A model generated the notes under the pieces. That model saw only the letters and a list, made by a program, of their open reading frames with translations, was not told the origin of the DNA and did not search any database. Below are positions 1 to 64,000 of a DNA stretch of 64,000 bases, piece by piece. The position numbers and the translations under genes are program-made. Numbering within the stretch: the first letter of the stretch is position 1; each line of letters opens with the position of its first letter. Source of the stretch: a bacterium (GTDB taxonomy: Bacteria; Patescibacteriota; Doudnabacteria; UBA920); assembly GCA_016699995.1 (NCBI GenBank), contig CP064996.1:528584-592583 (forward strand), written 5' to 3'.

Positions 1-547
1 TCATATTGCTGCTATCCCCGCTTTCTAATTCGATGATAGAAGCCAACACCAGCACATCATACAAAGACAAGCCCGACTGCCCATCGCCACCTATCGGTTT
101 TAAATTCTCGTATCCAGGGATGATAAACTTATCATCACTAACTGTGACGCCTATAGAAGACATGCGCCTCACAAAATTCTTCAGCATGGTATCTATCACG
201 CTAGCGGGAGTGGCATCTTTGGCAAAGCGATAAGTATCCGGAAACAAGTAACCTTCCAATAAAGTTTTGCCTGGCTTTTGAATAATCGGAAAATTGGTAG
301 TGTCAAAGTTTTCCACCGCTTCCATAAACTGATCTTTGTTAAACATGCCTGCATCTTCCAGCTTTTCCGCAATCTCTTCGGTGTTAAGGCCTTCAATAAT
401 AGTAACCTTAACTTCTTCTGCTTTCTTTTGCATCTCGGCAACGCGCTGGGCCTGGTCGGAGCGATAATCTTTAAGCATCTTAAACATCCCCAGAAATATG
501 AGGATCATAAAAATGAGCAATAAAAACGGCCAGAACTTTCTGATCAT
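1..547 (-). CDS. mltG: endolytic murein transglycosylase MltG/YceG family, N-terminal ~182 aa (gene continues beyond window start)
   Basis: Minus-strand translation from ATG (rc of 545-547) gives MIRKFWPFLLLIFMILIF...LEGYLFPDTYRF, the hallmark MltG motif. TM helix at N-terminus. ORF runs off coordinate 1. Confidence 0.75.
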   Translation of the reverse strand, partial: MIRKFWPFLLLIFMILIFLGMFKMLKDYRSDQAQRVAEMQKKAEEVKVTIIEGLNTEEIAEKLEDAGMFNKDQFMEAVENFDTTNFPIIQKPGKTLLEGYLFPDTYRFAKDATPASVIDTMLKNFVRRMSSIGVTVSDDKFIIPGYENLKPIGGDGQSGLSLYDVLVLASIIELESGDSSNM

Positions 548-713
548 GGATTTATTATAGCATTTTTGATTAGACAGACTTGTCCACAAATTTATTTCAT
601 AATTTAAAAGGCTGCCCTGTTTTGGGTGCATAAGTGACCAGGCTAGAATCTATTTCGACAATCCCTAACTGAATTCCTCCCTGCGGGTAAGGTATATAGA
701 TAAGGATAAGCTA

Positions 714-807
714 GCTTGCACAAAGCCCAGTGTTGTGATAAAAGTATAGGATAAGAAATCCTGATGGATTTCTTAAAATTGCATATTTACAACCAAAAAG
801 GAGGTAA
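714..807. repeat. left arm of ~95-bp inverted repeat; carries 9-4-9 palindrome aagaaatcc-tgat-ggatttctt followed by aaaattgcatatttacaaccaaaaaggaggtaa (RBS) immediately upstream of the 811 start codon
   Basis: Reverse complement of 6645-6737 aligns to 714-807. The distal 57 bp are identical, including the flipped palindrome loop. The proximal part is ~85% identical. Confidence 0.85.
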
Positions 808-810
808 GTT

Positions 811-1347
811 ATGAAATCCAAGAATGAGTATTTTATGGCAGCCAATTCGGAGCCACGTGCAATAATCACAGGGATGACCACTGGCCGTGAATTTTCTGTT
901 CGTGAATATACGTACGGAGTCCTTGTGCCAGACAGCAGTCACCCACTCTCGTGCGTCAGCGTGTCTAACAGCTCGTTGAGCATAGATCTATGGGTTGGAT
1001 GCTCTTGGCAGTGTAGATATTGCCACGTCCAAGACACGCATCAAGATCTCGCAGATCAGGGCACAATGCCCAAAAGACCGAGGCAACGCACTCAGTTCAC
1101 TGTTGATCAAATCATTGATGAACTGATTAAACATCCATTTTTTGTTGCTGATGAGACAATCATCAGCATTGGAACAGCAAGCACTGAACCGTTTGCACCC
1201 GGACCTGTTACTGACAGTACGTTTGAGATTATGGATGCATTCGTGCGTCGAGGTCTTCGAAACCCTTTCTGGATCGTCACTAAAGGCGGTGTTCCGAAAG
1301 GAAAAAAGAAGACATTGCCCGTATTACAAACGCAACACGGGGCCTGA
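811..1347 (+). CDS. radical SAM domain protein (CxxxCxxC; SplB/COG1533-like 'GCxxxCxYC' context), 178 aa
   Basis: WVGCSWQCRYCH motif is C-x3-C-x2-C preceded by G, as in SPL-like radical SAM enzymes. Strong RBS aaaggagg 8 nt upstream. Stop TGA overlaps next ATG (TGATG). Confidence 0.5.
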   Translation: MKSKNEYFMAANSEPRAIITGMTTGREFSVREYTYGVLVPDSSHPLSCVSVSNSSLSIDLWVGCSWQCRYCHVQDTHQDLADQGTMPKRPRQRTQFTVDQIIDELIKHPFFVADETIISIGTASTEPFAPGPVTDSTFEIMDAFVRRGLRNPFWIVTKGGVPKGKKKTLPVLQTQHGA

Positions 1348-2045
1348 TGTTGTCTCTATGTTGGGCAGATAATCCTAATACGATTGAGCCCGCTCGCAAC
1401 AATCGCTTCCTTAACGCAGAAGAGGCAAAAGAGGCTGGCGCTACTATCGCATGGTACATGCGGCCGATAGTTCCTGAATGGAGCGGGAACAGGAATCGCA
1501 TCGAAATGATGATGCTCTGGGCCAAGAAGCACTACGGCAACGTCATTGATATGATCATACCCGGAGGATTGCGTTGGACTGAAGGTATTGAGAATGGACT
1601 GGTGGGAATTCATAAACTCCCCATGCCAAACATTCCACGGGATGACAATGTAAAGATGCTACCTCAAGATCTGATAGACTTTACCTTTTCCTTGAGCGCC
1701 GAACACTTCCCTGGAATTCCTGTATACCTCAAATCCTCTTGCGCACTTACTAGGATGCTCAAGATCCCAAGTATTACTTCGGTTCATGCATTTGCCAAAC
1801 ACGAATGCGAGGAGTCTCGTTGCCCTATTGCTCAGCGACAAATCTGCGCTAACGGAGCAGCATATTCCATGAGCACAGAACGAGCCCAGGCAATATTAGA
1901 TGATCTCGGGATTCCAGCTCATGTCCTGAGCTGGGATATTAACCACGGACTTGTCACTTACCCCGAGATGAACAAGTTCACCTACGCAGTCAGGCAGACT
2001 ATATTCAAACATTTGGCAATGGGAGATTCACATGAAGTTGTATAA
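1347..2045 (+). CDS. hypothetical protein, 232 aa; possibly C-terminal half of a split radical SAM enzyme (translationally coupled to 811..1347)
   Basis: ATG overlaps the upstream stop codon. No recognisable motif. Cys-rich (CPIAQRQIC). Confidence 0.35.
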   Translation: MLSLCWADNPNTIEPARNNRFLNAEEAKEAGATIAWYMRPIVPEWSGNRNRIEMMMLWAKKHYGNVIDMIIPGGLRWTEGIENGLVGIHKLPMPNIPRDDNVKMLPQDLIDFTFSLSAEHFPGIPVYLKSSCALTRMLKIPSITSVHAFAKHECEESRCPIAQRQICANGAAYSMSTERAQAILDDLGIPAHVLSWDINHGLVTYPEMNKFTYAVRQTIFKHLAMGDSHEVV

Positions 2046-3891
2046 TGAAATCAAAGATCACTTCAGAACCTACGGTTTCAACTGGCAAGACAGTGTTCCG
2101 ATCTTGAGTTCAAATCCTAAACTCCTGTTCAATATTTCAGGCGGTGTAATATTCGAAAGCACGATCTCTGATGGAGTGACCCCAGAGAAAGCCCGTGTCG
2201 TTTCGGTGCAAACCTGCCTCAGAACTGATGGCTGGGAAAAGATAGGATACTCAGGACGGCATCATCTGGCATTCGACATGCTAGGCCACTTTTCCCTATA
2301 CGAAGACAAAGAAGACAAGGTGAAAGGTGTGATGATAGAAAGTGCTTGGAACTATTTGACCCAACGTCTGGGCATTAATCCGGGCCTCTTATCGGCAACC
2401 GTTCATCCGCAAGACACAACATCGCAAAAATTTGGAAAAAATTTCGGTGTAAAGACTGCCGCTAACGATGGCAATGTCACTTACACTCCGACCAGAAACA
2501 GATGCGGCGTCCGCACGGGAGATTGTCTGGCAAAATCCGCATACGAATAAATCAATCGAACTCTGGAACTTGGTTTTTACCCAGTTTGAGGGAGATGCTC
2601 TATTCAAATCTCCGTTGGAAACAATCGCTGCCGATTCTGGAGCCAGTATTGATCGCATCGTCACTGCAATCGAATGTAGCCGAAGCGATTATGAAAACTC
2701 CAACTGGAAAGGCATAGTCGAATCAATCACTGAGCGATCCAAAGTTCAAGATCAAGCCATCATGTGTCGCTTAGCCGATCTAGGTAAAGCATCAACGCTG
2801 CTAGTATCTCAAGGGCTTAGACCTGGAAACAAAGCAGCTGAATACGTTCTTCGGAAACTCATCCGAGAGGCTTACATTCTCTGTCGGCAAACCTCGATTC
2901 AATTCGATGAGTTTGCTGCGATATCAGAAAGTCATTGGTCTCCGTCCGCTGCGGTTCAAACCGTACTTATCGAAGAAGTGTCAAAGTTCGAGAAAGGTCT
3001 CGAACGTGGGAAAAGAGAATATCAAAACTCATATCCCGCAAGACAATTCCCTTGTCGAATCGGATATAAAATATCTAGCATCTACGTTCGGCTTTCCAAA
3101 AGCTTTAATCGAACTCGAGGAATCGAAACGAAAGGAGGCGAAATGAAAAATCTCGTTTCCGAACTTGCTCGCATTCTGCGTGAACTACAAGGCTTACAAG
3201 TGCTAGTACATGTCGGATTGAAAAGAGATTCTTCTAAGGACAAAGTCGATCTCTTAGCGGGCTGTGATCAGGGAAGGATTGAAACATATTCCCCCTCATT
3301 GATTCCCTCCTAAGAAAACGATGGCCCGTTGGGAACTTCTCCGTTTGTGACGACAGTGTTCGCGGACCTATCATCAGGTACGGGCGGCATTGCAGTATGC
3401 GATGCTAGTCTGCTTATCGAGCAGGTTCAAGAATGGATAGAAGGCAAAAATTGGGCGGACAACACCGCTCCTGGGCAACTGGATATTGGTTGCCGGAGGC
3501 GTTATGTGGAGACTTGGCAACGGCAGAAACCCTATATGACAAGACTGGCATCAATGATAAATTAAAAAAACTACTTGTTCCCTATCCAGCTTCGCTCTCG
3601 AAATTTATCAGTGAGCTATGCATAGACGAGATCAGGCAAAAACAATCGACATTCAAAATGCTGCACGAAAATGCAACAATCGAACGTCAGCTATGCCTCT
3701 CGGATATCTCGGCTTCGTTGGTGAGACTTGCATTCGCTCGCAGCCACCAATACCTTCGCGGATTCCGCTCACTTGAGAAACAAGCGAAACTGCTTGAGTT
3801 TTCAGATCTGCCTATTTATGGGCTTGCCTTGGAGATTTCAAAGGGCACAAGAGTAAAATCGATGATGAAAAGAATTGAGGAACTACTCTAA
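2032..3891 (+). pseudogene. divergent alanyl-tRNA synthetase-like gene (catalytic + tRNA-recognition region), disrupted by >=2 frameshifts and with degenerate motif 2
   Basis: ORF 2032..2550 has AlaRS N-terminal signatures: LLF, VQTCLR (cf. SQRCVR) and GYSGRHHLAFDMLGHFS (cf. GYTARHHTFFEMLGNFS). ORF 2468..3313 has IELWNLVFTQF (cf. EIWNIVFMQF), a motif-3-like DSGASIDRIV, and RPGNKAAEYVLRKLIREA (cf. PSNEGRGYVLRRIIRRA). ORF 3433..3891 has AETLYDKTGI (cf. AFRLYDTYGFP). The frames are 1, 2, 1. The GPCGPC of motif 2 is replaced by LTLRPETD. Confidence 0.7.
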
Positions 3892-4530
3892 TTATAGAGG
3901 TATACGAAAGTGTGCCTCTTTTTTTATTCAACAAGGGTCTTTTTCCATTTTCAATAAAAATAGCCTGCGAGTTATTTATTCTCTCAACACAGACCTTGTA
4001 TTTTTCTTCAAAAGCTTTTGCTTGTTCCTCAATATCTGAAGAATAGTGCGGTAATACGATAAGGTTTGTGATCCCAAGCCCTGTATAATCTTCGAGACCA
4101 ACCTCGTTTTTATCTGCAGAAACTTCTCCGGCAATTTCGATTGATGGACCAACAATAATACTTCCTGCGCTGACGCCTATATATATCCCATTTCGATCTA
4201 GCAGGCTTTCGATTGATGTCTTAAAGTTTGATTTTCGAGCAAATTTAAGAAGTTTGAAAGTATTACCCCGCAAACATAGATAATAGCGTATTGAGTAAAA
4301 TCCCTATCGGGTTCGGTTTCAAGGTCTATAAAATCAATATGCGAGAACCCCATCTCCACAAATTGTTCCTTGGCGAGTTGAGCGTATTTATTATTTTCTT
4401 TTTCTTCTGCAGCTGTCGTGACTATAGCAACGGAATAATTAATATAATTTAAAAATGAGCCCTTAAACCTTTTGATAACCGGCTCGGAAGAAAATCCAGT
4501 TGATGTTAGAAATATAAAACCTTTAACCAT
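3812..4530 (-). pseudogene. pepE: peptidase S51 (dipeptidase E / PepE-like), frameshifted at a G-homopolymer
   Basis: N-terminal ORF 4198..4530 ends ...AIIYVCGV. C-terminal ORF 3812..4273 reads GNTFKLLK...IYIGVSAGSII (GxSAG serine nucleophile motif). The junction falls in the conserved GGGNT, where the sequence has tgcggggtaat. One more G would restore the frame. Confidence 0.65.
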
Positions 4531-4559
4531 GGCTTCATTTTACATGATTTTTGTAATTT

Positions 4560-4603
4560 TTAAAAAAAGACCTGCCTCGTGGTTTACACAAAGCAGGTCT
4601 GGG
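4560..4603 (-). terminator. rho-independent terminator downstream of the alaS-paralog
   Basis: Minus strand reads cagacctgc-(loop)-gcaggtct followed by ttttttt. Lies 8-50 nt after the stop at 4611. Confidence 0.6.
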
Positions 4604-4610
4604 TATTTTA

Positions 4611-5903
4611 TCACTTCTTAGGTCGGCGTGATACGTTCCGATGATCCTCGATAAGTTTAAGAAACTCCACCTTCGGAAAAGTTATGTCATGACGCTCACA
4701 AAATTCTTCCAGGAGGTCCTCGGGAATACCTATACCGGTTTTTAACGTGAATGCTTGATGTGCATCCAATTCTTTCGCCGCGACGATTTTGTCGAGATAC
4801 TTTCCACTGCGATTCATCAACTTTTCAAAACTGACCCGTTCTTCGCTGATCCAATGTGCGATAACAGATTTGTGACGAAAAGTTAAATCCTTGTTATCAA
4901 TCACTTGGCTAAGAGAATCCACCCACTCTTGGAGAATAGTCAGATCAATTCCTCGTAGAAAGATGCCTATCATCGCTCGCCGTAACGCGCGACGGAGAAG
5001 GTATCCCTCCCCAGTATTGCTCGGAATGATACCCTCGCGAATCATCAAAATCGAAGTTTTGACATGGTCAAGGATAATCCTCGTCCATGGCATGTCGCCA
5101 ATTCGCTGGTTAATAAGAAGGTAAGACGATTCATATTGGTCGATCTCATGAATCGAAGCGCGGTCTTGCAGGATCATGGCAAAACGCTCAAGACCTGCAC
5201 CTGTGTCTACACACTTCATCGGGAGCTGGGAGAAATTCTGTTGTTCATCCTTGAAGTATTGCATGAACACCCCGGCATTCCAGATTTCGATGTGTCGCCC
5301 AGGCACCAACATATCATCCGTCTCCTCCTCAGCAAATTCCTCGCCACGATCAAAGAAGACTTCCGTGCAAGGACCGCATGGGCCGCTGGTTCCCGCCGGA
5401 CCCCAAAAATTATCTACTGGTGGCCTACCAATGATTCGATCCCGCGGCAGGAATTTCTCCCAGATTCGAGCAGATTCTTCGTCGTCCGGAATACCTGGGA
5501 GACTGTCGTCAGCAACGAATACTGTGGCATAGAGACGGCCAGCTGGAATACCAAACCCTTCGGTAATGAGCTCAAAAGCAAATTCGATGGCTCGCTCTTT
5601 GAAGTAGTCCCCGAAAGACCAAGAACCCATCATACGGAAGCTAGTCCCGTGATAGGAATCACCAATGCTTTCGACATCGACAAATCGGATGCAATCCTGC
5701 ACATTGGTCAGACGTGGATAGGGCGGTTTAACTTGGCCAGTAAAATAAGGCTTAAGCGGGGCCATACCAGAGTTAATAAACATAAGGGTCGGGTCATTCT
5801 CGGGGATGATACCCGATTGCTTGATAAGCCGGTGATCACGCTTGAGAAAATAGTCCAGAAAAGTCTGGCGCACCTCCTCAGTGGTCTTAGATGGCAATTT
5901 CAT
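4611..5903 (-). CDS. alanyl-tRNA synthetase paralog, catalytic/aminoacylation domain only (430 aa; no editing or C-Ala domain)
   Basis: Full class-II AlaRS core: ENDPTLMFINSGM, VQDCIRFVDVESIGDSYHGTSFRMMGSWSFGDYF, motif 2 GPAGTSGPCGPCTEVFFD, IEIWNAGVFMQYF, motif 3 DTGAGLERFAMIL, YLLRRALRRA. Stops after the tRNA-recognition region. Own RBS (ggag) and own terminator. The start overlaps the AKR stop by 17 nt. Confidence 0.8.
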   Translation of the reverse strand: MKLPSKTTEEVRQTFLDYFLKRDHRLIKQSGIIPENDPTLMFINSGMAPLKPYFTGQVKPPYPRLTNVQDCIRFVDVESIGDSYHGTSFRMMGSWSFGDYFKERAIEFAFELITEGFGIPAGRLYATVFVADDSLPGIPDDEESARIWEKFLPRDRIIGRPPVDNFWGPAGTSGPCGPCTEVFFDRGEEFAEEETDDMLVPGRHIEIWNAGVFMQYFKDEQQNFSQLPMKCVDTGAGLERFAMILQDRASIHEIDQYESSYLLINQRIGDMPWTRIILDHVKTSILMIREGIIPSNTGEGYLLRRALRRAMIGIFLRGIDLTILQEWVDSLSQVIDNKDLTFRHKSVIAHWISEERVSFEKLMNRSGKYLDKIVAAKELDAHQAFTLKTGIGIPEDLLEEFCERHDITFPKVEFLKLIEDHRNVSRRPKK

Positions 5904-6673
5904 AATTCTTCTCCTTTAAGGTGCCAATATTTCGTGTGATTTGCTCCTCTGTTGTCATACCAATAACGACAGATGATCCAAGTGCTAACGCATTTTGTAT
6001 AATCATTTCAGCGGAGCGTGTACTAGTGAGCAATTTTCCTTGTTTGAACAAACTTCTCAGTAGAACCTCCTTCTTAGAATCCAGTAGATATGGAAGCTGT
6101 TGAAGGACCCAAGTCTGCTCAATATTAAAGGGAGCTTCCACTATGTCGATGTACGGCAAAACCGTTTCAGAGACAGGGTATAAAAAATTGTCAGGTAAAG
6201 AGATTCCTACACGCTTAACAACACCTTCATTCTTGAGTCCATTCAGGCATTCTAGGATTGCTTCCTGCTTTCTGATGACCATGTCGGCAACCAGTTATGC
6301 AAAAGCACTGCATCAATAGAAGATCGACGCAACCTTTCCAAGGATCCGTACAAACTTCGATGTATATTGCCTTGTGAGTAAAATCTTTCAATCGGTTCAG
6401 GTCTTCTAGATTCGGTTTGATTGCTGCGGGAATTTTAGTCACAATGGTCACATCTTCGGGCAGACATGCGCCGAGCATTGCTTCGACTTTGCCTCCCCCA
6501 TAGACGGCCGCCGTGTCAAAACGGCGAATGCCAGACCTAACAGCGAAAAGCAAAAGCGATTCGATGTACTCAGTAGACAAATTTTTGAATTGCCCACCAA
6601 GTTGCCACGTACCGAAGTAGAAGCCGATTAGACCAATCCATAAATTACCTCCTTTTTGGTTGTAAATATGCAA
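5887..6673 (-). pseudogene. aldo/keto reductase, split into two overlapping ORFs (frameshift near 6282)
   Basis: 6227..6673 has LIGFYFGTWQLGG...FDTAAVYGGG, the AKR N-terminal signature. 5887..6282 has ILECLNGLKNEGVVKRVGISLPDN, the AKR 'GkirylGvSN' region. The two reading frames overlap by 56 nt. Confidence 0.6.
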
Positions 6674-6737
6674 TTTTAAGAAATCCTGATGGATTTCTTA
6701 TCCTATACTTTACCACAATACTGAGCCTCGTGCAAGC
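6645..6737. repeat. right arm of the ~95-bp inverted repeat (inverted copy of 714-807), supplying RBS/start context for the minus-strand AKR gene
   Basis: See left arm. The palindrome plus aaaaaggagg module faces inward on both sides. Confidence 0.85.
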
Positions 6738-6757
6738 CCGCCCACCCTCATCGCAAT

Positions 6758-6789
6758 AATTTAAGGGCTGCCCTGTTTTGGGGCAGCCC
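6758..6789 (+). terminator. hairpin gggctgccc-tgttttg-gggcagccc; terminator-like; a direct-repeat copy of 601-626
   Basis: Perfect 9-bp stem, then gtgtttgttttt. Similar sequence aatttaaaaggctgccctgttttggg at 601-626. Confidence 0.45.
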
Positions 6790-6820
6790 GTGTTTGTTTT
6801 TGTATATTAGTTAGCGAATG

Positions 6821-7513
6821 CTAAGCCTTGCGAGAAATTCCGTCTTCGACATGGTCCAGCACTTTTCGCGCATGGTCCTTGCCCCCGAGGCCAAACGCCA
6901 AACCGCCGGCAATTGCAATCATGGCGATTACAGCACGGAACAGGTCGAGCAAGAAAGCTTTGGCAATTTGCAATTCGGACAGCGCAGCTATTAAAGCAAA
7001 AATGATAACTGCCCAGCGAGTGATAGAACCAAGCATATGGCCAGATTCAAAACCGCCTGCTTTAACGGTGCCTTTTACAACATCGCCTAAGAAGTTAGCG
7101 GCAATAATACCGAGCAACATAATTGCCATAGCAATCACTACATGGCCGGCATAGCCCAAAACGTCTGCATAGAAGAAGTTGGTAATATCGGAGAGTCCCA
7201 AAATATCTGCAGCTGCGATGATGCTAGCCAAGATGAAGAACCACTTAATTACAAACTGAACGATGCTAGAAATTTTGATAGTGCGGCCGCTGCGTTCGGA
7301 TAAACGCTTTAAGCCGAGCTGATCCCCGAGCCCGTCGATACCGACAGACACCAATGCTCTGCGAAGAACATTGCCTAAGAAGATACCAATAATCCAACCG
7401 AGCAACAAAACAATTGCAGCAGCTAAGATGTTTGGCAAAAACTGAATTACCCGATCGTACAGGTTATATACAGAATCCTGAACTACGGTTGGATAATCGT
7501 TATAATAATTCAT
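6821..7513 (-). CDS. integral membrane protein with repeated conserved-TM-helix motifs (MscS-associated TM_helix-like), 230 aa
   Basis: Multiple hydrophobic helices with repeated ILGLSDITNFF / AIIFALIAALSELQIA patterns. Confidence 0.4.
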   Translation of the reverse strand: MNYYNDYPTVVQDSVYNLYDRVIQFLPNILAAAIVLLLGWIIGIFLGNVLRRALVSVGIDGLGDQLGLKRLSERSGRTIKISSIVQFVIKWFFILASIIAAADILGLSDITNFFYADVLGYAGHVVIAMAIMLLGIIAANFLGDVVKGTVKAGGFESGHMLGSITRWAVIIFALIAALSELQIAKAFLLDLFRAVIAMIAIAGGLAFGLGGKDHARKVLDHVEDGISRKA

Positions 7514-7627
7514 TGATTGTTCCTTTCTTGCATTATGCAGCCGTACGAACTGCGCAATGCGATTTTTTAGCCTCCGGTAATCGACCTATGCCGGAAAATT
7601 AAACATAAAAAAACAACAGGAAAATAC

Positions 7628-8071
7628 CTATTGTTCGCCGTAAATAAGAATAGAAAAATCTCGATTGCGACCCCCATCGCATTCCACAAAGAAAATGCTC
7701 TGCTTAGCGCCTAAAGCCAATTCGCCATTTAAGATCGGCACAGTCTCGGACGTACCCAGCAAAAACGACTTCACATGAGCATGGCCATTAGAGCGTTCGT
7801 TTACGTCTACTTCGCTGCGCATCTCGAACACGTCGTGGCCGTAGTTGTCTTCTATCGGCACCAAACGATACAACATCTTCATGATGTCCTGCTGCAACAT
7901 AGCTTCGTTGTGAGTTAAGCGAATGCTAGCCGTGGTGTGAGGATTATAAACCAGCGCCATCCCGCTTTTTACGCCGCTATCAACAACGGCCGCTTTAGCG
8001 TGGCTGGTTATGTCTATAAGCTCAAATTGTTTTTTTGACATCACTTCAACGGTTTTGTGAAAGATGGCCAT
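7628..8071 (-). CDS. yjbQ: YjbQ/UPF0047 family protein (secondary thiamine-phosphate synthase-like), 147 aa
   Basis: Conserved HTTASIRLTHNE, NGHAHVKSFLLG, LALGAKQSIFFVECDGGRNR blocks typical of UPF0047. Confidence 0.75.
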   Translation of the reverse strand: MAIFHKTVEVMSKKQFELIDITSHAKAAVVDSGVKSGMALVYNPHTTASIRLTHNEAMLQQDIMKMLYRLVPIEDNYGHDVFEMRSEVDVNERSNGHAHVKSFLLGTSETVPILNGELALGAKQSIFFVECDGGRNRDFSILIYGEQ

Positions 8072-8129
8072 AGAGATTTTTACAGCAAGGCTTTATGCCT
8101 GCCTGTATATATTATACCACGGACAAGCC

Positions 8130-9842
8130 TTATTTTTGGGCTTCGACCGGCGGTGCAGGGGTTTCGACGGGTGCGGTGGCTGACTGAGGAGCCAATTCTT
8201 GAGCTAAATCGAGCGTAGAGGCCTTTAAATCGCTCTTAATTGGGAGGGAAAAGGCAAAGGTGGAACCCAAGCCTGGCCCGTCGCTTTCGGCCCAAATTTT
8301 GCCATTGTGCTGCTCGATGATAACTTTTGCCACATACATGCCCAAGCCCAGCCCGGTAGCATGGGTGGCCGAGTCTTTCCCGCGGGAATATTTGTTAAAG
8401 ACGTTTTCGAGCTCGCTCTTTTCGATGCCTTTGCCGGTATCCTTAACGCGTACGGTAATATTTTTGTCATCGGCTTCGATACCGATTTGAATATCCCCTA
8501 CTTTGGAATATTTAATGGCGTTGTCTATCATGTTATTCACAACCTGCCGAACTTTTTCGTGATCCACGATTATATCGGGAATAGGCATCTTTGGCGGAGT
8601 GTAAACCAAGTGCTGCTTCTTCATTTGAGCAAGCGGTTCGAGCTGCTCTACCAACACCTTCACCATCGGCTCCAGATTGAAGTTCTCAAAGAAGAATTCT
8701 AACTTGCCGCGCTCGATGCGAGAAGCATTAAGAAGATCGTCGATGGTAGAGATCTGTGCTTCGTTGGTAACGTTGGTACGGCTAAGGGCGGCTTTAAGTT
8801 CTTCGCTGAGCGGGCCGAAATCGCCATTAAGTACCGCTCCTAAATACCACTTAATGGTTGCAGGAGGCGTGCGCAACTGATGACTAGCGATGGAGATGAA
8901 CTCTGCACGAGCTTTGTCCAGCGCTTTGAGCTGTTCATTAGCGGCAGCGAGCTCTTTAGATAATACTTCTAACTCTTCGCGCTGTTTGACTTCGCGGATG
9001 ACGGAACGGACCAGGAGGATGCCAACACTAAGCACCAATAAAAAGATGCTCGAACGAACAATGATCGCTAAAATATCATCGGAAACAATTACTTCGAACA
9101 GAGTTGCAATAGCTAGTACGAATACCAATACTTCTGTAGATACAACTTTTACATTTAGCAAATGATGTTTGAATATCGCATAAGCGGCTGCAAACGCGAA
9201 GGGAAAAACAAAGACCGCGCTTAACGGAATGAAAGATGTATTGTTAAGCACGGTAGGAAAAATAAAATTGAGCACGATAATACAGGCGAACATTACGATA
9301 ATGCCGCCCATGAGATTCCATAACGGTTTTCTTTCTACTGATGTCGCTCTATTTATTTTCTTTGCCAGGCTAACAATTCCGCCGATCACCATAGCCACAG
9401 CAAAAGCGCCAAAGAACATTATTCCAGGCTCTACCACTGGCTGAGCAACACTTCCAGGAGTAAAAATAATGGAAGAAAATACAAAGGGTGTTAACGTAAA
9501 CATCGCCACCACAAATGCGACGATTAAAAGAATATAGTACCTCTTAGGGCTTATTTGTAATTTTTCACTCGGAAAATTGTATAGCAGCAACAAAAGTGTT
9601 AGAGATTGAAACACAGCAAAAAACAAAACCAGCCTAATAATCCATAGGGCCAATACTGGATTACTGACTTGATAATTTAAGTAATTAACGATACTCCAAG
9701 CGCTGCTGGTAAGACTAAAAAGCAAAAAGAAAATATTGGTAGCGCTCCTTGTGTTTTGGAAAAAGACAATAAATCCCAAAATGGTCACTGCTGCAACAGA
9801 AACGCCAACGGATATTAAATCTGCGTTTAAAAAAATATTCAT
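8130..9842 (-). CDS. sensor histidine kinase with N-terminal multi-TM sensor domain, 570 aa
   Basis: H-box SIASHQLRTPPATI. HATPase_c blocks DNAIKYS, VKDTGKGIEKSELENVF, GLGLGMYVAKVI. About 8 TM helices at the N-terminus. Confidence 0.85.
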   Translation of the reverse strand: MNIFLNADLISVGVSVAAVTILGFIVFFQNTRSATNIFFLLFSLTSSAWSIVNYLNYQVSNPVLALWIIRLVLFFAVFQSLTLLLLLYNFPSEKLQISPKRYYILLIVAFVVAMFTLTPFVFSSIIFTPGSVAQPVVEPGIMFFGAFAVAMVIGGIVSLAKKINRATSVERKPLWNLMGGIIVMFACIIVLNFIFPTVLNNTSFIPLSAVFVFPFAFAAAYAIFKHHLLNVKVVSTEVLVFVLAIATLFEVIVSDDILAIIVRSSIFLLVLSVGILLVRSVIREVKQREELEVLSKELAAANEQLKALDKARAEFISIASHQLRTPPATIKWYLGAVLNGDFGPLSEELKAALSRTNVTNEAQISTIDDLLNASRIERGKLEFFFENFNLEPMVKVLVEQLEPLAQMKKQHLVYTPPKMPIPDIIVDHEKVRQVVNNMIDNAIKYSKVGDIQIGIEADDKNITVRVKDTGKGIEKSELENVFNKYSRGKDSATHATGLGLGMYVAKVIIEQHNGKIWAESDGPGLGSTFAFSLPIKSDLKASTLDLAQELAPQSATAPVETPAPPVEAQK

Positions 9843-10855
9843 ACCCTAACTATAACCTTATCCAAATCTATTCTAGGACTAAAATGAGGCATATCTGGAC
9901 CATAACCGATTCTAAAAAACATTTGAGGTCTCGTACTGATGCCTAAAGCTTGTTTAACCAATTTATAATTATCTCCTATTTCGATAGGTGCGCCCATTAT
10001 TCCAATTCTTAAACCTAAACCCTCCGCTTTTAAAGCTATTTTCTCGAAAGACATACCTGCCTTAACCCAAGCGCTTTCGTTATCTTCTACAGTACTGATA
10101 ACACCATACACTGGTGCATTCTTAAGCCACTCTTCGTGCATCTTGGCTTGAAAGTTTTGCAAGTTAAAATTTCTAATTGCAAATGGTAATAGGTAAGAAA
10201 TTAATTTTGGCACGCCGATCGTGTAGCCAGGCATACCGTCCCGATACTTAACAGAACTTGGCTTTACCCAAGCTGATAATTCGGTAGTAAACTTCTTATC
10301 TGCAAAAGCTTCTTTAACCGATTTAGAAACAATATCTCTAATGGACTGTTTCTGATTTTCTTGGCTCACAAAAGTTGAAACTATTCCCTCTAAGCACTCA
10401 GCAGCCATTTCATCCAATATGGATTGGTCTATTCGTCTGTCTTCAAGAGGCAGTCGGTTAGTTTTACGGTTTACCAGATTATCAAAAGCTTTCTGATCGA
10501 TTGAAGATGATGCTAGAGATTGATAATAAATTGTAAAAATAGTGTTCTTATCAAAATCGAAATTATACTCTGCATCATACTTCAAGCCTAAAGAATCTGA
10601 TCCGTGCAGTAAATTCTGGATCGCTGCGCCGATGCTCAGAAAAAGCTGGCGGTTATTTTCGTCGGAATAAGGTAATTTTCGATCGAAGTTTGCTTTGACA
10701 GTTATTGTTTTATCTCGAATCTCAAAAAGCCATGGTTGAGTATTATGGCTCGAGGGTGCTAAAGATGCTAATAGAACCAAAAAATCCAATCTTGCAGAAT
10801 CTGTTTGTAATTGGTCGTATTTTTCTATTTTTATTTCTGTACGAGGATTGTACAT
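9839..10855 (-). CDS. nitroreductase-family protein (tandem/extended nitroreductase fold), 338 aa
   Basis: SSHNTQPW (SxHNxQPW nitroreductase signature) near the N-terminus. Start overlaps the HK stop (ATGA-type coupling). Confidence 0.6.
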   Translation of the reverse strand: MYNPRTEIKIEKYDQLQTDSARLDFLVLLASLAPSSHNTQPWLFEIRDKTITVKANFDRKLPYSDENNRQLFLSIGAAIQNLLHGSDSLGLKYDAEYNFDFDKNTIFTIYYQSLASSSIDQKAFDNLVNRKTNRLPLEDRRIDQSILDEMAAECLEGIVSTFVSQENQKQSIRDIVSKSVKEAFADKKFTTELSAWVKPSSVKYRDGMPGYTIGVPKLISYLLPFAIRNFNLQNFQAKMHEEWLKNAPVYGVISTVEDNESAWVKAGMSFEKIALKAEGLGLRIGIMGAPIEIGDNYKLVKQALGISTRPQMFFRIGYGPDMPHFSPRIDLDKVIVRV

Positions 10856-10880
10856 TTAATTTATTATACCACAAAATTGG

Positions 10881-10904
10881 AAAAACCGGCCGGGCCGGTT
10901 TTGT
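10881..10904 (-). terminator. rho-independent terminator right after the ammonia-lyase remnant stop
   Basis: Minus strand: aaaaccggcccggccggttttt plus T-run. Confidence 0.6.
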
Positions 10905-11180
10905 TTAATTCTGAATTAAATCCTTTTTTAGTTTTTCAATCTCTTTGTATATCAAAGCGTCGTCAGCATAGAAAGGAACCTTTGATCTCACATATTCATA
11001 AGTTTCAGCATTGCCTTTACCAGCCTTTAATGGACTTCGCAATTCAACAGCCTGGGCAGCTGCCGCTAACTCGACTACCAAAATTTCAAATGCCATGTTT
11101 ATAATGTCTCTGCATTTTCGAGCAGCGGTCGTCGCGAAGCTTACGTAGTCTTCCTGGTTAGCAGAAGTAGGGATAGAAAC
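10905..11180 (-). pseudogene. hutH: C-terminal remnant (~90 codons) of an aromatic amino-acid (histidine/phenylalanine) ammonia-lyase; 5' part missing
   Basis: Minus-strand frame reads IPTSANQEDYVSFATTAARKCRDIINMAFEILVVELAAAAQAVELR..., matching the HAL/PAL C-terminus (SIPTSANQEDHVSMG..AARK; AIELLAAAQALD). The frame opens at a stop immediately adjacent to the res gene end at 11180. Confidence 0.6.
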
Positions 11181-13780
11181 TATTCAAGATCATCCAATTC
11201 TTCTAATAAATTTTCTAATTCACACCTAAATTTTTCTTGGCCTTTTAATATTCTCCCATCCTTCAAATACTCAAAAAATGTAGAATATCCTTCTGGACTC
11301 AAGAAATGAAAAATGTATTTTTGTTTAATTTTATTTTCCTCTAATTTATTGTTCAACCTCTCAAAATGTTCTTTCGCATATTTGTATTTTGCCTTGTTTT
11401 CATCGCTGTCGTCTTTGTCCGCTTTTATCTCAACAACAACAAAATAATCTACATTATCTTTTGTGATCTTGATAAAGAAGTCAGGATTAAACATCCCAAT
11501 CTTTTGGTGATTTGATGGTCTCCATGAATACTCAATGCCATAAAATCCACGATCCCGAGATTTTAACCACGCATCAATTTTCTCCGCAATATCCTTTTTG
11601 CAAAGGTTCTCGATGAATCTTCGTTCTGGTTCTGCGTTAGAAAAAACAACATTGACGGGGGTCTTAAACAAAAACTCATTTTGTTCCTTGTCGGCACTCT
11701 TGGGGAAACTCTCATCTTCTTTGAGCTTCTGCATTATGTTTCGTTGTTCATCGTCAAAGATCTCATTCTCCCAGTTGTTTGTGTAGAATAATGAATATCC
11801 ACGCCTAAAATTACCAACACCAGAACTTTCGCGGATGATATTTTTTGTAGAAATAACAACGGGTTCATTTACTTTTAATTGTGGCACAACTGTCTTGCTC
11901 TTTTTTCGCAGAAGTGTAGCAAAGGTATTGAGAATCTTATTGACATTTTTTTCGATGATTTGATCACCCTTAATACCAACGTTTTTCATGGATTTGAGAA
12001 TGATCTCTCGGATTTTTTCTTTCGGTGGGAGGTTATTTTGTGTGTACTGCTCTTCCCCGAGTTTCAATATTCTTCCTTCCCAATCTCTAATCTCAAATTC
12101 CTCATAGATTCTGTCCACCACTTCTTGAACAGTCCAAGTTCCGTATTCAATAACATAATTCTTCTCCCGAATATCTTTCGCAGTTATTGATTCATAAGAG
12201 GTGCCTTTTTCTGTTTGTATCACTTGAGAATCCAATTTGATACCTTCTTTTTCAATACGAGAATAATTAACAACTGGATTGGGTTTGTGTTCTACTTCCA
12301 CTTCTTCTTTGGTGTAATCAAGATTGTAAACATCAAAATGATATTTTGATCGGTCATCATTCTTAACAATCTCACTGATTATTCGAGTTTCGATTTCCAA
12401 CACTTCATCAACAAGAGCTTTTATACCTCTGCTCCATGCGTCATGGTTAAAAACAATGATTTTTGGTTGAGGAGTTGTATATGCCTCTGGTAAACGCAAA
12501 CCGCGCCCCAATACTTGTGCGATAAGAAGTTTAGAATTAAACGCCTTATCTTCCCATGGAACGATTTGAAAAACGTTTTTAACATCCCAACCTTCTGTAA
12601 GCATCGAGACAGAAACAATCCATTCAGTCGGATTTTCTCTATGATCAACTGTTTTCAATTTTGATAAATTGCCTTTATGATCCTTATGAGAAGTAACAAT
12701 CAAAACTTTTTCTTCAATACTTTCACGAGGTCGCCCCTCTCTCTTTTCAAGGAAATCAAGCAAATCTTCCATTAAACTTTTTGCCTTGGAAATATCTTTA
12801 GTGATCAAAATTGAAAGAGGTTTGATTTTTGGGTACTTATCAATATTCTCCTTGTGGTTTTGATATATTTTTTGGAACTTTTCATCAGTCCCCGAACTGT
12901 CATCTTTTTGTACATATTCAATATTCTTTACTATTCTATCTTCAATGGCTTCGCGCAAAGAATAGCGATAAATAACATCGTTAAAGTACTCGTTGTCATG
13001 ATACGCTGTACCAGTAAAACCAAGAATGTAACGAAAGTTGAAATCTAGATTTAATAAAAACTCCTTCCACCGCTTCAAACCTTGCGCTTCTGTTGTATTG
13101 CCAGATATTTTATTAAAAATATGGTGAGATTCATCATTAAGCACTAAAACGCGCTCGCCTTGTCTTTGGAAACTATCCTTAATCGATGACCCAGTTGTTT
13201 CATAAACTGCATGGATATTTTCAACACAAATACTTCCGTTTTTGACAGTGATATTTGCATCAACAATGCTTGGGTTTTTATAAAGAGCATTCGCTGGTAT
13301 CGATTTTTTGATTCGTGCATTCCCACTCAAATCCTCAAACTTCTCCAACAGTCCGTCTTCAATCGTCAAAGATGGGCAGAGTACCAAAACTTTATCTACC
13401 AAGCCTAACCCAAGCATGATTTGTGCCACACCATAAATTACATACGATTTTCCTGTACCAGTCGCTAAATCAATGTTTGCAAAAAGTTTATTAGGTAGCT
13501 GTAAATGGTGATGGTAATCGCTAAGGGTCGGATACTTTTCTTGCAGTTCGGGATTTTTATTGTAATTCTCATGTACTAAATCCTCAGTAGTAACATAACG
13601 CCCAGATGCAAGAAAGATAACCGCGTGTTTTATTGCTTCCTTTTGGTATTCTCTGTCTACACACAAGGTATCCAAAAAAGAATCCCATGCGCCCAAATCT
13701 AACTTTGTCGGATCATAGTTTTGATTCACTTTTAGAACCAAGTCTTTTTGTTTGTAAGTTTTAATATCCTGCATAGTCAT
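11180..13780 (-). CDS. res: Type III restriction endonuclease Res subunit (SF2 helicase + C-terminal PD-(D/E)xK nuclease), 866 aa
   Basis: Walker A LATGTGKSYVIYGV. DEAH-like VLNDESHHI. Helicase C motifs. C-terminal DFFIKITKDNVDYFVVVEIKADKDD nuclease-like motif. About 33% GC. Confidence 0.85.
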   Translation of the reverse strand: MTMQDIKTYKQKDLVLKVNQNYDPTKLDLGAWDSFLDTLCVDREYQKEAIKHAVIFLASGRYVTTEDLVHENYNKNPELQEKYPTLSDYHHHLQLPNKLFANIDLATGTGKSYVIYGVAQIMLGLGLVDKVLVLCPSLTIEDGLLEKFEDLSGNARIKKSIPANALYKNPSIVDANITVKNGSICVENIHAVYETTGSSIKDSFQRQGERVLVLNDESHHIFNKISGNTTEAQGLKRWKEFLLNLDFNFRYILGFTGTAYHDNEYFNDVIYRYSLREAIEDRIVKNIEYVQKDDSSGTDEKFQKIYQNHKENIDKYPKIKPLSILITKDISKAKSLMEDLLDFLEKREGRPRESIEEKVLIVTSHKDHKGNLSKLKTVDHRENPTEWIVSVSMLTEGWDVKNVFQIVPWEDKAFNSKLLIAQVLGRGLRLPEAYTTPQPKIIVFNHDAWSRGIKALVDEVLEIETRIISEIVKNDDRSKYHFDVYNLDYTKEEVEVEHKPNPVVNYSRIEKEGIKLDSQVIQTEKGTSYESITAKDIREKNYVIEYGTWTVQEVVDRIYEEFEIRDWEGRILKLGEEQYTQNNLPPKEKIREIILKSMKNVGIKGDQIIEKNVNKILNTFATLLRKKSKTVVPQLKVNEPVVISTKNIIRESSGVGNFRRGYSLFYTNNWENEIFDDEQRNIMQKLKEDESFPKSADKEQNEFLFKTPVNVVFSNAEPERRFIENLCKKDIAEKIDAWLKSRDRGFYGIEYSWRPSNHQKIGMFNPDFFIKITKDNVDYFVVVEIKADKDDSDENKAKYKYAKEHFERLNNKLEENKIKQKYIFHFLSPEGYSTFFEYLKDGRILKGQEKFRCELENLLEELDDLE

Positions 13781-13783
13781 ATT

Positions 13784-15748
13784 TTATACGGTGAAAATTT
13801 CAGCAAAGTCATTACCGTAAACATCAGTATAAATCACCATTATTTGCTTTCCCAATTCAGATTTTTTGAACGAAATTTCTAAACCCTTCTTCTCTATTTT
13901 CTTAAGTTCTGATTTTATATCCTCGTCATCGTCTTCTTTTTTATTTGCTTTCTTTGGCAAAAGTTCATCAGCAAAAAAAGCGTCATCCATTTCGAATGCT
14001 TTTCCATTGTAGCTTTTATCAACAAAGACAGCAGATAGGGTTTCGAAATTTTTCATCCCTTTCTCGTCTTGTGATTTGTCGGATTCAAGTTCTTGGCTAG
14101 TAAAACTCTTAATTAAGATTTTTACTCTATCCTTGTCTTTCTTTATTTCCGACTTTACTTCGGGATGTCGAATAAAGTGGAAACCAATCGCTTCTTCCAA
14201 ATCGTTCACATTCTTTTTACTTTGCGGTTGTCGCAATTTTAGGAATGGTGTTTTGTGGAGCTCTTTAATTACATGATATGGAATCTTGAGGAAGTAGTAT
14301 TTTACCCCGTCAATTTCATGGTAGTTAGAGAGAAAATCAACAAAGTTTGCTGGGGCAATAATATACACGCGACCACTTGCTTTCTTTCCGACAACTGCAT
14401 GTACATCTTTCAGATATTTTTCGTTAATTGTAGAGTTTTTGAAAGTTTGATAATCAAAAATCTTTACTGGGAAATCGCCTTTCATACCCTCAAATTCAAA
14501 CCCCGCAATTTTGTTTTTCTTGATTTCCACTTCAAAAAGCCCAGAGACAAACTCTTGATATTTTTGCCATTCCAAATCAAGTGCTCTTTTTAGATCATAG
14601 ATACCGAGTTGAGCAGTAACAAAACTTTTTGATTTCTTCCCGTACTTTTTATTTTGATCTTCTAAATCCTTTGAATTTTCAATTTGCAAAATGCGCTTTT
14701 GCATTGTGAAATAGGAAAGCTTACCTAGGTCACATGTAATCCATTTTCGTCCTAACTTTTCGGCTATATAAGCGGTTGCGCCAGAACCACCAAAAAAATC
14801 CATCACAATATCGCCTTCAACTGAAGCCGCTTTGATTATTCTCTCGATAAACTTATTTGGCTTCTCTGTCGGGTATCCAGTTCTTTCAACACCGTCTACT
14901 CTCAAACGAGCGGCGACTGAAAACTCCCACCAATCTTCTGGAACTTTTCCCTTTTTTCTTAATTCCTCCAAATCTTCCTCATCCCATCCTTCACCATCAT
15001 CAAAAGCAGTACGAAATGATTGATTAGGGTCTTTGTAAGGAACCCTGATCTGATCTTTGTTAAAAGTCCATTTATCCGATTTTGAGTACCAAAAAATCGT
15101 ATCGTGTTTCCTATTAAATTGCTTCATTTTAGGCGATCCTGGGCCTGTATATACCCAAATAATTTCATTCACAAGATGAAGTTCGCCGAATATCTCATCC
15201 AGTGCCAATTTTATGTAATGAGATTTTTTGTAATCGAGGTGGACAAATATACTTCCATCATCTGCCAATATTTCTTGTGCTAAAATAAGTCTACGTCGCA
15301 AAAACTCAACAAATTCTGCACCTTTCTTTTTGTCATTGTAAGCTTTTGCTCCTTCTTTGTTTAAGAAATCATCGGTAGTCGCAAAAGGTGGATCTATATA
15401 AATAAGCTTTACTTTTCCTTTCACCTTATCTTTTATCAGAGGGTCCTTATTTTCGTAAATGGTTTTAAGGAATTGCAGATTATCACCGAACACGATCATA
15501 TTTTTCCATCCATCCTTAAACGATTCGTATTCATTGCCATTGAAAACTTTTTCAGTTTGAAGAGGGACAGGGAAAACACCATCCTCATTTGCAAGCAAAT
15601 CTTCTTTTCGCATCTTCCCAGCATATACCAACTCATACTCTTTTTGAGTTGTTGGGAAAAGCAAGTATTTAAAATCGAATGGAATTTCTCTCCCGTCTTG
15701 TAGTGTTTTAACTAAAAATTCTGTATCAAATTTAGTGAGTTTTTTCAT
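13784..15748 (-). CDS. mod: Type III RM Mod subunit, N6-adenine (beta-class) DNA methyltransferase, 654 aa
   Basis: Motif IV IYIDPPFAT (DPPF/Y). Motif I VMDFFGGSGATAYIAEKLGRKWI. Immediately upstream of res, on the same strand. AT-rich. Confidence 0.85.
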   Translation of the reverse strand: MKKLTKFDTEFLVKTLQDGREIPFDFKYLLFPTTQKEYELVYAGKMRKEDLLANEDGVFPVPLQTEKVFNGNEYESFKDGWKNMIVFGDNLQFLKTIYENKDPLIKDKVKGKVKLIYIDPPFATTDDFLNKEGAKAYNDKKKGAEFVEFLRRRLILAQEILADDGSIFVHLDYKKSHYIKLALDEIFGELHLVNEIIWVYTGPGSPKMKQFNRKHDTIFWYSKSDKWTFNKDQIRVPYKDPNQSFRTAFDDGEGWDEEDLEELRKKGKVPEDWWEFSVAARLRVDGVERTGYPTEKPNKFIERIIKAASVEGDIVMDFFGGSGATAYIAEKLGRKWITCDLGKLSYFTMQKRILQIENSKDLEDQNKKYGKKSKSFVTAQLGIYDLKRALDLEWQKYQEFVSGLFEVEIKKNKIAGFEFEGMKGDFPVKIFDYQTFKNSTINEKYLKDVHAVVGKKASGRVYIIAPANFVDFLSNYHEIDGVKYYFLKIPYHVIKELHKTPFLKLRQPQSKKNVNDLEEAIGFHFIRHPEVKSEIKKDKDRVKILIKSFTSQELESDKSQDEKGMKNFETLSAVFVDKSYNGKAFEMDDAFFADELLPKKANKKEDDDEDIKSELKKIEKKGLEISFKKSELGKQIMVIYTDVYGNDFAEIFTV

Positions 15749-16279
15749 ATAAATTCTATTTGAGTCCCAAAAAAGTTAATCGAGATAAGTGAAACCATTT
15801 TACCATAAATCACACCTTAAATAAAGGGTTTTAGAGTGACCAAACCATCATTCGGCGTCATTAATCCGTTGCTCGCAAATGCAGAACATACTAAACTGAC
15901 ACCTGACGAGTTTAAAACAACTAAGAAAGTGAGATGCTGTTCTCTGCTCCCCCTAAATCGACAGAACAAGATGAACCGGAAGCTTTTTCTATCTATTCCG
16001 AAATAAGGGAAATGATGAATATGACATATAGGAAAAGCCTACATACCGAGAGATTGTAGAGAATTCATTCAGCAAAGAACTCCCGTGCCATTGAATATTA
16101 TCTGTTTCGCAGGAAGAAGCCCCAAAAACAGCTCGGCAACCTTGGGATTACTTTAGCTTCCACACACCGAATCCTTCTTTTAATTTATGATAATAGCACG
16201 TATATTAATACAGTGAAATTTGGCTCTCACGAGGAATAGCTTGTACAAACCATTTTTAATATAATTTTAATTTAATTTC

Positions 16280-17494
16280 CTACATCCCCATCATCTTAAT
16301 CAGACCATCCCGCTTCTTAGTCTCTGCCTTACTTGGCGGCAAAAAGGCACTATCTAGGTTAAAGTCCGTTCTGCCCGACTTTACGTTTTCCCCTAAAATA
16401 ATCTTGCGCGCTAAATATGTAAGCACGCTGCCGCACAAGTTAGCGGCATTACCCAGTTGCGGCCAAGAATAAATAGTCTTCCCTACCTGCATTACCGACT
16501 CTATCATGCGCACTGTGCTCATTTCTGCACCGGCCATCTTGGCAATTACCCGAGGCAAGTCTTGCGGGTGCACTTTGCTAAATTCCTGCGCCGTCATCTT
16601 GCCTAATATACCGTGCAGAATAGGATACTTTTTGTTTTGGTCGTAACGCTCGACGTCTACGATAATGCTGTCGGCGTTATCGGCGGCCATAATTACGGGA
16701 ATACCAAGTGGACGAGCTAATTCGCGGGCGCGCATCTTAAAGTACGGCTGATCCATTTCTTCTACCAACACATCCAGCTTTGCGGTACCTTTTAAGAACT
16801 TTGGCAAATTTTCTTTGGTTAAGCCATCAGCAAACAACTCTACTTTAGCATACGGATTCATTTCGTAAATCTGCCTAGCTACTGCTACAACCTTGGGTAC
16901 TTCTATATTTACAAACCCGGTACGAATGCGGTTCATGTTAGAGGCCGAAAGCACGTCTAAATCGGCCAACTTAATGTGCCTAGCGCCGCCCGTCATGGCG
17001 ATGGTTAGCGCCACATGGCTGCCTACACTCATGCCTAAAATACCGATTACCGAGTTGTAAAACTTCTTTTGTTCGCTGGCAGTAATTAAATTGCGGTTGC
17101 GGCCGGTGCGCACCTCTTGGTGCATAGCGTCCGGTAAAAAATGAATCACAGTGTGGAGCCAAGGATAGTAAAACCAATTGCCGCTAGTCACGTACTTGTC
17201 GCCCGAGCCGTTTTTGGCGGCAAACTGCTTAAACTCGCCGTGATAGTCTTTGTCGAACCTGTACTTAGGGTTGCGCAGCAAAAACACTTCTTCCAACTGG
17301 ATGGCATACTGGTCGATAACTTTTACCGGACGACGATCTGGCTTTACTCCGTTAGGCAGTTTAAGGCGGCGAATTTGCGCTTCGAAGTTCTTCCGCGCGT
17401 CTAGCTTTACCGGCTTAAACGAACTGCGGTCGAAATTGTCTTTGATTATGATTTTTTTTGCCATAGTTTTATAAACGGCGCCGCAACAGCGCAA
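16280..17494 (-). CDS. ThiF/MoeB/E1-like adenylyltransferase-fold protein with ~130-aa N-terminal extension, 404 aa
   Basis: GILGMSVGSHVALTIAMTGGARHIKLADLDVLSASNMNRI is the classic E1 Rossmann GxGxxG plus the D.D.V..SNLNRQ-like block. Confidence 0.7.
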   Translation of the reverse strand: MRCCGAVYKTMAKKIIIKDNFDRSSFKPVKLDARKNFEAQIRRLKLPNGVKPDRRPVKVIDQYAIQLEEVFLLRNPKYRFDKDYHGEFKQFAAKNGSGDKYVTSGNWFYYPWLHTVIHFLPDAMHQEVRTGRNRNLITASEQKKFYNSVIGILGMSVGSHVALTIAMTGGARHIKLADLDVLSASNMNRIRTGFVNIEVPKVVAVARQIYEMNPYAKVELFADGLTKENLPKFLKGTAKLDVLVEEMDQPYFKMRARELARPLGIPVIMAADNADSIIVDVERYDQNKKYPILHGILGKMTAQEFSKVHPQDLPRVIAKMAGAEMSTVRMIESVMQVGKTIYSWPQLGNAANLCGSVLTYLARKIILGENVKSGRTDFNLDSAFLPPSKAETKKRDGLIKMMGM

Positions 17495-17499
17495 ATTAA

Positions 17500-19047
17500 T
17501 TATTTAATAGTCCACTTTTGCTTGCCGCCCCCTGCAAAGTGAGGCGCGCTTTGGTGTTGCCACAGCTTTACCACCGGCACCATCTTCTTGCTAAAGTTAG
17601 AGTGCAGCACGCGATACTCAGAATTCTTTTTTAACAGCACCTTTATTAACGTATCGCGCAGTGTAGCAATAAACTTCTTAGACAGCTTCGCTCCGGGCTT
17701 AAGTTCGGTATTAACCTCTAATACCGGATTATGCTTTTTGTCGTAAGTGATGCGCATGGCAAACTTGCCAGTCGTATGTTTATTTGTTGCTTTTGTTAAA
17801 TGCGCCTCGCGCACATGCTCCGGGTAAATATTGCCGCCGTACCAGCTCACCACCATATCGCTGCGCTCGTATACGTACACAAACGGCAAATTCCAAACGG
17901 TGTCTTTCAATTTTGCCGTCCTAATCTCTTTATCCAAATCAATGCCGCAGTCTTTAGCTTTGGCCATCACCTCCTTGGCGCTCATTATTCCGCCGCGGTC
18001 CTTGAGGTCATACCTAAACAAGGGCAGGCCGCTAAAAGCCGAGCAGTACAAATTTCCATTGTCGTTTTCGAAATAAAACAGCTCCGGCAAGTATTGCGTT
18101 AGTGTGGGTTGCCTTTCCAAAGCAGCGTCATTTTCGGCAATGCCAGAGAATAACTTAGCTTTAAACTTTTTATTCTTATTGCTTAGTCTGCGCACCAAAA
18201 TCGACAGCGGGGTTTCGTGAGAGTGAGTCCCCTGGTCCACAGTGCCGTAATGATTAAGCGTGGAAGTATAGATATTTTTTAGGCCAGCTTGTTTGGCCAC
18301 ATAGTCGCGAAATGCTTCGGTAAAACCTTCGGCCGAAAAAATTATTCCTAAATTATATTTCTTCCAGTTCAAGCCTTCGCTTAACCCTTGGTCGATGGTG
18401 TCTTTAACAAAGGGAGGATAGCCACCCAAAATAACCTGGTCGTATTTATCGCCTAACTGGCGCATAGCCTTAATGATCTCCTTGCTATTTACGCCTGGAG
18501 TAATAATGCTGATGTCGTAGCCTTTTTGCTGCAAAATCTGTACGGCTTCGTAAGTGAACAGGCCGCCGATCCACGCGCCCATAGCAAACCCGTCAATGTA
18601 TAAAGTGGACTTCTTGTGGATCTGAAAGTTGTTGCGCAAGTACAGCTCAGCGGTTAACGCATACTGCCGGCTCTGCTCATGCGTGCGCGGAAAATAAAAC
18701 GGTTCGCCGGTGGTGCCGGAAGTGGCGGCATAAACGCTCTGCTGTTTGCTTAACACGCCGTCCCAGCACAGCTGCTTAAGCGGATACTTGCGCAGGTAGT
18801 TGTTCTTGTCGATGGTCGGAACCAAAGCAAAATCCGCCGCGCTCTTTATCTTTGCAGGGTTCACTTTGTGCTTTTTTAAAAAGTCCTTGTACGCCGGAAC
18901 CCTCTTGGCCATTTCGTGGAACAGCTTGAGAGCGCGCTGCTCTCCCCGCTTCTGCCAGAAACTTTCCGGCTTGGTCTTTAAGTTCTTTTCTAAGGATGTA
19001 ATATTAGCGGTCTGCAATGATTTGGGAAATGAAAGCTCGTTCTTCAT
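17500..19047 (-). CDS. adenylate-forming ligase of the phenylacetate-CoA ligase (PaaK)/CapK/coenzyme F390 synthetase family, 515 aa
   Basis: P-loop-like YAATSGTTGEPFYFPRT (SGTTGxP). The size and N-terminal motif arrangement are typical of PaaK-like ANL enzymes. Confidence 0.65.
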   Translation of the reverse strand: MKNELSFPKSLQTANITSLEKNLKTKPESFWQKRGEQRALKLFHEMAKRVPAYKDFLKKHKVNPAKIKSAADFALVPTIDKNNYLRKYPLKQLCWDGVLSKQQSVYAATSGTTGEPFYFPRTHEQSRQYALTAELYLRNNFQIHKKSTLYIDGFAMGAWIGGLFTYEAVQILQQKGYDISIITPGVNSKEIIKAMRQLGDKYDQVILGGYPPFVKDTIDQGLSEGLNWKKYNLGIIFSAEGFTEAFRDYVAKQAGLKNIYTSTLNHYGTVDQGTHSHETPLSILVRRLSNKNKKFKAKLFSGIAENDAALERQPTLTQYLPELFYFENDNGNLYCSAFSGLPLFRYDLKDRGGIMSAKEVMAKAKDCGIDLDKEIRTAKLKDTVWNLPFVYVYERSDMVVSWYGGNIYPEHVREAHLTKATNKHTTGKFAMRITYDKKHNPVLEVNTELKPGAKLSKKFIATLRDTLIKVLLKKNSEYRVLHSNFSKKMVPVVKLWQHQSAPHFAGGGKQKWTIK

Positions 19048-19049
19048 AA

Positions 19050-20096
19050 CTAGCGGCCGTTAAAGATTTCTTCTGCCATTTCGTCGGCAATAATATTGGT
19101 GGCGCGGTTCATAGTCTGGCTGCGGCTAAAAATCTCTTTAAGGATCACGACAATGTTGTTTAAGCGGGTCTTAACGCGGGCGCTGTTAAACTGCTTATGC
19201 TCGTACTCATCCACTACAGAAATTAAGCCGCCCGAATTAACCACGTAATCCGGCGCATACATAATGCCCAACGAGTGCAGCAATTCGCCCACAGAACGGT
19301 CCTGCAGCTGGTTGTTGGCGCCGCCGCAAATAATCGGCGCCTTAAGCTTGGTAATAGTCTGCGAAGTCAAAGAGTTACTCAATGCGCAGGGAGAGAATAC
19401 ATCTACATCCGCTTTATAAATAGCGGTCGGCGAAACGACTTCGACCTTTGGGTACTTCTTTTTTATCTCTTTTAAACGAACGCTATCTACATCCGTAATA
19501 ACAATGCGGCCGGCTTTTTTATACAAAATATGCAGCAAGGCTTCGCCGATCTTGCCCACGCCCTGAATAGCAAACGAGCGCTTCTTTAAATCTTTGTTGC
19601 CAAAGCGGGCTTGCACGCAAAACTCAATAGCCTTAAACAAGCCTTGGGCGGTGTACAGCACCGGATTGCTGCGTACTCCGACAATGAACTCGCTATTGGC
19701 GTGCATGATCTTTAAGTCGGAATTGGTTACGCCTACATCGGCTCCAGTTACAAAGTGGCCAGCAAAATAATTAACAGCTTCGGTATAGGAAGCAATGATC
19801 TTCTCCCTATCGGCTTTATTTACACCGGCCGGTAGCAAAATTACACCCTTGCCGCCGCCGTAGTCCAAGCCGGCCATAGCGGCTTTATAAGACATCAAGC
19901 GAGATAAGCGCAAGGCGTCGCGCAAGGCGTCCTCTTTATTGGCATATCTGGCAATACGGGTCGCGCCAAAGCTAGGGCTAGTTAAGCTGCCCCGGTGCAA
20001 GGCGATATAAGCTTCTAATTTGGTTTTTTTGTCGACAGCGAAAGATACCAGCTTATGATTATCAAACTCTTCTAAAATCTCGATATTTACGCTCAT
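19050..20096 (-). CDS. Glu/Leu/Phe/Val-type amino-acid dehydrogenase (leucine/phenylalanine dehydrogenase-like), 348 aa
   Basis: Catalytic GLDYGGGKGVI motif. NAD-binding GVGKIGEALLHIL. Stop is 3 nt from the ligase start. Confidence 0.8.
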   Translation of the reverse strand: MSVNIEILEEFDNHKLVSFAVDKKTKLEAYIALHRGSLTSPSFGATRIARYANKEDALRDALRLSRLMSYKAAMAGLDYGGGKGVILLPAGVNKADREKIIASYTEAVNYFAGHFVTGADVGVTNSDLKIMHANSEFIVGVRSNPVLYTAQGLFKAIEFCVQARFGNKDLKKRSFAIQGVGKIGEALLHILYKKAGRIVITDVDSVRLKEIKKKYPKVEVVSPTAIYKADVDVFSPCALSNSLTSQTITKLKAPIICGGANNQLQDRSVGELLHSLGIMYAPDYVVNSGGLISVVDEYEHKQFNSARVKTRLNNIVVILKEIFSRSQTMNRATNIIADEMAEEIFNGR

Positions 20097-20183
20097 GGAT
20101 ACTTTTTATATAAATATTATAGAGTCGGTGCAGAACCCTTTAAACTTTTTAAATAGGCTCATATATGGTATAGTAAAGGCACT

Positions 20184-20642
20184 ATGGAATCTACTTCATC
20201 AGAAACAAAGAAAAAAATTGTCATTGTCGAGGATGATGTCGCGATGCGCGAAATCGTCGCTCACAAGCTGGTAACCAGTGGCTACGACGTAAAAGAAGCA
20301 GAAGATGGCCAGCAAGGAATCGACGCCATAATCGCCGATAAGCCCAATTTGGTCCTGTTGGACCTAATGCTTCCAGAAGTAGATGGCTTCAAAGTTTTAG
20401 AAACTATCCGCAAGCATTCCGATCCTGTGGTAGCCAAAACCCCGGTCATCATTCTCAGTAACCTCTGGAGCAATAAAGACATCCTCAAGACTAAGGCACT
20501 CAATGTGCAAGCTTATCTTGTGAAGGCCTACTTTACCACAGAAGAAATTCTTAAAAAAGTACAAGAGGTGATGGCTAATCCCAATAAATCGGCCGAACTT
20601 TCGGTTAGCAACCAAGCCGGCGCTCCGGCCATTAATCAGTAA
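20184..20642 (+). CDS. single-domain CheY-like response regulator receiver, 152 aa
   Basis: IVIVEDD...LVLLDLMLPEVDG...VIILS: the acidic pocket, phospho-acceptor Asp and conserved Thr/Lys positions are all present. Confidence 0.8.
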   Translation: MESTSSETKKKIVIVEDDVAMREIVAHKLVTSGYDVKEAEDGQQGIDAIIADKPNLVLLDLMLPEVDGFKVLETIRKHSDPVVAKTPVIILSNLWSNKDILKTKALNVQAYLVKAYFTTEEILKKVQEVMANPNKSAELSVSNQAGAPAINQ

Positions 20643-20701
20643 TTGCAATTTTGCGCATTACCGTCTGCAATCCGCTGATATAATTTTTTCTAAAGAACAA
20701 T

Positions 20702-20747
20702 AAAGGGTCACCCCGTCCGCGTGCCGGACAGAAAGGTGACCCTTTAA
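20702..20747. terminator. long GC-rich hairpin between the convergent response regulator and hup; bidirectional terminator
   Basis: aagggtcacc...ggtgaccctt outer stem with an inner ccgtccg/cggacag stem. Confidence 0.55.
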
Positions 20748-20754
20748 TATTGGA

Positions 20755-21027
20755 TTAAAGAATTGCGTCTTTTGCAGCCTTTGCAACTGTAAACTTCACT
20801 ACAGTCTTAGCTGGGATCTGGATGGTTTCGCCGGTTGCAGGATTGCGGCCCTGGCGAGCATCGCGATGCTTCTTCTTAAGCTTACCCAAACCTGGGATAG
20901 AAAATTCACCGCTGCTCTTGGTTTCCTTGTAAGCCAAGGCGACCATTGCTTCCATGAATTCTACTACTTCTTTTTTGGTCTTGCCGGTCTTTTCGGCAAG
21001 GTGCTGCAAGATTTCTGACTTAGTCAT
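20755..21027 (-). CDS. hup: HU/IHF-family nucleoid-associated DNA-binding protein, 90 aa
   Basis: MTKSEILQHLAEKTGKTKKEV...RQGRNPATGETIQIPAKTVVKF is the canonical HU arm motif. Confidence 0.9.
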   Translation of the reverse strand: MTKSEILQHLAEKTGKTKKEVVEFMEAMVALAYKETKSSGEFSIPGLGKLKKKHRDARQGRNPATGETIQIPAKTVVKFTVAKAAKDAIL

Positions 21028-21204
21028 TCTTGTTTTCCTTTTATCTTTCTGGATGACTAGGCGGTTAGCTTCGCTGAATACCGAAAGATAATTATTTGAT
21101 TTATGAATTAATACTAACCAAAAACCCGCTGTTTTACAAGGATTTTTTAAACCGCGTCAAGGGTTTTTGGGGAAAACTTCAATAAAAATTAAGTTTTTTG
21201 ATTT

Positions 21205-21240
21205 TGGAAACAAAAATAGCGCTTATCTAAGCGCTATTTA
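21205..21240 (-). terminator. rho-independent terminator after the sortase gene
   Basis: aaatagcgcttagataagcgctattttt on the minus strand. Confidence 0.55.
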
Positions 21241-21252
21241 TAAGGTTAAAAT

Positions 21253-21885
21253 TTAGTCCTTAACTAATTCAGCCTTCACAATATATCTTTTGAGGGCCGT
21301 GCCAATCGGGTATGAAGTCTGCAGGGTCAAGATGCGCTTGCCTCTGGTGTTTTGCTCGAGCTGTTTGACGTCGTTGCTTTCTACTACGAACTTATCATAA
21401 ACTCTATAGACGTACTTCTCGCCCTCTTTGTTAGTAACGCTCACTTCGGCGCCGATTTGGATTTTAGGCAGCAACGCAAACACAGTTTTGTAATCACCCT
21501 TGCTAAAAGCAAAGTCGGACGAGTGGCCAAAGATGTAGCTATTGCCTTCGGCGCCAAACTCCGCGGTGCCGGGATAATGAACAACGCCGTTGGCTAGCGC
21601 GGCTTGAAACACCGGTTCGTTAGATTCGGTCACATACTGAATCGGTGCAACTACATCCAACGAAGGAATTTGAAGCTGGCTCGGCTCTTCTACAACTGGT
21701 CGCTCGCGGCGAATGTTCTCGCGCTGCTGTTCTGTTACAAATACCTGACTGGTGTAATAGCGAAGCTGCTTGAAGAAATATTCGTTGTTTAAGAGCGCGA
21801 AGATTGCTGCTGCCACGAGGACTGCGATCACTGCCCATTTTATAATTTTACCTAGCATAAATTGAATGTGCGCCGAAATGCGCAT
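21253..21885 (-). CDS. sortase-family transpeptidase homologue with Ser in place of the catalytic Cys (protein contains no Cys), 210 aa
   Basis: N-terminal TM anchor. His-motif IFGHSSD. The TLxTC block reads RILTLQTSYPIG (DNA acc ctg cag act tca tac). Arg follows in LKRYIV. Adjacent to an LPRTG-bearing substrate. Confidence 0.65.
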   Translation of the reverse strand: MRISAHIQFMLGKIIKWAVIAVLVAAAIFALLNNEYFFKQLRYYTSQVFVTEQQRENIRRERPVVEEPSQLQIPSLDVVAPIQYVTESNEPVFQAALANGVVHYPGTAEFGAEGNSYIFGHSSDFAFSKGDYKTVFALLPKIQIGAEVSVTNKEGEKYVYRVYDKFVVESNDVKQLEQNTRGKRILTLQTSYPIGTALKRYIVKAELVKD

Positions 21886-21894
21886 TAGTTGTTA

Positions 21895-21930
21895 AAAGAA
21901 AAAACTACCTTATTGCTAAGGTAGTTTTAT
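21895..21930 (-). terminator. rho-independent terminator after the giant surface-protein gene
   Basis: aaaactaccttagcaataaggtagttttttc on the minus strand. Confidence 0.6.
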
Positions 21931-21938
21931 TATATCAC

Positions 21939-24900
21939 TTATTTTTGTTTGCTTGCCTTAACCTCTACGGTCGCATATTTGGGCAATAACACGATGGTTA
22001 ATAATCCCAAAATAGTGAATACAATAGAAGCTGGGGTTCCGGTACGAGGCAATGTTGTAGCGCCTAATACAGAACCAGTAGGAGCGGGAGTTTCTTGGTC
22101 GCTAGGGGTATTAGTAGAATCTCCCAGGACTCGTCCTGTTGGTGGAGGTGGAGTTTGGCCACCGCCGCCTCCGCCCGAGCTTCCGCCAGAGCCGCCATTG
22201 CCGCCGTTGCCGCCGCGGCCATTGTCGAAGTTACCGAAGTTGACCCCTACAGCATCCCCTGCTGAAGTAATTAGCAAAGGTCCTGCTGCAGCATGAGCAG
22301 TTTTAATGAATAGTGAAGCAAAGAATCCTTGGCCAGAGTCGGTAAATAACTCGTTACAGTTATTAACTCCGCCCACGGCTACGTGATATGAATCAGAATC
22401 CACGTCTGGTTCTGTAACGATCCAGCCGCCCGGAGTGCTTTCTGTTACTAAATAGCAACCGGCTACTAGACCAGTAAACTGATAATTACCATTTTCGTCC
22501 GAGGTAGTACTGTCGGTAAAGGCTTCTTCTTCACCTAATTTTTCGATATTAATCTGCCAGCCTGGCAAACCAGACTCGCCTTCGTCTTTTGTGTTGTTAG
22601 CATTGGAATCTTCGTAAACTATTCCGCTAATTTTGTATCCGGAACCGCCGTTGCCGCCACCATTACAATCAAAGGTAACATCGTCCAGCTTGTAAATGAG
22701 CCCCGTTGGGTTATTAGGCTGGTCAAAAGCGTCGTTCTTTACTACAAATTTTAAGGTGTGAGTGCCAGCGGTTAACGCTAACGCGCCAGTCGTAGAAACT
22801 GTAGTAAAACCGCTGTTTGGAGCTGTACTGCCAACCAAAACATCGTCTAGATAAGCTTCTACAGAGTTGTCACCGGCGAAGCTCAATACAGGAGAATTAA
22901 TATTAATTGCCCCCGCAGGAATGGTAAAGGTATGAGAGAATAATCGGTAAGATTCTACGCCGCCGTTATAGCCGGCCGCGCCGCCAAATGTCGGCTGAGT
23001 AGAATCATTGCTTACGTAGCTGGCTCCAGCAATGGCCGAACCGCTCCAAGCTCCAGGATATCCGGTAGAATCCGCTGATTGTGCAAATCCCCAGCTTCCC
23101 AATGGATAATTGCCAATGTTAGTTGGAATTGGAGGTACAGAACCCTCACGAACACCCCAAGACAGAGTTACGCCTGCGGCGCTGGCTACAGAAATCGGCT
23201 CATCTACGCATGGGGCAATCTTTTCTATGTTGTACGCAATACAGTAAATATTCTCTGGGGTTGCTCCGTTAAGATTGATGAATTCTAGGTTGTCTCCGTT
23301 GAAGGCGTCGTCGTAACATCGCAGTGCAGCAAAATCATAACCGCCTTGAGTAACTTCGCTCACCCAGAAGTTGCCATTCTGAATGCCAGCCTGCAATTCT
23401 GCAGACAAAGCCGAGCCCGGACCATACGCAGCGGTGGTATAAGTACCATTAACGGTAGCTACGGTTTGGTTATCGTCATTTTGGTCTTGATCCGTAGACA
23501 GCAAGAACTGCCAGTTATGAGCCATGGCACAGCCATCCGGAATTTCCTCAGGATCGACGAAGCCGCCTACCAAAGGACTAGGTGAAAATGCGCCATTTGC
23601 ATAGTTATTGAAATAGACATAATTGCCGCCGGTAGCATCGTACGCGTCGCTCATTGCATTTCCTGCAACATCGCTAAAGCTGTCGCAAACTACTTTGATC
23701 AAATGCAGGTTTGGAACAACCGGTTCCGGCTGATTGCAGATTTCGTCTACTACACAAGCGTTAACTAGAGTGAAGCCAGGATTGCCGTCGAGCAATGGAT
23801 TCGGGCCTTCGACTGGACCATTCACAACTACGATATCGCCTTCCCCATCTTCATTCATCCAGCCATCCTGCATAATCTCACCCAAGCTGTATGTGCCGTA
23901 AGGAACATCATTCAAAGTTACACAGCCGTCTTCTTCTGTTACGCCAGAATAGACTTCGTAAATCTTCACAGTTAGCGGGCCGACGTTGTCGCCGAACCAT
24001 GCGGAGCTGCTATTATCAGCATCATTCTGGTTGGCAAAATCATAAACACGGAATTTAGCGGTAGAGCCGCTGCCGGTCATCAGATAGTTATAGGTATGAG
24101 ATGTATTGTAAGGGCCCCATTCTACAAAGCCGTCATCAACCTGAAGCTCAAGCAATTCATCTTGATACCCGCCCTGAGGAGCGTCTAAAACTGTGCTCCA
24201 ACCGTCCGGAGTAGTAAACTTGGCATCTACAGTTTCGAAACTGCGATTGCCCCACGTGCCACTGGCAACGGCCAAGTATTGCTTGCCGTTTTGCAATGTT
24301 GCAGAAGTAGTAGCCCCTAAAGGATTATTAGAGTTTACAGAAACAGTTTCTACTAGCTTGCCTTTTAGGAATACAGTCCAGCCAGATAATGGTTGATCAT
24401 TAGCATCGTTTACCTTACAAACAGTTACTTGAGATTCACAGCCAGTGTCACACTTGTTTACGAGGGTAAAGGTATCGCTGACACCGTCTACATTAGCGGT
24501 TTGGCCTTGGCCAGAAACGTTGGACCAGCCCTGCTGCATAACTTCGTCAACAGTGTAAGTTCCAAAAGGTACGTCTTTGAGGGTAATACAGCCGTTGTCC
24601 CCTGTTGTTCCTTTTAGCACTTTATAAATATCCACAGTTAAGCTGCCGGAGTTATCGGAATAGTTATCGTCCAAAATTCGGAAGTCCATTGCATCAGGAC
24701 CGCCAAGAGTACGGAAAGTAGAGTATTGGTGTGCCGGGTTAAAAGTAGAGCCCCAATCGGTGAACCCTTGATCAATCTGAATACCCAGCCAGCCAGTGTG
24801 AGGGTTTGGAAAATCGTTCACTCTCACCCATGGAGCAAAAGCCCCACCGTAAACAGGATCAGAAGGCAAGCGCTTAGAATACGCTGCATCAGAAGTAGAC

Positions 24901-26837
24901 GCGGCAGGATCGCCAGGGCGATATACGTAAGTACCGCTAGCTTCTACAACATATTGGCCAGCAGGCAAAGTTCCTGCGGTAGAATAGTCCGCGCCATCAG
25001 GATATACAGTCACTGTTTCAATTTTTGGACCCTTCAAATAAACTTCCCAGCCGGACAACGGATTCTGGTTGTTATCTAACTTACAAATAGTAACGTCGGA
25101 CAGACATTCCTGCTTAACGCTAACATCATCTACGAACGCTCCAAAAGAATCGCCCACCCCTTGGTCGCTGATTTCCAAACGAGTGACGCCGCTTGTAGCA
25201 GTAAATGTGTAAACATGTTCGGTCCAGACAGTATTAAGATTGCCAGTACCATCTTCTATAATTGTATCTAGGACAACTGCACCGGCCTTAACCTGGGTAA
25301 CATTCTGAGAAGAATTCTGCCCTGGACGAGGAGAAGTCCATAGTTTAACGGTATACTTGCCGCCGGGAACAGTGATTAAGTCTTGGAAAAGTTTAACAGA
25401 TCCATTTTCACCGTTAGTCGGGTCAGACGGGCCGCCCCAATCAGAATCTAGCTCAGTATGTTGAGAACCACTCTTAGGGTCCCAACCATTTACACCGCGA
25501 TGCAATTCGGCCTTTGCAATTGCAGGAGCACCGGTTGGATTAACCCAGTCTACACTCCAGCCTAGGCCAGGTGTACCAGAATCACGAACATCCCAGCTAT
25601 TAGAGAGTACAGGAGCTTCGAATCCACCATTAGCTACTAGCTCTGCACTACAAGGCTGTGGTGTTTTTAATTTATTAATAACTGTGTGAGTACATGGTTC
25701 TTGAGAATCTACGTCACAAACAACGTCAACACTTCCAACTGTTTGATCATCAACTTCCCAACCTGCTGGTAAGCCAGTTTCTGTAACGGTAATTTCTTGA
25801 CCATTATTAACGATTATTGCGTCGTGATTACAAACTAAAGTATCACCTTCATACTTACATGTAGCAGGTGCATTGCCGCCGTAGTTTACTGTAATGGTAA
25901 TATCATCTTTATTATCCGGAGCAGGAATTGGATTTCCTTGAGCATCCTGCCAAATTTTTTCAATTTCAATATCTACTGGAGTAGGTGTAGGAACAGGTTC
26001 AAAGTCATAGGTTGTAATCAATGAAGCAGTAGAAACCACCACTTTATCCAAATAACCATCTAATCCAGCGTCAGAAGCGGAAGTATCGCCAACATTCAAA
26101 GCAAACATGCGGATATTTGATCCTGAGCTAAAATTATTCATATCTGCCGGCACAGAAGGGCAAGTGTGAGGCGAAGGGTCTCCACCAGCTCTAGTTGTAA
26201 CTGGATAAGACTGTGTGGGATCAAATGTTACAGTTGTAAAACTACCTGTAGAACCAAAAGTTGGTACAACATTATATCTACAATCATAAAACTTGGTTGG
26301 GCTAGACGAACCAAAGTTTGCATAAACGTTCATGTAGAATTGCTCTTCATCAGTATTGTCACCGCCGCTGCCAATTTTAAAGTCATAGCTAATGCTATTT
26401 ATATCTACTATTAACTTGTTAATAAAATTTTCAGCGACCATCTTGTCTGCTGGTGTAGCTCCAATAGGTAAGACATTTAAGCTCCCCGACCCAATACTTG
26501 CCGCGTTTGTATTAAATGCAAAAGGAGTATCTGTGGAAGTATCACGGTTAAACATCCAGCCAGGTTGGTTTTCTCCAGCAGCTGTGTCGCCAGTAATAAT
26601 TATAGTATTACTTGGAATTGCTGGTGTATCTAAACTCTCACAACCACCCTGAGGCACAGGGTATACATCACCATGATTAATATGGGTCTGCAATGAATTT
26701 GAGTTTACACTTAAGCTATTGTATCCATTGCCAGTTTTGTGGCAAACATCAACAAAAGTTGTTGCCGCATAAGTGGTGGAGAGAGGTGCAAGCACTGTGC
26801 TTACCAAAGCAAAGCGCGATACGCCTTGATATGCCAA
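21939..26837 (-). CDS. giant (1632 aa) secreted cell-surface protein with LPXTG-type (LPRTG) C-terminal sorting signal, repeated SpaA/SdrD-B/prealbumin-like Ig domains, DUF642-like jelly-roll region and Gly-rich linker
   Basis: Signal peptide MAYQGVSRFALVSTVLAPLSTTYAA. Internal repeats (NPLSGWEVYLKG / QPLSGWTVFLKG; GTYTVDEVMQQGW / GTYSLGEIMQDGW). SdrD-B-like block SGIVYEDSNANNTKDEGESGLPGW...NGNYQFTGL. C-terminal LPRTG, then a hydrophobic stretch, then a KYATVEVKASKQK basic tail. Confidence 0.85.
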   Translation of the reverse strand: MAYQGVSRFALVSTVLAPLSTTYAATTFVDVCHKTGNGYNSLSVNSNSLQTHINHGDVYPVPQGGCESLDTPAIPSNTIIITGDTAAGENQPGWMFNRDTSTDTPFAFNTNAASIGSGSLNVLPIGATPADKMVAENFINKLIVDINSISYDFKIGSGGDNTDEEQFYMNVYANFGSSSPTKFYDCRYNVVPTFGSTGSFTTVTFDPTQSYPVTTRAGGDPSPHTCPSVPADMNNFSSGSNIRMFALNVGDTSASDAGLDGYLDKVVVSTASLITTYDFEPVPTPTPVDIEIEKIWQDAQGNPIPAPDNKDDITITVNYGGNAPATCKYEGDTLVCNHDAIIVNNGQEITVTETGLPAGWEVDDQTVGSVDVVCDVDSQEPCTHTVINKLKTPQPCSAELVANGGFEAPVLSNSWDVRDSGTPGLGWSVDWVNPTGAPAIAKAELHRGVNGWDPKSGSQHTELDSDWGGPSDPTNGENGSVKLFQDLITVPGGKYTVKLWTSPRPGQNSSQNVTQVKAGAVVLDTIIEDGTGNLNTVWTEHVYTFTATSGVTRLEISDQGVGDSFGAFVDDVSVKQECLSDVTICKLDNNQNPLSGWEVYLKGPKIETVTVYPDGADYSTAGTLPAGQYVVEASGTYVYRPGDPAASTSDAAYSKRLPSDPVYGGAFAPWVRVNDFPNPHTGWLGIQIDQGFTDWGSTFNPAHQYSTFRTLGGPDAMDFRILDDNYSDNSGSLTVDIYKVLKGTTGDNGCITLKDVPFGTYTVDEVMQQGWSNVSGQGQTANVDGVSDTFTLVNKCDTGCESQVTVCKVNDANDQPLSGWTVFLKGKLVETVSVNSNNPLGATTSATLQNGKQYLAVASGTWGNRSFETVDAKFTTPDGWSTVLDAPQGGYQDELLELQVDDGFVEWGPYNTSHTYNYLMTGSGSTAKFRVYDFANQNDADNSSSAWFGDNVGPLTVKIYEVYSGVTEEDGCVTLNDVPYGTYSLGEIMQDGWMNEDGEGDIVVVNGPVEGPNPLLDGNPGFTLVNACVVDEICNQPEPVVPNLHLIKVVCDSFSDVAGNAMSDAYDATGGNYVYFNNYANGAFSPSPLVGGFVDPEEIPDGCAMAHNWQFLLSTDQDQNDDNQTVATVNGTYTTAAYGPGSALSAELQAGIQNGNFWVSEVTQGGYDFAALRCYDDAFNGDNLEFINLNGATPENIYCIAYNIEKIAPCVDEPISVASAAGVTLSWGVREGSVPPIPTNIGNYPLGSWGFAQSADSTGYPGAWSGSAIAGASYVSNDSTQPTFGGAAGYNGGVESYRLFSHTFTIPAGAININSPVLSFAGDNSVEAYLDDVLVGSTAPNSGFTTVSTTGALALTAGTHTLKFVVKNDAFDQPNNPTGLIYKLDDVTFDCNGGGNGGSGYKISGIVYEDSNANNTKDEGESGLPGWQINIEKLGEEEAFTDSTTSDENGNYQFTGLVAGCYLVTESTPGGWIVTEPDVDSDSYHVAVGGVNNCNELFTDSGQGFFASLFIKTAHAAAGPLLITSAGDAVGVNFGNFDNGRGGNGGNGGSGGSSGGGGGGQTPPPPTGRVLGDSTNTPSDQETPAPTGSVLGATTLPRTGTPASIVFTILGLLTIVLLPKYATVEVKASKQK

Positions 26838-27191
26838 GCATCTTGTACACCCGAGATACTTTTCTTAGACATAGTTTATTCTCTTAATTACTTATTTATT
26901 AAGCTGAGGAAGTTGATCCAGAGGCTAGCAGATCAATACCTGTATATCACCACTATCGCAACTCCAGCTCTTTTTGTCAATATTCTTTTTATTTATGCGA
27001 TATTTTAAGAAGTATGTCAAACACTGAAGGAATATTAGGGTAAAAAACCCGAAAACCTCTACCCGTGTAAAGTCAGCCCATTGAGCCTTTATAATAGTTC
27101 GATCGTGCCATTGCATCCTAATGTTTCAAAAACATCTCACACACCATGCTAAAATTAAGACATAAACAAATAACTAAAAATTCCAACAAAT

Positions 27192-28091
27192 ATGAAAAAA
27201 CACGCCCATCGGCAAGTCTGCGCGGTACTTCCCCCGCATGTGAACGAAAACGACCTCGCCTGGTCCACTGGCCAGCTGGAATCGCTGTTTAATATCCGCA
27301 AGGGGGGGTTTTCCAGCCGCCGCTTGATTAAAATCATGAACGAATTCATAAGCGGCTACAGATTTATCCGCCACTACAAAAAAGCGGTCAGCGTGTTCGG
27401 CTCGGCCCGTTCTGGCTTTGGCGACAAAGTCTACCAGGATGCGGCCAAACTCGGCTTTGAGCTGGCCTCAGACGGATTCGCAGTCATCACCGGCGGCGGT
27501 CCCGGCATCATGGAAGCCGCCAACGCCGGCGCCCTCAAAGCAGGCGGCGAAAGCGTCGGCCTCAACATCCAGCTGCCGACCGAACAACGCATCAACAAGT
27601 TCGTTAACGAATCATCCTCATTTCATTATTTCTTTACCCGCAAGGTAATGCTCGCTTCGGCTTCTCAGATCTATGTATTCTTCCCCGGCGGATACGGCAC
27701 CATGGACGAATTGTTCGAAATGCTCACCCTCATTCAAACTAAAAAAGTCGACCCTATTTTAATCATTCTGGTAAACAAAACATTCTGGAAGCCCATGTTG
27801 AAGTGGGTAGAGCAATCCATGTACGAAAAAAACCGAGCCATCTCCAAGTCGGATCTTAGCCTATTCAAAGTTGTGGCCGATGCCGACGAAGCGGTAGATT
27901 TAATCCGCCATTTGGTTGCCCGCAAAAAAATTGCCAAACACCCGCGCGAACTGGTCGGCAGCTATGGCAAAACTCCGGGAGGCATTCGCATGCCCAAGCG
28001 CCGCGGAAAAGTAGCTCCGAAGGTAAGCGAGATCAAAATAACCAGCCAGGTAATAAAGAGCGGCAAAAAAACCTCCAAGCGCAGCAGATAA
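27192..28091 (+). CDS. LOG-family protein (TIGR00730; cytokinin riboside 5'-monophosphate phosphoribohydrolase / 'lysine decarboxylase-like') with Lys-rich C-terminal tail, 299 aa
   Basis: VITGGGPGIMEAANAGA and the PGGxGTxxE motif (FFPGGYGTMDELFE). About 58% GC, which differs from the flanks. Confidence 0.8.
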   Translation: MKKHAHRQVCAVLPPHVNENDLAWSTGQLESLFNIRKGGFSSRRLIKIMNEFISGYRFIRHYKKAVSVFGSARSGFGDKVYQDAAKLGFELASDGFAVITGGGPGIMEAANAGALKAGGESVGLNIQLPTEQRINKFVNESSSFHYFFTRKVMLASASQIYVFFPGGYGTMDELFEMLTLIQTKKVDPILIILVNKTFWKPMLKWVEQSMYEKNRAISKSDLSLFKVVADADEAVDLIRHLVARKKIAKHPRELVGSYGKTPGGIRMPKRRGKVAPKVSEIKITSQVIKSGKKTSKRSR

Positions 28092-28108
28092 ATTTTTAAG
28101 CTTGATTC

Positions 28109-28615
28109 ATGGACTTCCTAAATACCAAAAAAAATTCTGAGTACGTATGGGCCTCCACTTTTGTGAACTATATTAACCAAAAGCACGGCACCAATTACCA
28201 AATCGACCCGGAGCTAGGCGAAAACTCCCCTATCGACATGCACCTGCAATGCGCCCGCTGCACAGAGCAGCATCTCGACCTGCAGCTCACCCACGCGATC
28301 GAAGTGCCCTTTATCGCCCTGCAGGAACATATGCCTATCGACTACAGCAAACAGCCTACCATCGACGCGATCGACCGCAAGCAGCAAAAGCTCCAGTCGC
28401 AGGGCGCCGACCTCTCGCAGATTATTCTCATCATTCAAGGTTACATGAACAGCACCCAAGCGGAGAAGGTGTTTAACGATGACGACTTTAACAAATACGC
28501 CGACTCGCCGTTTGCAGGAATCTATTACGTCTCCCCGCCAATGATCTCCGGAGAAACCGACGAATACATGCAAGACGGCCTGGTCGTTCCTATAAAAGAT
28601 TTTTTTAAAGAATAG
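28109..28615 (+). CDS. hypothetical protein, 168 aa (GC-rich)
   Basis: Long ORF with good coding periodicity. No recognisable motifs. The high GC produces spurious ORFs on the opposite strand (28214..28633). Confidence 0.45.
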   Translation: MDFLNTKKNSEYVWASTFVNYINQKHGTNYQIDPELGENSPIDMHLQCARCTEQHLDLQLTHAIEVPFIALQEHMPIDYSKQPTIDAIDRKQQKLQSQGADLSQIILIIQGYMNSTQAEKVFNDDDFNKYADSPFAGIYYVSPPMISGETDEYMQDGLVVPIKDFFKE

Positions 28616-28634
28616 CCGAGACAGCAGTGGCAAA

Positions 28635-28675
28635 ATAAAAAAAGGCAGTTCTAATCGAACTGCCTTGTATTAATT
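28635..28675. terminator. hairpin aaggcagttc-taatc-gaactgcctt between convergent genes (bidirectional terminator)
   Basis: 10-bp perfect stem flanked by A/T runs. Confidence 0.55.
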
Positions 28676-28695
28676 TTGGGTTATACCCGTTTAGG

Positions 28696-29217
28696 CTAGT
28701 CGCCCTTTTCGCCTGCGTCTTTGGCGAACTCAACGCTGTCTCCGCCGTAAACGACATAGTCATTGTTGACTTCCTGGCCATTAACGTAGGCTTTAGCCGC
28801 CGGAGAAATACTCAAAGCATCTCCCAGCTTGCCGCGCAGAGCGCGAATGGTCATGCCGCTCACGTTAAGCGACTTCTGGTGAGCGCCGCTGACAACTTGG
28901 ACAGCGGTGGCACCCGTGGCTTCGGCCAAACCGGTAGACTCGAACGCGATGCGGTCGCCGGCCTGGATCGTGTAATTATCACCGATCTGCTCGCCCGAAA
29001 CAAACGCTTTGTGGTGCTTGCCCAGGCTGAGGCTGGCGCCGTACTGGTCGCGAATGAAAAAGATCGATTTACCGACTGCGTCGGACTCAGGGATGTTGAT
29101 CACATTCCCGTCACACGACACCTCGATAACGTTATCCCTCGTTTCATCAAACAGATCCGCAAACATGTTACCGCCTGCTTCCGTAGTTTCCATATCAAAT
29201 TCGTTTTCATTTGCCAT
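28696..29217 (-). CDS. tandem ThiS/MoaD-like beta-grasp (ubiquitin-like) protein, two ~65-aa Ubl repeats after a ~30-aa leader, 173 aa
   Basis: Repeats ...ASLSLGKHHKAFVSGEQIGDNYTIQAGDRIAFESTG and ...DALSISPAAKAYVNGQEVNNDYVVYGGDSVEFAKDAG match the ThiS consensus (vavNGe.v.....l.dGD.vei). Preferred start ATG at 29217 (MANENEF) with GGAGG ~15 nt upstream, 8 nt after the E1 stop. The track ORF extends to 29343 but overlaps E1. Confidence 0.6.
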   Translation of the reverse strand: MANENEFDMETTEAGGNMFADLFDETRDNVIEVSCDGNVINIPESDAVGKSIFFIRDQYGASLSLGKHHKAFVSGEQIGDNYTIQAGDRIAFESTGLAEATGATAVQVVSGAHQKSLNVSGMTIRALRGKLGDALSISPAAKAYVNGQEVNNDYVVYGGDSVEFAKDAGEKGD

Positions 29218-29224
29218 AGTTCTT

Positions 29225-29968
29225 TTATAGTTCCTCCATACTTTTTGACGAGACCGCTCTTTGAGCAAGCCCCTTGATACTACAATATACAATATCCGGG
29301 AAAAAAGGCTTCTCGGTATAGTACACATTGTAGAAAACTTCACCCATTAGTGCCGCCACCCGCCAGTTGGTGAAAATCAGTTGGGGGGCTCCTGCGACAG
29401 CCAGTTCTTCACAACCGGCTTCGCCTGGATTCTTATCCTTTGGATCACCGATCGAAGGCGAGCTTTCGACTAGGGATTTAGTGAAATTTTCACCATCTTT
29501 CCTAATGTACAGCTGTACGCTTCCGTCGTCAAACTCATTTCCGCCGCAGATCATCACCGCATCGGCGAGATCTTCGAACCGTTCGGAAAAGAGCTTTCGT
29601 GAAGCATTATTATCCACTCCCATGAACACCAGATCATTTTCCCGGACATGCCGGTTGATGTTAGCCTTGGTTACGTACTCCATGACTGTCGATATTCTGA
29701 GATTGGTAAAATGCGCGACTTGATCTCTCAGAAGCTCGGCCTTATAGCCAAGCCCGTTGAAATTTTGTCTGGTAAAATTCCGTTCTTCTACTTTGTCGCC
29801 ATCGATGAGGACGATCTCCGTCTTTTCTCCACCTTCCTTATGGGCAAAGTGCAGAAATCGGCATAGGGGCGGGACAAGCCAGCCCCCAATGCCGCCACAT
29901 CCAACCACGACAATGCGGTTGAATTTATTGATCATTAGTTCCCTCCTTAACTGCCGTTTCAGTTGCAA
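29225..29968 (-). CDS. minimal E1-like (ThiF/MoeB superfamily) adenylyltransferase, 247 aa
   Basis: NRIVVVGCGGIGGWLVPPL...IVLIDGDKVEERNFTRQNF is the E1 nucleotide-binding signature. No rhodanese or Cys-rich C-terminal domain. 5' end overlaps JAB gene by ~44 nt. Confidence 0.75.
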   Translation of the reverse strand: MQLKRQLRRELMINKFNRIVVVGCGGIGGWLVPPLCRFLHFAHKEGGEKTEIVLIDGDKVEERNFTRQNFNGLGYKAELLRDQVAHFTNLRISTVMEYVTKANINRHVRENDLVFMGVDNNASRKLFSERFEDLADAVMICGGNEFDDGSVQLYIRKDGENFTKSLVESSPSIGDPKDKNPGEAGCEELAVAGAPQLIFTNWRVAALMGEVFYNVYYTEKPFFPDIVYCSIKGLAQRAVSSKSMEEL

Positions 29969-31667
29969 CCTCTACTATCACGGCATCCGCTTCCGGAGCC
30001 GTTGGAGCAACAATGACCGGCTCCAAAGGTGTCGGAACAGGCACATAGGGTGTTGTCAAACTTAACGGGTTTACAGCACTGTGCGGTATCTTCGAATTGC
30101 CGCTGACCGAAACTTCAGCCTTCGCCGGAGCATTTGCTTCGGGCAGGGCTGGAGGTTTCGGAGGCGGTCCTTCCCCTGGGAGGTACGGTGTCGTTCTCGA
30201 ACCGCTTCTCGAAAAGGCTCCGGGATTTTGATTCATCCCGGATTTTTGGGCCATCGGTTTATAAGGTGGCCTAAAAAAGGATCTTTCTCTCACCATATCG
30301 AACCAGGATGTTGGGAAGTTGATCTGTTTTGCAGAAGTTATTTGCTCCGGCAAAATCAAATCATATTCCTTTCCAGTTCTAGACACGCCGCCAAACCAGC
30401 CGCCGTCATTGCTGCTTTCGGATACATACCCCTTAACCGACGGCCTCGGATTGACATCCTTGACAGGTTCCGGTTTTGGGGCAGCACCTCCGATCGGAAC
30501 AATAGGCACGGTATATTTCCACAACCGATGCCATGCGCGATAGGTATAGTAGCGACAAACGCCAAGCTGATGGTCTTCTCCGATCTTGTTCTGAGCTACT
30601 TCCGGTCCATCGAGTTCCTGCCATGTCCTCCACTTAAGGGAGATACACAGCATGATAAAGAATGAAATCGGCAAAAACAGCCAGAACACCAACCGGTCTT
30701 CGAACTTCACTCGTTCCGGGTACTTAAGCGTCGGTCGGTAAGACACGCTTCTTCGTACCTGGTCTGCGATCGCCGGACTTGCTTTTCCATGACCAGGCAC
30801 TACCGGGGTTGGATCCCCAGGAATAACCTGGATCTTTGTTGCGATTACAGCAGGCGGTCCGTCTAACGGCTGCTCTTGCGGCTGCTCCACAGCCACAGGC
30901 TGGGTTTCGACAGCCGGTTCCGGAGTCTCGACCGGTTTTGGCTCTTCCGCCTCCTTGGCAGCTTTTTTGATGTTATAAAGAAGCTTGCCTAAGGTATTGC
31001 CTTGATAAGCACTGCCGTAACTTGTAAGGACAAGCCCGTCGATCACATCTTCCGGTTTAACTTTAAACCGGCTTGCGTTGACCGACAGTTCGGAGCTGAC
31101 GGAGAATCCGCCCCAATCCATATTCCCCAAAGTTACGTGCAGACCGTCGAAGTTGATCTCATCGTGAGTATCGGTACCAGAATGATAGGCCGCGAAACCT
31201 GCGTGGGAATGGATAGAACCAACCAGCAGGTAGCCCGGTTTGCGGGGCGGCGGCTTGTAAGAGATGCCTCCGCCCGAAACATCCTGTTCCGGACATCCGA
31301 AGAAATACTTTTGGTCGTGCAGCGAGTAATAGATTAAGACCATCGCTTCGGCCTTGCGGGCTTCATACACCATCTTAAAAAAGTAAGCGGTATGAATCAT
31401 CTCCTTCAGCGGCAGTTTAGGCAAAAGCCATTCTGCCGATTCGCGATGAGGCGCAAGGTCACCAATTGCCTTCACTTTCACCGTGGCGTCCAGCACGCTA
31501 GTTCTCTTATGAACGAACGGGCCGTTGGAAGCCAAGATGTAGTGATAATCAGGCGGCTGAAATCCTGGTGCAAATAGCGGAGCCCCCGTCCTTTTGATAA
31601 AGACCGGGATATCCCCATTATTGTTTGCAGTCGGCACAGCCGGAGTAACGTTTATCTTTTCTGTCAT
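29925..31667 (-). CDS. JAB/MPN+ (JAMM) metallopeptidase domain protein with Pro-rich linker, single TM helix and large C-terminal region, 580 aa
   Basis: JAMM motif GSIHSHAGFAAYHSGTDTHDE (HxHx7Sx2D) with upstream Glu. PEPAVETQPVAVEQPQEQP linker. TM LVFWLFLPISFFIMLCISL. Start overlaps upstream gene stop (ATGA). Confidence 0.8.
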   Translation of the reverse strand: MTEKINVTPAVPTANNNGDIPVFIKRTGAPLFAPGFQPPDYHYILASNGPFVHKRTSVLDATVKVKAIGDLAPHRESAEWLLPKLPLKEMIHTAYFFKMVYEARKAEAMVLIYYSLHDQKYFFGCPEQDVSGGGISYKPPPRKPGYLLVGSIHSHAGFAAYHSGTDTHDEINFDGLHVTLGNMDWGGFSVSSELSVNASRFKVKPEDVIDGLVLTSYGSAYQGNTLGKLLYNIKKAAKEAEEPKPVETPEPAVETQPVAVEQPQEQPLDGPPAVIATKIQVIPGDPTPVVPGHGKASPAIADQVRRSVSYRPTLKYPERVKFEDRLVFWLFLPISFFIMLCISLKWRTWQELDGPEVAQNKIGEDHQLGVCRYYTYRAWHRLWKYTVPIVPIGGAAPKPEPVKDVNPRPSVKGYVSESSNDGGWFGGVSRTGKEYDLILPEQITSAKQINFPTSWFDMVRERSFFRPPYKPMAQKSGMNQNPGAFSRSGSRTTPYLPGEGPPPKPPALPEANAPAKAEVSVSGNSKIPHSAVNPLSLTTPYVPVPTPLEPVIVAPTAPEADAVIVEVATETAVKEGTNDQ

Positions 31668-33271
31668 GCCTTCAATTTTCTCCTTAACATATTCTCAGAC
31701 AGCGTGAGCGGCGTAGCTTGTAGCCTTATAGGCACTTCTTCGCTTAGCTCCTCAAAATGATTTTGAACCGTTTCGTGAAAGCGCTCCACGATAGTATCGT
31801 GAAACCTGGCCACTAGCGCCGGATTCAAAGAGTCGGGGAATGCCTGGAAAAAATCTTCTCCAAACATCGACCACGCAGCCTTAATCTGCCTCCGCAAGTG
31901 TTCTTCTAATTTCTGAACAGTTACTTTGCCAAACTTGTTCTTTGTAGTCAGGTTCTCTTTGAGCTTTTTAGCGATTCGCTTGCCAACTCCGAGGCGGAAT
32001 TCCTCGCCAAAAGCGCGGATCACCTCTTCGGTGTTGCGGTCAACAGCTTTGCCGCCTTTGGTGGCTGCAATGCCGCTGCCGTAGTGATTGATGTAGTCCT
32101 CAAGCGTATAGCCCTTTCGCCAGGTTTCTGGCTCCAAGGCGAACGTATGATCTCGGATCGACAGGTCTTCCCACTTTTTAAAGCCTACTGCCGCGCCGCC
32201 GGAACCAGTATTGATTCCCGCCGGGAAGTAGACGTTGCCAGTCCAATGGCTATTAAACCGGCTTTCCCAAAAATGGCTGATGCCTCTCTGGATTTCGCGG
32301 TAAACATCCCGATTGGAACTACCTGGCAACTGCGTGCAGATTCTGTACATGTTGGCCGCGCTATCAAAGTTGGGTAGATTCGGCAGGTACAGCTGGTCGG
32401 TTCTTGACTCGATAGGTTTTAAACTATAGGCCATGGTCATGTTTTGGATCTGACCGCCAATCAACCGTATAAAGAAGACCGTGTAAGGGAAAGCCAGACG
32501 CATACGCGTCATTCCCCTTTCGGTTCGGCCCGCGATGGTGAAGTAGCTCTGATCGATTACAATCGTCCGAACGCGAGGTTCTTCTTCCACAACAACCAAA
32601 GCCTGGTCGCCGCTAGCAAAGAAGTACTTCACATTTTTCGGAAACACGTTTTGCGTGCCAATGGCAGCGTACTGTTTGGAAACGTCGATAATGTTTTTGA
32701 CGACTTTATCAAACGCTCCCTTCCACAAGCTCTCGATCTCCTGGACCAATTCGTCTTCCAGATAACCTGTAACTTCGTCTTTATAACTTGCCAATGCCTG
32801 GTCAACGATTTCTTGCGCCGTAGCCTTAACCGCCTTAAAGTCGGTGAACTCTTTTTCCATGGCCATCTTCGCTGCTACTTCCCTTGCTTTAGGGGCGAGG
32901 GACTTAACAATATGAGAGGCCAAGTCCATTGCAACATGGTTATCCATTTCTGTAAGCCCAGATAGCTGCCTCGAAGCGATCTTTAAACCAAGTTCGCGGA
33001 ATGCTCGAGTTTTGCTATCACCCAAAATCATGCCTTTGAACATGTCAAAGCTGACCTTTGCGATAGTAACTTCTGAATATATAGGTGTGGGCAAAAGCCT
33101 CCACCGGACATCAACACGACCTTTTATTAAGCTGGCAGAGCCATCTTCGTCCATCATAATGCGAGCGGGACGGTCGATCATGTCGAGATATTCAGGAGCA
33201 ACCTGCTCTACAAACCATTGCTTGATAACGCCGCTAAGCGTGTCATCAAAAGATTCGTACATTGCTGACAT
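31664..33271 (-). CDS. uncharacterised 535-aa protein, first gene of the Ubl operon; central segment resembles an E2/UBC-like active-site arrangement (hypothesis)
   Basis: AFPYTVFFIRL...LYLPNLPNFDSAANMYRICTQLPG resembles the E2 pattern (fP..Pf...F....HPN....G.ICL.iL), with LPN in place of HPN and one candidate Cys. The rest is unassigned. Confidence 0.4.
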   Translation of the reverse strand: MSAMYESFDDTLSGVIKQWFVEQVAPEYLDMIDRPARIMMDEDGSASLIKGRVDVRWRLLPTPIYSEVTIAKVSFDMFKGMILGDSKTRAFRELGLKIASRQLSGLTEMDNHVAMDLASHIVKSLAPKAREVAAKMAMEKEFTDFKAVKATAQEIVDQALASYKDEVTGYLEDELVQEIESLWKGAFDKVVKNIIDVSKQYAAIGTQNVFPKNVKYFFASGDQALVVVEEEPRVRTIVIDQSYFTIAGRTERGMTRMRLAFPYTVFFIRLIGGQIQNMTMAYSLKPIESRTDQLYLPNLPNFDSAANMYRICTQLPGSSNRDVYREIQRGISHFWESRFNSHWTGNVYFPAGINTGSGGAAVGFKKWEDLSIRDHTFALEPETWRKGYTLEDYINHYGSGIAATKGGKAVDRNTEEVIRAFGEEFRLGVGKRIAKKLKENLTTKNKFGKVTVQKLEEHLRRQIKAAWSMFGEDFFQAFPDSLNPALVARFHDTIVERFHETVQNHFEELSEEVPIRLQATPLTLSENMLRRKLKA

Positions 33272-33382
33272 AATATCCTCCTAAATGTATGAAAAGTACC
33301 CTTTGCCGGTAATTCGGCAAAGACTTGTAAGAGTAACATATGAAGCAGAAAAAGTCAATTCCCTTTCAACTAAGAATAAAAA

Positions 33383-33412
33383 CAAAAAATCCCTTAAATA
33401 TAAGGGATTTTT
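33383..33412 (-). terminator. rho-independent terminator of the rplM-rpsI transcription unit
   Basis: aaaatcccttatatttaagggatttttt on the minus strand, 15 nt after the rpsI stop. Confidence 0.65.
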
Positions 33413-33426
33413 GAGTATAAAAGGGA

Positions 33427-33987
33427 TTAACGCTTTGCCCACTGTGGCGAACGGCGCGCACCGCGGAGACCTGGCTTTTTTCGTTCCTTTTTACGGTCGT
33501 CTCGGGTCAAGAAACCGTTCTTCTTGAGCACGCTTTGAAGGTCGTTGTTAAGCTTAGACAAGGCCTGAGCTACGCCATGACGCACTGCTTCCACCTGGGA
33601 ATTGCGTCCGCCGCCGGCAACGTGGCTAGTAAAATAATACTCGCCCATCAAGCCGGTTACCGCCAAAGGACGGAGTGCAGTGTCTTGCTGCGGCTTGTTA
33701 GGAAAATAAGCTTCGAAAGCTTTCTTGTTAACAATATTGTCACCACTGCCTGCAAATAATCGCACGTTGGCAATCGCCGTCTTGCGTCGGCCGGTGGCAA
33801 AGATATATTTGCCGGAAGCAGGCTTGGCATGATCTGCAGTCTTCGCGCTAGAGGACTTTGCAACTACTGCCTTAACCTCCGCCTTTGGAGCTGCTTCCTT
33901 TTTTGGAGCAACTTTTTTAGCGACGGCCTTTGCAGGGGCCTTCTTGGCTACAGTTTTTTTAGCTGGAGTTTTCTTTGGAGTTACCAT
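33427..33987 (-). CDS. rpsI: 30S ribosomal protein S9 with ~60-aa Lys/Ala-rich (histone H1-like) N-terminal extension
   Basis: C-terminal ...GGGRNSQVEAVRHGVAQAL...KKPGLRGARRSPQWAKR matches the S9 end (..RRAPQFSKR). N-terminal PKKTPAKKTVAKKAPAKAVAKK low-complexity region. Confidence 0.9.
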   Translation of the reverse strand: MVTPKKTPAKKTVAKKAPAKAVAKKVAPKKEAAPKAEVKAVVAKSSSAKTADHAKPASGKYIFATGRRKTAIANVRLFAGSGDNIVNKKAFEAYFPNKPQQDTALRPLAVTGLMGEYYFTSHVAGGGRNSQVEAVRHGVAQALSKLNNDLQSVLKKNGFLTRDDRKKERKKPGLRGARRSPQWAKR

Positions 33988-33989
33988 AA

Positions 33990-34421
33990 TTATTTAATCT
34001 CTTTATCAATCTTATAAGTGTGCTTATCGCCTTTTACAAGCTTGAGGCGAGAAACCATTGTCTTACGAAATTTAACTTCATCAAGCATAGAAAATACTGC
34101 GCGCTGCAAAACCTTTTCCGGGTTGCGTACGATTTCATCTTTCAAAGTCTTAGTCTTGAGTCCGCCCAAGTAGCCGGAGTGATGATAATACTTCTTCTGC
34201 TCAACCTTGCGGCCGGTAAACTTTAGCTTATCCACGTTGATAGCGACTACAAAATCACCCATATCCATATGAGGAGTAAAGTTGCGCTTGTGCTTGCCGC
34301 GAAGAACGTTAGCAATCTTGGTAGCTACGCGTCCCATAGTCTGGCCGCTTGCATCGACAACGAACCATTGGCGGGAAATTTCTGATACTTTTGGTAGAGT
34401 AATTTTTTGAGTCTTTAACAT
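33990..34421 (-). CDS. rplM: 50S ribosomal protein L13
   Basis: QWFVVDASGQTMGRVATKIANVLRGKHK...YHHSGYLGGLK is the canonical L13. Confidence 0.9.
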   Translation of the reverse strand: MLKTQKITLPKVSEISRQWFVVDASGQTMGRVATKIANVLRGKHKRNFTPHMDMGDFVVAINVDKLKFTGRKVEQKKYYHHSGYLGGLKTKTLKDEIVRNPEKVLQRAVFSMLDEVKFRKTMVSRLKLVKGDKHTYKIDKEIK

Positions 34422-34436
34422 ATATTTATCTAAACC

Positions 34437-34781
34437 TTATTCTACAAATTCCAACACTGCTTTAGAAAGACCAGCTTTTGGATTATTCAACTTAGTTAAT
34501 CTTAAATAGCCACCATTGCGAGCGCTATAGCGAGGGCCGTAAACTTCCAATGCTTTTGCAGTTGCATTGCGGGACAGCTTAGACAACAGCATGCGGCGGT
34601 TGTGCAAAGTGTTTTCTTTCGAACGGGTAATCAGCTTTTCTAAGTAAGGCTTAACGGCGCGGGCATTAGCGTAAGAAGTTTCGATTCTTTCGTATAGGAT
34701 CGCTGAAGAAGCCAAAGTACGCAACAATTTGCGGCGATGGTCCATGCCTTTTCCAAATTTTTTCTTCTTCTGGTGTCTCAT
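34437..34781 (-). CDS. rplQ: 50S ribosomal protein L17 (start chosen at MRHQKKKK; the ORF extends to 34823 with a GTG start)
   Basis: MRHQKKKKFGKGMDHRRKLLRTLASS...GGYLRLTK matches L17. Confidence 0.8.
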   Translation of the reverse strand: MRHQKKKKFGKGMDHRRKLLRTLASSAILYERIETSYANARAVKPYLEKLITRSKENTLHNRRMLLSKLSRNATAKALEVYGPRYSARNGGYLRLTKLNNPKAGLSKAVLEFVE

Positions 34782-34831
34782 AAAATAATAATTATCTTTA
34801 ATTGTCGGCGCTAAGGCTAGCACCCGGGAGA

Positions 34832-35803
34832 TTACTGCTGGGTACGGCCCAACATTTCCATAATTTCATTAATAGTCTTTTCGCCTAGTCCGGAAATATT
34901 ATTAATATCATCGTCAGACATTGCAGTCAATGCTTCCATGGTGTTAATGCCGGATTTCTGCAAAGCATTCTTAGCGCGGTTAGACAAAGTAGTATCGTCA
35001 ATCGGAGTGCCGGTTTCTGCCGGTTCTGCCAATTCGCTAGGAACTTCCTGAGGAGCTTCTTCCATAGCTGCTTCTTCTAGCGCTGCCTGGCTCATCATTT
35101 CGAGGCGTTCTGCACCCTCATTGTTGAACAGCATGCTAAAGTGATCTACTAAGATGTGGGAAGCAATGTCGATTGCTTCGCCGCCAGTAATAGTGCCGTC
35201 GGTTTCCATGCGCACAACCAGCTTATCGAAGTTAGTCATGCCGCCAACGCGGACGTTTGATACGTCAAAGTATACGGAACGAACCGGGGTGTAAATTGCG
35301 TCGATCGCCAGCATGCCTGCTTCTAAATTAGCGGCACTTGGTCGAACCTCTACCGGCTCATAACCGCGGCCCTGTTCGACAATCAGTTCCATTTCCAGGT
35401 CAGAATTCTTGTTATCCAAAGTGCAGATGTAAAGATCCTTGTTCACTACTTCTACCTGGTCGGTTTCGCCAATCATGTCTGCGGTAATAACGCCTTCGCC
35501 CTTGGCGGTAAGCTTCAAGCGAACCGGTTCGGTCGAGAAGCTGCGCAAGCGAAGCTGTTTAAGGTTCAGAATAATCTGAATCACATCTTCCTTTACGTTT
35601 GGAATCGCAGAGAACTCGTGGTCAACATATTTAATTTTAACCGCAGTTACTGCTGCACCAGGCATGGAAGACAGCAAGACGCGGCGAAGCGTATTGCCGA
35701 TAGTCACGCCGTAGCCAGGGTAAAGTGGCTCGAGGACTGCTTCGTAAGAGTTGCCACCTAAGTGGGAAATCTTCGCCTGATTTGGTAATGGGATTGGTTG
35801 CAT
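34832..35803 (-). CDS. rpoA: DNA-directed RNA polymerase subunit alpha
   Basis: N-terminal domain GYGVTIGNTLRRVLLSSMPGAAVTAVKI. C-terminal domain with NISGLGEKTINEI helix-hairpin-helix. Confidence 0.9.
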   Translation of the reverse strand: MQPIPLPNQAKISHLGGNSYEAVLEPLYPGYGVTIGNTLRRVLLSSMPGAAVTAVKIKYVDHEFSAIPNVKEDVIQIILNLKQLRLRSFSTEPVRLKLTAKGEGVITADMIGETDQVEVVNKDLYICTLDNKNSDLEMELIVEQGRGYEPVEVRPSAANLEAGMLAIDAIYTPVRSVYFDVSNVRVGGMTNFDKLVVRMETDGTITGGEAIDIASHILVDHFSMLFNNEGAERLEMMSQAALEEAAMEEAPQEVPSELAEPAETGTPIDDTTLSNRAKNALQKSGINTMEALTAMSDDDINNISGLGEKTINEIMEMLGRTQQ

Positions 35804-35927
35804 AAATGCCCCTTAGTTACTGCACGCTTTGGCCAATGATCGTGTGTCTGCGAAAAGTAACTTATTAATGATTGATTGAAGGCCGAGCGATAACGCTCTG
35901 GCAATAAAACTAAATTTAGATACGGCC

Positions 35928-36536
35928 CTAGATTCTGCTGTAGTGTTCGACGATAAGCTGAGTGTCGATGAGGTTGCCGATTTGTTCTGGTGTCGGTGTC
36001 GATAGAACTTTACCGGAAAAATCCGCTGCCTTAAGCTCTACCCAGTCCTGGCTCTTAAAATTCTTCAACACTTCGCGCATAGACTGCATGTACTTAGATT
36101 CTTTCTTGTTAGCGCGAACGGAGATAACATCTCCCGGCTTAGTAGCGTAAGAAGGAATATCAACTTTCTTGCCGTTAACTTCGAAGAAACCATGGTTCAC
36201 CAGCTGGCGAGACTGCGCCCGGGTAGCAGCAAATCCTAAGCGGAATACTACGTTGTCCAAGCGAAGCTCTAAAGCTGCCAGCAAATGATCACCGGTTACA
36301 CCAGCGCCTTTTTGGGCCTTTTCGAAGTAGCGCAAGAACTGGCGTTCGGTTACCCCGTAATTGATCTTAGCCTTCTGCTTTTCGCGCAACTGGGTGCCGT
36401 ATTCAGAAATACGAACGCGGTTTTGGCCGTGCTGGCCAGGTGCGAAGTTGCGCTTCTGCAAGATCTTGGCGTCCTTATCGGTAAAGGCAAACCCTAACCG
36501 ACGGGCTCTTTTAACTTTTGGTCCTGTATATCGCAT
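35928..36536 (-). CDS. rpsD: 30S ribosomal protein S4
   Basis: MRYTGPKVKRARRLG...LRLDNVVFRLGFAATRAQSRQLVNHG (S4 domain). Confidence 0.9.
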   Translation of the reverse strand: MRYTGPKVKRARRLGFAFTDKDAKILQKRNFAPGQHGQNRVRISEYGTQLREKQKAKINYGVTERQFLRYFEKAQKGAGVTGDHLLAALELRLDNVVFRLGFAATRAQSRQLVNHGFFEVNGKKVDIPSYATKPGDVISVRANKKESKYMQSMREVLKNFKSQDWVELKAADFSGKVLSTPTPEQIGNLIDTQLIVEHYSRI

Positions 36537-36537
36537 G

Positions 36538-37053
36538 TTATACCCTTCTCACTTTCTTCGGACGCACGCCGCCATGTGGGGTTGGGGTTCGATCTTTAAT
36601 GGTTAAAACAGTCAAGCCGGCACCGAGCAAAGCGCGAATGGCTTGTTCGCGGCCGCTGCCGATTCCTTTAATAAAAATATCAACTTCCTGCAAGCCGCGG
36701 TCTTTAACGCGGGACAATACATCTTCCATAGTTTTACCGCCGGCGTAAGGAGTAGATTTCTTAGAGCCTTTGAAGCCAGCTTTGCCGGCGCTACCCCAAG
36801 CAATCACGTTGCCGATCGGATCAGTTACAGAAATGATGGTGTTGTTGTAAGTGGAGTTAATAAAGATCTTGCCCTTTGGAACTTTGATCTTGTTCTTCTT
36901 TTTCTTACCGCCCTTGATCTTAGTGGCAATGTCGTCGCCGCTAGATGCTGCATTCAACTCGGCACTGACCTGTTCGGCTGCGCTCATTTCGGTAGCAGGA
37001 GTTTCGGCTACGGGAGTATCTTGTTTAATTGTTGTGTCGTTAGTATCAGACAT
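36538..37053 (-). CDS. rpsK: 30S ribosomal protein S11 (with acidic/Lys-rich N-terminal extension)
   Basis: GKIFINSTYNNTIISVTD...AWGSAGKAGFKGSKKSTPYAG...GIGSGREQAIRAL. Confidence 0.9.
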   Translation of the reverse strand: MSDTNDTTIKQDTPVAETPATEMSAAEQVSAELNAASSGDDIATKIKGGKKKKNKIKVPKGKIFINSTYNNTIISVTDPIGNVIAWGSAGKAGFKGSKKSTPYAGGKTMEDVLSRVKDRGLQEVDIFIKGIGSGREQAIRALLGAGLTVLTIKDRTPTPHGGVRPKKVRRV

Positions 37054-37120
37054 AATAGTTTATATAGTTATGGCTTTTACGAAGTTTAGTGCTTCGTAAT
37101 CGCTATGCGCGAGCTGCGCT

Positions 37121-37510
37121 TTAGGTCTTATCGGATGCTTTCTTACGGCCGCTGCCTGCAGTGCGACGAACGTTGCCGTGTCGGGTGCGGGAATTGGTCT
37201 TGGTGCGCTGTCCGCGAACCGGCAAACTCTTTTTGTGGCGAGTGCCTCGGTAAGAACCGATTTCCTTAAGGCGCTTGATGTTAAGCAGAACTTGCTGCTT
37301 AAGGTTGCCTTCGGTCTTAAAGTTCTTATCGATGTAATCGCGCAGCTTGGTTAAGTCTGCTTCGGACAAATCTTTAGTGCGAATGTCAGGGCTTACGCCT
37401 GTTTCAGACAGTGCTTTCTTTGCTAAGGTCGCCCCTACTCCGTAGATATACTGCAGAGAGGCTTCGATTCTTTTTTCGGTAGGAATATTTACTCCAGCGA
37501 TACGTGCCAT
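37121..37510 (-). CDS. rpsM: 30S ribosomal protein S13
   Basis: [26 protein letters not shown]...[22 protein letters not shown]. Confidence 0.9.
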
Positions 37511-37550
37511 ACTTTACAAATTAATTACAATTTAGAGAACAACAAAAACG

Positions 37551-37664
37551 TCAGAGTTAATTAACCCTGGCGTTGCTTGTGCTTTGGTACTTCACAAATA
37601 ACAAAGACTCGACCAAATCTTTTGACGATTTTGCATTTCTTGCAAATTGGTTTTGCGCTTGCGC
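37551..37664 (-). CDS. rpmJ: 50S ribosomal protein L36 (37 aa; below the ORF-track size cutoff)
   Basis: rc of 37551-37664 translates to [37 protein letters not shown], the canonical L36 with a C-x2-C...C-x4-H zinc ribbon. Sits between rpsM and infA as expected. Confidence 0.85.
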
Positions 37665-37822
37665 GTACTTTCATAAAATGTATCCTTGAATTTTTGTTCT
37701 GCTTGCAGAGACAAAAATCAATTTAGGGAAATAACATCGCCTCAAATGGCTTTGTCGGGTTCCCACAGCCTGAGCGAATCGCCGGCCGGTTCCATAAATT
37801 TATTAATAACTACTTATCTTTC

Positions 37823-38050
37823 CTATTTTAGGCGGCGCGTAATGCGTCCCTTAGAAAGATCGTAGGGCGTAACCTCGAGCAACACCTTATCGCCTGGCAG
37901 AACGCGAATGCGATGCAAGCGCATTTTGCCGGATAAGTGGCCGATAATTACTTGACCAGAGTCCAATTGAACGCGAAAAACAGTGTTAGGTAAACTCTCA
38001 ATGACTTTACCCTCGAGTTCTATGGTCTGATTTTGTTCGGAACTTCCCAA
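37823..38050 (-). CDS. infA: translation initiation factor IF-1
   Basis: [47 protein letters not shown] is the canonical IF-1 OB-fold. Confidence 0.9.
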
Positions 38051-38227
38051 ATTCTTGTGTTTCCTTACGGATTAACTAAATAACGAATTTCTCTAATTTT
38101 AACACACATTTTAGGTTTGTCAACTTATTTTCTAAGTTTTTGGCCTATATTGCCTATTTCTTGACAATTTCTCCATTTTATGGTAAAATGCGAATAAAGT
38201 TTAGATCACAATTTTTGAGGAGGAATT

Positions 38228-38842
38228 ATGACAACAGATTTCGATTTAGATAAATATCTTGAGGAAAGCGAAATGGGGCTTAAATCCAATTCGGTCCATA
38301 TCCGAAATTTTATGGACAAGCTCAGGGCTAGCTACGGTACCGGTTATTGGCTCCTGATGGAACGTGAGGAATTTACCGAGAGCGAGCAAAGCTACGGCAA
38401 ACGCCTGGTAAAAATGGCCCTTTACGATATTCGGCGCGGCCTCGAAACCGGCTCGCCCAGGAACGCCAAACTGCAAAATTTCCATGTCATCAGACTCTTC
38501 GGATGCCCGGAGCATGTTCGCGAGGTTCTTAACCTTCGCGGGTTCACCGCGCTATGGGATCACCACGATCGCAGTTACCGCTCGAGTATCTTCAAGTTTC
38601 TGGAAAAGAACGCGACAAAGGCCGATCTTCCACAATTGGAGGAGTTTCACGCGCGGCTCAACCAGATCGACTATGCCGCCAACGAGCGCGTCGACCCGGA
38701 GCTCGAAGGCGAATTCGAAAACGAATTCGACTTTGCTCTATCGTTTGATGACCCGTATGAGCGCAGAACAACCCCCAATGAGCTTTCTGGGTTCGACCAG
38801 CAAGATATGCGTCGCGTGCTGGATGCCATTTCCGGGTATTAG
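38228..38842 (+). CDS. hypothetical protein, 204 aa (GC-rich, ~54%)
   Basis: RBS ggagg 7 nt upstream. No motif recognised. Opposite-strand ORFs inside it are composition artefacts. Confidence 0.45.
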   Translation: MTTDFDLDKYLEESEMGLKSNSVHIRNFMDKLRASYGTGYWLLMEREEFTESEQSYGKRLVKMALYDIRRGLETGSPRNAKLQNFHVIRLFGCPEHVREVLNLRGFTALWDHHDRSYRSSIFKFLEKNATKADLPQLEEFHARLNQIDYAANERVDPELEGEFENEFDFALSFDDPYERRTTPNELSGFDQQDMRRVLDAISGY

Positions 38843-38935
38843 CCCACGGCCCTGCTCAGCTATTTGGGACATTAAGCCGAAATTTCAATTTATCGTATAG
38901 GCGAAAACCACCGGCAATTCGTCGGTGGTTCTTTA

Positions 38936-39625
38936 TTGGAGGGAGCCATGAAGATAAAACCAATCAACGTTGTTTTTGATAGCAACGTCCCCAATTCTCT
39001 GAAGAATGCAACCAGCATGGCTGTTTCTCAGCTCGTCAATCTTGCTGGCCTCACCTATCAGATGTCGATAAATAACTACGGCGTTTGGAGGCAGGAAGAC
39101 TGGCAAGACGAGCAGGGAAATCTGTTGCCATTCCACAGCGTGGATTGGTAAGTAAAGCGCGGCCGAGAAGATAGCCAGCGCAGCAGCCAGCTTGATGCGG
39201 ACACTCTGTTCAGCTGCCTGTATGTCGAGCCTTGGCGTGACTACCAAGACCACTACGACCTGCTTGTAGTCTCGGAGGATATCTACTCCAAGAATACTAA
39301 CTATGTCTTAGGTCTGGGCGCGCCCGGAGTGGGGACTGTGATCTCGGTTAACAGATTTTCGCCATTACCGGAAAAGTCTGCAATCGACATCTGTCAGACG
39401 TTGGTTTTCCACGAAATGGGTCACGCCTTTGGTATTGTCTCCGAAGGTCGCACTCTCAAAGTGGTCGACAGTCTCGGCCGACACTGTACAAGCTTTGGCT
39501 GCTCGATGCAGCAAGGTCTGACGTTTCCTGCCGATTGGCAAGAGATCACTCGGCAACGTTTGCAAGTTAAAGAAATTTACTGCAAGCACTGCCGCGATGA
39601 TCTGCGCCAATGGTTCCGGAATTAG
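38936..39625 (+). pseudogene. amzA: archaemetzincin-like zinc metallopeptidase interrupted by a single in-frame TAA (39149-39151)
   Basis: The 71-aa ORF, the 177-nt gap and the 98-aa ORF are all in the same frame. Downstream part has HEMGHAFG-x16-HCTSFGCSM-x32-CKHC, which is the archaemetzincin signature HExxHxxGx3CxxxxCxM...CxxC. RBS tggaggga upstream of 38936. Confidence 0.6.
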
Positions 39626-39682
39626 CATCGCATTACGCGAAAGCCGCCAACATTACGTTGGCGGCTCTTTTTATTTCTAAAT

Positions 39683-41485
39683 TTATTCTTCAATTTTTAT
39701 ATGAATCTTAGTTCCTAATCTTGGGAAAGATTTTTGCCAGCTTGGAGCTAAAGTGATGTCTGCCCGCTCGATATTTTGATTTGTTAATAAAATATCATTA
39801 GCTTGCTCCTTAGACTTCCCTGCTAGCTGAGCAACCAAATCCTGCTGGTCAATTTTAGCCTTTGCCTGGCTTTCATAATGAATAGACAGCTGCATCAAAC
39901 CAGCGGCGAGATCCAAATTCTTGATCTTATAAACCACCTGGTCCAAATCGGCTTCCTGCAAAGCCTTATCGCTGCCCAGGGTCTGGGTTAAGCGGCCACG
40001 TACCATTTGACGCAAATCATTTTCGTTAAATGCTAAACCAGTAATTTTAATATTGGCGCTGGCTACAAAAGTAGTGCTTTCGGTTCCTTCGGGCTTATCG
40101 GAAGTAAAATTACTAACTTCTACGTTATACGCCCCTTCTACCAACTTGCGGCCGTCAGATAAGCCATTGTTAACTTCCTCCACGGCTTTGCTAATCAGTT
40201 CCTTTTGTGCCCTGTCTAAATCTTCTTTGCTCACCACAGATACAAAGCGGGACGATCCGCCAATAACCTGGGTGACAGTTTTTGCGTACAGTCTCTGAGG
40301 CTGGCTGCCGAATGCCTGATTTGTAATTTCCACGCGTGTACCAGCCGGTAGATTAAAGTCCTCTCCCCCATCTGCGGCAATTATATCTGCTGTGGTTGCG
40401 TTACTGTCCTTGGATGGATTTTCTAAAGCAACAATTCCGTTTTGATCGCTTACGAAATAATATGACTTTGTGCCGACTGTTAATACTGTGGTACTGGTTC
40501 GCAAATTCATAGCGCTGCCAGTTAAGTTATAGATCGCTACGCGACCTTGCGCCTTGCTGCCGACTTCCTTTTTGCCATTTGTTGTAAAAGAATTGGAAGG
40601 AGCTTTAGTTTCATCTACCTTAGTGGCTGGCAAGGTTAGCCGGCTAGCGTCTACTGTCTCTAAATTAGTATCAATCGTTAAGTCTAGATCCCTGGCTACT
40701 GTCTGCGAACGGGCATACACCGTTACATTAGCGCTTGGCAGTACCATCACTACTAATGCCACAACAGCAATTAGAGCCAAAGCTACAAACGCCAAAGAGA
40801 ACTTTTTATACGAACGACGGCGCGGCGCCTTACTGCTCTTGCTGCTTGGTGGCATAAACATATTGTCAGCCTTTGTTCGCAACCCGCCAGTGGTTGGGGT
40901 AAGCCAATCATTATTCTCTAACGGACTTTGTCTAGCTGCGGCAACTTTTGCGCCGCGGTGTTCCAAAATTTTTCCGGCGGCGATGCCTGCTCCTACCATG
41001 GAACTTTTCGCTACTGGCTGGGCAGATCGGGATGCAACGCGCTCTGCTGATTTAGCTGCAACTTTGCGAACAACTTTTTTGGGCTTAGCCGCTGGTCTAA
41101 CTGCAGGGGCGATAAACTCATCTTGCATGTCTGATACAGGAGAAGGATTCACTTCATATCGGGCTTTACCAAATGTCATAACAGATTTAGAACCAGACTG
41201 AGGACGAATGTCGGAAAAGGTTTTGCTGCGAGAAATTTTTGGCAGGTTTTTTAAAGTGAAGCCGGCTTCGCGGGCATAAATCTGACCGGTTTCATCCATG
41301 GTTAAAATAGATACTTTAGAGCCTAAAATATCTGTCTGCTTTTTAAGCAATCGCAAATTTATGCTGTCGGCCAAAACATAAGCATCTTTAGGAATGACCA
41401 AAACCGCATCTTCGCCTTTCAGAGCCTTTACCTTGGCGACGATCCTGGCTACATCATCTTCTAAATTTAAATAAATCGTTTTCAT
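39683..41485 (-). CDS. hypothetical single-pass membrane protein, 600 aa (cytoplasmic N-domain, Ala/Lys-rich linker, TM helix, large extracytoplasmic C-domain)
   Basis: TM FSLAFVALALIAVVALVVMVL near residue 235. No catalytic motif recognised. Confidence 0.45.
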   Translation of the reverse strand: MKTIYLNLEDDVARIVAKVKALKGEDAVLVIPKDAYVLADSINLRLLKKQTDILGSKVSILTMDETGQIYAREAGFTLKNLPKISRSKTFSDIRPQSGSKSVMTFGKARYEVNPSPVSDMQDEFIAPAVRPAAKPKKVVRKVAAKSAERVASRSAQPVAKSSMVGAGIAAGKILEHRGAKVAAARQSPLENNDWLTPTTGGLRTKADNMFMPPSSKSSKAPRRRSYKKFSLAFVALALIAVVALVVMVLPSANVTVYARSQTVARDLDLTIDTNLETVDASRLTLPATKVDETKAPSNSFTTNGKKEVGSKAQGRVAIYNLTGSAMNLRTSTTVLTVGTKSYYFVSDQNGIVALENPSKDSNATTADIIAADGGEDFNLPAGTRVEITNQAFGSQPQRLYAKTVTQVIGGSSRFVSVVSKEDLDRAQKELISKAVEEVNNGLSDGRKLVEGAYNVEVSNFTSDKPEGTESTTFVASANIKITGLAFNENDLRQMVRGRLTQTLGSDKALQEADLDQVVYKIKNLDLAAGLMQLSIHYESQAKAKIDQQDLVAQLAGKSKEQANDILLTNQNIERADITLAPSWQKSFPRLGTKIHIKIEE

Positions 41486-41582
41486 TTCAAGTAGTTTTTC
41501 CTAAGAAATTTGGGTAAAAATAAAAAACCTCTACCGGTATTGTAGGGGTTTTTTGCACGGTGAGCAAACGGGATATTTAGAG

Positions 41583-42749
41583 TTATAAAGAGCCTTTAAA
41601 TTGCTGGCGTTTGGCAAAACTGATCTTTTTACTAGCCTCTACCTGAGGCTGATTGTACGGATCCACCCCACGCATGCAAGAAGCGTATACAGCATAGAGC
41701 TGCCAGAAAGCCATAAACTCGCCGACATCCTTATGGTCAACTGTTTCGAGCATCATATCTACTACCGGAATGTTTTGCAGTTTAGCATCTTCCAGCGTTG
41801 CTTCGCGTTCGAACTGCATAGCGCTTTGCAACGGAATTCCGTCCAATAAATTTAAAGTAGAAGTTTTCAAAGGCACGTTAGACAAAGATTCAGGTATCTT
41901 AGTAACCAGCATATTATCGGAACGCATATCTCCTATGAACCACCCAGCAATATTTTTCTGTCCGCCAAAAAAGCGCTGGTTGGTATGATGCTGAGACTCC
42001 GGTGCCCGGTGGGCGAAATAAGTTTGGCCTTTGCCGTCTTTACCAAAGCTTTCATGACACAGCTGAATAATCAGATTAGAGTATGGAAAAAGTTCTTCGG
42101 AATAAATTGGCAAAAATACATCTGCAATCCCTTGCTGCTCTAGCTGGTACAGAATACTAGCGGCTTCGTAAGCGGGATTATTGGACTGAAATTGCTGCAA
42201 ATATTTTTGACCGGCGTCATAAATTTCTTTTGCGTTTATCCCAGCTAGTGCAATTGGCAACAAACCAACCTCGCTAAAACCGCTAAACCGTCCGCCGATT
42301 GGCGGATGAATAACCTGGGTTGAGTTTAGCTTGGCTGCAATTTCCGATAGAGGACCCGCAACACCGGTGACGATCAACATCGGATAATCTATAAACTGCA
42401 TCAGTGCTTCGATCTGCGTGACTGTTTCGCCGGATTTGCTGATCGCAATCACTAGACTATTATCTTTGGATGCAAAACTCTTTATAGCGGCAATGTAGTC
42501 CGGGTCGATGGTGGAAACAAAATGCATCTGCGTGCGTGCGGATGAACGCAGCGCGGAGTAAATCCCCACACTGGAAGTAATGCTCCCACCGTGACCTACG
42601 ACGATCACATGTTCTTTGTCCTCAAACTGCTTTGTTAAACGGTCCATCAAGGCAAAATCCGGCCGGTAATCTATAAAGTTCGGCTTATCTTTGATCAGCG
42701 CTGCATCAAACGCGGCAGGCTGAGGCGTATTGTAAAAGTTTATTTTCAT
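41583..42749 (-). CDS. pgi: glucose-6-phosphate isomerase, short form (388 aa)
   Basis: VVGHGGSITS, SKSGETVTQ and PIGGRFSGFSEVGLLPIALAG (PGI signatures 1 and 2). Confidence 0.8.
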   Translation of the reverse strand: MKINFYNTPQPAAFDAALIKDKPNFIDYRPDFALMDRLTKQFEDKEHVIVVGHGGSITSSVGIYSALRSSARTQMHFVSTIDPDYIAAIKSFASKDNSLVIAISKSGETVTQIEALMQFIDYPMLIVTGVAGPLSEIAAKLNSTQVIHPPIGGRFSGFSEVGLLPIALAGINAKEIYDAGQKYLQQFQSNNPAYEAASILYQLEQQGIADVFLPIYSEELFPYSNLIIQLCHESFGKDGKGQTYFAHRAPESQHHTNQRFFGGQKNIAGWFIGDMRSDNMLVTKIPESLSNVPLKTSTLNLLDGIPLQSAMQFEREATLEDAKLQNIPVVDMMLETVDHKDVGEFMAFWQLYAVYASCMRGVDPYNQPQVEASKKISFAKRQQFKGSL

Positions 42750-42844
42750 TTTTGTTTCGTCTTAACCGCTTAGCGATCATTTAGAGTTTTTACCGCAAGT
42801 AAAATTCTAATCTTATTTTATCAGGATCATCAAACCAAAGAAAA

Positions 42845-44626
42845 CTATTCAATCACAGCCTTAATGCGGCGCACTCCTGCAGAAACAGCTTCTTCTTTGG
42901 TAATTTTGAATTTGCCTACTAAGCCAGTATGCTCAACGTGCGGTCCTCCGCAGAATTCGCGAGAGATCACATTGCCGTCTTTATCTGTTGCAGTATAAAT
43001 AGATACAGTGTCGGCATACTTTTCTCCGAACAAGCCAATCGCACCAAGTTCGCGGGCTTTATCTAACGGCATCATTTCCTGTTCCATTTTGGCATCCATC
43101 ACAATCCACTTATTCACTAGCTCTTCGACCTGGGCAATCTGTTCCGGAGTCATCTTTTGCGGGTAAGTAAAATCAAAACGGGTACGTTCGGCGGTAATAT
43201 TACTCCCTTTTTGCCATACGTCATTGCCTAATACATCGCGCAAAGCTTTATGCATTAAGTGAGTAGCTGTGTGCAAGCGCACAACTTTTTCGCTATGATC
43301 CGCCAGACCTCCTTTAAATGTGCCGGCGCTGGCAGTACGGGACAAGTCCTGATGAGCCTTAAAGCCTGCTTCGAATTCTTCTTTATCTACTTCCTGTCCT
43401 GCAGCCTGGGCTAATTCTTCGGTTAACTCCAAAGGGAAACCGTAAGTTTGGTACAAGTTAAATGCGTCGGTACCGCTCAACGAGCCTTGCTTTTCGAACA
43501 GCTTGGCAAATTCCTTTAAACCTTTCTCCAAAGTCTTTTCGAACTTTTGCTGTTCGCCTTGCAGGCTTGCAAAAATCTTTTCGGAGTTAGCAATCAATTC
43601 CGGATAAGCATCGCCATATTCTTCCATTACCTTTCCAATCAGCGCTTTCATCCAGTGTTCGTTCAAATTCAAACGGCGGGCATAAACCATAGCTCGGCGC
43701 AGCAGGCGGCGCAAAATATAGCCGCGTTCTTTATTAGATGGCTCTACTCCATCGCCGCTAATAAATACCGAAGCGCGGATATGGTCTACAATAATTCGCG
43801 CTTGGCGAACCTCGTCGCCGGACAAAATTGCCTGGCTCTTGCCGATAACTTCGAACATCCCTGTGAAAAATTCAGAATCATATACAGACTTATGTCCGTT
43901 AAGAACCGCAATCACACGGTCTAAGCCCATACCAGTGTCTACATTCTGCTTTTCTAAAGGAACCAGGCTGCCATCAGCTTTCTTTTCGAACTGCATGAAC
44001 ACATCGTTCCAGATTTCTACCCAGCGCGGGTCGCTGGCTGTGTCCTGAAAATTTTCGGGCGCAGGAGTACCGTCATCTATCCAATAAAACATTTCTGTAT
44101 CCGGGCCGCATGGGCCAGTGGTGCCGGCAATCCACCAATTATCCTCTTTGCCAAGCTTAGCGATGCGCGATTCGGGTACGCCTAAGCGCTTCCAATGTTC
44201 GTAGCTTTCTTCATCAAATGGCGCATCGTCATCTCCGGCAAAAACTGAAAATGCTAAACGATCCAAAGGAATATTCAGCCATTTTTCTGATGTTAAAAAT
44301 TCGTAACTCCATTCGATTGCTTCCTTTTTAAAATAATCGCCGAAGCTCCAGTTGCCCATCATTTCGAAAAAAGTAAGGTGAGTATTATCGCCTACGTCAT
44401 CAATGTCGATGGTGCGAATACATTTTTGAACATTGGCAACGCGGGTGCCGCCCGGATGTTCCTGGCCCATCAGATATGGAACCAAAGGAAACATTCCGGC
44501 CATGGTAAACAATACGGACGGATCGTTTTCCGGCACCAAGGATGCGGACGGGATAATAGTATGATTCTTTTCTTTAAAAAATTCGAGCCACTTGCTGCGT
44601 AGCTCATTTGCTGTGATTCTAGACAT
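42845..44626 (-). CDS. alaS: alanyl-tRNA synthetase (catalytic + tRNA-recognition + editing domains; no C-Ala domain), 593 aa
   Basis: Motif 2 GPCGPDTEMFYW. Motif 3 DTGMGLDRVIAVL. Editing-domain HTATHLMHKALRDVLG (HxxxH) and CGGPHVEHTG. Confidence 0.9.
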   Translation of the reverse strand: MSRITANELRSKWLEFFKEKNHTIIPSASLVPENDPSVLFTMAGMFPLVPYLMGQEHPGGTRVANVQKCIRTIDIDDVGDNTHLTFFEMMGNWSFGDYFKKEAIEWSYEFLTSEKWLNIPLDRLAFSVFAGDDDAPFDEESYEHWKRLGVPESRIAKLGKEDNWWIAGTTGPCGPDTEMFYWIDDGTPAPENFQDTASDPRWVEIWNDVFMQFEKKADGSLVPLEKQNVDTGMGLDRVIAVLNGHKSVYDSEFFTGMFEVIGKSQAILSGDEVRQARIIVDHIRASVFISGDGVEPSNKERGYILRRLLRRAMVYARRLNLNEHWMKALIGKVMEEYGDAYPELIANSEKIFASLQGEQQKFEKTLEKGLKEFAKLFEKQGSLSGTDAFNLYQTYGFPLELTEELAQAAGQEVDKEEFEAGFKAHQDLSRTASAGTFKGGLADHSEKVVRLHTATHLMHKALRDVLGNDVWQKGSNITAERTRFDFTYPQKMTPEQIAQVEELVNKWIVMDAKMEQEMMPLDKARELGAIGLFGEKYADTVSIYTATDKDGNVISREFCGGPHVEHTGLVGKFKITKEEAVSAGVRRIKAVIE

Positions 44627-44723
44627 AATAGTAAATTTACTTTATAATTCTAGCGAAATTTGCAGATTACCGCAAAGGCTTCCCAAGCAGGCGAAGACCA
44701 TTGAATACCATGAAGGAGGGCGT

Positions 44724-44897
44724 ATGGAACAGCTGTTCTATGATACAGCCTATTATTTTCCCAGCCTGTTGGGTATATTCCTAATCTTGCTAACTATCGG
44801 ATCAGTATTTTTGATCATATATCTTGGCATCGGCGTAATGAATATTCCCGACATCATTCGTATAAGACGATCTAGAAAATCAAAACGGCCTCATTGA
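44724..44897 (+). CDS. small hydrophobic protein (57 aa) with basic C-terminal tail
   Basis: ATG at 44724 preceded by gaaggaggg. MEQLFYDTAYYFPSLLGIFLILLTIGSVFLIIYLGIG... single TM. The track ORF 44592..44897 starts further upstream without an RBS. Confidence 0.3.
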   Translation: MEQLFYDTAYYFPSLLGIFLILLTIGSVFLIIYLGIGVMNIPDIIRIRRSRKSKRPH

Positions 44898-44909
44898 GGC
44901 CGTTTTATT

Positions 44910-46175
44910 TTATTTTGCTGCTTCCGCAACTGCCCGGTCCAACTGAGGATCGAGGTTCTTCTCATAATCCTCTTCCGTCATCTTCACCTCTATATCCGGT
45001 ACCAACCCGTCTTTGTGCAAATTCTTTCCGCCTGGGGTAATCCATTTTGCCACTGTTACCTTCACAGCTGTATTTTGAGACAATGGCACCAGCTCCTGGA
45101 CACTGCCTTTTCCAAAGCTCTTCTCGCCAATGAGTATTGCTTTGCCATTATCCTTTAAAGCTCCCGATAATATTTCCGAGGCGCTAGCAGAACCGCCGTT
45201 AATGAGCACAACAGTTTTAATGTTCCCTAATCGGTTTAACCCCGAAGAAGTATAGTCTTTTACATCCTTTTCGCTATGAGCTTCTTTCACGATCAACTTG
45301 CCCCGCTCGAGCCAATCCGAAGCGACATCTACAGAAGTATCCAAGTATCCGCCCGGATTATTGCGCACATCCACCACAATACCTGCTACATTCTTGCTGC
45401 GGATATCCGAAACAGCTGCTTCGAAGAGTCTTTCGGTATCATCGCCAAACCGGGAGATCTTTAATATCGCAACTTGCTTGCTGCCCACCTGCTTATAAGA
45501 AACTTTTACGCTCTTCAATTCTATCTGCGCACGGGTAATGGTCACATCAAAAGTGCCATTGCCGCCTTCGCGGAATAATGTCAGCTTTACCTGAGTGCCA
45601 GATTCTCCTCGGATTATATCCACCACCTGGTCGACATTCTTGCCGCTAACAGATGCGTCATCTACGCGCACAATTATATCGTTAGCCTTTAAGCCGGCGC
45701 GCTGCGCAGGGCTGTCGTCTAATGGCGCCACAACAACTATGTTGCCTTCGCGCTTGCCTATTTCTGCACCAATGCCGCTAAACTTTCCTTCTAACTCTGT
45801 CTTAAACTGAGCCAAAGTTTCCGGGTCAAAAAATTCCGTGTACTCATCCCCAGCAGCCTGAACGGCGCCCTGGATTGCCCCGTACAAAACTTTGCGCTGG
45901 TCGATGTTGTCTTTTTCGATATATTTATTGCCGACTACATTCAAAGCTTCCCACAATAAGCCGTAATCCACTTCTGCGGTCGGACTAGTTTTATTTACAA
46001 CTTTGAATTCCCGCAAGGAAAAACTATATCCAGACTGCCCAAAGTTGTAGCCCAATCGAAAGACTATCCCCAGAATAATTACAACTAGCAGAATGCCGCC
46101 AATATATTTGCGCAGAGATCTTGTGCTTACAACAGCGCTGTTAGTTTGGTTTGAATTATTTGTTTCTGAATCCAT
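44910..46175 (-). CDS. ctpA: C-terminal processing peptidase, family S41 (PDZ + S41 catalytic domain), 421 aa
   Basis: PDZ GIGAEIGKREGNIVVVAPLDDSPAQRAGLKANDIIVRVD. S41 VLINGGSASASEILSGALKDNGKAILIGEKSFGKGSVQ. Confidence 0.85.
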   Translation of the reverse strand: MDSETNNSNQTNSAVVSTRSLRKYIGGILLVVIILGIVFRLGYNFGQSGYSFSLREFKVVNKTSPTAEVDYGLLWEALNVVGNKYIEKDNIDQRKVLYGAIQGAVQAAGDEYTEFFDPETLAQFKTELEGKFSGIGAEIGKREGNIVVVAPLDDSPAQRAGLKANDIIVRVDDASVSGKNVDQVVDIIRGESGTQVKLTLFREGGNGTFDVTITRAQIELKSVKVSYKQVGSKQVAILKISRFGDDTERLFEAAVSDIRSKNVAGIVVDVRNNPGGYLDTSVDVASDWLERGKLIVKEAHSEKDVKDYTSSGLNRLGNIKTVVLINGGSASASEILSGALKDNGKAILIGEKSFGKGSVQELVPLSQNTAVKVTVAKWITPGGKNLHKDGLVPDIEVKMTEEDYEKNLDPQLDRAVAEAAK

Positions 46176-46182
46176 AAATATT

Positions 46183-47748
46183 TTAATTTTCTTGCCCTTT
46201 CTTAAGCGACAGATTTACGATTGCCGCCAAGGCCATTAGATATAACAAAACACGTTCATTAAGAATAGTAACATCAAAGAACCCGTAAGCCAACAGCCAC
46301 ACCATAGCCAACCCGATATTTAAAAGCAGGGCTGTATGGGCGTTGAATTCAAATTGATAGCTCTTCAGCTTTAACCAAATATTTTTAAAGAAAGACAGCC
46401 ATACGATACCAAACAAAATCAAGCCAGCAACTCCCAATTCCACCAGCAGATGCAGATACAACGAATGGGCAGTGATAAATTTTTGGGGAAGATTATAGCG
46501 GAGATTTTTTTCTCCAGCCACCTCTTCAAAATTGCTGCTATTGCTGTGGGTAATTGACGAAATAAAATTGCCATAGCCGGTCCCTAGCGGGTGAGTGAAA
46601 GCATAGTTAATGCTGGATTTCCAAATCTCTAGTCGGCCAACGTTAGAGCTTTCATTTAAGTCGTATATGCTCGTAGCCCGGTCTAAAAAGTTGTCGTCTG
46701 TATTAATGGTCCGGATTAAATTCAACCCGGAAGAAATCAACGGAGAAAGCACGAATAAAACTACCACTATGCCATAGCTAACAAAGGGCAACAAAAGCAG
46801 TGATCGAGCTCTATGCCGGGCCAGCAAAAATAACCCTACCGCGACCGGGGCAAGCATGGCCAGCCATGCCCCGCGCGTACCGCTGGCGATGACAGCAAAA
46901 CATAAGCCAACCAATCCGACCCAAAAATACCAGGGTAAAGATTTTAGAGAGCGGCCGGCAAAACGAGCTATCCACAAAGCCAGGGCGAAAATAACGATAA
47001 CCGAAAATGCATGAGTGTCCTGCAAGATACCGAACATGCGCAGGCTTTGGCCGCCGCCGTTAGCGCTGAACCATGAATTGGAATAACTCAGCACTTCTCC
47101 CAAAGAATCTCCGTAATAACTGCTGGATACCAAAGTTGCCCAGTACTGCCAAAAATAATATGGTGTTGCAAGCAAGCTGGCTCCATATTGAACAAATCCC
47201 AAAATAACTGTAATCAGCAAAGAAAATTTTACATAATAAAGCAAACTAGAAAGAAACTCTTTCCCCGCAGCGGCAATTAAGCAAGTCACGTACAGCAAAT
47301 AAATATTAAACAGAAAAATAATTTGCTTCGCGCCATGAATCTTAAAGCGCGCAGCCAGCAAAGATAAAACTCCTATAATCAACAAACCGAACAGCCACTT
47401 ATCCCAGGGAGCGAACATTTTTAAAGACTTCAAAGTGAGTTCTTTTATACCCCCTAGGTTTTGCAGAAGATATTTGGCACAAACAACTAGAAACAGCCAT
47501 GCTACCAGTGGGCGCCACATAGGCAATTCTCCAATCGGCAGCACAATCATGAACGGCAATGAGAGCAGAAACAAGCCTACAGCGTCCAACTTCGGTAAAA
47601 TTACAAACAAAGCCGAAAGCAAAGCTAAATTAATCAACGCAACGGAATCCGGCCATACGTTGGTGGAGATTAATCCCACAGATATAAATTGCCAGGCGAT
47701 TGCGATCGCTAGAATGAGATTATTTTTTTGTAACAATTTTTTAAACAT
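46183..47748 (-). CDS. polytopic membrane protein of the O-antigen ligase/polymerase (Wzy_C/WaaL) family, 521 aa
   Basis: More than 10 TM helices. Periplasmic loop with SGTRGAWLAMLAPVAVGLFLLARHRAR, the Wzy_C-like Arg-containing motif. Confidence 0.5.
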   Translation of the reverse strand: MFKKLLQKNNLILAIAIAWQFISVGLISTNVWPDSVALINLALLSALFVILPKLDAVGLFLLSLPFMIVLPIGELPMWRPLVAWLFLVVCAKYLLQNLGGIKELTLKSLKMFAPWDKWLFGLLIIGVLSLLAARFKIHGAKQIIFLFNIYLLYVTCLIAAAGKEFLSSLLYYVKFSLLITVILGFVQYGASLLATPYYFWQYWATLVSSSYYGDSLGEVLSYSNSWFSANGGGQSLRMFGILQDTHAFSVIVIFALALWIARFAGRSLKSLPWYFWVGLVGLCFAVIASGTRGAWLAMLAPVAVGLFLLARHRARSLLLLPFVSYGIVVVLFVLSPLISSGLNLIRTINTDDNFLDRATSIYDLNESSNVGRLEIWKSSINYAFTHPLGTGYGNFISSITHSNSSNFEEVAGEKNLRYNLPQKFITAHSLYLHLLVELGVAGLILFGIVWLSFFKNIWLKLKSYQFEFNAHTALLLNIGLAMVWLLAYGFFDVTILNERVLLYLMALAAIVNLSLKKGQEN

Positions 47749-48844
47749 GTTTGTTCTTCCCTGCTTCTATTAATACCGCCAAAGTTTCTCTAGCGCATTT
47801 TTCCCAGCTAAAATCCTTTAGCCTATGGTACCCTTTCTGAACCATATCCGCTGCCAGGCCTTCCTGGGTTAAGACTTTTAATATAGTTTGCTTAATCTCC
47901 TCTTTGCTATTAGGGTCAAAATAGATCGCCGCATCCCCGCCGACTTCCGGCAAGCTAGAATTATTGGAAACAGCAACCGGCACTCCGCATTCAAAAGCTT
48001 CCAGAATCCACATGCCAAAGCCTTCGTAAAAACTCGGATGAATGAACAGTTCGGCCCGATGAAAAATTGGCCAGCGATCCTGATCATCTACCCTGCCCAG
48101 GTAAACGACAATATCCTTATTGGCTTCCATGGCCTCCAGGCTCTGTTCGTACTTCCAGCCGGGCTTGCCTACTACTACTAATTTATGAGGCAATTCTGGG
48201 CGCTCTGATTTTAATTCTTTAAATGCGTCAATCAAGCCGATTAAATTTTTTCGCGGCTGGATAGTAGAAAGAAAAAGTATATATTTCTCCGGCAGTTTGT
48301 CGGCTACCTGCGGAGAAAGATTATTAAAATCTCGCCCCGTTTCTTCGTAACCATGAGGTACGACACTAATCTTTTGCGGGTTAACTCTATAGTGCTTTAT
48401 TAGATCCTGTTTGGTATTTTCCGATATCGAAATAATCTTTGTCGAAAATGTTCGGGCTAGCCAGGAGAATATCCGATGAAACCAGCGCATGTAAAAGGTA
48501 AAAATCTCCGGATAATAAATCCAAGCCACATCATGTTCGGTGTAAACGCTTTTGGGATGGACAAAAGGCAATGTCGAAGCCGGAACAAACAGTACGTCCG
48601 GCGGATACCAGATCATTTCCCAGCTCAGCCGAAGCTGAGTCCAAAACACCGGAAACGGCATCACCTTAACCTTGAAGTTAGCCGGTAAAGATAAAAACCA
48701 GTCTTCTGGCTGGGTTTGTAAGTATAAAATATATTGATTGTCGGAGTCGATTTTTGCCAGATGCAAAATTAATTGCTTGGCATAATGCTCAACTCCGGTC
48801 TTAACGCGGTTATTCGCGCGTTCGGCTTCGATACCAATTACCAT
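47741..48844 (-). CDS. glycosyltransferase family 4 (GT-B, Glycos_transf_1), 367 aa
   Basis: C-terminal ELFIHPSFYEGFGMWILEAFECGVPVAVSNNSSLPEVGGDAAIYFDP (E-x7-E GT4 motif). Confidence 0.8.
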   Translation of the reverse strand: MVIGIEAERANNRVKTGVEHYAKQLILHLAKIDSDNQYILYLQTQPEDWFLSLPANFKVKVMPFPVFWTQLRLSWEMIWYPPDVLFVPASTLPFVHPKSVYTEHDVAWIYYPEIFTFYMRWFHRIFSWLARTFSTKIISISENTKQDLIKHYRVNPQKISVVPHGYEETGRDFNNLSPQVADKLPEKYILFLSTIQPRKNLIGLIDAFKELKSERPELPHKLVVVGKPGWKYEQSLEAMEANKDIVVYLGRVDDQDRWPIFHRAELFIHPSFYEGFGMWILEAFECGVPVAVSNNSSLPEVGGDAAIYFDPNSKEEIKQTILKVLTQEGLAADMVQKGYHRLKDFSWEKCARETLAVLIEAGKNKHV

Positions 48845-49242
48845 ACTTGAGAATCATTGTTTTCGTAAATAAAAGTTCCATTGCGATAGCCAATGATTTC
48901 ATCATCACCGGCAATCTTTTGCGCGATTTCTTGCTCAGCCGGATCTAGGGCCAAAAACTTAATGCTGCCATCACCGACCGTACGCCAAAATCCAAACACG
49001 TCGCGATTTTTCTCATCTTTATTCGGATAGATGTCTATTACGCCCAATTCTTTAGGCCGGTACTTGCCTTGCTCTTTATTCCGAACCAGAGTTCGAATAA
49101 GTCCCACCGTGATGGGTTCGTGCAATGGCTGCTCCCCTTCATTTGCGGCTTCGGTTGCTGCCAGCTCTGTTTCCGGCTTCGAATCGGCAACCTCATCTGG
49201 TTCCACGCCTGGCAAATAAGGATTTTCGTAATTTCTGTCCAT
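48838..49242 (-). CDS. hypothetical acidic protein, 134 aa
   Basis: ORF only. Overlaps the GT4 start by 7 nt (operon). Confidence 0.35.
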   Translation of the reverse strand: MDRNYENPYLPGVEPDEVADSKPETELAATEAANEGEQPLHEPITVGLIRTLVRNKEQGKYRPKELGVIDIYPNKDEKNRDVFGFWRTVGDGSIKFLALDPAEQEIAQKIAGDDEIIGYRNGTFIYENNDSQVW

Positions 49243-49308
49243 GCATTCATTATATAAAATTTAGCCCGAAAGTGCTATAATGGAACAAAAGCTCATTAAT
49301 CTAAATCA

Positions 49309-49824
49309 ATGAAACAAAAGACTAACAAACATTTAATTGAAGGCCTAATTGCGCTGGTGCTGATTATCGGCTTAGGCTGGCTAGTTTTGCGCAGCCGCAA
49401 TGCTTCTGCTCCCACAGAAACTACAAACACGCAAAATTCTCAACAACCAGCTACCCAGACTCCGGCACCGACTAACACCACTCCGGCTACGAATCAGTTG
49501 GCCAGCAACGACTCGGTTGCGGTGAGCACACAAAGCGACAATACTAAAGTTGTATATATAGACAATGTAAACTTGAGCAAACCGGGATTTGTTGTCATTA
49601 CAACAGAAGGGCCTGATGACGCAGTTAAAGTGATCGGTACAAGCAAACTAATCACTGCCGGCGAAAAGCAGGATTTGCAAATTACGCTCAGCAACCATAT
49701 TCTAGATTCAAGTATTAATTACAGCGTTTTACTCTATCAGGATAATGGCGACAAAGTCTTTAACATTAAAACCGATACACTACTCACCGGCAAAAACTCT
49801 TCCGCAACATTCATCGCTAAATAA
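49309..49824 (+). CDS. hypothetical membrane-anchored/secreted protein with Thr/Pro/Gln-rich linker, 171 aa
   Basis: N-terminal TM IEGLIALVLIIGLGWLVL, then TETTNTQNSQQPATQTPAPTNTTPATNQ low complexity. Confidence 0.45.
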   Translation: MKQKTNKHLIEGLIALVLIIGLGWLVLRSRNASAPTETTNTQNSQQPATQTPAPTNTTPATNQLASNDSVAVSTQSDNTKVVYIDNVNLSKPGFVVITTEGPDDAVKVIGTSKLITAGEKQDLQITLSNHILDSSINYSVLLYQDNGDKVFNIKTDTLLTGKNSSATFIAK

Positions 49825-49871
49825 TAATACCTCTAAATAACAAAAAAACCGCTCTGCTTATCAGGGCGGTT

Positions 49872-50285
49872 TTAAATTTTCATCAATCCGTAAAGCTTGA
49901 GCAAATAGTTGCGCTGCTTATAATCCACAAATTTTGCGGCCATGGCCAATTTAAATTCCGCACCATGGTTTAAGTAAATCAGATGCAGGCATTCATGAAA
50001 TACAACCAGTTCCACTAATGATTGCGGAAGCAACTTAAGCTTAGTATTAAAAGACAAAACCTTATGTTCGCTGCAGCTGCCCCAGCGGCTCTTCATAGTC
50101 CGAAACTTAAGCTGCTTGTAATCTGTCTGAAGTTCGGTCGTGTATTGCGCTACCAAATTAGCCACCCGCAGTCGAAACAAGTTTAAAGGCACATAAGGCA
50201 GTGGGTTTTGTTTATACTCAGCCTTAAGCTTTTTTAAATCTAACTGTAAAGACGGGTTCATATTTTTGATCGTTTTCATCGACAA
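49872..50285 (-). CDS. YgjP/DUF45-like (SprT/WLM-type) predicted zinc metallohydrolase, short form, 137 aa
   Basis: HECLHLIYLNHGAEF (HExxH) near the C-terminus, in the DUF45 context. Confidence 0.5.
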   Translation of the reverse strand: MSMKTIKNMNPSLQLDLKKLKAEYKQNPLPYVPLNLFRLRVANLVAQYTTELQTDYKQLKFRTMKSRWGSCSEHKVLSFNTKLKLLPQSLVELVVFHECLHLIYLNHGAEFKLAMAAKFVDYKQRNYLLKLYGLMKI

Positions 50286-50574
50286 GCTCCACTGTTTCGC
50301 CCGACATCAACTGATTAATCGCCAAGTCAGACATGAGTTCGTTGTCATTCTGAATATGCATTTTATAAGCTTCTAGTTTTTGAATCTCGCCCTGTAAATC
50401 CGATTTAATATCGGCTTCTATGCTCTTCTTGCGCGCTTTTAAATTCTCTAGCTTTTCTAATAGCTCCTGATATTCTTTATGCTGAGTTAATTCATCTTTA
50501 TATAGAGCGCGAATTTCCTTTTGCTTGCGCTTGGTTTCTTTTATTCTCGCAAAGACAGTCTGCAGGTCGTTCAT
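50224..50574 (-). CDS. hypothetical coiled-coil protein, 116 aa
   Basis: Heptad-rich KETKRKQKEIRALYKDELTQHKEYQELLEKLENLKARKKSIEADIKSDLQGEIQKLEAYK. Overlaps the downstream gene by 62 nt. Confidence 0.4.
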   Translation of the reverse strand: MNDLQTVFARIKETKRKQKEIRALYKDELTQHKEYQELLEKLENLKARKKSIEADIKSDLQGEIQKLEAYKMHIQNDNELMSDLAINQLMSGETVELVDENDQKYEPVFTVRFKKA

Positions 50575-50665
50575 TTTGTTTCTAAAATCTTAATGTTAAC
50601 TTATTGATTATATCACACAGGCAAGATAGAATAAGTAATACTAAAAGCATTCTGGAGGAATAATT

Positions 50666-51007
50666 ATGTTCGAGGAAATTGACCCAGATATAAGCTCCAT
50701 GCCTATTTATAAGCTGCAGCAGCTCGTCCAGAAACAGCGCAACGAGGCGAGAAAAGCCCTTAAAACCCTAGCGGCAAATGGGAATGACAACTGCTGGGAT
50801 GACTTGCTCAAAGCTTTGGAAAGCATTTTGCCGCCGGAGGAAAGAAAGCTATTCAAGCTGGGTAAATTTAATATGTGCCCGACGGATATATTAAAGCATT
50901 GCGAGGCATGGATACGATATCAGGCCAGCCAAGGAAATATTTTAATAAAACCCTCAGATGATGATTCAAAATTTGCCAGGCTTAACAAATTTATCCTTAT
51001 AGTATAA
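50666..51007 (+). CDS. hypothetical protein, 113 aa
   Basis: RBS ggagga 6 nt upstream. No motif. Confidence 0.4.
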   Translation: MFEEIDPDISSMPIYKLQQLVQKQRNEARKALKTLAANGNDNCWDDLLKALESILPPEERKLFKLGKFNMCPTDILKHCEAWIRYQASQGNILIKPSDDDSKFARLNKFILIV

Positions 51008-51030
51008 AACGAGCTTAAGCTCGTTTTTAT

Positions 51031-51432
51031 TTATTCTTTCTTCTCAAAATTTAAAGCGCACGAATTTATGCAATAGCGCTTGCCACCTCTATCCCGCGGA
51101 CCATCGTCATAAACATGGCCTAGGTGGGAACCGCAGCGCTTGCAAGTTACTTCCAACTGATGAATACCCATATAGCTATAATCATCTTGAAGCTCAATGT
51201 TCTCTAAGTTCGCGGGATCTGTAAACGACGGCCAGCCGGTGCCAGAATCAAACTTAGCACCAGAATCAAACAGCTGCAAACCGCAAGCTGCGCAAGCGTA
51301 CATGCCGTCTTCGTGGTTATCTACATACTTACCGGTAAAAGGAGCCTCGGTTCCTCTCTCTCGCAAGATTTTATATTGTTCCGGAGTTAAATTCTTTTTC
51401 CACTCTTCTTCGGTTTTTATCAATTTGTCCAT
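51031..51432 (-). CDS. msrB: peptide methionine-R-sulfoxide reductase MsrB (SelR), zinc-containing, 133 aa
   Basis: GTEAPFTGKY...GMYACAACGLQLF...GWPSF...CKRCGSHLGHVYDDGP...RYCINS: both CxxC pairs and the catalytic RYCINS are present. Confidence 0.9.
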   Translation of the reverse strand: MDKLIKTEEEWKKNLTPEQYKILRERGTEAPFTGKYVDNHEDGMYACAACGLQLFDSGAKFDSGTGWPSFTDPANLENIELQDDYSYMGIHQLEVTCKRCGSHLGHVYDDGPRDRGGKRYCINSCALNFEKKE

Positions 51433-51547
51433 TTAGTCATTAATTAATATTAAACACCCTCCACCAAAAACTTCTTCTGCAACGCTTTTCATACCACAAT
51501 AGTAACATATCCCACTTGAAAATAATCGCACAATATGCTAAAATGTT

Positions 51548-51874
51548 ATGGTTGTTATAGAAAGAGTGACAGCACAATGCCAAGGGGGTTCCATGAGAAG
51601 ACCAGACGAAATTTTTGAAGTCACCGGAGTATTCGCCGGTTTTACAAACACAACATACAACTGTATGTTTGTGGAACATAATTTCAATTCAGCTAATAGC
51701 TCCGCTATACAAATGCCTGCCGTATTCGAAATTATCGACCCCGCCCTGATTGCTAGAGCAAAAGAATTACCAGTGCGGTCAAAACTTAAGCTCACAGTCA
51801 CCCGCAAGACAACCGCTACCGGTCTCGCGGCCATCATTCATAATTTCGAACACATTACAAAGCCTGTCAGTTAA
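51548..51874 (+). CDS. hypothetical protein, 108 aa
   Basis: ORF followed directly by a strong terminator. Confidence 0.35.
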   Translation: MVVIERVTAQCQGGSMRRPDEIFEVTGVFAGFTNTTYNCMFVEHNFNSANSSAIQMPAVFEIIDPALIARAKELPVRSKLKLTVTRKTTATGLAAIIHNFEHITKPVS

Positions 51875-51927
51875 TCCTGGACAGGCTTTTTTATAACAAA
51901 ACCCGCTCAATATTCTGAGCGGGTTAT
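51862..51927. terminator. two tandem hairpins (agcctgtc..gacaggct+T6; acccgctc..gagcgggt+T7) between convergent genes
   Basis: Perfect 8-bp stems, each followed by a T-run. Confidence 0.65.
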
Positions 51928-51934
51928 TATTTTT

Positions 51935-52753
51935 TTAAAAGCCTACGGTGACATCGCTGACCCGTTTAGGATTGGCGGTTTTCCAAAAACCTATTTCATC
52001 ATAACGAATCATCAGCAAATGAGCGATCATCTCATCGCTGGGACAAAGAAAACCGGTGTAAGTGTTGGCGTAGTAACCGGTGGGGTGTGAACATAATCCA
52101 GACACAAAGTGGAACGAACCATCTTCCTGGGCACGAAATGCCAAGGTTGGCCTGTTGCGCCGGATGATGTAGTGCAAACCGCTCCGGGTCTTTGGCTCGC
52201 AGAAAGCATCAGTCAATTCTAATGCACGAACCTGAGCCGGCCGAAGCAAGCTAAGCAATTTTTCGCGGGCAATTTTTTCGGCATCAGCATTTTGCCAAAT
52301 GAAAGCTTTTTTTAGGCTTCGGCAAGTTAGCATCATGCGTTCATTGTCAGAAGATAAAAGCTCCTCTATCTCATGGCGGCGTTCCTTAGTTAAAGCATGC
52401 TCGTAAATGATAACCTCGTAGCGCTTCTTGGAACCAGCTTTGCAAGTAGTCCAATTGTTCAGCACTCCCCAATTCTCATTTGCCTTGCACTGCTTTTTGA
52501 ACTCCCTGTTCTTTTTGGCTTCTTCGCGCTTTTCTTTGGGGGTCATAAAGGCAGCCCGGAGTTTTCGGCGCAGTGTTATTAAAGCTGCGTCATCGGTCAT
52601 TATATCGTCCCAAATAAATCCGGCCGGCAAGCCATAAGGAAACAGGTCTGTTAGATTATGCTCTTCCAAAAGTTGCTCTTCCAGGAGAATATCTTCCTGG
52701 CCCCGCAACGTCCTTTCCAGAAAGCCATCTTCATCATCTGCAAGAGCAAACAT
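51935..52753 (-). CDS. hypothetical protein, 272 aa
   Basis: ORF. Start overlaps the upstream 98-aa gene stop. No motif recognised. Confidence 0.4.
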   Translation of the reverse strand: MFALADDEDGFLERTLRGQEDILLEEQLLEEHNLTDLFPYGLPAGFIWDDIMTDDAALITLRRKLRAAFMTPKEKREEAKKNREFKKQCKANENWGVLNNWTTCKAGSKKRYEVIIYEHALTKERRHEIEELLSSDNERMMLTCRSLKKAFIWQNADAEKIAREKLLSLLRPAQVRALELTDAFCEPKTRSGLHYIIRRNRPTLAFRAQEDGSFHFVSGLCSHPTGYYANTYTGFLCPSDEMIAHLLMIRYDEIGFWKTANPKRVSDVTVGF

Positions 52754-52754
52754 A

Positions 52755-53051
52755 TTAACCTCCAGCCATTGGGGACACTACGAGCACGTCAGTGTTTCGG
52801 CTGGGTGCGCGTTTGGTGGGTCCAACCAAAATCCACTCGTTGGTTTCCTGGTCGTATCCTGTGATCTTGAAGTGCTCTTTGCCTACCTCCAAAAAGCAGG
52901 TGGCCTTTTCTTTGATAAGCCTGGTAATTTCCTCTGCAACCTGCGCACGCCCCTCGGGCGTATCCTCATAGATCTTTTCCTTGTCGCCGGCACTGGCATG
53001 AAGGTTTGAAATCCGTATCTGTCCAACTTCTTCTTTGTTAGTCTTAGCCAT
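52755..53051 (-). CDS. hypothetical protein, 98 aa
   Basis: ORF with RBS-like aggagga upstream. Confidence 0.35.
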   Translation of the reverse strand: MAKTNKEEVGQIRISNLHASAGDKEKIYEDTPEGRAQVAEEITRLIKEKATCFLEVGKEHFKITGYDQETNEWILVGPTKRAPSRNTDVLVVSPMAGG

Positions 53052-53131
53052 CGTATATTCCTCCTAACATATAATGTCGATAAATCGACTTACTATTTAA
53101 CCATAAATACGGAGCAAAGTCAATGGTAAAC

Positions 53132-53166
53132 AAAAAAGACCTCACTAGTCTGAGGTCTTTTTTTAT
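53132..53166. terminator. hairpin aagacctca-ctagt-ctgaggtctt with T/A runs on both sides; terminator of the ECF sigma/anti-sigma operon
   Basis: Immediately 3' of the 53171 stop. Confidence 0.6.
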
Positions 53167-53170
53167 TTGC

Positions 53171-54775
53171 TTATTCCCCGCTAGGAACAGTTGTTTCGGC
53201 TGGCAAAACAGCTGGTTCCGAATTGGTAGTCGCAGGCGGATCAACCAATGGAATTGGCTGGCCTGGATACTGAGGGTTTTCGTTGTCTAGAATGTCGCGC
53301 ACCAAAGGTACAATTACATTCTTGCGCCAGTAGTTATTCTGGGCAGCGTTATTAATCGGGAAAACTAAGGCTGGGATGTATAATTCTTCGCCTGGACCTT
53401 TGTTATCTTTGCTATACCACATCTTTACCAAGTTCACGGTCGGTGTGCCTAATTCTAGGGTCACAACTTTTCCCGGGTACTCGTAAACATAATTGCGGTA
53501 ACCGCCGCGCTCTGCGATTTCGATAATACGATTCTGATCGGTTTCGCCTTTGTAGTTAGACTTCTGGTACTGCTTAGTTTCTAAGCCATACATAGCGGAA
53601 ACACGCTTGCTGCGAATATCGATGGTGATGTTGATGCCAGAGTTCATGCCGCTTTCGTCATACACGTCCTTTTCTTCCAACACTAATGGATAGATTACGT
53701 TAAGCTGCTCTGGAATATATATGCTGCTCTTATCCGGCGCTTGGTCGTACAAGACGCGCCAGTTGCTATAGTCATAAACAAATGGCTTGCCGAGTCCTTC
53801 TCGAGAAATCTGGTAATCATTCATGAATTGAGCGGCAATCCTGATGAGCTCATCATCGCCAGGAATGTCGGACGGGGTTAGGCGCGGTTGAGTGCCGCAC
53901 GAGTAGCCATAACATCCGTATTGGTACTGGGGCCACTTCTCCCAGTTCTGGTTCATGTTGATGGTGCCGTAATTGAGGTTGATGTATGCCGCTAAGCCGT
54001 ATTCCTTGTCCTCAAGAAAAGAAACGGACTCCATGCGAGGATTTTCGAACTTGCCTAAATCGACCAAGCCAAAGCTGAACATGCGAATCAAGCGGCTGAT
54101 CAAAGTCGGCGGCTGAACCGGTTTAGAACGCTTTAATACTGATTCTGTCTCAGATAAGTTGGCCAGATCGCTGCCTACATACTTAAATTTATAAGAAACC
54201 GCTTCTGGGTAAGGGTAATAACCGCCGCCAGTACCGCCGCCTGGTTCTACTGGCATAGCAGCGCGTTCGCCCTCTGCACCAGGAGCCGCCATGTCTGCAG
54301 CAGTATTATTACCGCCCTGATTGTTGCGGCTTGGGTCAGCGATAATGCTGACTTTGTTTAAGTCGCCGAAAGAATTTTCGTCCACTTCGGTAACGGCATA
54401 TTTTCCGGAAAGCAGTTCATTGCCTTCTACTCCAAGCAAAGCAGGATCATTTTTACTGGCAAACCAGTAACCGGTTCCGGATGCAATCACTGCAACCGCA
54501 ACCAATGGAATAATAATCTTATTCATAAAACTAAAAAGTGTTAATGGTGGTTTATTGTTTGAGCTGGCAGAATTAGCATAATGTGCCGCAGCCTGCTGAT
54601 TCGCTTTATCGGCGATTTCTGCGCGCAGCATAGTGCTAAAATTGCGGTCAGGACTAATTTGATTAGCCTGTGACTTTAGCTGTGCCAGCTTGGCCAGCGT
54701 AGCCTTATCGCTATCGCTTAGCCCGTTCTCGAAACTGTCGTTATCGAGATTGAATTTTCGGTTATCTAAATTCAT
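53171..54775 (-). CDS. putative anti-sigma factor: single-pass membrane protein (cytoplasmic N-domain, TM, large extracytoplasmic domain), 534 aa
   Basis: Translationally coupled (ATGA overlap) to the ECF sigma gene. TM IIIPLVAVAVIASGTGYWF near residue 95. Gly-rich linker. Confidence 0.5.
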   Translation of the reverse strand: MNLDNRKFNLDNDSFENGLSDSDKATLAKLAQLKSQANQISPDRNFSTMLRAEIADKANQQAAAHYANSASSNNKPPLTLFSFMNKIIIPLVAVAVIASGTGYWFASKNDPALLGVEGNELLSGKYAVTEVDENSFGDLNKVSIIADPSRNNQGGNNTAADMAAPGAEGERAAMPVEPGGGTGGGYYPYPEAVSYKFKYVGSDLANLSETESVLKRSKPVQPPTLISRLIRMFSFGLVDLGKFENPRMESVSFLEDKEYGLAAYINLNYGTINMNQNWEKWPQYQYGCYGYSCGTQPRLTPSDIPGDDELIRIAAQFMNDYQISREGLGKPFVYDYSNWRVLYDQAPDKSSIYIPEQLNVIYPLVLEEKDVYDESGMNSGINITIDIRSKRVSAMYGLETKQYQKSNYKGETDQNRIIEIAERGGYRNYVYEYPGKVVTLELGTPTVNLVKMWYSKDNKGPGEELYIPALVFPINNAAQNNYWRKNVIVPLVRDILDNENPQYPGQPIPLVDPPATTNSEPAVLPAETTVPSGE

Positions 54776-55422
54776 AGGTTGGTCCCTCCAATCACAAAGA
54801 CAATAAATAAAAGTAATTGAGGATTCTCCCGCAAGCCGGCGATGATGCGAGAAAACTGCATCTTCAAACTTGCTTCGCTTTTATCCATAATCTTGGCGAT
54901 TTCAGCATATGGAAGTTCTTCCCATATCCTTAAGATAATTAATTCCTGAGCCTGTTCCGGCAAAGTACCCATTAAAGTCTGTACTTGCGCGATAGTTAGC
55001 TCCCGTTCCGTATCTTGTTCCGGAGAGCTGTCGGAAGCTACGTTCTCTGCAGCTTCTAAATCGACATTGCGTCTTGGAATTCGATAATGGTCTATTAATA
55101 AATTATGAGCAATGCGGTACAGCCAGCTTTGGAAAGTACCTTTGCTGCTGTCGAAACTGTTTATTTTATCCAAAGCTTTCAAAAATGTCTGGCTAGTCAA
55201 GTCTTCGGCGGTTTCCTGATGATTGGTGCGGAAGTATAAAAATCGGTAAATTTTGTCCAAATAAGAATCATAAAGCAACACAAAGTTTTCACTCATGCCT
55301 GCCTGAACTTTTGCAACTAAAACCCTATCTCTTTCGGTTTGGGTTGCGATGTCTGCCTGATTGTTTAAGTCCATATCTACCACAGCCGTAAATCCGGCCA
55401 AGTTACTTGTCTCTAGCATCAT
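54772..55422 (-). CDS. ECF-type sigma-70 family RNA polymerase sigma factor, 216 aa
   Basis: Region 2 FQSWLYRIAHNLLIDHYR. Region 4 LPEQAQELIILRIWEELPYAEIAKIM. Confidence 0.8.
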   Translation of the reverse strand: MMLETSNLAGFTAVVDMDLNNQADIATQTERDRVLVAKVQAGMSENFVLLYDSYLDKIYRFLYFRTNHQETAEDLTSQTFLKALDKINSFDSSKGTFQSWLYRIAHNLLIDHYRIPRRNVDLEAAENVASDSSPEQDTERELTIAQVQTLMGTLPEQAQELIILRIWEELPYAEIAKIMDKSEASLKMQFSRIIAGLRENPQLLLFIVFVIGGTNL

Positions 55423-55502
55423 TTTATCTTATTTTAGGCATATCTTAAAGCGCTTCTGACTACTATTACGCATTTCGGACATAAAGGTAACAATAGGAAA
55501 AT

Positions 55503-55529
55503 AAAAAAGCGAGCCGTTTCTGACTCGCT
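55503..55529 (-). terminator. rho-independent terminator after the 55566..56453 gene
   Basis: agcgagtcagaaacggctcgcttttttat on the minus strand. Confidence 0.55.
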
Positions 55530-55565
55530 AAACTTAACAATTCGTTTTTTCAACGCAAGGCCGGG

Positions 55566-56453
55566 CTACTTAGCGGCTGCGGCAGTTTTCTCGTGCCAGG
55601 CTTCGATGATCTTGAAGCTCTCAGGCAGCGGAAGATCGTCGATAAGCATCTGATATTCTTTCCCTTGAAACACTTGCACTACCGAGTAGTTCTGGTAATG
55701 CTTGTTTATCTCCAAGGGCTGAATAGTGGATCCAGAAACCTTTCTGCCGCCAGGACCACGCAGGTATTTAACCAGCACTAGATCTTTGCCGTCGCGACGA
55801 GCATTTTTCCAGCATTCCGGCCGGGAATGGAAATAGGCTTCAGTTGCTTCCAGCGACCGCATACTGCCTTGGTATATCTTGGGAAAGAGATACAGAGAAC
55901 CTGTGCTCGGGGACCAACGATAGGCGTACATGCGTACATCGCAAAAGTGAGGATCTTTATCGTGCAAAAAGGGAGCAAACTGAAACCGAATCATGGATCC
56001 CTGCGTAATCTCATAGTGCAGGACCCTGCCGCAATTTTGGCATACGCGACCGTGAAAGATGACCTTGTTACTCTGGTAAGCGCCGCAGGAATCGCACTTC
56101 TTATGCGTCTCAACTTTAAGCCGCGCATCCCACATATGGGCGCCTTGTTCGATAAGAGTCCCGCGGCTGACCGGTATGCCGTTAGGCCGGCCAACTTTGC
56201 CGATCCAGTTACGGTCGTTGGTGACGTTTCTATTCGCTTCGAGGAATTTATCCACTATGCGGTAACCGGCATTTTGCAGAAGCCTCTTGAGCGGCTTTAG
56301 CGCCGCCTCGTCATCGACGAGAAAAGAATTGTCTGCGAAGCGGACACCAGGAACATCCAATGCGGACTGCAGAGCCTCGGGCAAAGTTTTGCCCGAACCC
56401 ACAATCTGTACCGAATCACCTTCGTCCATATCTGCGAAGAATGAATTGTTCAT
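55566..56453 (-). CDS. hypothetical protein with CxxC...CxxC zinc-ribbon, 295 aa
   Basis: CDSCGAYQSNKVIFHGRVCQNCG. Otherwise unassigned. Confidence 0.4.
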   Translation of the reverse strand: MNNSFFADMDEGDSVQIVGSGKTLPEALQSALDVPGVRFADNSFLVDDEAALKPLKRLLQNAGYRIVDKFLEANRNVTNDRNWIGKVGRPNGIPVSRGTLIEQGAHMWDARLKVETHKKCDSCGAYQSNKVIFHGRVCQNCGRVLHYEITQGSMIRFQFAPFLHDKDPHFCDVRMYAYRWSPSTGSLYLFPKIYQGSMRSLEATEAYFHSRPECWKNARRDGKDLVLVKYLRGPGGRKVSGSTIQPLEINKHYQNYSVVQVFQGKEYQMLIDDLPLPESFKIIEAWHEKTAAAAK

Positions 56454-56538
56454 TATTAAACCTCCAAAATGATTTTCCTAATTCTATCATATTTATGAGG
56501 TTTTGTCAATATTTAGCTCAAGTAACAAAAGAACAGGC

Positions 56539-57081
56539 CTATCGCCTGCTCTTGCTAGGGGCGCTTTTGATCTTTTCGCTTGCCGCCTGTCTTTTGGAAA
56601 TTATAGAGGTTTTGTACAAATGCGGTTTATAAGCTTTTAGCTTAACTATTCTCACTTTTAAGCCCTTGCTTGCCAGCAATGTTTTCAAGCCTTTTACATA
56701 AGCAACCTGGTCGTACCCTATGGCTATGATTTGGGGACTTTCTTTTAAGATGTGAGGAATATGATCTCTGTAACCGCCCACCACGGCCTTATCCACTTCA
56801 GGTGCAGACTGTACCAAAATGCGGCGCTCAAACTGGTTCTTAGAAGGACGGCGGCCTTTGATGCGGAGCACATTTTTATCCCTCGCTATAGAAACAATTA
56901 AGAAAGGCTTTTTAGCTAGCTTGCGGGCCTGGCTAAAAAAATCCCGGTGCCCTGGATGAACGATGTCAAAAGTACCGAAAACCATAATCCGCGTTAAGTC
57001 GCTATTATTGGAAGAAAATTTTGCTGAATCTTGCGCGCCTAGATTGCGTCCTAACGCAACATCCTTGCTAAGAAGCGTCAT
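56539..57081 (-). CDS. cytidylyltransferase-like nucleotidyltransferase (HxGH family; RibL/FAD synthetase-like or glycerol-3-phosphate cytidylyltransferase-like), 180 aa
   Basis: IMVFGTFDIVHPGHRDFF is the (T/H)xGH nucleotidyltransferase motif. Overlaps the flippase gene's 3' end by 14 nt. Confidence 0.6.
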   Translation of the reverse strand: MTLLSKDVALGRNLGAQDSAKFSSNNSDLTRIMVFGTFDIVHPGHRDFFSQARKLAKKPFLIVSIARDKNVLRIKGRRPSKNQFERRILVQSAPEVDKAVVGGYRDHIPHILKESPQIIAIGYDQVAYVKGLKTLLASKGLKVRIVKLKAYKPHLYKTSIISKRQAASEKIKSAPSKSRR

Positions 57082-58513
57082 AACTTTTGCGCATTAATTT
57101 TTTGAAAAAAATTAAATCATCCTTCCTGAAGAATCCCAGAGCCAAAAGTATGCCTACGTACACCACCGCGCCGGCCGCGATAGGTACCAGTAAGAACTGA
57201 TCACGGACCAAATAAACCATCAGACCCATTATGCTGCTGGCAATAAGCGGCTGCCACAAATTAGAAAGAAATTCGAATTTTGTAATTTTATTGCGGACGA
57301 AATAGAAATAGAATAGCCCCTGAAGACCCTCGGAAACTAGAGTCATGATGGCAGCACCCATAATGCCGATGCGCGGCAATAATATAAGGTTGCCGATAAT
57401 ATTAATGGCTACATTGGCGCCGGTGATGAAAGTGGCAAATTTTGTGAGCTGAGACACCACCAAAGAATTTACCACGACGTACATAAACAGCACGGCCGGC
57501 GCCCAAGCCAAAATTGCCAAGGTAGTTGCAGCTGGCGCGAACTCCTCACCAGCCAGCAGACGGATAATAGGACCAGCCAACAGCATCGCTCCAGTTGCCA
57601 TAGGCAAAGCTACAGCAGCCATAAAACGCAAATAGCGCTCGAGCATGCCGCGGACTTCGGCCAATTTGTTCTCGGCCATCAATGTGGCAAACAACGGATA
57701 TAGAGAATGGGAGACCACTGCCGGGAAGAACGCCATCAAATCGAAGAATTTATAAGCGGCAGTATACAAGCCTGTTTGAGTGTAGCCCAAGATTTTAGTA
57801 ATGAGTACTACATCGAGGCGATTATACAAAGTACTGAACCCGACTAGGATCGCGAAAGGCAAGGCAGCGCGGAACATGCGTCTCATTAACTTAAAGTCCA
57901 GCGATTTAATCCCCTTCATCACCTCCGGCGGTCCGATATAGGCTTTTACGAACTGATAATACAAAGTTATAGCCAGCAATGCATAGATTATCTGCTGCGA
58001 AGTAAGCAGGACAATCCCGCGATTTAACCAGATCACTGCAAAAATAATCGCGACGTTAATTACCGAGGATATAAAGTTCAGTAGCGCCGCTTTCTTCAAA
58101 TCGTAAAAAGCAGTGATTACTGCCAAGAACGGATAGGTCAAGCCGTGGAGCGCCGCGCCAAGGCCGGCAACCATGATGGCTTTGATTACCACAGGCTCAT
58201 AGCCATTGTAAAAAGCGATGCCAACCAGAGCGCCGTACACCATTGCCGCCAAAGCAACTTCTACGGCTAAAAAATTGTGGAAGTAAAGCTTAGCCTTGCT
58301 GCGATCTTCGCTGATCTTTTTAATAATATATTGCTGTATGCCGAAATCAATGACAACCCCGAAGAGCGCCACGTACGAAAGCACGAACTGAAACTTGCCA
58401 GTCGTCTCCGGGCCCAGATATCGGAATAGCTGCGTGTAGGCCAAAAATAAAAGGACCAGCGAAATGACCCTAGAAACAGATAACCATAAAATGTTTTTGG
58501 ACGGCGTAGACAT
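57068..58513 (-). CDS. wzx: polysaccharide biosynthesis protein / oligosaccharide flippase (Wzx, MOP superfamily), 481 aa
   Basis: About 12-14 TM helices. N-terminal LWLSVSRVISLVLLFLAYTQLFRYLGPETTGKFQFVLSYVALF is typical of Wzx/PST family. Confidence 0.7.
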   Translation of the reverse strand: MSTPSKNILWLSVSRVISLVLLFLAYTQLFRYLGPETTGKFQFVLSYVALFGVVIDFGIQQYIIKKISEDRSKAKLYFHNFLAVEVALAAMVYGALVGIAFYNGYEPVVIKAIMVAGLGAALHGLTYPFLAVITAFYDLKKAALLNFISSVINVAIIFAVIWLNRGIVLLTSQQIIYALLAITLYYQFVKAYIGPPEVMKGIKSLDFKLMRRMFRAALPFAILVGFSTLYNRLDVVLITKILGYTQTGLYTAAYKFFDLMAFFPAVVSHSLYPLFATLMAENKLAEVRGMLERYLRFMAAVALPMATGAMLLAGPIIRLLAGEEFAPAATTLAILAWAPAVLFMYVVVNSLVVSQLTKFATFITGANVAINIIGNLILLPRIGIMGAAIMTLVSEGLQGLFYFYFVRNKITKFEFLSNLWQPLIASSIMGLMVYLVRDQFLLVPIAAGAVVYVGILLALGFFRKDDLIFFKKLMRKSYDAS

Positions 58514-58545
58514 TCAGTAATATAAAATCTATCTTATTCTACCAT

Positions 58546-58575
58546 AGCATTGACAAAGGTGCTATAATGTGATAG
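58546..58575 (+). promoter_or_regulatory. extended -10 promoter (tgcTATAAT) for the 58611 gene
   Basis: gtgctataatgtgatagaat, 35-45 nt upstream of RBS aggaggg / ATG 58611. Confidence 0.4.
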
Positions 58576-58610
58576 AATCTGATGTTAGAAATACAATCAT
58601 AGGAGGGAAA

Positions 58611-58916
58611 ATGGGAAAACAATTTTTAGGCATCCCAAAAGCAATCGGCACCTACGCCACTGCAAGCGGCCATTTCAAGCAGAGCCTGATAGAATGGTCT
58701 GCTCAGGGCAACGACACGTCGACGATTAACGCCGAGCATCTCGCCAAGTGCGAAGATTGCCAAGAGAGGGTCGCGAAAGCGCGGGATGAGTTCATACTAA
58801 TGGAAGCGTCATCGCCTCCTAACAGAGATGGCGTGCCAGCCGATAAAAACCGGGTGAATAAGACCGGCAGATCCAGCCCCCGCTACGTGGCGATGATCAG
58901 CACCAGCATTGGCTAA
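58611..58916 (+). CDS. hypothetical small protein, ~101 aa (start at MGKQFLG with strong RBS)
   Basis: aggagggaaaATG. Contains CEDCQERVAKAR. The track ORF starts at 58569 without an RBS. Confidence 0.35.
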   Translation: MGKQFLGIPKAIGTYATASGHFKQSLIEWSAQGNDTSTINAEHLAKCEDCQERVAKARDEFILMEASSPPNRDGVPADKNRVNKTGRSSPRYVAMISTSIG

Positions 58917-58971
58917 CAATAAGCAAAAGCTCGAGAAGTTTCTCGAGCTTTTTTATTTTTATATAGAGAAT

Positions 58972-60828
58972 CTAGCGTTCTCCGGCACCCTTGCCTAAAT
59001 ACCGCGCAACTTCTGCTGCAGGCAAAGTCACTACATTCTTGAAACTCAACTTTCGAGCCGCAAAATCTGCGCCGCTAAGGGCGACCGGCTGGCTCTTCTC
59101 GATAATATACACCGCCGGACTGTTATCTGCCTTGATCAAGGTTCCGTCTCTAGGAAAGATCGGATCGCCTTCCGGCCAATTCTTAACTTCATCTGCACTA
59201 AAGGTAACATCCGGTGTTATGCCGCGCTGCTTGGCGACAAAGCTAGATAAGAAGTGCCGGCTGGAGTTTTTATATATATACAATTCCCCGCTGCCCGCAA
59301 CCTGATAGTAAGTCGGATCCTTCGGTTCTGCCAAATTCCCGATCGGCATCGCCAGCATCTCGTCATCGCTGATAGTTTGTACGTCCGAAAACTTAAAATT
59401 ATAAGTACGGAAGACTAAGTAAGTCATTGGGCGCTTGATACGGTCGACAACAAGGAATACAGTCTGTACCGAAGGAGATTTTATAAGTGTGCCATTCGCA
59501 GGAGCTAGAAAGCCGCCCTTCGGCAAAGTTGCCAATTCGCTATCCGGCATCAGCTGAATCTTGCTAGCCAGGTTGCGCTGAGCGAATACTAACGCAGAAA
59601 CCAAACGAAGCTGTCCATTCTCCACCACGTATACCGCAGGGCCGTTATAACCGCGTAGTACAGATCCCTCGGCCGGAGTCAGCTGAGGGCCGTCCGGGTA
59701 CGGTGCCAGATCTGCTACCGAAGCAGTAATAGCGTTATTCAAACTTAAACCGCGCTGCTTGAGGATAAATTCAGAAGCCGGGTGTTTCTTGTTATTAAGA
59801 AAAACATGCACCTTTCCCTCTGCTATGGCTACTGTATTGTCCGCTAAACCCAGCAGTCCGCCGTCCGGATAGCTTTCCAGCTCGTTAAAGCTCAGCAGAA
59901 CCGGGCTGGCAGTATTGACGTTGCGCACGCGGGCTATAAAATCATTGATTTGCATGCGGCTGCCATTTTGGATCATGAATTTTTGCCCGTTTGGAGAAGC
60001 GATGATGGTACCGCTAGGATAACGGAACCACTGGTTCATGTAGCGCCAAAAGTTATAATTGCCATTAAAAACATGGGGAGTATATCTGTACAATGCAGCA
60101 GTAGCGGAGTTTTCCAATGTAACGCTTTGCTGAGCCTGAACTCCGCTGTAACCACCCAGGGTATTGCCAAGGACAATGGTCTCGCCCACCTTGGACACCG
60201 CTCCATTATATAGTGGTCCGCGTCCGCCCGGGGTAGTAAATGACCGCATCAAGGATTTAGCCGCACCTAAATAACGGTTATTTTCCGAATCTACATTACC
60301 GAAAATCTGAAAGTAAAAGCCTTTATATAATCCCGCGCAACCGCCAGAATCCGGACAGCCAAAGCCCATCGCATAATCCAATGCGGTTTGGAGCCGTTCT
60401 GGGGATGAGCCTTGATGGCCTGTGGTTAAGCTCTGCTCCTTTTGCAAAGTCACAATTATGACTTGGGGATTAATGCCGCTGGATTGGCTAGCATCCCAGA
60501 TTAATTCTGCAGCAGTGCGCAAGCGATCCATGCTGGGACGAGGATCTTCTAACGTAACTTTTAAAGTCGAATTGGTTGGTTCGCGCAGCTTGGCAACAAA
60601 ATCGCTGCTAGTGTTAGCTAAGATGCTATTTTTGCTTTCTAAAAATTTCTGAATCCCCTCCGCGCTTCCCATCGCAGTTTTATCGCTGAATACAGAATCT
60701 TCCACCAGACGGTTTGGATTGAATCCTGGCAAAGGGGCTTCTTGGGCCTGAGCTGTATTAACTAAATTTAAAGACGTTACAAATAACGTAAAGATAAATA
60801 TTGAAAGTAGAATTTTTGTTTTGTGCAT
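58972..60828 (-). CDS. secreted hypothetical protein with three C-terminal ~70-aa repeats shared with the adjacent S8 protease, 618 aa
   Basis: Signal peptide MHKTKILLSIFIFTLFVTSLNLVNTAQA. Repeats GSVLRGYNGPAVYVVENGQLRLVS.., GTLIKSPSVQTVFLVVDRIKRPMT.., GTLIKADNSPAVYIIEKSQPVALS.. Confidence 0.5.
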   Translation of the reverse strand: MHKTKILLSIFIFTLFVTSLNLVNTAQAQEAPLPGFNPNRLVEDSVFSDKTAMGSAEGIQKFLESKNSILANTSSDFVAKLREPTNSTLKVTLEDPRPSMDRLRTAAELIWDASQSSGINPQVIIVTLQKEQSLTTGHQGSSPERLQTALDYAMGFGCPDSGGCAGLYKGFYFQIFGNVDSENNRYLGAAKSLMRSFTTPGGRGPLYNGAVSKVGETIVLGNTLGGYSGVQAQQSVTLENSATAALYRYTPHVFNGNYNFWRYMNQWFRYPSGTIIASPNGQKFMIQNGSRMQINDFIARVRNVNTASPVLLSFNELESYPDGGLLGLADNTVAIAEGKVHVFLNNKKHPASEFILKQRGLSLNNAITASVADLAPYPDGPQLTPAEGSVLRGYNGPAVYVVENGQLRLVSALVFAQRNLASKIQLMPDSELATLPKGGFLAPANGTLIKSPSVQTVFLVVDRIKRPMTYLVFRTYNFKFSDVQTISDDEMLAMPIGNLAEPKDPTYYQVAGSGELYIYKNSSRHFLSSFVAKQRGITPDVTFSADEVKNWPEGDPIFPRDGTLIKADNSPAVYIIEKSQPVALSGADFAARKLSFKNVVTLPAAEVARYLGKGAGER

Positions 60829-60915
60829 ATTCTTATCTTAATTCATAGGGTTAATTAACTCAAATTTTGTGCAGGAAAAAATTTAATTGGGCATATTCAG
60901 GATAAAAACCGAACA

Positions 60916-62817
60916 TTAATCCAAAACGTAACTTGCCCCTGTTGGCAGTTTTGTCAGATCATTGTCCGAAATGTAAACCACCGGAAAGATGCTTAAGCCT
61001 CGATCCTGGTAAAACTTGAAGTTTATCGGATGAAGAACCTCGCCTACTACCCAATACACTGTCGGGTTTTTCCCGGTCCTCACTAAGGTGCCTTCCGGCG
61101 GGGTTAGAAAACTGCCGGCGACCCAGGAATTAACTTCCGATGACGATAGAGTGTAAACGTTTTTAAAATCAAAATTGCGCATCAGGAAAATCTGATAAGT
61201 CACAGGAAGGCGCAGGCCCTTATTCATATAATATACAGTGCCGCTATCGGGAGTTTTGATTAAAGTTCCATCGCTAGGCTCTGCATACGAACCCTCGGGA
61301 AAGCGTTCTAGCTCGGACATGAACACTTGCTTTGGAACAGCCGTACTGTAACGCTGATTCCTTACAAATGCAGAAATCAGCTGGCGCTTGCCCCCGTTAA
61401 TATAGTACCAATCGCTGGTACCGATTACCTGAACGATATCGCCGTCGGTAATAGAAATGATTGCATCCTGCAAACTCTTGGCCACGTTAATGCGCCCGCT
61501 TCCCATTAGCCCTTTACAAGATTTGCCACCGCACTGATAAAGATTGAGGTTATCAATGTTATCCGCGGTAGAAATAATGCGGTCCCGAATTTGGCGATTA
61601 GAAGCCAATGGGAACAAAGATTTTAACAAGGCAGCTTGTGCGCTAACATATGGGGTCGCCAAAGAAGTGCCCGAAGCGTAAGCATAGCTGTCTGGGGCAT
61701 CCAACCCCGTTGCAGGATCGTGGTTAATAGTAGAGAGAATGCGTCGTCCGGGCGCCGCTACGTCTACGCACGCTTTTCCGTAGTTTGCAAAACTGGGCTT
61801 GAGGTCGTTCACATCCGTAGCGGTAACTCCGATCACCATGTTCTTTCCGTTGTCGTTGCAAATCGGAAACACCGGTTCAATATCCAAATTGCCGCCGGTA
61901 ATGGCTACATCGTTCCCGGCCGCCGCTACTACCACCACGTTTTTATCAAACGCGTAAGTAATAGCATTTGCCAAGGTAGTGTCGTGCGAAAATCCGATGC
62001 CACCCAATGATAAATTGATAATATTAGCACCGTTGTCGGCTGCCCATACAATTCCTTCGGAAAGATTGCTGGCAGAACCGCTGCCACTGGTATTAAGCGC
62101 CTTTATCGGCATTAAGGTCACGCTCCAATTGGCCCCGCTGATACCAGTAGCATTATTTGTGACAGCCCCTATTACTCCAGAAACCAAAGTACCGTGGCCG
62201 TTATCATCTGAGTTTGTATAATTGATAATTTTCTTTCCAGTCATCACATTATACCCGTCGATAAAACGAGTCGCGCGAATATCTTCGTGAGTACGGTCGA
62301 TGCCGGTATCGATTACGGCAACAACGGTTGCAGTATTGCCTTTAGTTTTATCCCAGCCTTCGATAAATTTAGCTTTGGCTAACCCCCACTGCTTATCTAT
62401 ATTGAATTCATTTGTGCTGAAGCCTGGGTCGTTAGGCAGCTGAGTAACCGTGAGCTGCTCAGCCTGTACAGCCTGGTTGTATTCAACATATGCGGCGCTG
62501 GCTGGCGACTGCCCTACCAGTTTCTGACGCACTGCATTTGCAGGCAAAGAAGACTGGAATGTATAAATATTCTTAAACTGTGCGGCGGAACTGAATTCAA
62601 ATTCTTTATTGATATTTACCGCCACCTCTCGAAGCAGTGAAGTGTCTGCAGAATTGAGTTTTGTTATATATGAAAAGTTAACCGCGAAGGCCGATGGACT
62701 TTCCGTCTGCGCCGCTGCGGAAGCGAACGGCTTGCCGGCGCCGAAAACACCCATGAACAAAATTGCCGCAATTATCGGCAATATTGTATTTCGGCAAATT
62801 TTATATTTCAAAAACAT
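60916..62817 (-). CDS. secreted subtilisin-like serine protease (peptidase S8) with C-terminal tandem repeat module, 633 aa
   Basis: Signal peptide. Asp VAVIDTGID. His DNGHGTLVSGVIGA. Ser ASGTSLATPYVSA. C-terminal repeats GTLIKTPDSGTVYYMNKGLRLPVTYQIF... and GTLVRTGKNPTVYWVVGEVLHPINFKFY... Confidence 0.85.
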   Translation of the reverse strand: MFLKYKICRNTILPIIAAILFMGVFGAGKPFASAAAQTESPSAFAVNFSYITKLNSADTSLLREVAVNINKEFEFSSAAQFKNIYTFQSSLPANAVRQKLVGQSPASAAYVEYNQAVQAEQLTVTQLPNDPGFSTNEFNIDKQWGLAKAKFIEGWDKTKGNTATVVAVIDTGIDRTHEDIRATRFIDGYNVMTGKKIINYTNSDDNGHGTLVSGVIGAVTNNATGISGANWSVTLMPIKALNTSGSGSASNLSEGIVWAADNGANIINLSLGGIGFSHDTTLANAITYAFDKNVVVVAAAGNDVAITGGNLDIEPVFPICNDNGKNMVIGVTATDVNDLKPSFANYGKACVDVAAPGRRILSTINHDPATGLDAPDSYAYASGTSLATPYVSAQAALLKSLFPLASNRQIRDRIISTADNIDNLNLYQCGGKSCKGLMGSGRINVAKSLQDAIISITDGDIVQVIGTSDWYYINGGKRQLISAFVRNQRYSTAVPKQVFMSELERFPEGSYAEPSDGTLIKTPDSGTVYYMNKGLRLPVTYQIFLMRNFDFKNVYTLSSSEVNSWVAGSFLTPPEGTLVRTGKNPTVYWVVGEVLHPINFKFYQDRGLSIFPVVYISDNDLTKLPTGASYVLD

Positions 62818-62874
62818 GAATTTGGTTGGGGTTCTCTACCTTATTTAGACGCAATTGCAGCCAAAAAGTTTCAG

Positions 62875-63600
62875 CTATTTATTATATTGACCGCTGAGAG
62901 AACGGAGTTTGATTTTAAACAAGTCGATAAGAGACTCGATATACGCGCTTAACGGTACATGCCCGCCGCCGTGCTCGGTCCAGGATACGCCGATCTCTTT
63001 GATCTTATAGCCCTTGGCTAAGGCTATGGTAAGCACCTCCATATCGAACCCCCAGCGCAATACTCTTACCTTGGGGAAGATATCTTTGGCAGCCTTGGCT
63101 GTAAAAGCTTTAAAACCTAATTGAGTGTCTTTGATTCCAGGAACAGCTAAAAATTGGATTAGCAAATTGCTCATGCGGGACAATAAAATACGGTAAAATG
63201 GCTGGTGCACTTTTACCAAATCGGGATTGGTGTAGCGGGAACCGATCACTACGTCGAAACCCTGGTCAAAGTAAGGCAGGAACTTTTCGATCTCAGAAAT
63301 TGGAGTAGCATTATCGGCATCCATGAACATGACGATGTCGCCGGTGGCCTTTTCTAAAATGCCACGGCGTACCGCGTTGCCCTTGCCGCCCTCTTTTAAA
63401 TTCATAGCAACTGCCTTTTGGACAGTGGTCTTTTCCAGCTCTTGAACAACTTCAAAGGTGCGATCCTTGGTATTATTGACGACCACGACGATTTCGTAGT
63501 CATAAGATTGCTTCTCTAGATAGCTGTCTATGTTCTGCAGAGTCTCGGTAATGCGCTTTTCTTCGTTATACGCCGGTATAACAACGGAAAGTTTTTTCAT
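62875..63600 (-). CDS. glycosyltransferase family 2 (dolichyl-phosphate mannose/glucose synthase-like), 241 aa
   Basis: LSVVIPAYNEE...EIVVVVNNTKDRT...FMDADNATP (DxD). Confidence 0.8.
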   Translation of the reverse strand: MKKLSVVIPAYNEEKRITETLQNIDSYLEKQSYDYEIVVVVNNTKDRTFEVVQELEKTTVQKAVAMNLKEGGKGNAVRRGILEKATGDIVMFMDADNATPISEIEKFLPYFDQGFDVVIGSRYTNPDLVKVHQPFYRILLSRMSNLLIQFLAVPGIKDTQLGFKAFTAKAAKDIFPKVRVLRWGFDMEVLTIALAKGYKIKEIGVSWTEHGGGHVPLSAYIESLIDLFKIKLRSLSGQYNK

Positions 63601-63792
63601 ATGTATTTCTTTAAAAATGCTTTATTTTCCTTATTATATCATTAAATTCGGTTATTCCGAACTAGTGATTAGCTTCCGTGCCCGCTTAACTGGAAGGTGA
63701 ATAAAAGAGTTAAAAACTAATAATATATGCGCGGCAAAAAAAAAGACGGCCCAAGTATTACCTTGAACCGTCGAATATAGAACAAATTATTG

Positions 63793-64000
63793 TCATGGCC
63801 TCCGCGGCCTAGTAGGAACTGTCCCTAAGCCGCTTCCGCTGCCCGTGGGGTTTCCATCGGAACCAGTGGAACCACCGGTAAAGGTGGTGCCGCGCGGAGG
63901 CTGCTGCACAGTGTTGGTTTTCCTTGCCTTGTCGCTTCTTTTTATGAAGTAGACAACAGCAGCGCCAACTGCAGTGCCGACCAGGAACGAAACCCAGTTC
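63793..64000 (-). CDS. 3' end of an unassigned gene continuing beyond the window (TM helix + Gly/Thr-rich tail)
   Basis: Minus frame reads ...NWVSFLVGTAVGAAVVYFIKRSDKARKTNTVQQPPRGTTFTGGSTGSDGNPTGSGSGLGTVPTRPRRP*. Confidence 0.3.
   Translation of the reverse strand, partial: NWVSFLVGTAVGAAVVYFIKRSDKARKTNTVQQPPRGTTFTGGSTGSDGNPTGSGSGLGTVPTRPRRP

Follow-up and report, generated by a model that had tools for sequence, protein, structure and literature searches.

Within the Prok-E2_D/PRTRC group, the assignment of proteins as E2-like is purely computational, and no experimental study of the group was found in the literature searched. The operons concerned, known as PRTRC or "type 6d" operons, encode a JAB peptidase with an N-terminal JAB-N region, an E1-like protein and a small ubiquitin-like protein (Ubl) with a C-terminal glycine, and their E2-like proteins contain an absolutely conserved histidine downstream of the cysteine (Iyer, Burroughs & Aravind 2006, PMC1779556). 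In the Bil operons the E2 BilB has been proposed to choose the target, and the Bub systems employ a serine on the E2 and a tyrosine on the E1, which form oxyesters, together with a DUF6527 serine protease (PMC11601596).

Here, a four-gene operon is described that lies in a 64,000-nucleotide stretch of bacterial DNA (the window, meaning the whole stretch that was analysed). The first gene encodes a 535-residue protein, and the sequence evidence supports its identification as a very divergent bacterial relative of the ubiquitin-conjugating (E2) enzymes.

Organization of the Operon

An earlier reading made from the nucleotide sequence alone (the sequence-only reading) had described gene 1 as an operon-leading open reading frame containing a stretch spaced like the active-site region of E2 enzymes. 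Inspection of the locus confirmed an ATG-initiated frame of 535 codons at the position given in Table 1, and the quoted stretch is present as described (residues 259-316, LAFPYTVFFIRLIGGQIQNMTMAYSLKPIESRTDQLYLPNLPNFDSAANMYRICTQLP). The leading position was likewise borne out by the flanking DNA. The upstream ribosomal-protein transcription unit is ended by a strong terminator-like hairpin after rpsI, and the 535-residue protein is therefore encoded by the first gene of its own operon. Ahead of the ATG at 33271 lie a −35-like hexamer, TTGACT, and a Shine-Dalgarno sequence, AGGAGG, and the stop codon of gene 1 overlaps the start codon of gene 2 in the sequence ATGA (31664-31667). The four cassette genes are translationally coupled and are bounded on both sides by terminator-like hairpins.

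Table 1. Positions of the operon, its borders and the principal sites of its products (numbering of the window)
Feature	Position	Strand	Basis
Terminator-like hairpin after rpsI (ribosomal-protein transcription unit)	33385..33412	minus	12-bp stem, then T-run
Gene 1, E2-like protein, 535 aa	31664..33271	minus	ORF, 467 homologues, AlphaFold2 model
Family-conserved core, residues 204-396	32084..32662	minus	region covered by most homologue matches
Active-site block (LAFPY strand ... LPN ... Cys312), residues 259-316	32324..32497	minus	translation, conservation, E2 alignments
Asn301 codon, HPN-like Asn	32369..32371	minus	N in 144/150 sequences
Cys312 codon, predicted thioester-forming residue	32336..32338	minus	C in 149/149 covering sequences
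His342 codon, just past FW.S.FN helix	32246..32248	minus	D/H/E across family
Gene 2, JAB/JAMM metallopeptidase, 580 aa	29925..31667	minus	Prok-JAB E 5.5e-4; PRTRC_A TIGR03735 E 1.6e-8
JAMM motif H153-S-H-x7-S-x2-D of gene 2	31170..31211	minus	intact; upstream catalytic Glu = E107
Gene 3, minimal ThiF-type E1, 247 aa as listed	29225..29968	minus	PF00899 E 1.7e-12; PRTRC_ThiF TIGR03736 E 5.2e-15
Gene 4, tandem ubiquitin-like (ThiS/MoaD-type beta-grasp-like) protein, 173 aa	28696..29217	minus	weak ThiS / Ub-Mut7C / TGS matches
Bidirectional terminator-like hairpin, operon end after gene 4	28642..28666	both	10-bp stem, T-runs on either strand

The conserved part of the gene 2 product is N-terminal (residues ~20-217) and is followed by a long, proline-rich and poorly conserved C-terminal extension that contains one transmembrane-like segment (residues 324-346). 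Gene 2 orthologues adjoining gene-1 homologues are 33-42% identical, and the JAMM motif is kept in all eight full-length aligned orthologues, a set that leaves aside the JAB frame of locus L008, which was shortened by start-codon choice. Gene 3 probably starts at the ATG at 29935, which would give a product of 236 residues. It contains the motifs GxGxxG, RQ and DN, and its Cys186 (codon 29411-29413) lies within a conserved GCEELA..PQL segment and is kept in every orthologue frame whose alignment reaches it. The ThiF and MoeB models were also matched by gene 3, more weakly than PRTRC_ThiF. The start of gene 4 is the ATG at 29217, which is preceded by GGAGG, and not the GTG at 29343. Its product ends in EFAKDAGEKG-D, and the orthologues end in G.KG followed by at most one residue, four of them stopping exactly at the conserved glycine.

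The window operon therefore has the make-up of a type 6d operon, namely a JAB peptidase, an E1-like protein and a Ubl with a C-terminal glycine. The proposal that the operon encodes a complete conjugation cascade (E2, deubiquitinase-like peptidase (DUB), E1 and Ubl) is supported at the level of prediction by the JAMM motif, by the PF00899 match with Cys186, and by the tandem Ubl with its conserved glycine.

Conservation of the LPN...C Block and Homology to Prok-E2_D

The sequence-only reading had presented the LPN...C stretch as a pattern-level resemblance only, a caution that holds for the bare pattern and fails for the block as it occurs in the family, where it is conserved and belongs to a region with profile homology to Prok-E2_D. 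When open reading frame segments of at least 100 residues were searched (25,834 residues), the pattern [HL]PN.{6,12}C had a single match in the window, which is the target, and residue shuffling gave a chance expectation of 0.47 ± 0.67 matches per window. The bare pattern alone is thus no more frequent than chance allows, and it is conservation that gives the block its reality. An exhaustive HMMER search returned 467 homologues at E ≤ 1e-3, 99 of them at E ≤ 1e-10. In an alignment of 150 homologues, the quoted stretch holds the 20-residue windows in which conservation across the protein is highest (282-301 and 256-275). Pro262 is kept in all 150 sequences, Trp335 in 148 and Asn301 in 144, and Cys312, the sole cysteine of the 535-residue protein, is invariant in the 149 sequences that cover it. 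The spacing from Asn to Cys is +8 in the family consensus, as between N77 and C85 of UBE2D2, and +11 in the query.

The 535-residue protein itself gave no model match in Pfam, NCBIfam, PADLOC or PHROG; searches against PF14460 and TIGR03737 gave nothing at E ≤ 1, and the curated PF14460 threshold of 25 bits was missed. Among 90 homologues, 38 matched PF14460 (Prok-E2_D) at E ≤ 0.1, with a best E of 7.4e-8, and homologue P0042 gave an E of 2.8e-4. Membership of Prok-E2_D therefore holds only at the superfamily, or transitive, level. Comparison of the family profile with PRTRC_B/Prok-E2_D by hhalign gave a probability of 91.7% and an E of 7.7e-7 over 112 columns, with residues 219-347 of the query aligned to residues 93-204 of PRTRC_B. 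In this alignment LPN is paired with PLPN, Asn301 with N162 and Cys312 with Cys171, the invariant cysteine of PRTRC_B, and the LPN/Cys register was reproduced with a smaller family alignment. His342 falls at the invariant His200 of PRTRC_B (FSGHE). The corresponding family column is mixed (D in 109, H in 17 and E in 7 of 150), and the gene-1 family therefore has no absolute histidine at this position. In control searches the PRTRC_B HMM matched 67 real sequences, two reversed and no shuffled ones, and the gene-1 family HMM matched 12 of 12 PRTRC_B sequences and none that were reversed.

Comparison with UQ_con and with the BilB and Cap2 families, which the sequence-only reading had proposed as a check, did not bear out a direct assignment to any of them. 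The UQ_con HMM gave nothing against the query at E ≤ 1, and UQ_con is absent from the 25 most-matched Pfam families listed for the 90 relatives. The BilB model was matched neither by the query nor by any of the 90 relatives, and the Cap2 models neither by the E2-like core nor by those relatives. The best local hhalign match to UBE2D2, UBE2I and UBE2N placed LY.P.LPNi..VC.G on IYHPNV..G.ICLDIL (score 23.1, E 0.008), a match that spans just 20 columns with a probability of 4.8% and whose score was reached by none of 120 column shuffles. It sets LPN on HPN, Asn301 on N77 of UBE2D2 and Cys312 on the catalytic Cys85, with the histidine of HPN replaced by leucine.

The earlier suggestion of an E2-like active-site region is thus supported by Prok-E2_D homology, the register of LPN and Cys, and the HPN...C block as best canonical match, with the caveats that the HPN histidine is a leucine here and that no UBC fold match was obtained. 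Taken together, the 535-residue protein is probably an enlarged and divergent member of the Prok-E2_D/PRTRC_B (type 6d) group that acts as conjugating enzyme in a self-contained Ubl cassette of four genes.

Predicted Structure of the Gene 1 Product

An AlphaFold2 model of the 535-residue protein, built with an alignment, had a mean pLDDT of 79 and comprises an N-terminal beta-hairpin with long helices (residues ~1-205), an E2-like core (~205-400) and a C-terminal helical region (~400-535). The core is confidently modeled in the order long helix, beta-meander, LPN/Cys loop and helices, which is compatible with a UBC-like layout in the model, although six strands are present as compared with four in the textbook UBC fold. 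No UBC or E2 fold match was obtained by structure comparison, and helical regions make up about 60% of the protein.

These features bear on the reading that the fold is E2-derived but that the protein is not a thioester-forming E2. It would then be a non-catalytic adaptor of the RWD/UEV type, or a scaffold for an E1 that transfers the Ubl directly, or would use Cys312 and His/Asp342 in other thiol chemistry (peptidase or transglutaminase-like). Such an outcome is unlikely: inactive domains of the RWD/UEV type lack the cysteine, whereas here it is invariant and accompanied, at the canonical spacing in the family consensus, by an HPN-like asparagine, and the operon already encodes a dedicated peptidase, the JAB protein. 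It would nevertheless accommodate the missing HPN histidine and the large helical share of the protein; bacterial cassettes often contain E2-like domains that are inactive (type 6e, PMC1779556), and the Bub E2s depart from textbook chemistry by forming a serine oxyester (PMC11601596).

Recurrence of the Cassette

Of the 21 other loci examined, 20 carry the cassette, among them every one of the 11 phage contigs. A complete set of JAB, E1 and Ubl lies beside a gene-1 homologue at 17 other loci (L002, L004, L006-L009 and L011-L021), in constant gene order save in L009, where the gene-1 homologue is downstream. The cassette is partial in L003 (JAB, E1 and a weak Ubl match of 160 aa) and in L010 (JAB and Ubl, with no E1 detected), and in L022 it was read solely from the arrangement of the genes (549 aa, 416 aa, a weak ThiF match and 151 aa). 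The gene-1 homologues range from 535 to about 880 aa, and the phage copies of the cassette adjoin replication and transcription genes. The operon thus recurs in CPR bacteria, whose genomes are tiny, as well as in large phages, and no description of it was found in the literature searched.

This distribution is relevant to a second alternative, a pathway for sulfur carriers like ThiS, MoaD, CysO or TtuB, in which the JAB peptidase would unmask the C-terminal glycine, the E1 would adenylate and thiocarboxylate the small protein, and the 535-residue protein, not being an E2, would relay a persulfide or have an unrelated accessory role. The E1 is indeed a minimal ThiF/MoeB-like protein that matches both models, if less well than PRTRC_ThiF; the small protein has weak ThiS matches; pairs of a JAB protein and a sulfur carrier are already known in CysO/Mec+ (PMC1779556); and the one invariant cysteine could hold a persulfide. 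However, ThiG, MoaE, CysM, TtuA, rhodanese and cysteine desulfurase were unseen among the annotated neighbours in the minority of loci scanned, the phage-borne cassette adjoins replication and transcription genes, and the 535-residue family is homologous to Prok-E2_D with its cysteine in register, all of which make this pathway quite improbable.

That the motif arose by chance in a protein unrelated to E2s, with the JAB, E1 and Ubl proteins working without it, is most improbable and, in view of the profile matches and the synteny, is considered refuted: the chance-level frequency of the bare pattern and the lack of a direct library match for the query and of an E2 fold match are set against a motif that is the most conserved block of the 467-homologue family, with its invariant cysteine, the Prok-E2_D matches of its relatives and at the profile-profile level, clean reversed and shuffled controls, and synteny with JAB-E1-Ubl in chromosomes and phages.

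Proposed Mechanism

With the 535-residue protein taken as a Prok-E2_D-type conjugating enzyme, the following sequence of events is predicted. The JAB peptidase would shorten the Ubl precursor by the single residue that follows Gly172 (GEKG|D). The minimal E1 would adenylate Gly172 and then probably carry the Ubl in thioester linkage to Cys186, in a crossover-type loop. The Ubl would next move to Cys312 of the E2-like protein, where Asn301 (the asparagine of LPN, the counterpart of HPN) and residue 342 (a histidine in this protein and an aspartate in most of its relatives) may shape the active site. As the operon lacks an E3 gene, target choice probably falls to the large helical regions at both ends of the E2-like protein, in line with the proposal for BilB (PMC11601596), and the Ubl would be transferred to a lysine of the target. 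The JAB peptidase might also be able to undo the mark.

Because the cassette occurs both in large phages and on the chromosomes of CPR/Patescibacteria, it most likely moves horizontally as a module and acts in phage-host conflict, be it in defence or in phage takeover. A wider reading is offered tentatively, and in its entirety it is possible rather than probable: that this is an undescribed, self-contained Ubl conjugation system built round a "giant E2", in which a Prok-E2_D-derived core carries its own helical target-recognition arms, common to ultra-small CPR/Patescibacteria and to large phages with an RNA polymerase of their own. During infection the phages would use a complete E1-E2-DUB-Ubl cascade of their own to modify proteins of the host or of the phage (takeover or counter-defence), and the CPR bacteria would hold a captured copy for defence or regulation.

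Comparison with Known Systems

The active-site block of the 535-residue protein aligns with that of canonical UBC E2s (UQ_con) as (L/H)PN-x7-8-Cys, and the predicted order of helix, meander, Cys loop and helix appears similar in the model, but the protein has more strands, and its added helical regions are very large.

The Bub (6E/DUF6527) systems are also divergent bacterial E1/E2/Ubl cassettes in which the E2 is hard to recognize by sequence and the Ubls are structurally diverse, with one to three beta-grasp domains. Identity with Bub was rejected: the cassette E2-like protein and E1 both keep a conserved cysteine, the peptidase is a JAB protein, and DUF6527 had no match in the Pfam scans made.

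The gene 3 product has a relative in the E1 half of Cap2 of type II CBASS (PADLOC E1-E2 model, E 1.8e-10), in which Cap3 is likewise a JAB antagonist or processor and conjugation is E3-independent, as predicted for the cassette. In contrast to the E2-E1 fusion of Cap2, the E2-like and E1 genes are separate here, a dedicated Ubl takes the place of the CD-NTase substrate, and the window operon contains no cyclase or effector. Identity with Cap2 was rejected on the lack of such a fusion and of a cyclase or effector, the resemblance to Cap2 being confined to the E1.

The Bil operons (BilA Ubl, BilB E2, BilC JAB and BilD E1) resemble the cassette in having a separate gene for each of the four activities predicted in it, in the absence of an E3, with the E2 presumed to select the target (PMC11601596), and in a Ubl with two beta-grasp-like repeats, as in ISG15 and BilA. 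They differ in gene order and in E2 size. Gene 3 matches BilD at just E 0.011, and BilD is a tandem IAD-AAD-CYS protein (PMC11601596), whereas gene 3 encodes one adenylation domain in 247 aa. Given the lack of a BilB match and of that tandem in the E1, identity with Bil was rejected.

Several features also set the cassette apart from the PRTRC operons, for which a Leptolyngbya plasmid locus (L005) served as a real example. In Pfam and NCBIfam the query stays below threshold for each of the three enzymes; the length of PRTRC_B is about 230-250 aa, as against 535 to about 880 aa in the gene-1 family, in which long helical arms surround the E2 domain; and the downstream site is Asp in most gene-1 relatives (109 of 150) in place of an absolute His. 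ParB, PRTRC D/E/F or a separate alpha-helical protein were not detected in the four-gene window operon, and none was called in L002-L004 or L022. Nor did the helical arms resemble the protein that precedes PRTRC_B in L005. The hosts are CPR bacteria and large phages, as opposed to proteobacterial and Bacteroidetes plasmids and integrative elements (ICEs). Shared with PRTRC are the homologous E2-like core, in which the position of the HPN histidine is not His, the asparagine is conserved and the cysteine invariant; a polar residue at the "downstream His" site, which in the 535-residue protein is His342; a JAB protein and an E1 that score best against the PRTRC_A and PRTRC_ThiF models; a Ubl with a conserved C-terminal glycine; and an association with mobile elements, PRTRC being found on plasmids and ICEs and the present cassette in phages.

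Organization of the operon headed by gene 1

The ORF of gene 1, which a 943-kb MAG contig in the public record carries as 'hypothetical protein IPM19_03000 [bacterium]', is the first of four tightly packed genes, all on the minus strand. Gene 1 is preceded by a -35-like hexamer (TTGACT) and a Shine-Dalgarno sequence (AGGAGG), and the upstream gene, rpsI, is followed by a strong terminator-like hairpin. The description of the 535-aa protein as operon-leading, made from the sequence alone, is therefore correct, and the ORF lies exactly at the position assigned to it. The G+C content of the operon is 0.50-0.51, and that of most of the window is lower, at about 0.43-0.48. No RNA element was detected in the window with Rfam.

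Positions of the operon components and of other features. Coordinates are those of the window except where a locus (prefix L) is named; these are further loci with a gene 1 homologue.
Feature	Position	Strand	Description
Terminator-like hairpin	33412-33385	-	Strong; 3' of upstream rpsI
Gene 1 (E2-like)	33271..31664	-	535-aa ORF; residues 259-316 are the stretch quoted in the sequence-only reading
Gene 2 (JAB peptidase)	31667..29925	-	580 aa; own ATG overlaps gene 1 stop
Gene 3 (ThiF-type E1)	29968..29225	-	247 aa; ATG at 29935 more likely
Gene 4 (Ubl)	likely start ATG 29217	-	173 aa; preceded by GGAGG within the end of gene 3
Terminator-like hairpin	28642-28666		Bidirectional; 3' of gene 4
Low-G+C island	11180-15748	-	G+C 0.36 vs about 0.45
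404-aa ThiF-family and 515-aa proteins	16280-19047	-	
Repetitive surface protein	21253-26837	-	1632 aa
LOG/SLOG-family protein	27192-28091	+	Just past the operon, opposite strand
Ribosomal protein S9	33427-33987	-	186 aa
Ribosomal protein S11	36538-37053		
204-aa ORF	38228-38842	+	No Pfam match
600-aa ORF	39683-41485	-	No Pfam match
LDcluster4 protein	L002:1126-1686		Near the cassette
Gene 1 paralogues	L004:8001-10127		Two copies
Gene 1 paralogues	L009:6001-6507, 9346-9807		Two copies
Gene 1 paralogues	L011:7764-10069		Two copies
Phage cassette	L015:7839-13282		
Phage cassette	L013:1947-7362		
Phage Ubl	L015:12794-13282		
Second phage ThiF-family gene	L015:13350-14252		After the Ubl gene
Second phage ThiF-family gene	L013:7447-8373		After the Ubl gene

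Conservation of the LPN...C stretch

The sequence-only reading had singled out an E2-like LPN...C stretch in gene 1. The bare pattern alone, [HL]PN.{6,12}C, is not above chance: among all window ORF segments of at least 100 aa it occurred once, at the target itself, and residue shuffling gave 0.47 matches expected by chance. The stretch is, however, the best-conserved block of the protein. Word-indexed homologue searches with the single sequence and with the family profile returned nothing beyond gene 1 itself; an exhaustive HMMER search of 1.84 billion representatives returned 467 relatives at E <= 1e-3, of which 99 remained at E <= 1e-10; the majority of the relatives cover query residues ~204-396. 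Alignment of 90-150 relatives yielded the consensus P.GTRF..G...VIEQ.PQVRT...LAFPYvVF...YR..PL.SL.D.LY.PNLPNi....VC.G...I..FW.S.FN.D...W...DP.F, and the 20-residue windows with the highest conservation anywhere in the protein fall inside the quoted stretch. In the 150-sequence alignment, Pro262 was conserved in 150/150 sequences, Trp335 in 148/150, and Asn301 in 144/150; Cys312, the sole cysteine of the gene 1 protein, was present in 149/149 sequences covering its column. The original observation is confirmed.

Relationship of gene 1 to E2 enzymes

Searches with the query itself found nothing meaningful in Pfam, PADLOC, NCBIfam, or PHROGs; noise-level matches to DUF7326 (0.028), UFL1-like (0.24), and HORMA (0.019) models were regarded as coiled-coil or compositional. 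When the query and the family profile were searched against PDB sequences, the matches were all helical or of low complexity (E >= 0.016), such as the Cullin-3 N terminus, apolipoproteins, and designed bundles. The product of gene 2 is closest to PRTRC system protein A (E 1.6e-8), that of gene 3 to PRTRC ThiF (E 5.2e-15), and it was because of this similarity that gene 1 was compared with PRTRC_B. A PRTRC-type locus on a Leptolyngbya plasmid (L005), retrieved through its E1, carries directly upstream of its JAB gene a gene matching PRTRC_B (8.9e-16), that is, Pfam Prok-E2_D (1.8e-26). When 90 family members were scanned one by one, 38 matched Prok-E2_D at E <= 0.1 (best 7.4e-8), and no other domain recurred among them.

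Comparison of the family with the PRTRC_B alignment by hhalign gave a probability of 91.7% (E 7.7e-7) over 112 columns, spanning query residues 219-347. In this register L299-P300-N301 falls on P-L-P-N, Cys312 on the invariant Cys171 of PRTRC_B, and FW.S.FN.H on AW..F..S.FSGH, such that His342 corresponds to the invariant His200. With a shallow 13-sequence alignment the match was weak (E 0.03) and the register unchanged. The PRTRC_B HMM produced 67 matches in real sequences as against 2 in reversed and 0 in shuffled sequences, and the family HMM recovered 12/12 PRTRC_B proteins and 0 reversed ones.

Canonical E2s (UBE2D2, UBE2I, and UBE2N, with identity confirmed against the PDB) were aligned with the family profile. 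The top local alignment placed LY.P.LPNi..VC.G on IYHPNV..G.ICLDIL (score 23.1, E 0.008), with LPN on HPN and Cys312 on Cys85; this score was reached by 0/120 column shuffles (mean 12.9, sd 2.4, max 20.6), and PRTRC_B aligned with the canonical E2s through the identical block. In the family consensus the Cys lies at +8 from the Asn, as in UBE2D2 (N77/C85); a short insertion in the query increases this distance to +11. The E2-like reading is thus supported by transitive and profile-level homology, by an invariant cysteine in register, and by strict synteny with JAB, E1, and Ubl genes, and gene 1 quite probably encodes an E2-type conjugating enzyme.

Partner genes

A complete E2, DUB, E1, and Ubl cascade had also been proposed, on condition that the E2-like stretch is real, and genes of the three partner classes do stand beside gene 1. 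Gene 2 encodes a JAB/JAMM peptidase (Prok-JAB, E 5.5e-4) in which Glu107 and the motif H153-S-H-x7-S-x2-D are conserved among orthologues. Its C-terminal extension (residues ~220-580) comprises 360 Pro-rich, poorly conserved residues with one TM-like segment (residues 324-346) that a hydropathy scan showed to be absent in six orthologues. Several orthologues have in common the C-terminal motif LP..QDYRHV.FP.sW.D.V, which is represented in the window protein by FPTSWFDMV.

Gene 3 encodes a minimal ThiF-type E1 (PF00899, E 1.7e-12) with GxGxxG, RQ, and DN motifs. Within a conserved GCEELA..PQL segment it has Cys186, which is kept by all orthologue ORFs whose alignment reaches that position. The gene 4 product consists of two ThiS/MoaD-like repeats and has the C terminus ...EFAKDAGEKG-D; its orthologues end in ...G.KG, four exactly at Gly, two with one further residue, and one with a long tail. 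Such a pattern is the classic signature of a Ubl predicted to be activated at that glycine, sometimes after trimming.

A second ThiF-family protein (404 aa; PF00899, E 1.9e-16) is encoded 12 kb away and has a 130-residue N-terminal extension. Its similarity to the cassette E1 is confined to the nucleotide-binding loop. Beside it is a 515-aa protein with an SGTTGEP motif like that of adenylate-forming enzymes and no Pfam match; the two may represent an unrelated ThiF-based pathway.

Predicted structure of the gene 1 protein

A single-sequence AlphaFold2 model of the gene 1 protein had a pLDDT of 39.6; supplied with the 150-sequence alignment, the model had a mean pLDDT of 79, with much of the core at >=90. 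The latter model begins with a beta-hairpin at residues 37-73, followed by long helices over 75-205 and six strands within 214-283; the LPN/Cys312 loop comes next, then two helices (323-336 and 359-379) and a C-terminal helical region (390-534). The predicted order of helix, meander, Cys loop, and helices is compatible with a UBC-like layout bearing extra strands. A Foldseek search of this model against the PDB returned nothing. Against BFVD it returned four uncharacterised phage proteins, the best being A0A7R7G2H5 (241 aa, E 1.3e-9, target-normalised TM 0.59), and these matches pointed to viral relatives.

Distribution and synteny of the cassette

Synteny was assessed in 21 other loci encoding a gene 1 relative. 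By tblastn, JAB, E1, and Ubl homologues were found beside the gene 1 homologue in 17 of them (L002, L004, L006-L009, and L011-L021), in the order gene 1, JAB, E1, Ubl in each case except L009, where JAB-E1-Ubl come first. L003 has JAB and E1 together with a 160-aa ORF weakly matching Ubl (E 9e-4); in L010, JAB and Ubl are present and E1 was not detected; and L022 has a similar layout from gene calls alone (549 aa, 416 aa, a weak ThiF, and 151 aa). L001 ends just past the gene 1 homologue and is uninformative. Two gene 1 paralogues, side by side or flanking the cassette, are present in each of three loci (L004, L009, and L011), which suggests that the E2 has been duplicated and has specialised, perhaps toward different targets.

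The loci from genome collections belong to MAGs of Candidatus Saccharibacteria, Buchananbacteria, and Uhrbacteria, to a MAG labelled Gammaproteobacteria, and to another that is unclassified. The query had no tblastn match in the GenBank phage collection, and phage relatives were reached solely via the BFVD fold search and an IMG/VR pattern scan. All 11 matching IMG/VR contigs (L011-L021; 24-527 kb) contain the full cassette. These contigs look genuinely viral, given that nearly all genes lie on one strand in the loci with listed ORFs, that the cassette of L015 has replication genes (helicase, SbcCD-like) and radical-SAM genes on its upstream side, and that phage multisubunit RNA polymerase beta-subunit genes (phrog_2987, phrog_2986) lie just downstream in L013 and L021.

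The phage E2-like protein is about 860-884 aa long in the loci with listed ORFs (L013, L014, L015, L017, and L021), and that of L015 weakly matches Prok-E2_D (0.0026). The L015 Ubl has an N-terminal Rho_N-like (HeH/SAP-type) domain. In both L015 and L013 the Ubl gene is followed by a second, shorter ThiF-family gene, and the L013 copy matches phrog_19840, as does the window E1. Occurrence in both phages and CPR bacteria suggests that the cassette is a mobile module used in phage-host conflict.

Other features of the window

The LOG/SLOG-family protein next to the operon (PF03641, E 1.2e-30) is of the LDcluster4 type, and an LDcluster4 protein is also encoded near the cassette in L002; this proximity may be coincidence. 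Ribosomal protein S9 is extended at its N terminus by about 55 residues rich in Lys, Ala, and Pro, and S11 likewise has a long N-terminal extension. Near the ribosomal cluster are two ORFs of 204 and 600 aa, the larger with a central hydrophobic segment.

The low-G+C island, probably horizontally acquired, holds a type III restriction-modification pair, in which a Res-subunit helicase (866 aa, PF04851) accompanies an N6/N4 DNA methylase (654 aa, PF01555). The repetitive surface protein has a C-terminal LPRTG sorting signal with a hydrophobic tail and a Gly-rich spacer, and its gene directly adjoins a sortase gene (210 aa, PF04203), indicating a Gram-positive-type envelope, as in Saccharibacteria.

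Proposed mechanism

The conserved residues can be arranged in a putative conjugation pathway. The Asp after Gly172 of the Ubl would be removed by the JAB peptidase, and Gly172 would then be adenylated by the E1, with a thioester on Cys186 probably following. The Ubl would be handed to Cys312 of the E2-like protein, where Asn301 and His342 (Asp in most relatives) may complete the active site. Since the cassette encodes no E3, the target lysine would probably be chosen by the helical arms of the large E2, much as the E2 itself has been proposed to pick the target in the case of BilB (PMC11601596). The mark might also be removable by the JAB peptidase.

Comparison with known systems

Bacterial ubiquitin-like conjugation has become experimentally tractable just recently, through the Cap2/Cap3, Bil, and Bub systems, and to our knowledge each system characterised so far has uncovered either chemistry or an antiviral strategy that was new. 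The present cassette offers predicted catalytic residues that can be mutated (Cys312, Asn301, and His/Asp342 in the E2-like protein; Cys186 in the E1), a very large E2, and an unusual natural distribution. Were it active, the range of ubiquitin-like signalling would be widened to include CPR bacteria, in which dedicated protein tagging would be notable given their reduced genomes. Phages would likewise be shown to possess complete E1-E2-DUB-Ubl cascades, and it would become directly testable who tags whom during infection. Gene 1 and its relatives, hitherto hypothetical in the public record, can now be annotated as E2-like.

The cassette does not belong to any of these three systems. Cap2/Cap3 membership is contradicted by the lack of a fusion and of a cyclase, and Bub employs Ser/Tyr chemistry and DUF6527 (PMC11601596). 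Kinship with Bil, whose E2 had been put forward for comparison by the sequence-only reading, found no backing: the BilB family model matched none of 90 members, and the E1 here is single-domain.

Among described systems the nearest is the type 6d operon, equivalent to the PRTRC cassette and Pfam Prok-E2_D, a branch whose prediction dates from 2006 (Iyer et al., PMC1779556). Besides an E1 and an E2-like protein, that operon encodes a JAB that has an additional N-terminal domain and a Ubl bearing a C-terminal Gly. Literature searches returned no functional study of PRTRC or Prok-E2_D and no account of such cassettes in CPR bacteria or phages. Several features set the present cassette apart from PRTRC/6d. 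The query falls below the curated thresholds, the E2 core is embedded in a protein of 535-880 aa, the residue downstream of the Cys is Asp in most relatives, the hosts differ, and neither ParB nor the other PRTRC proteins were detected. Derivation of the helical arms from a separate alpha-helical or neighbouring protein of PRTRC-type operons was rejected, the arms having no similarity to the PRTRC_B neighbour in the Leptolyngbya locus. With these differences, the cassette is a compact four-gene variant of the computationally predicted 6d/PRTRC branch.
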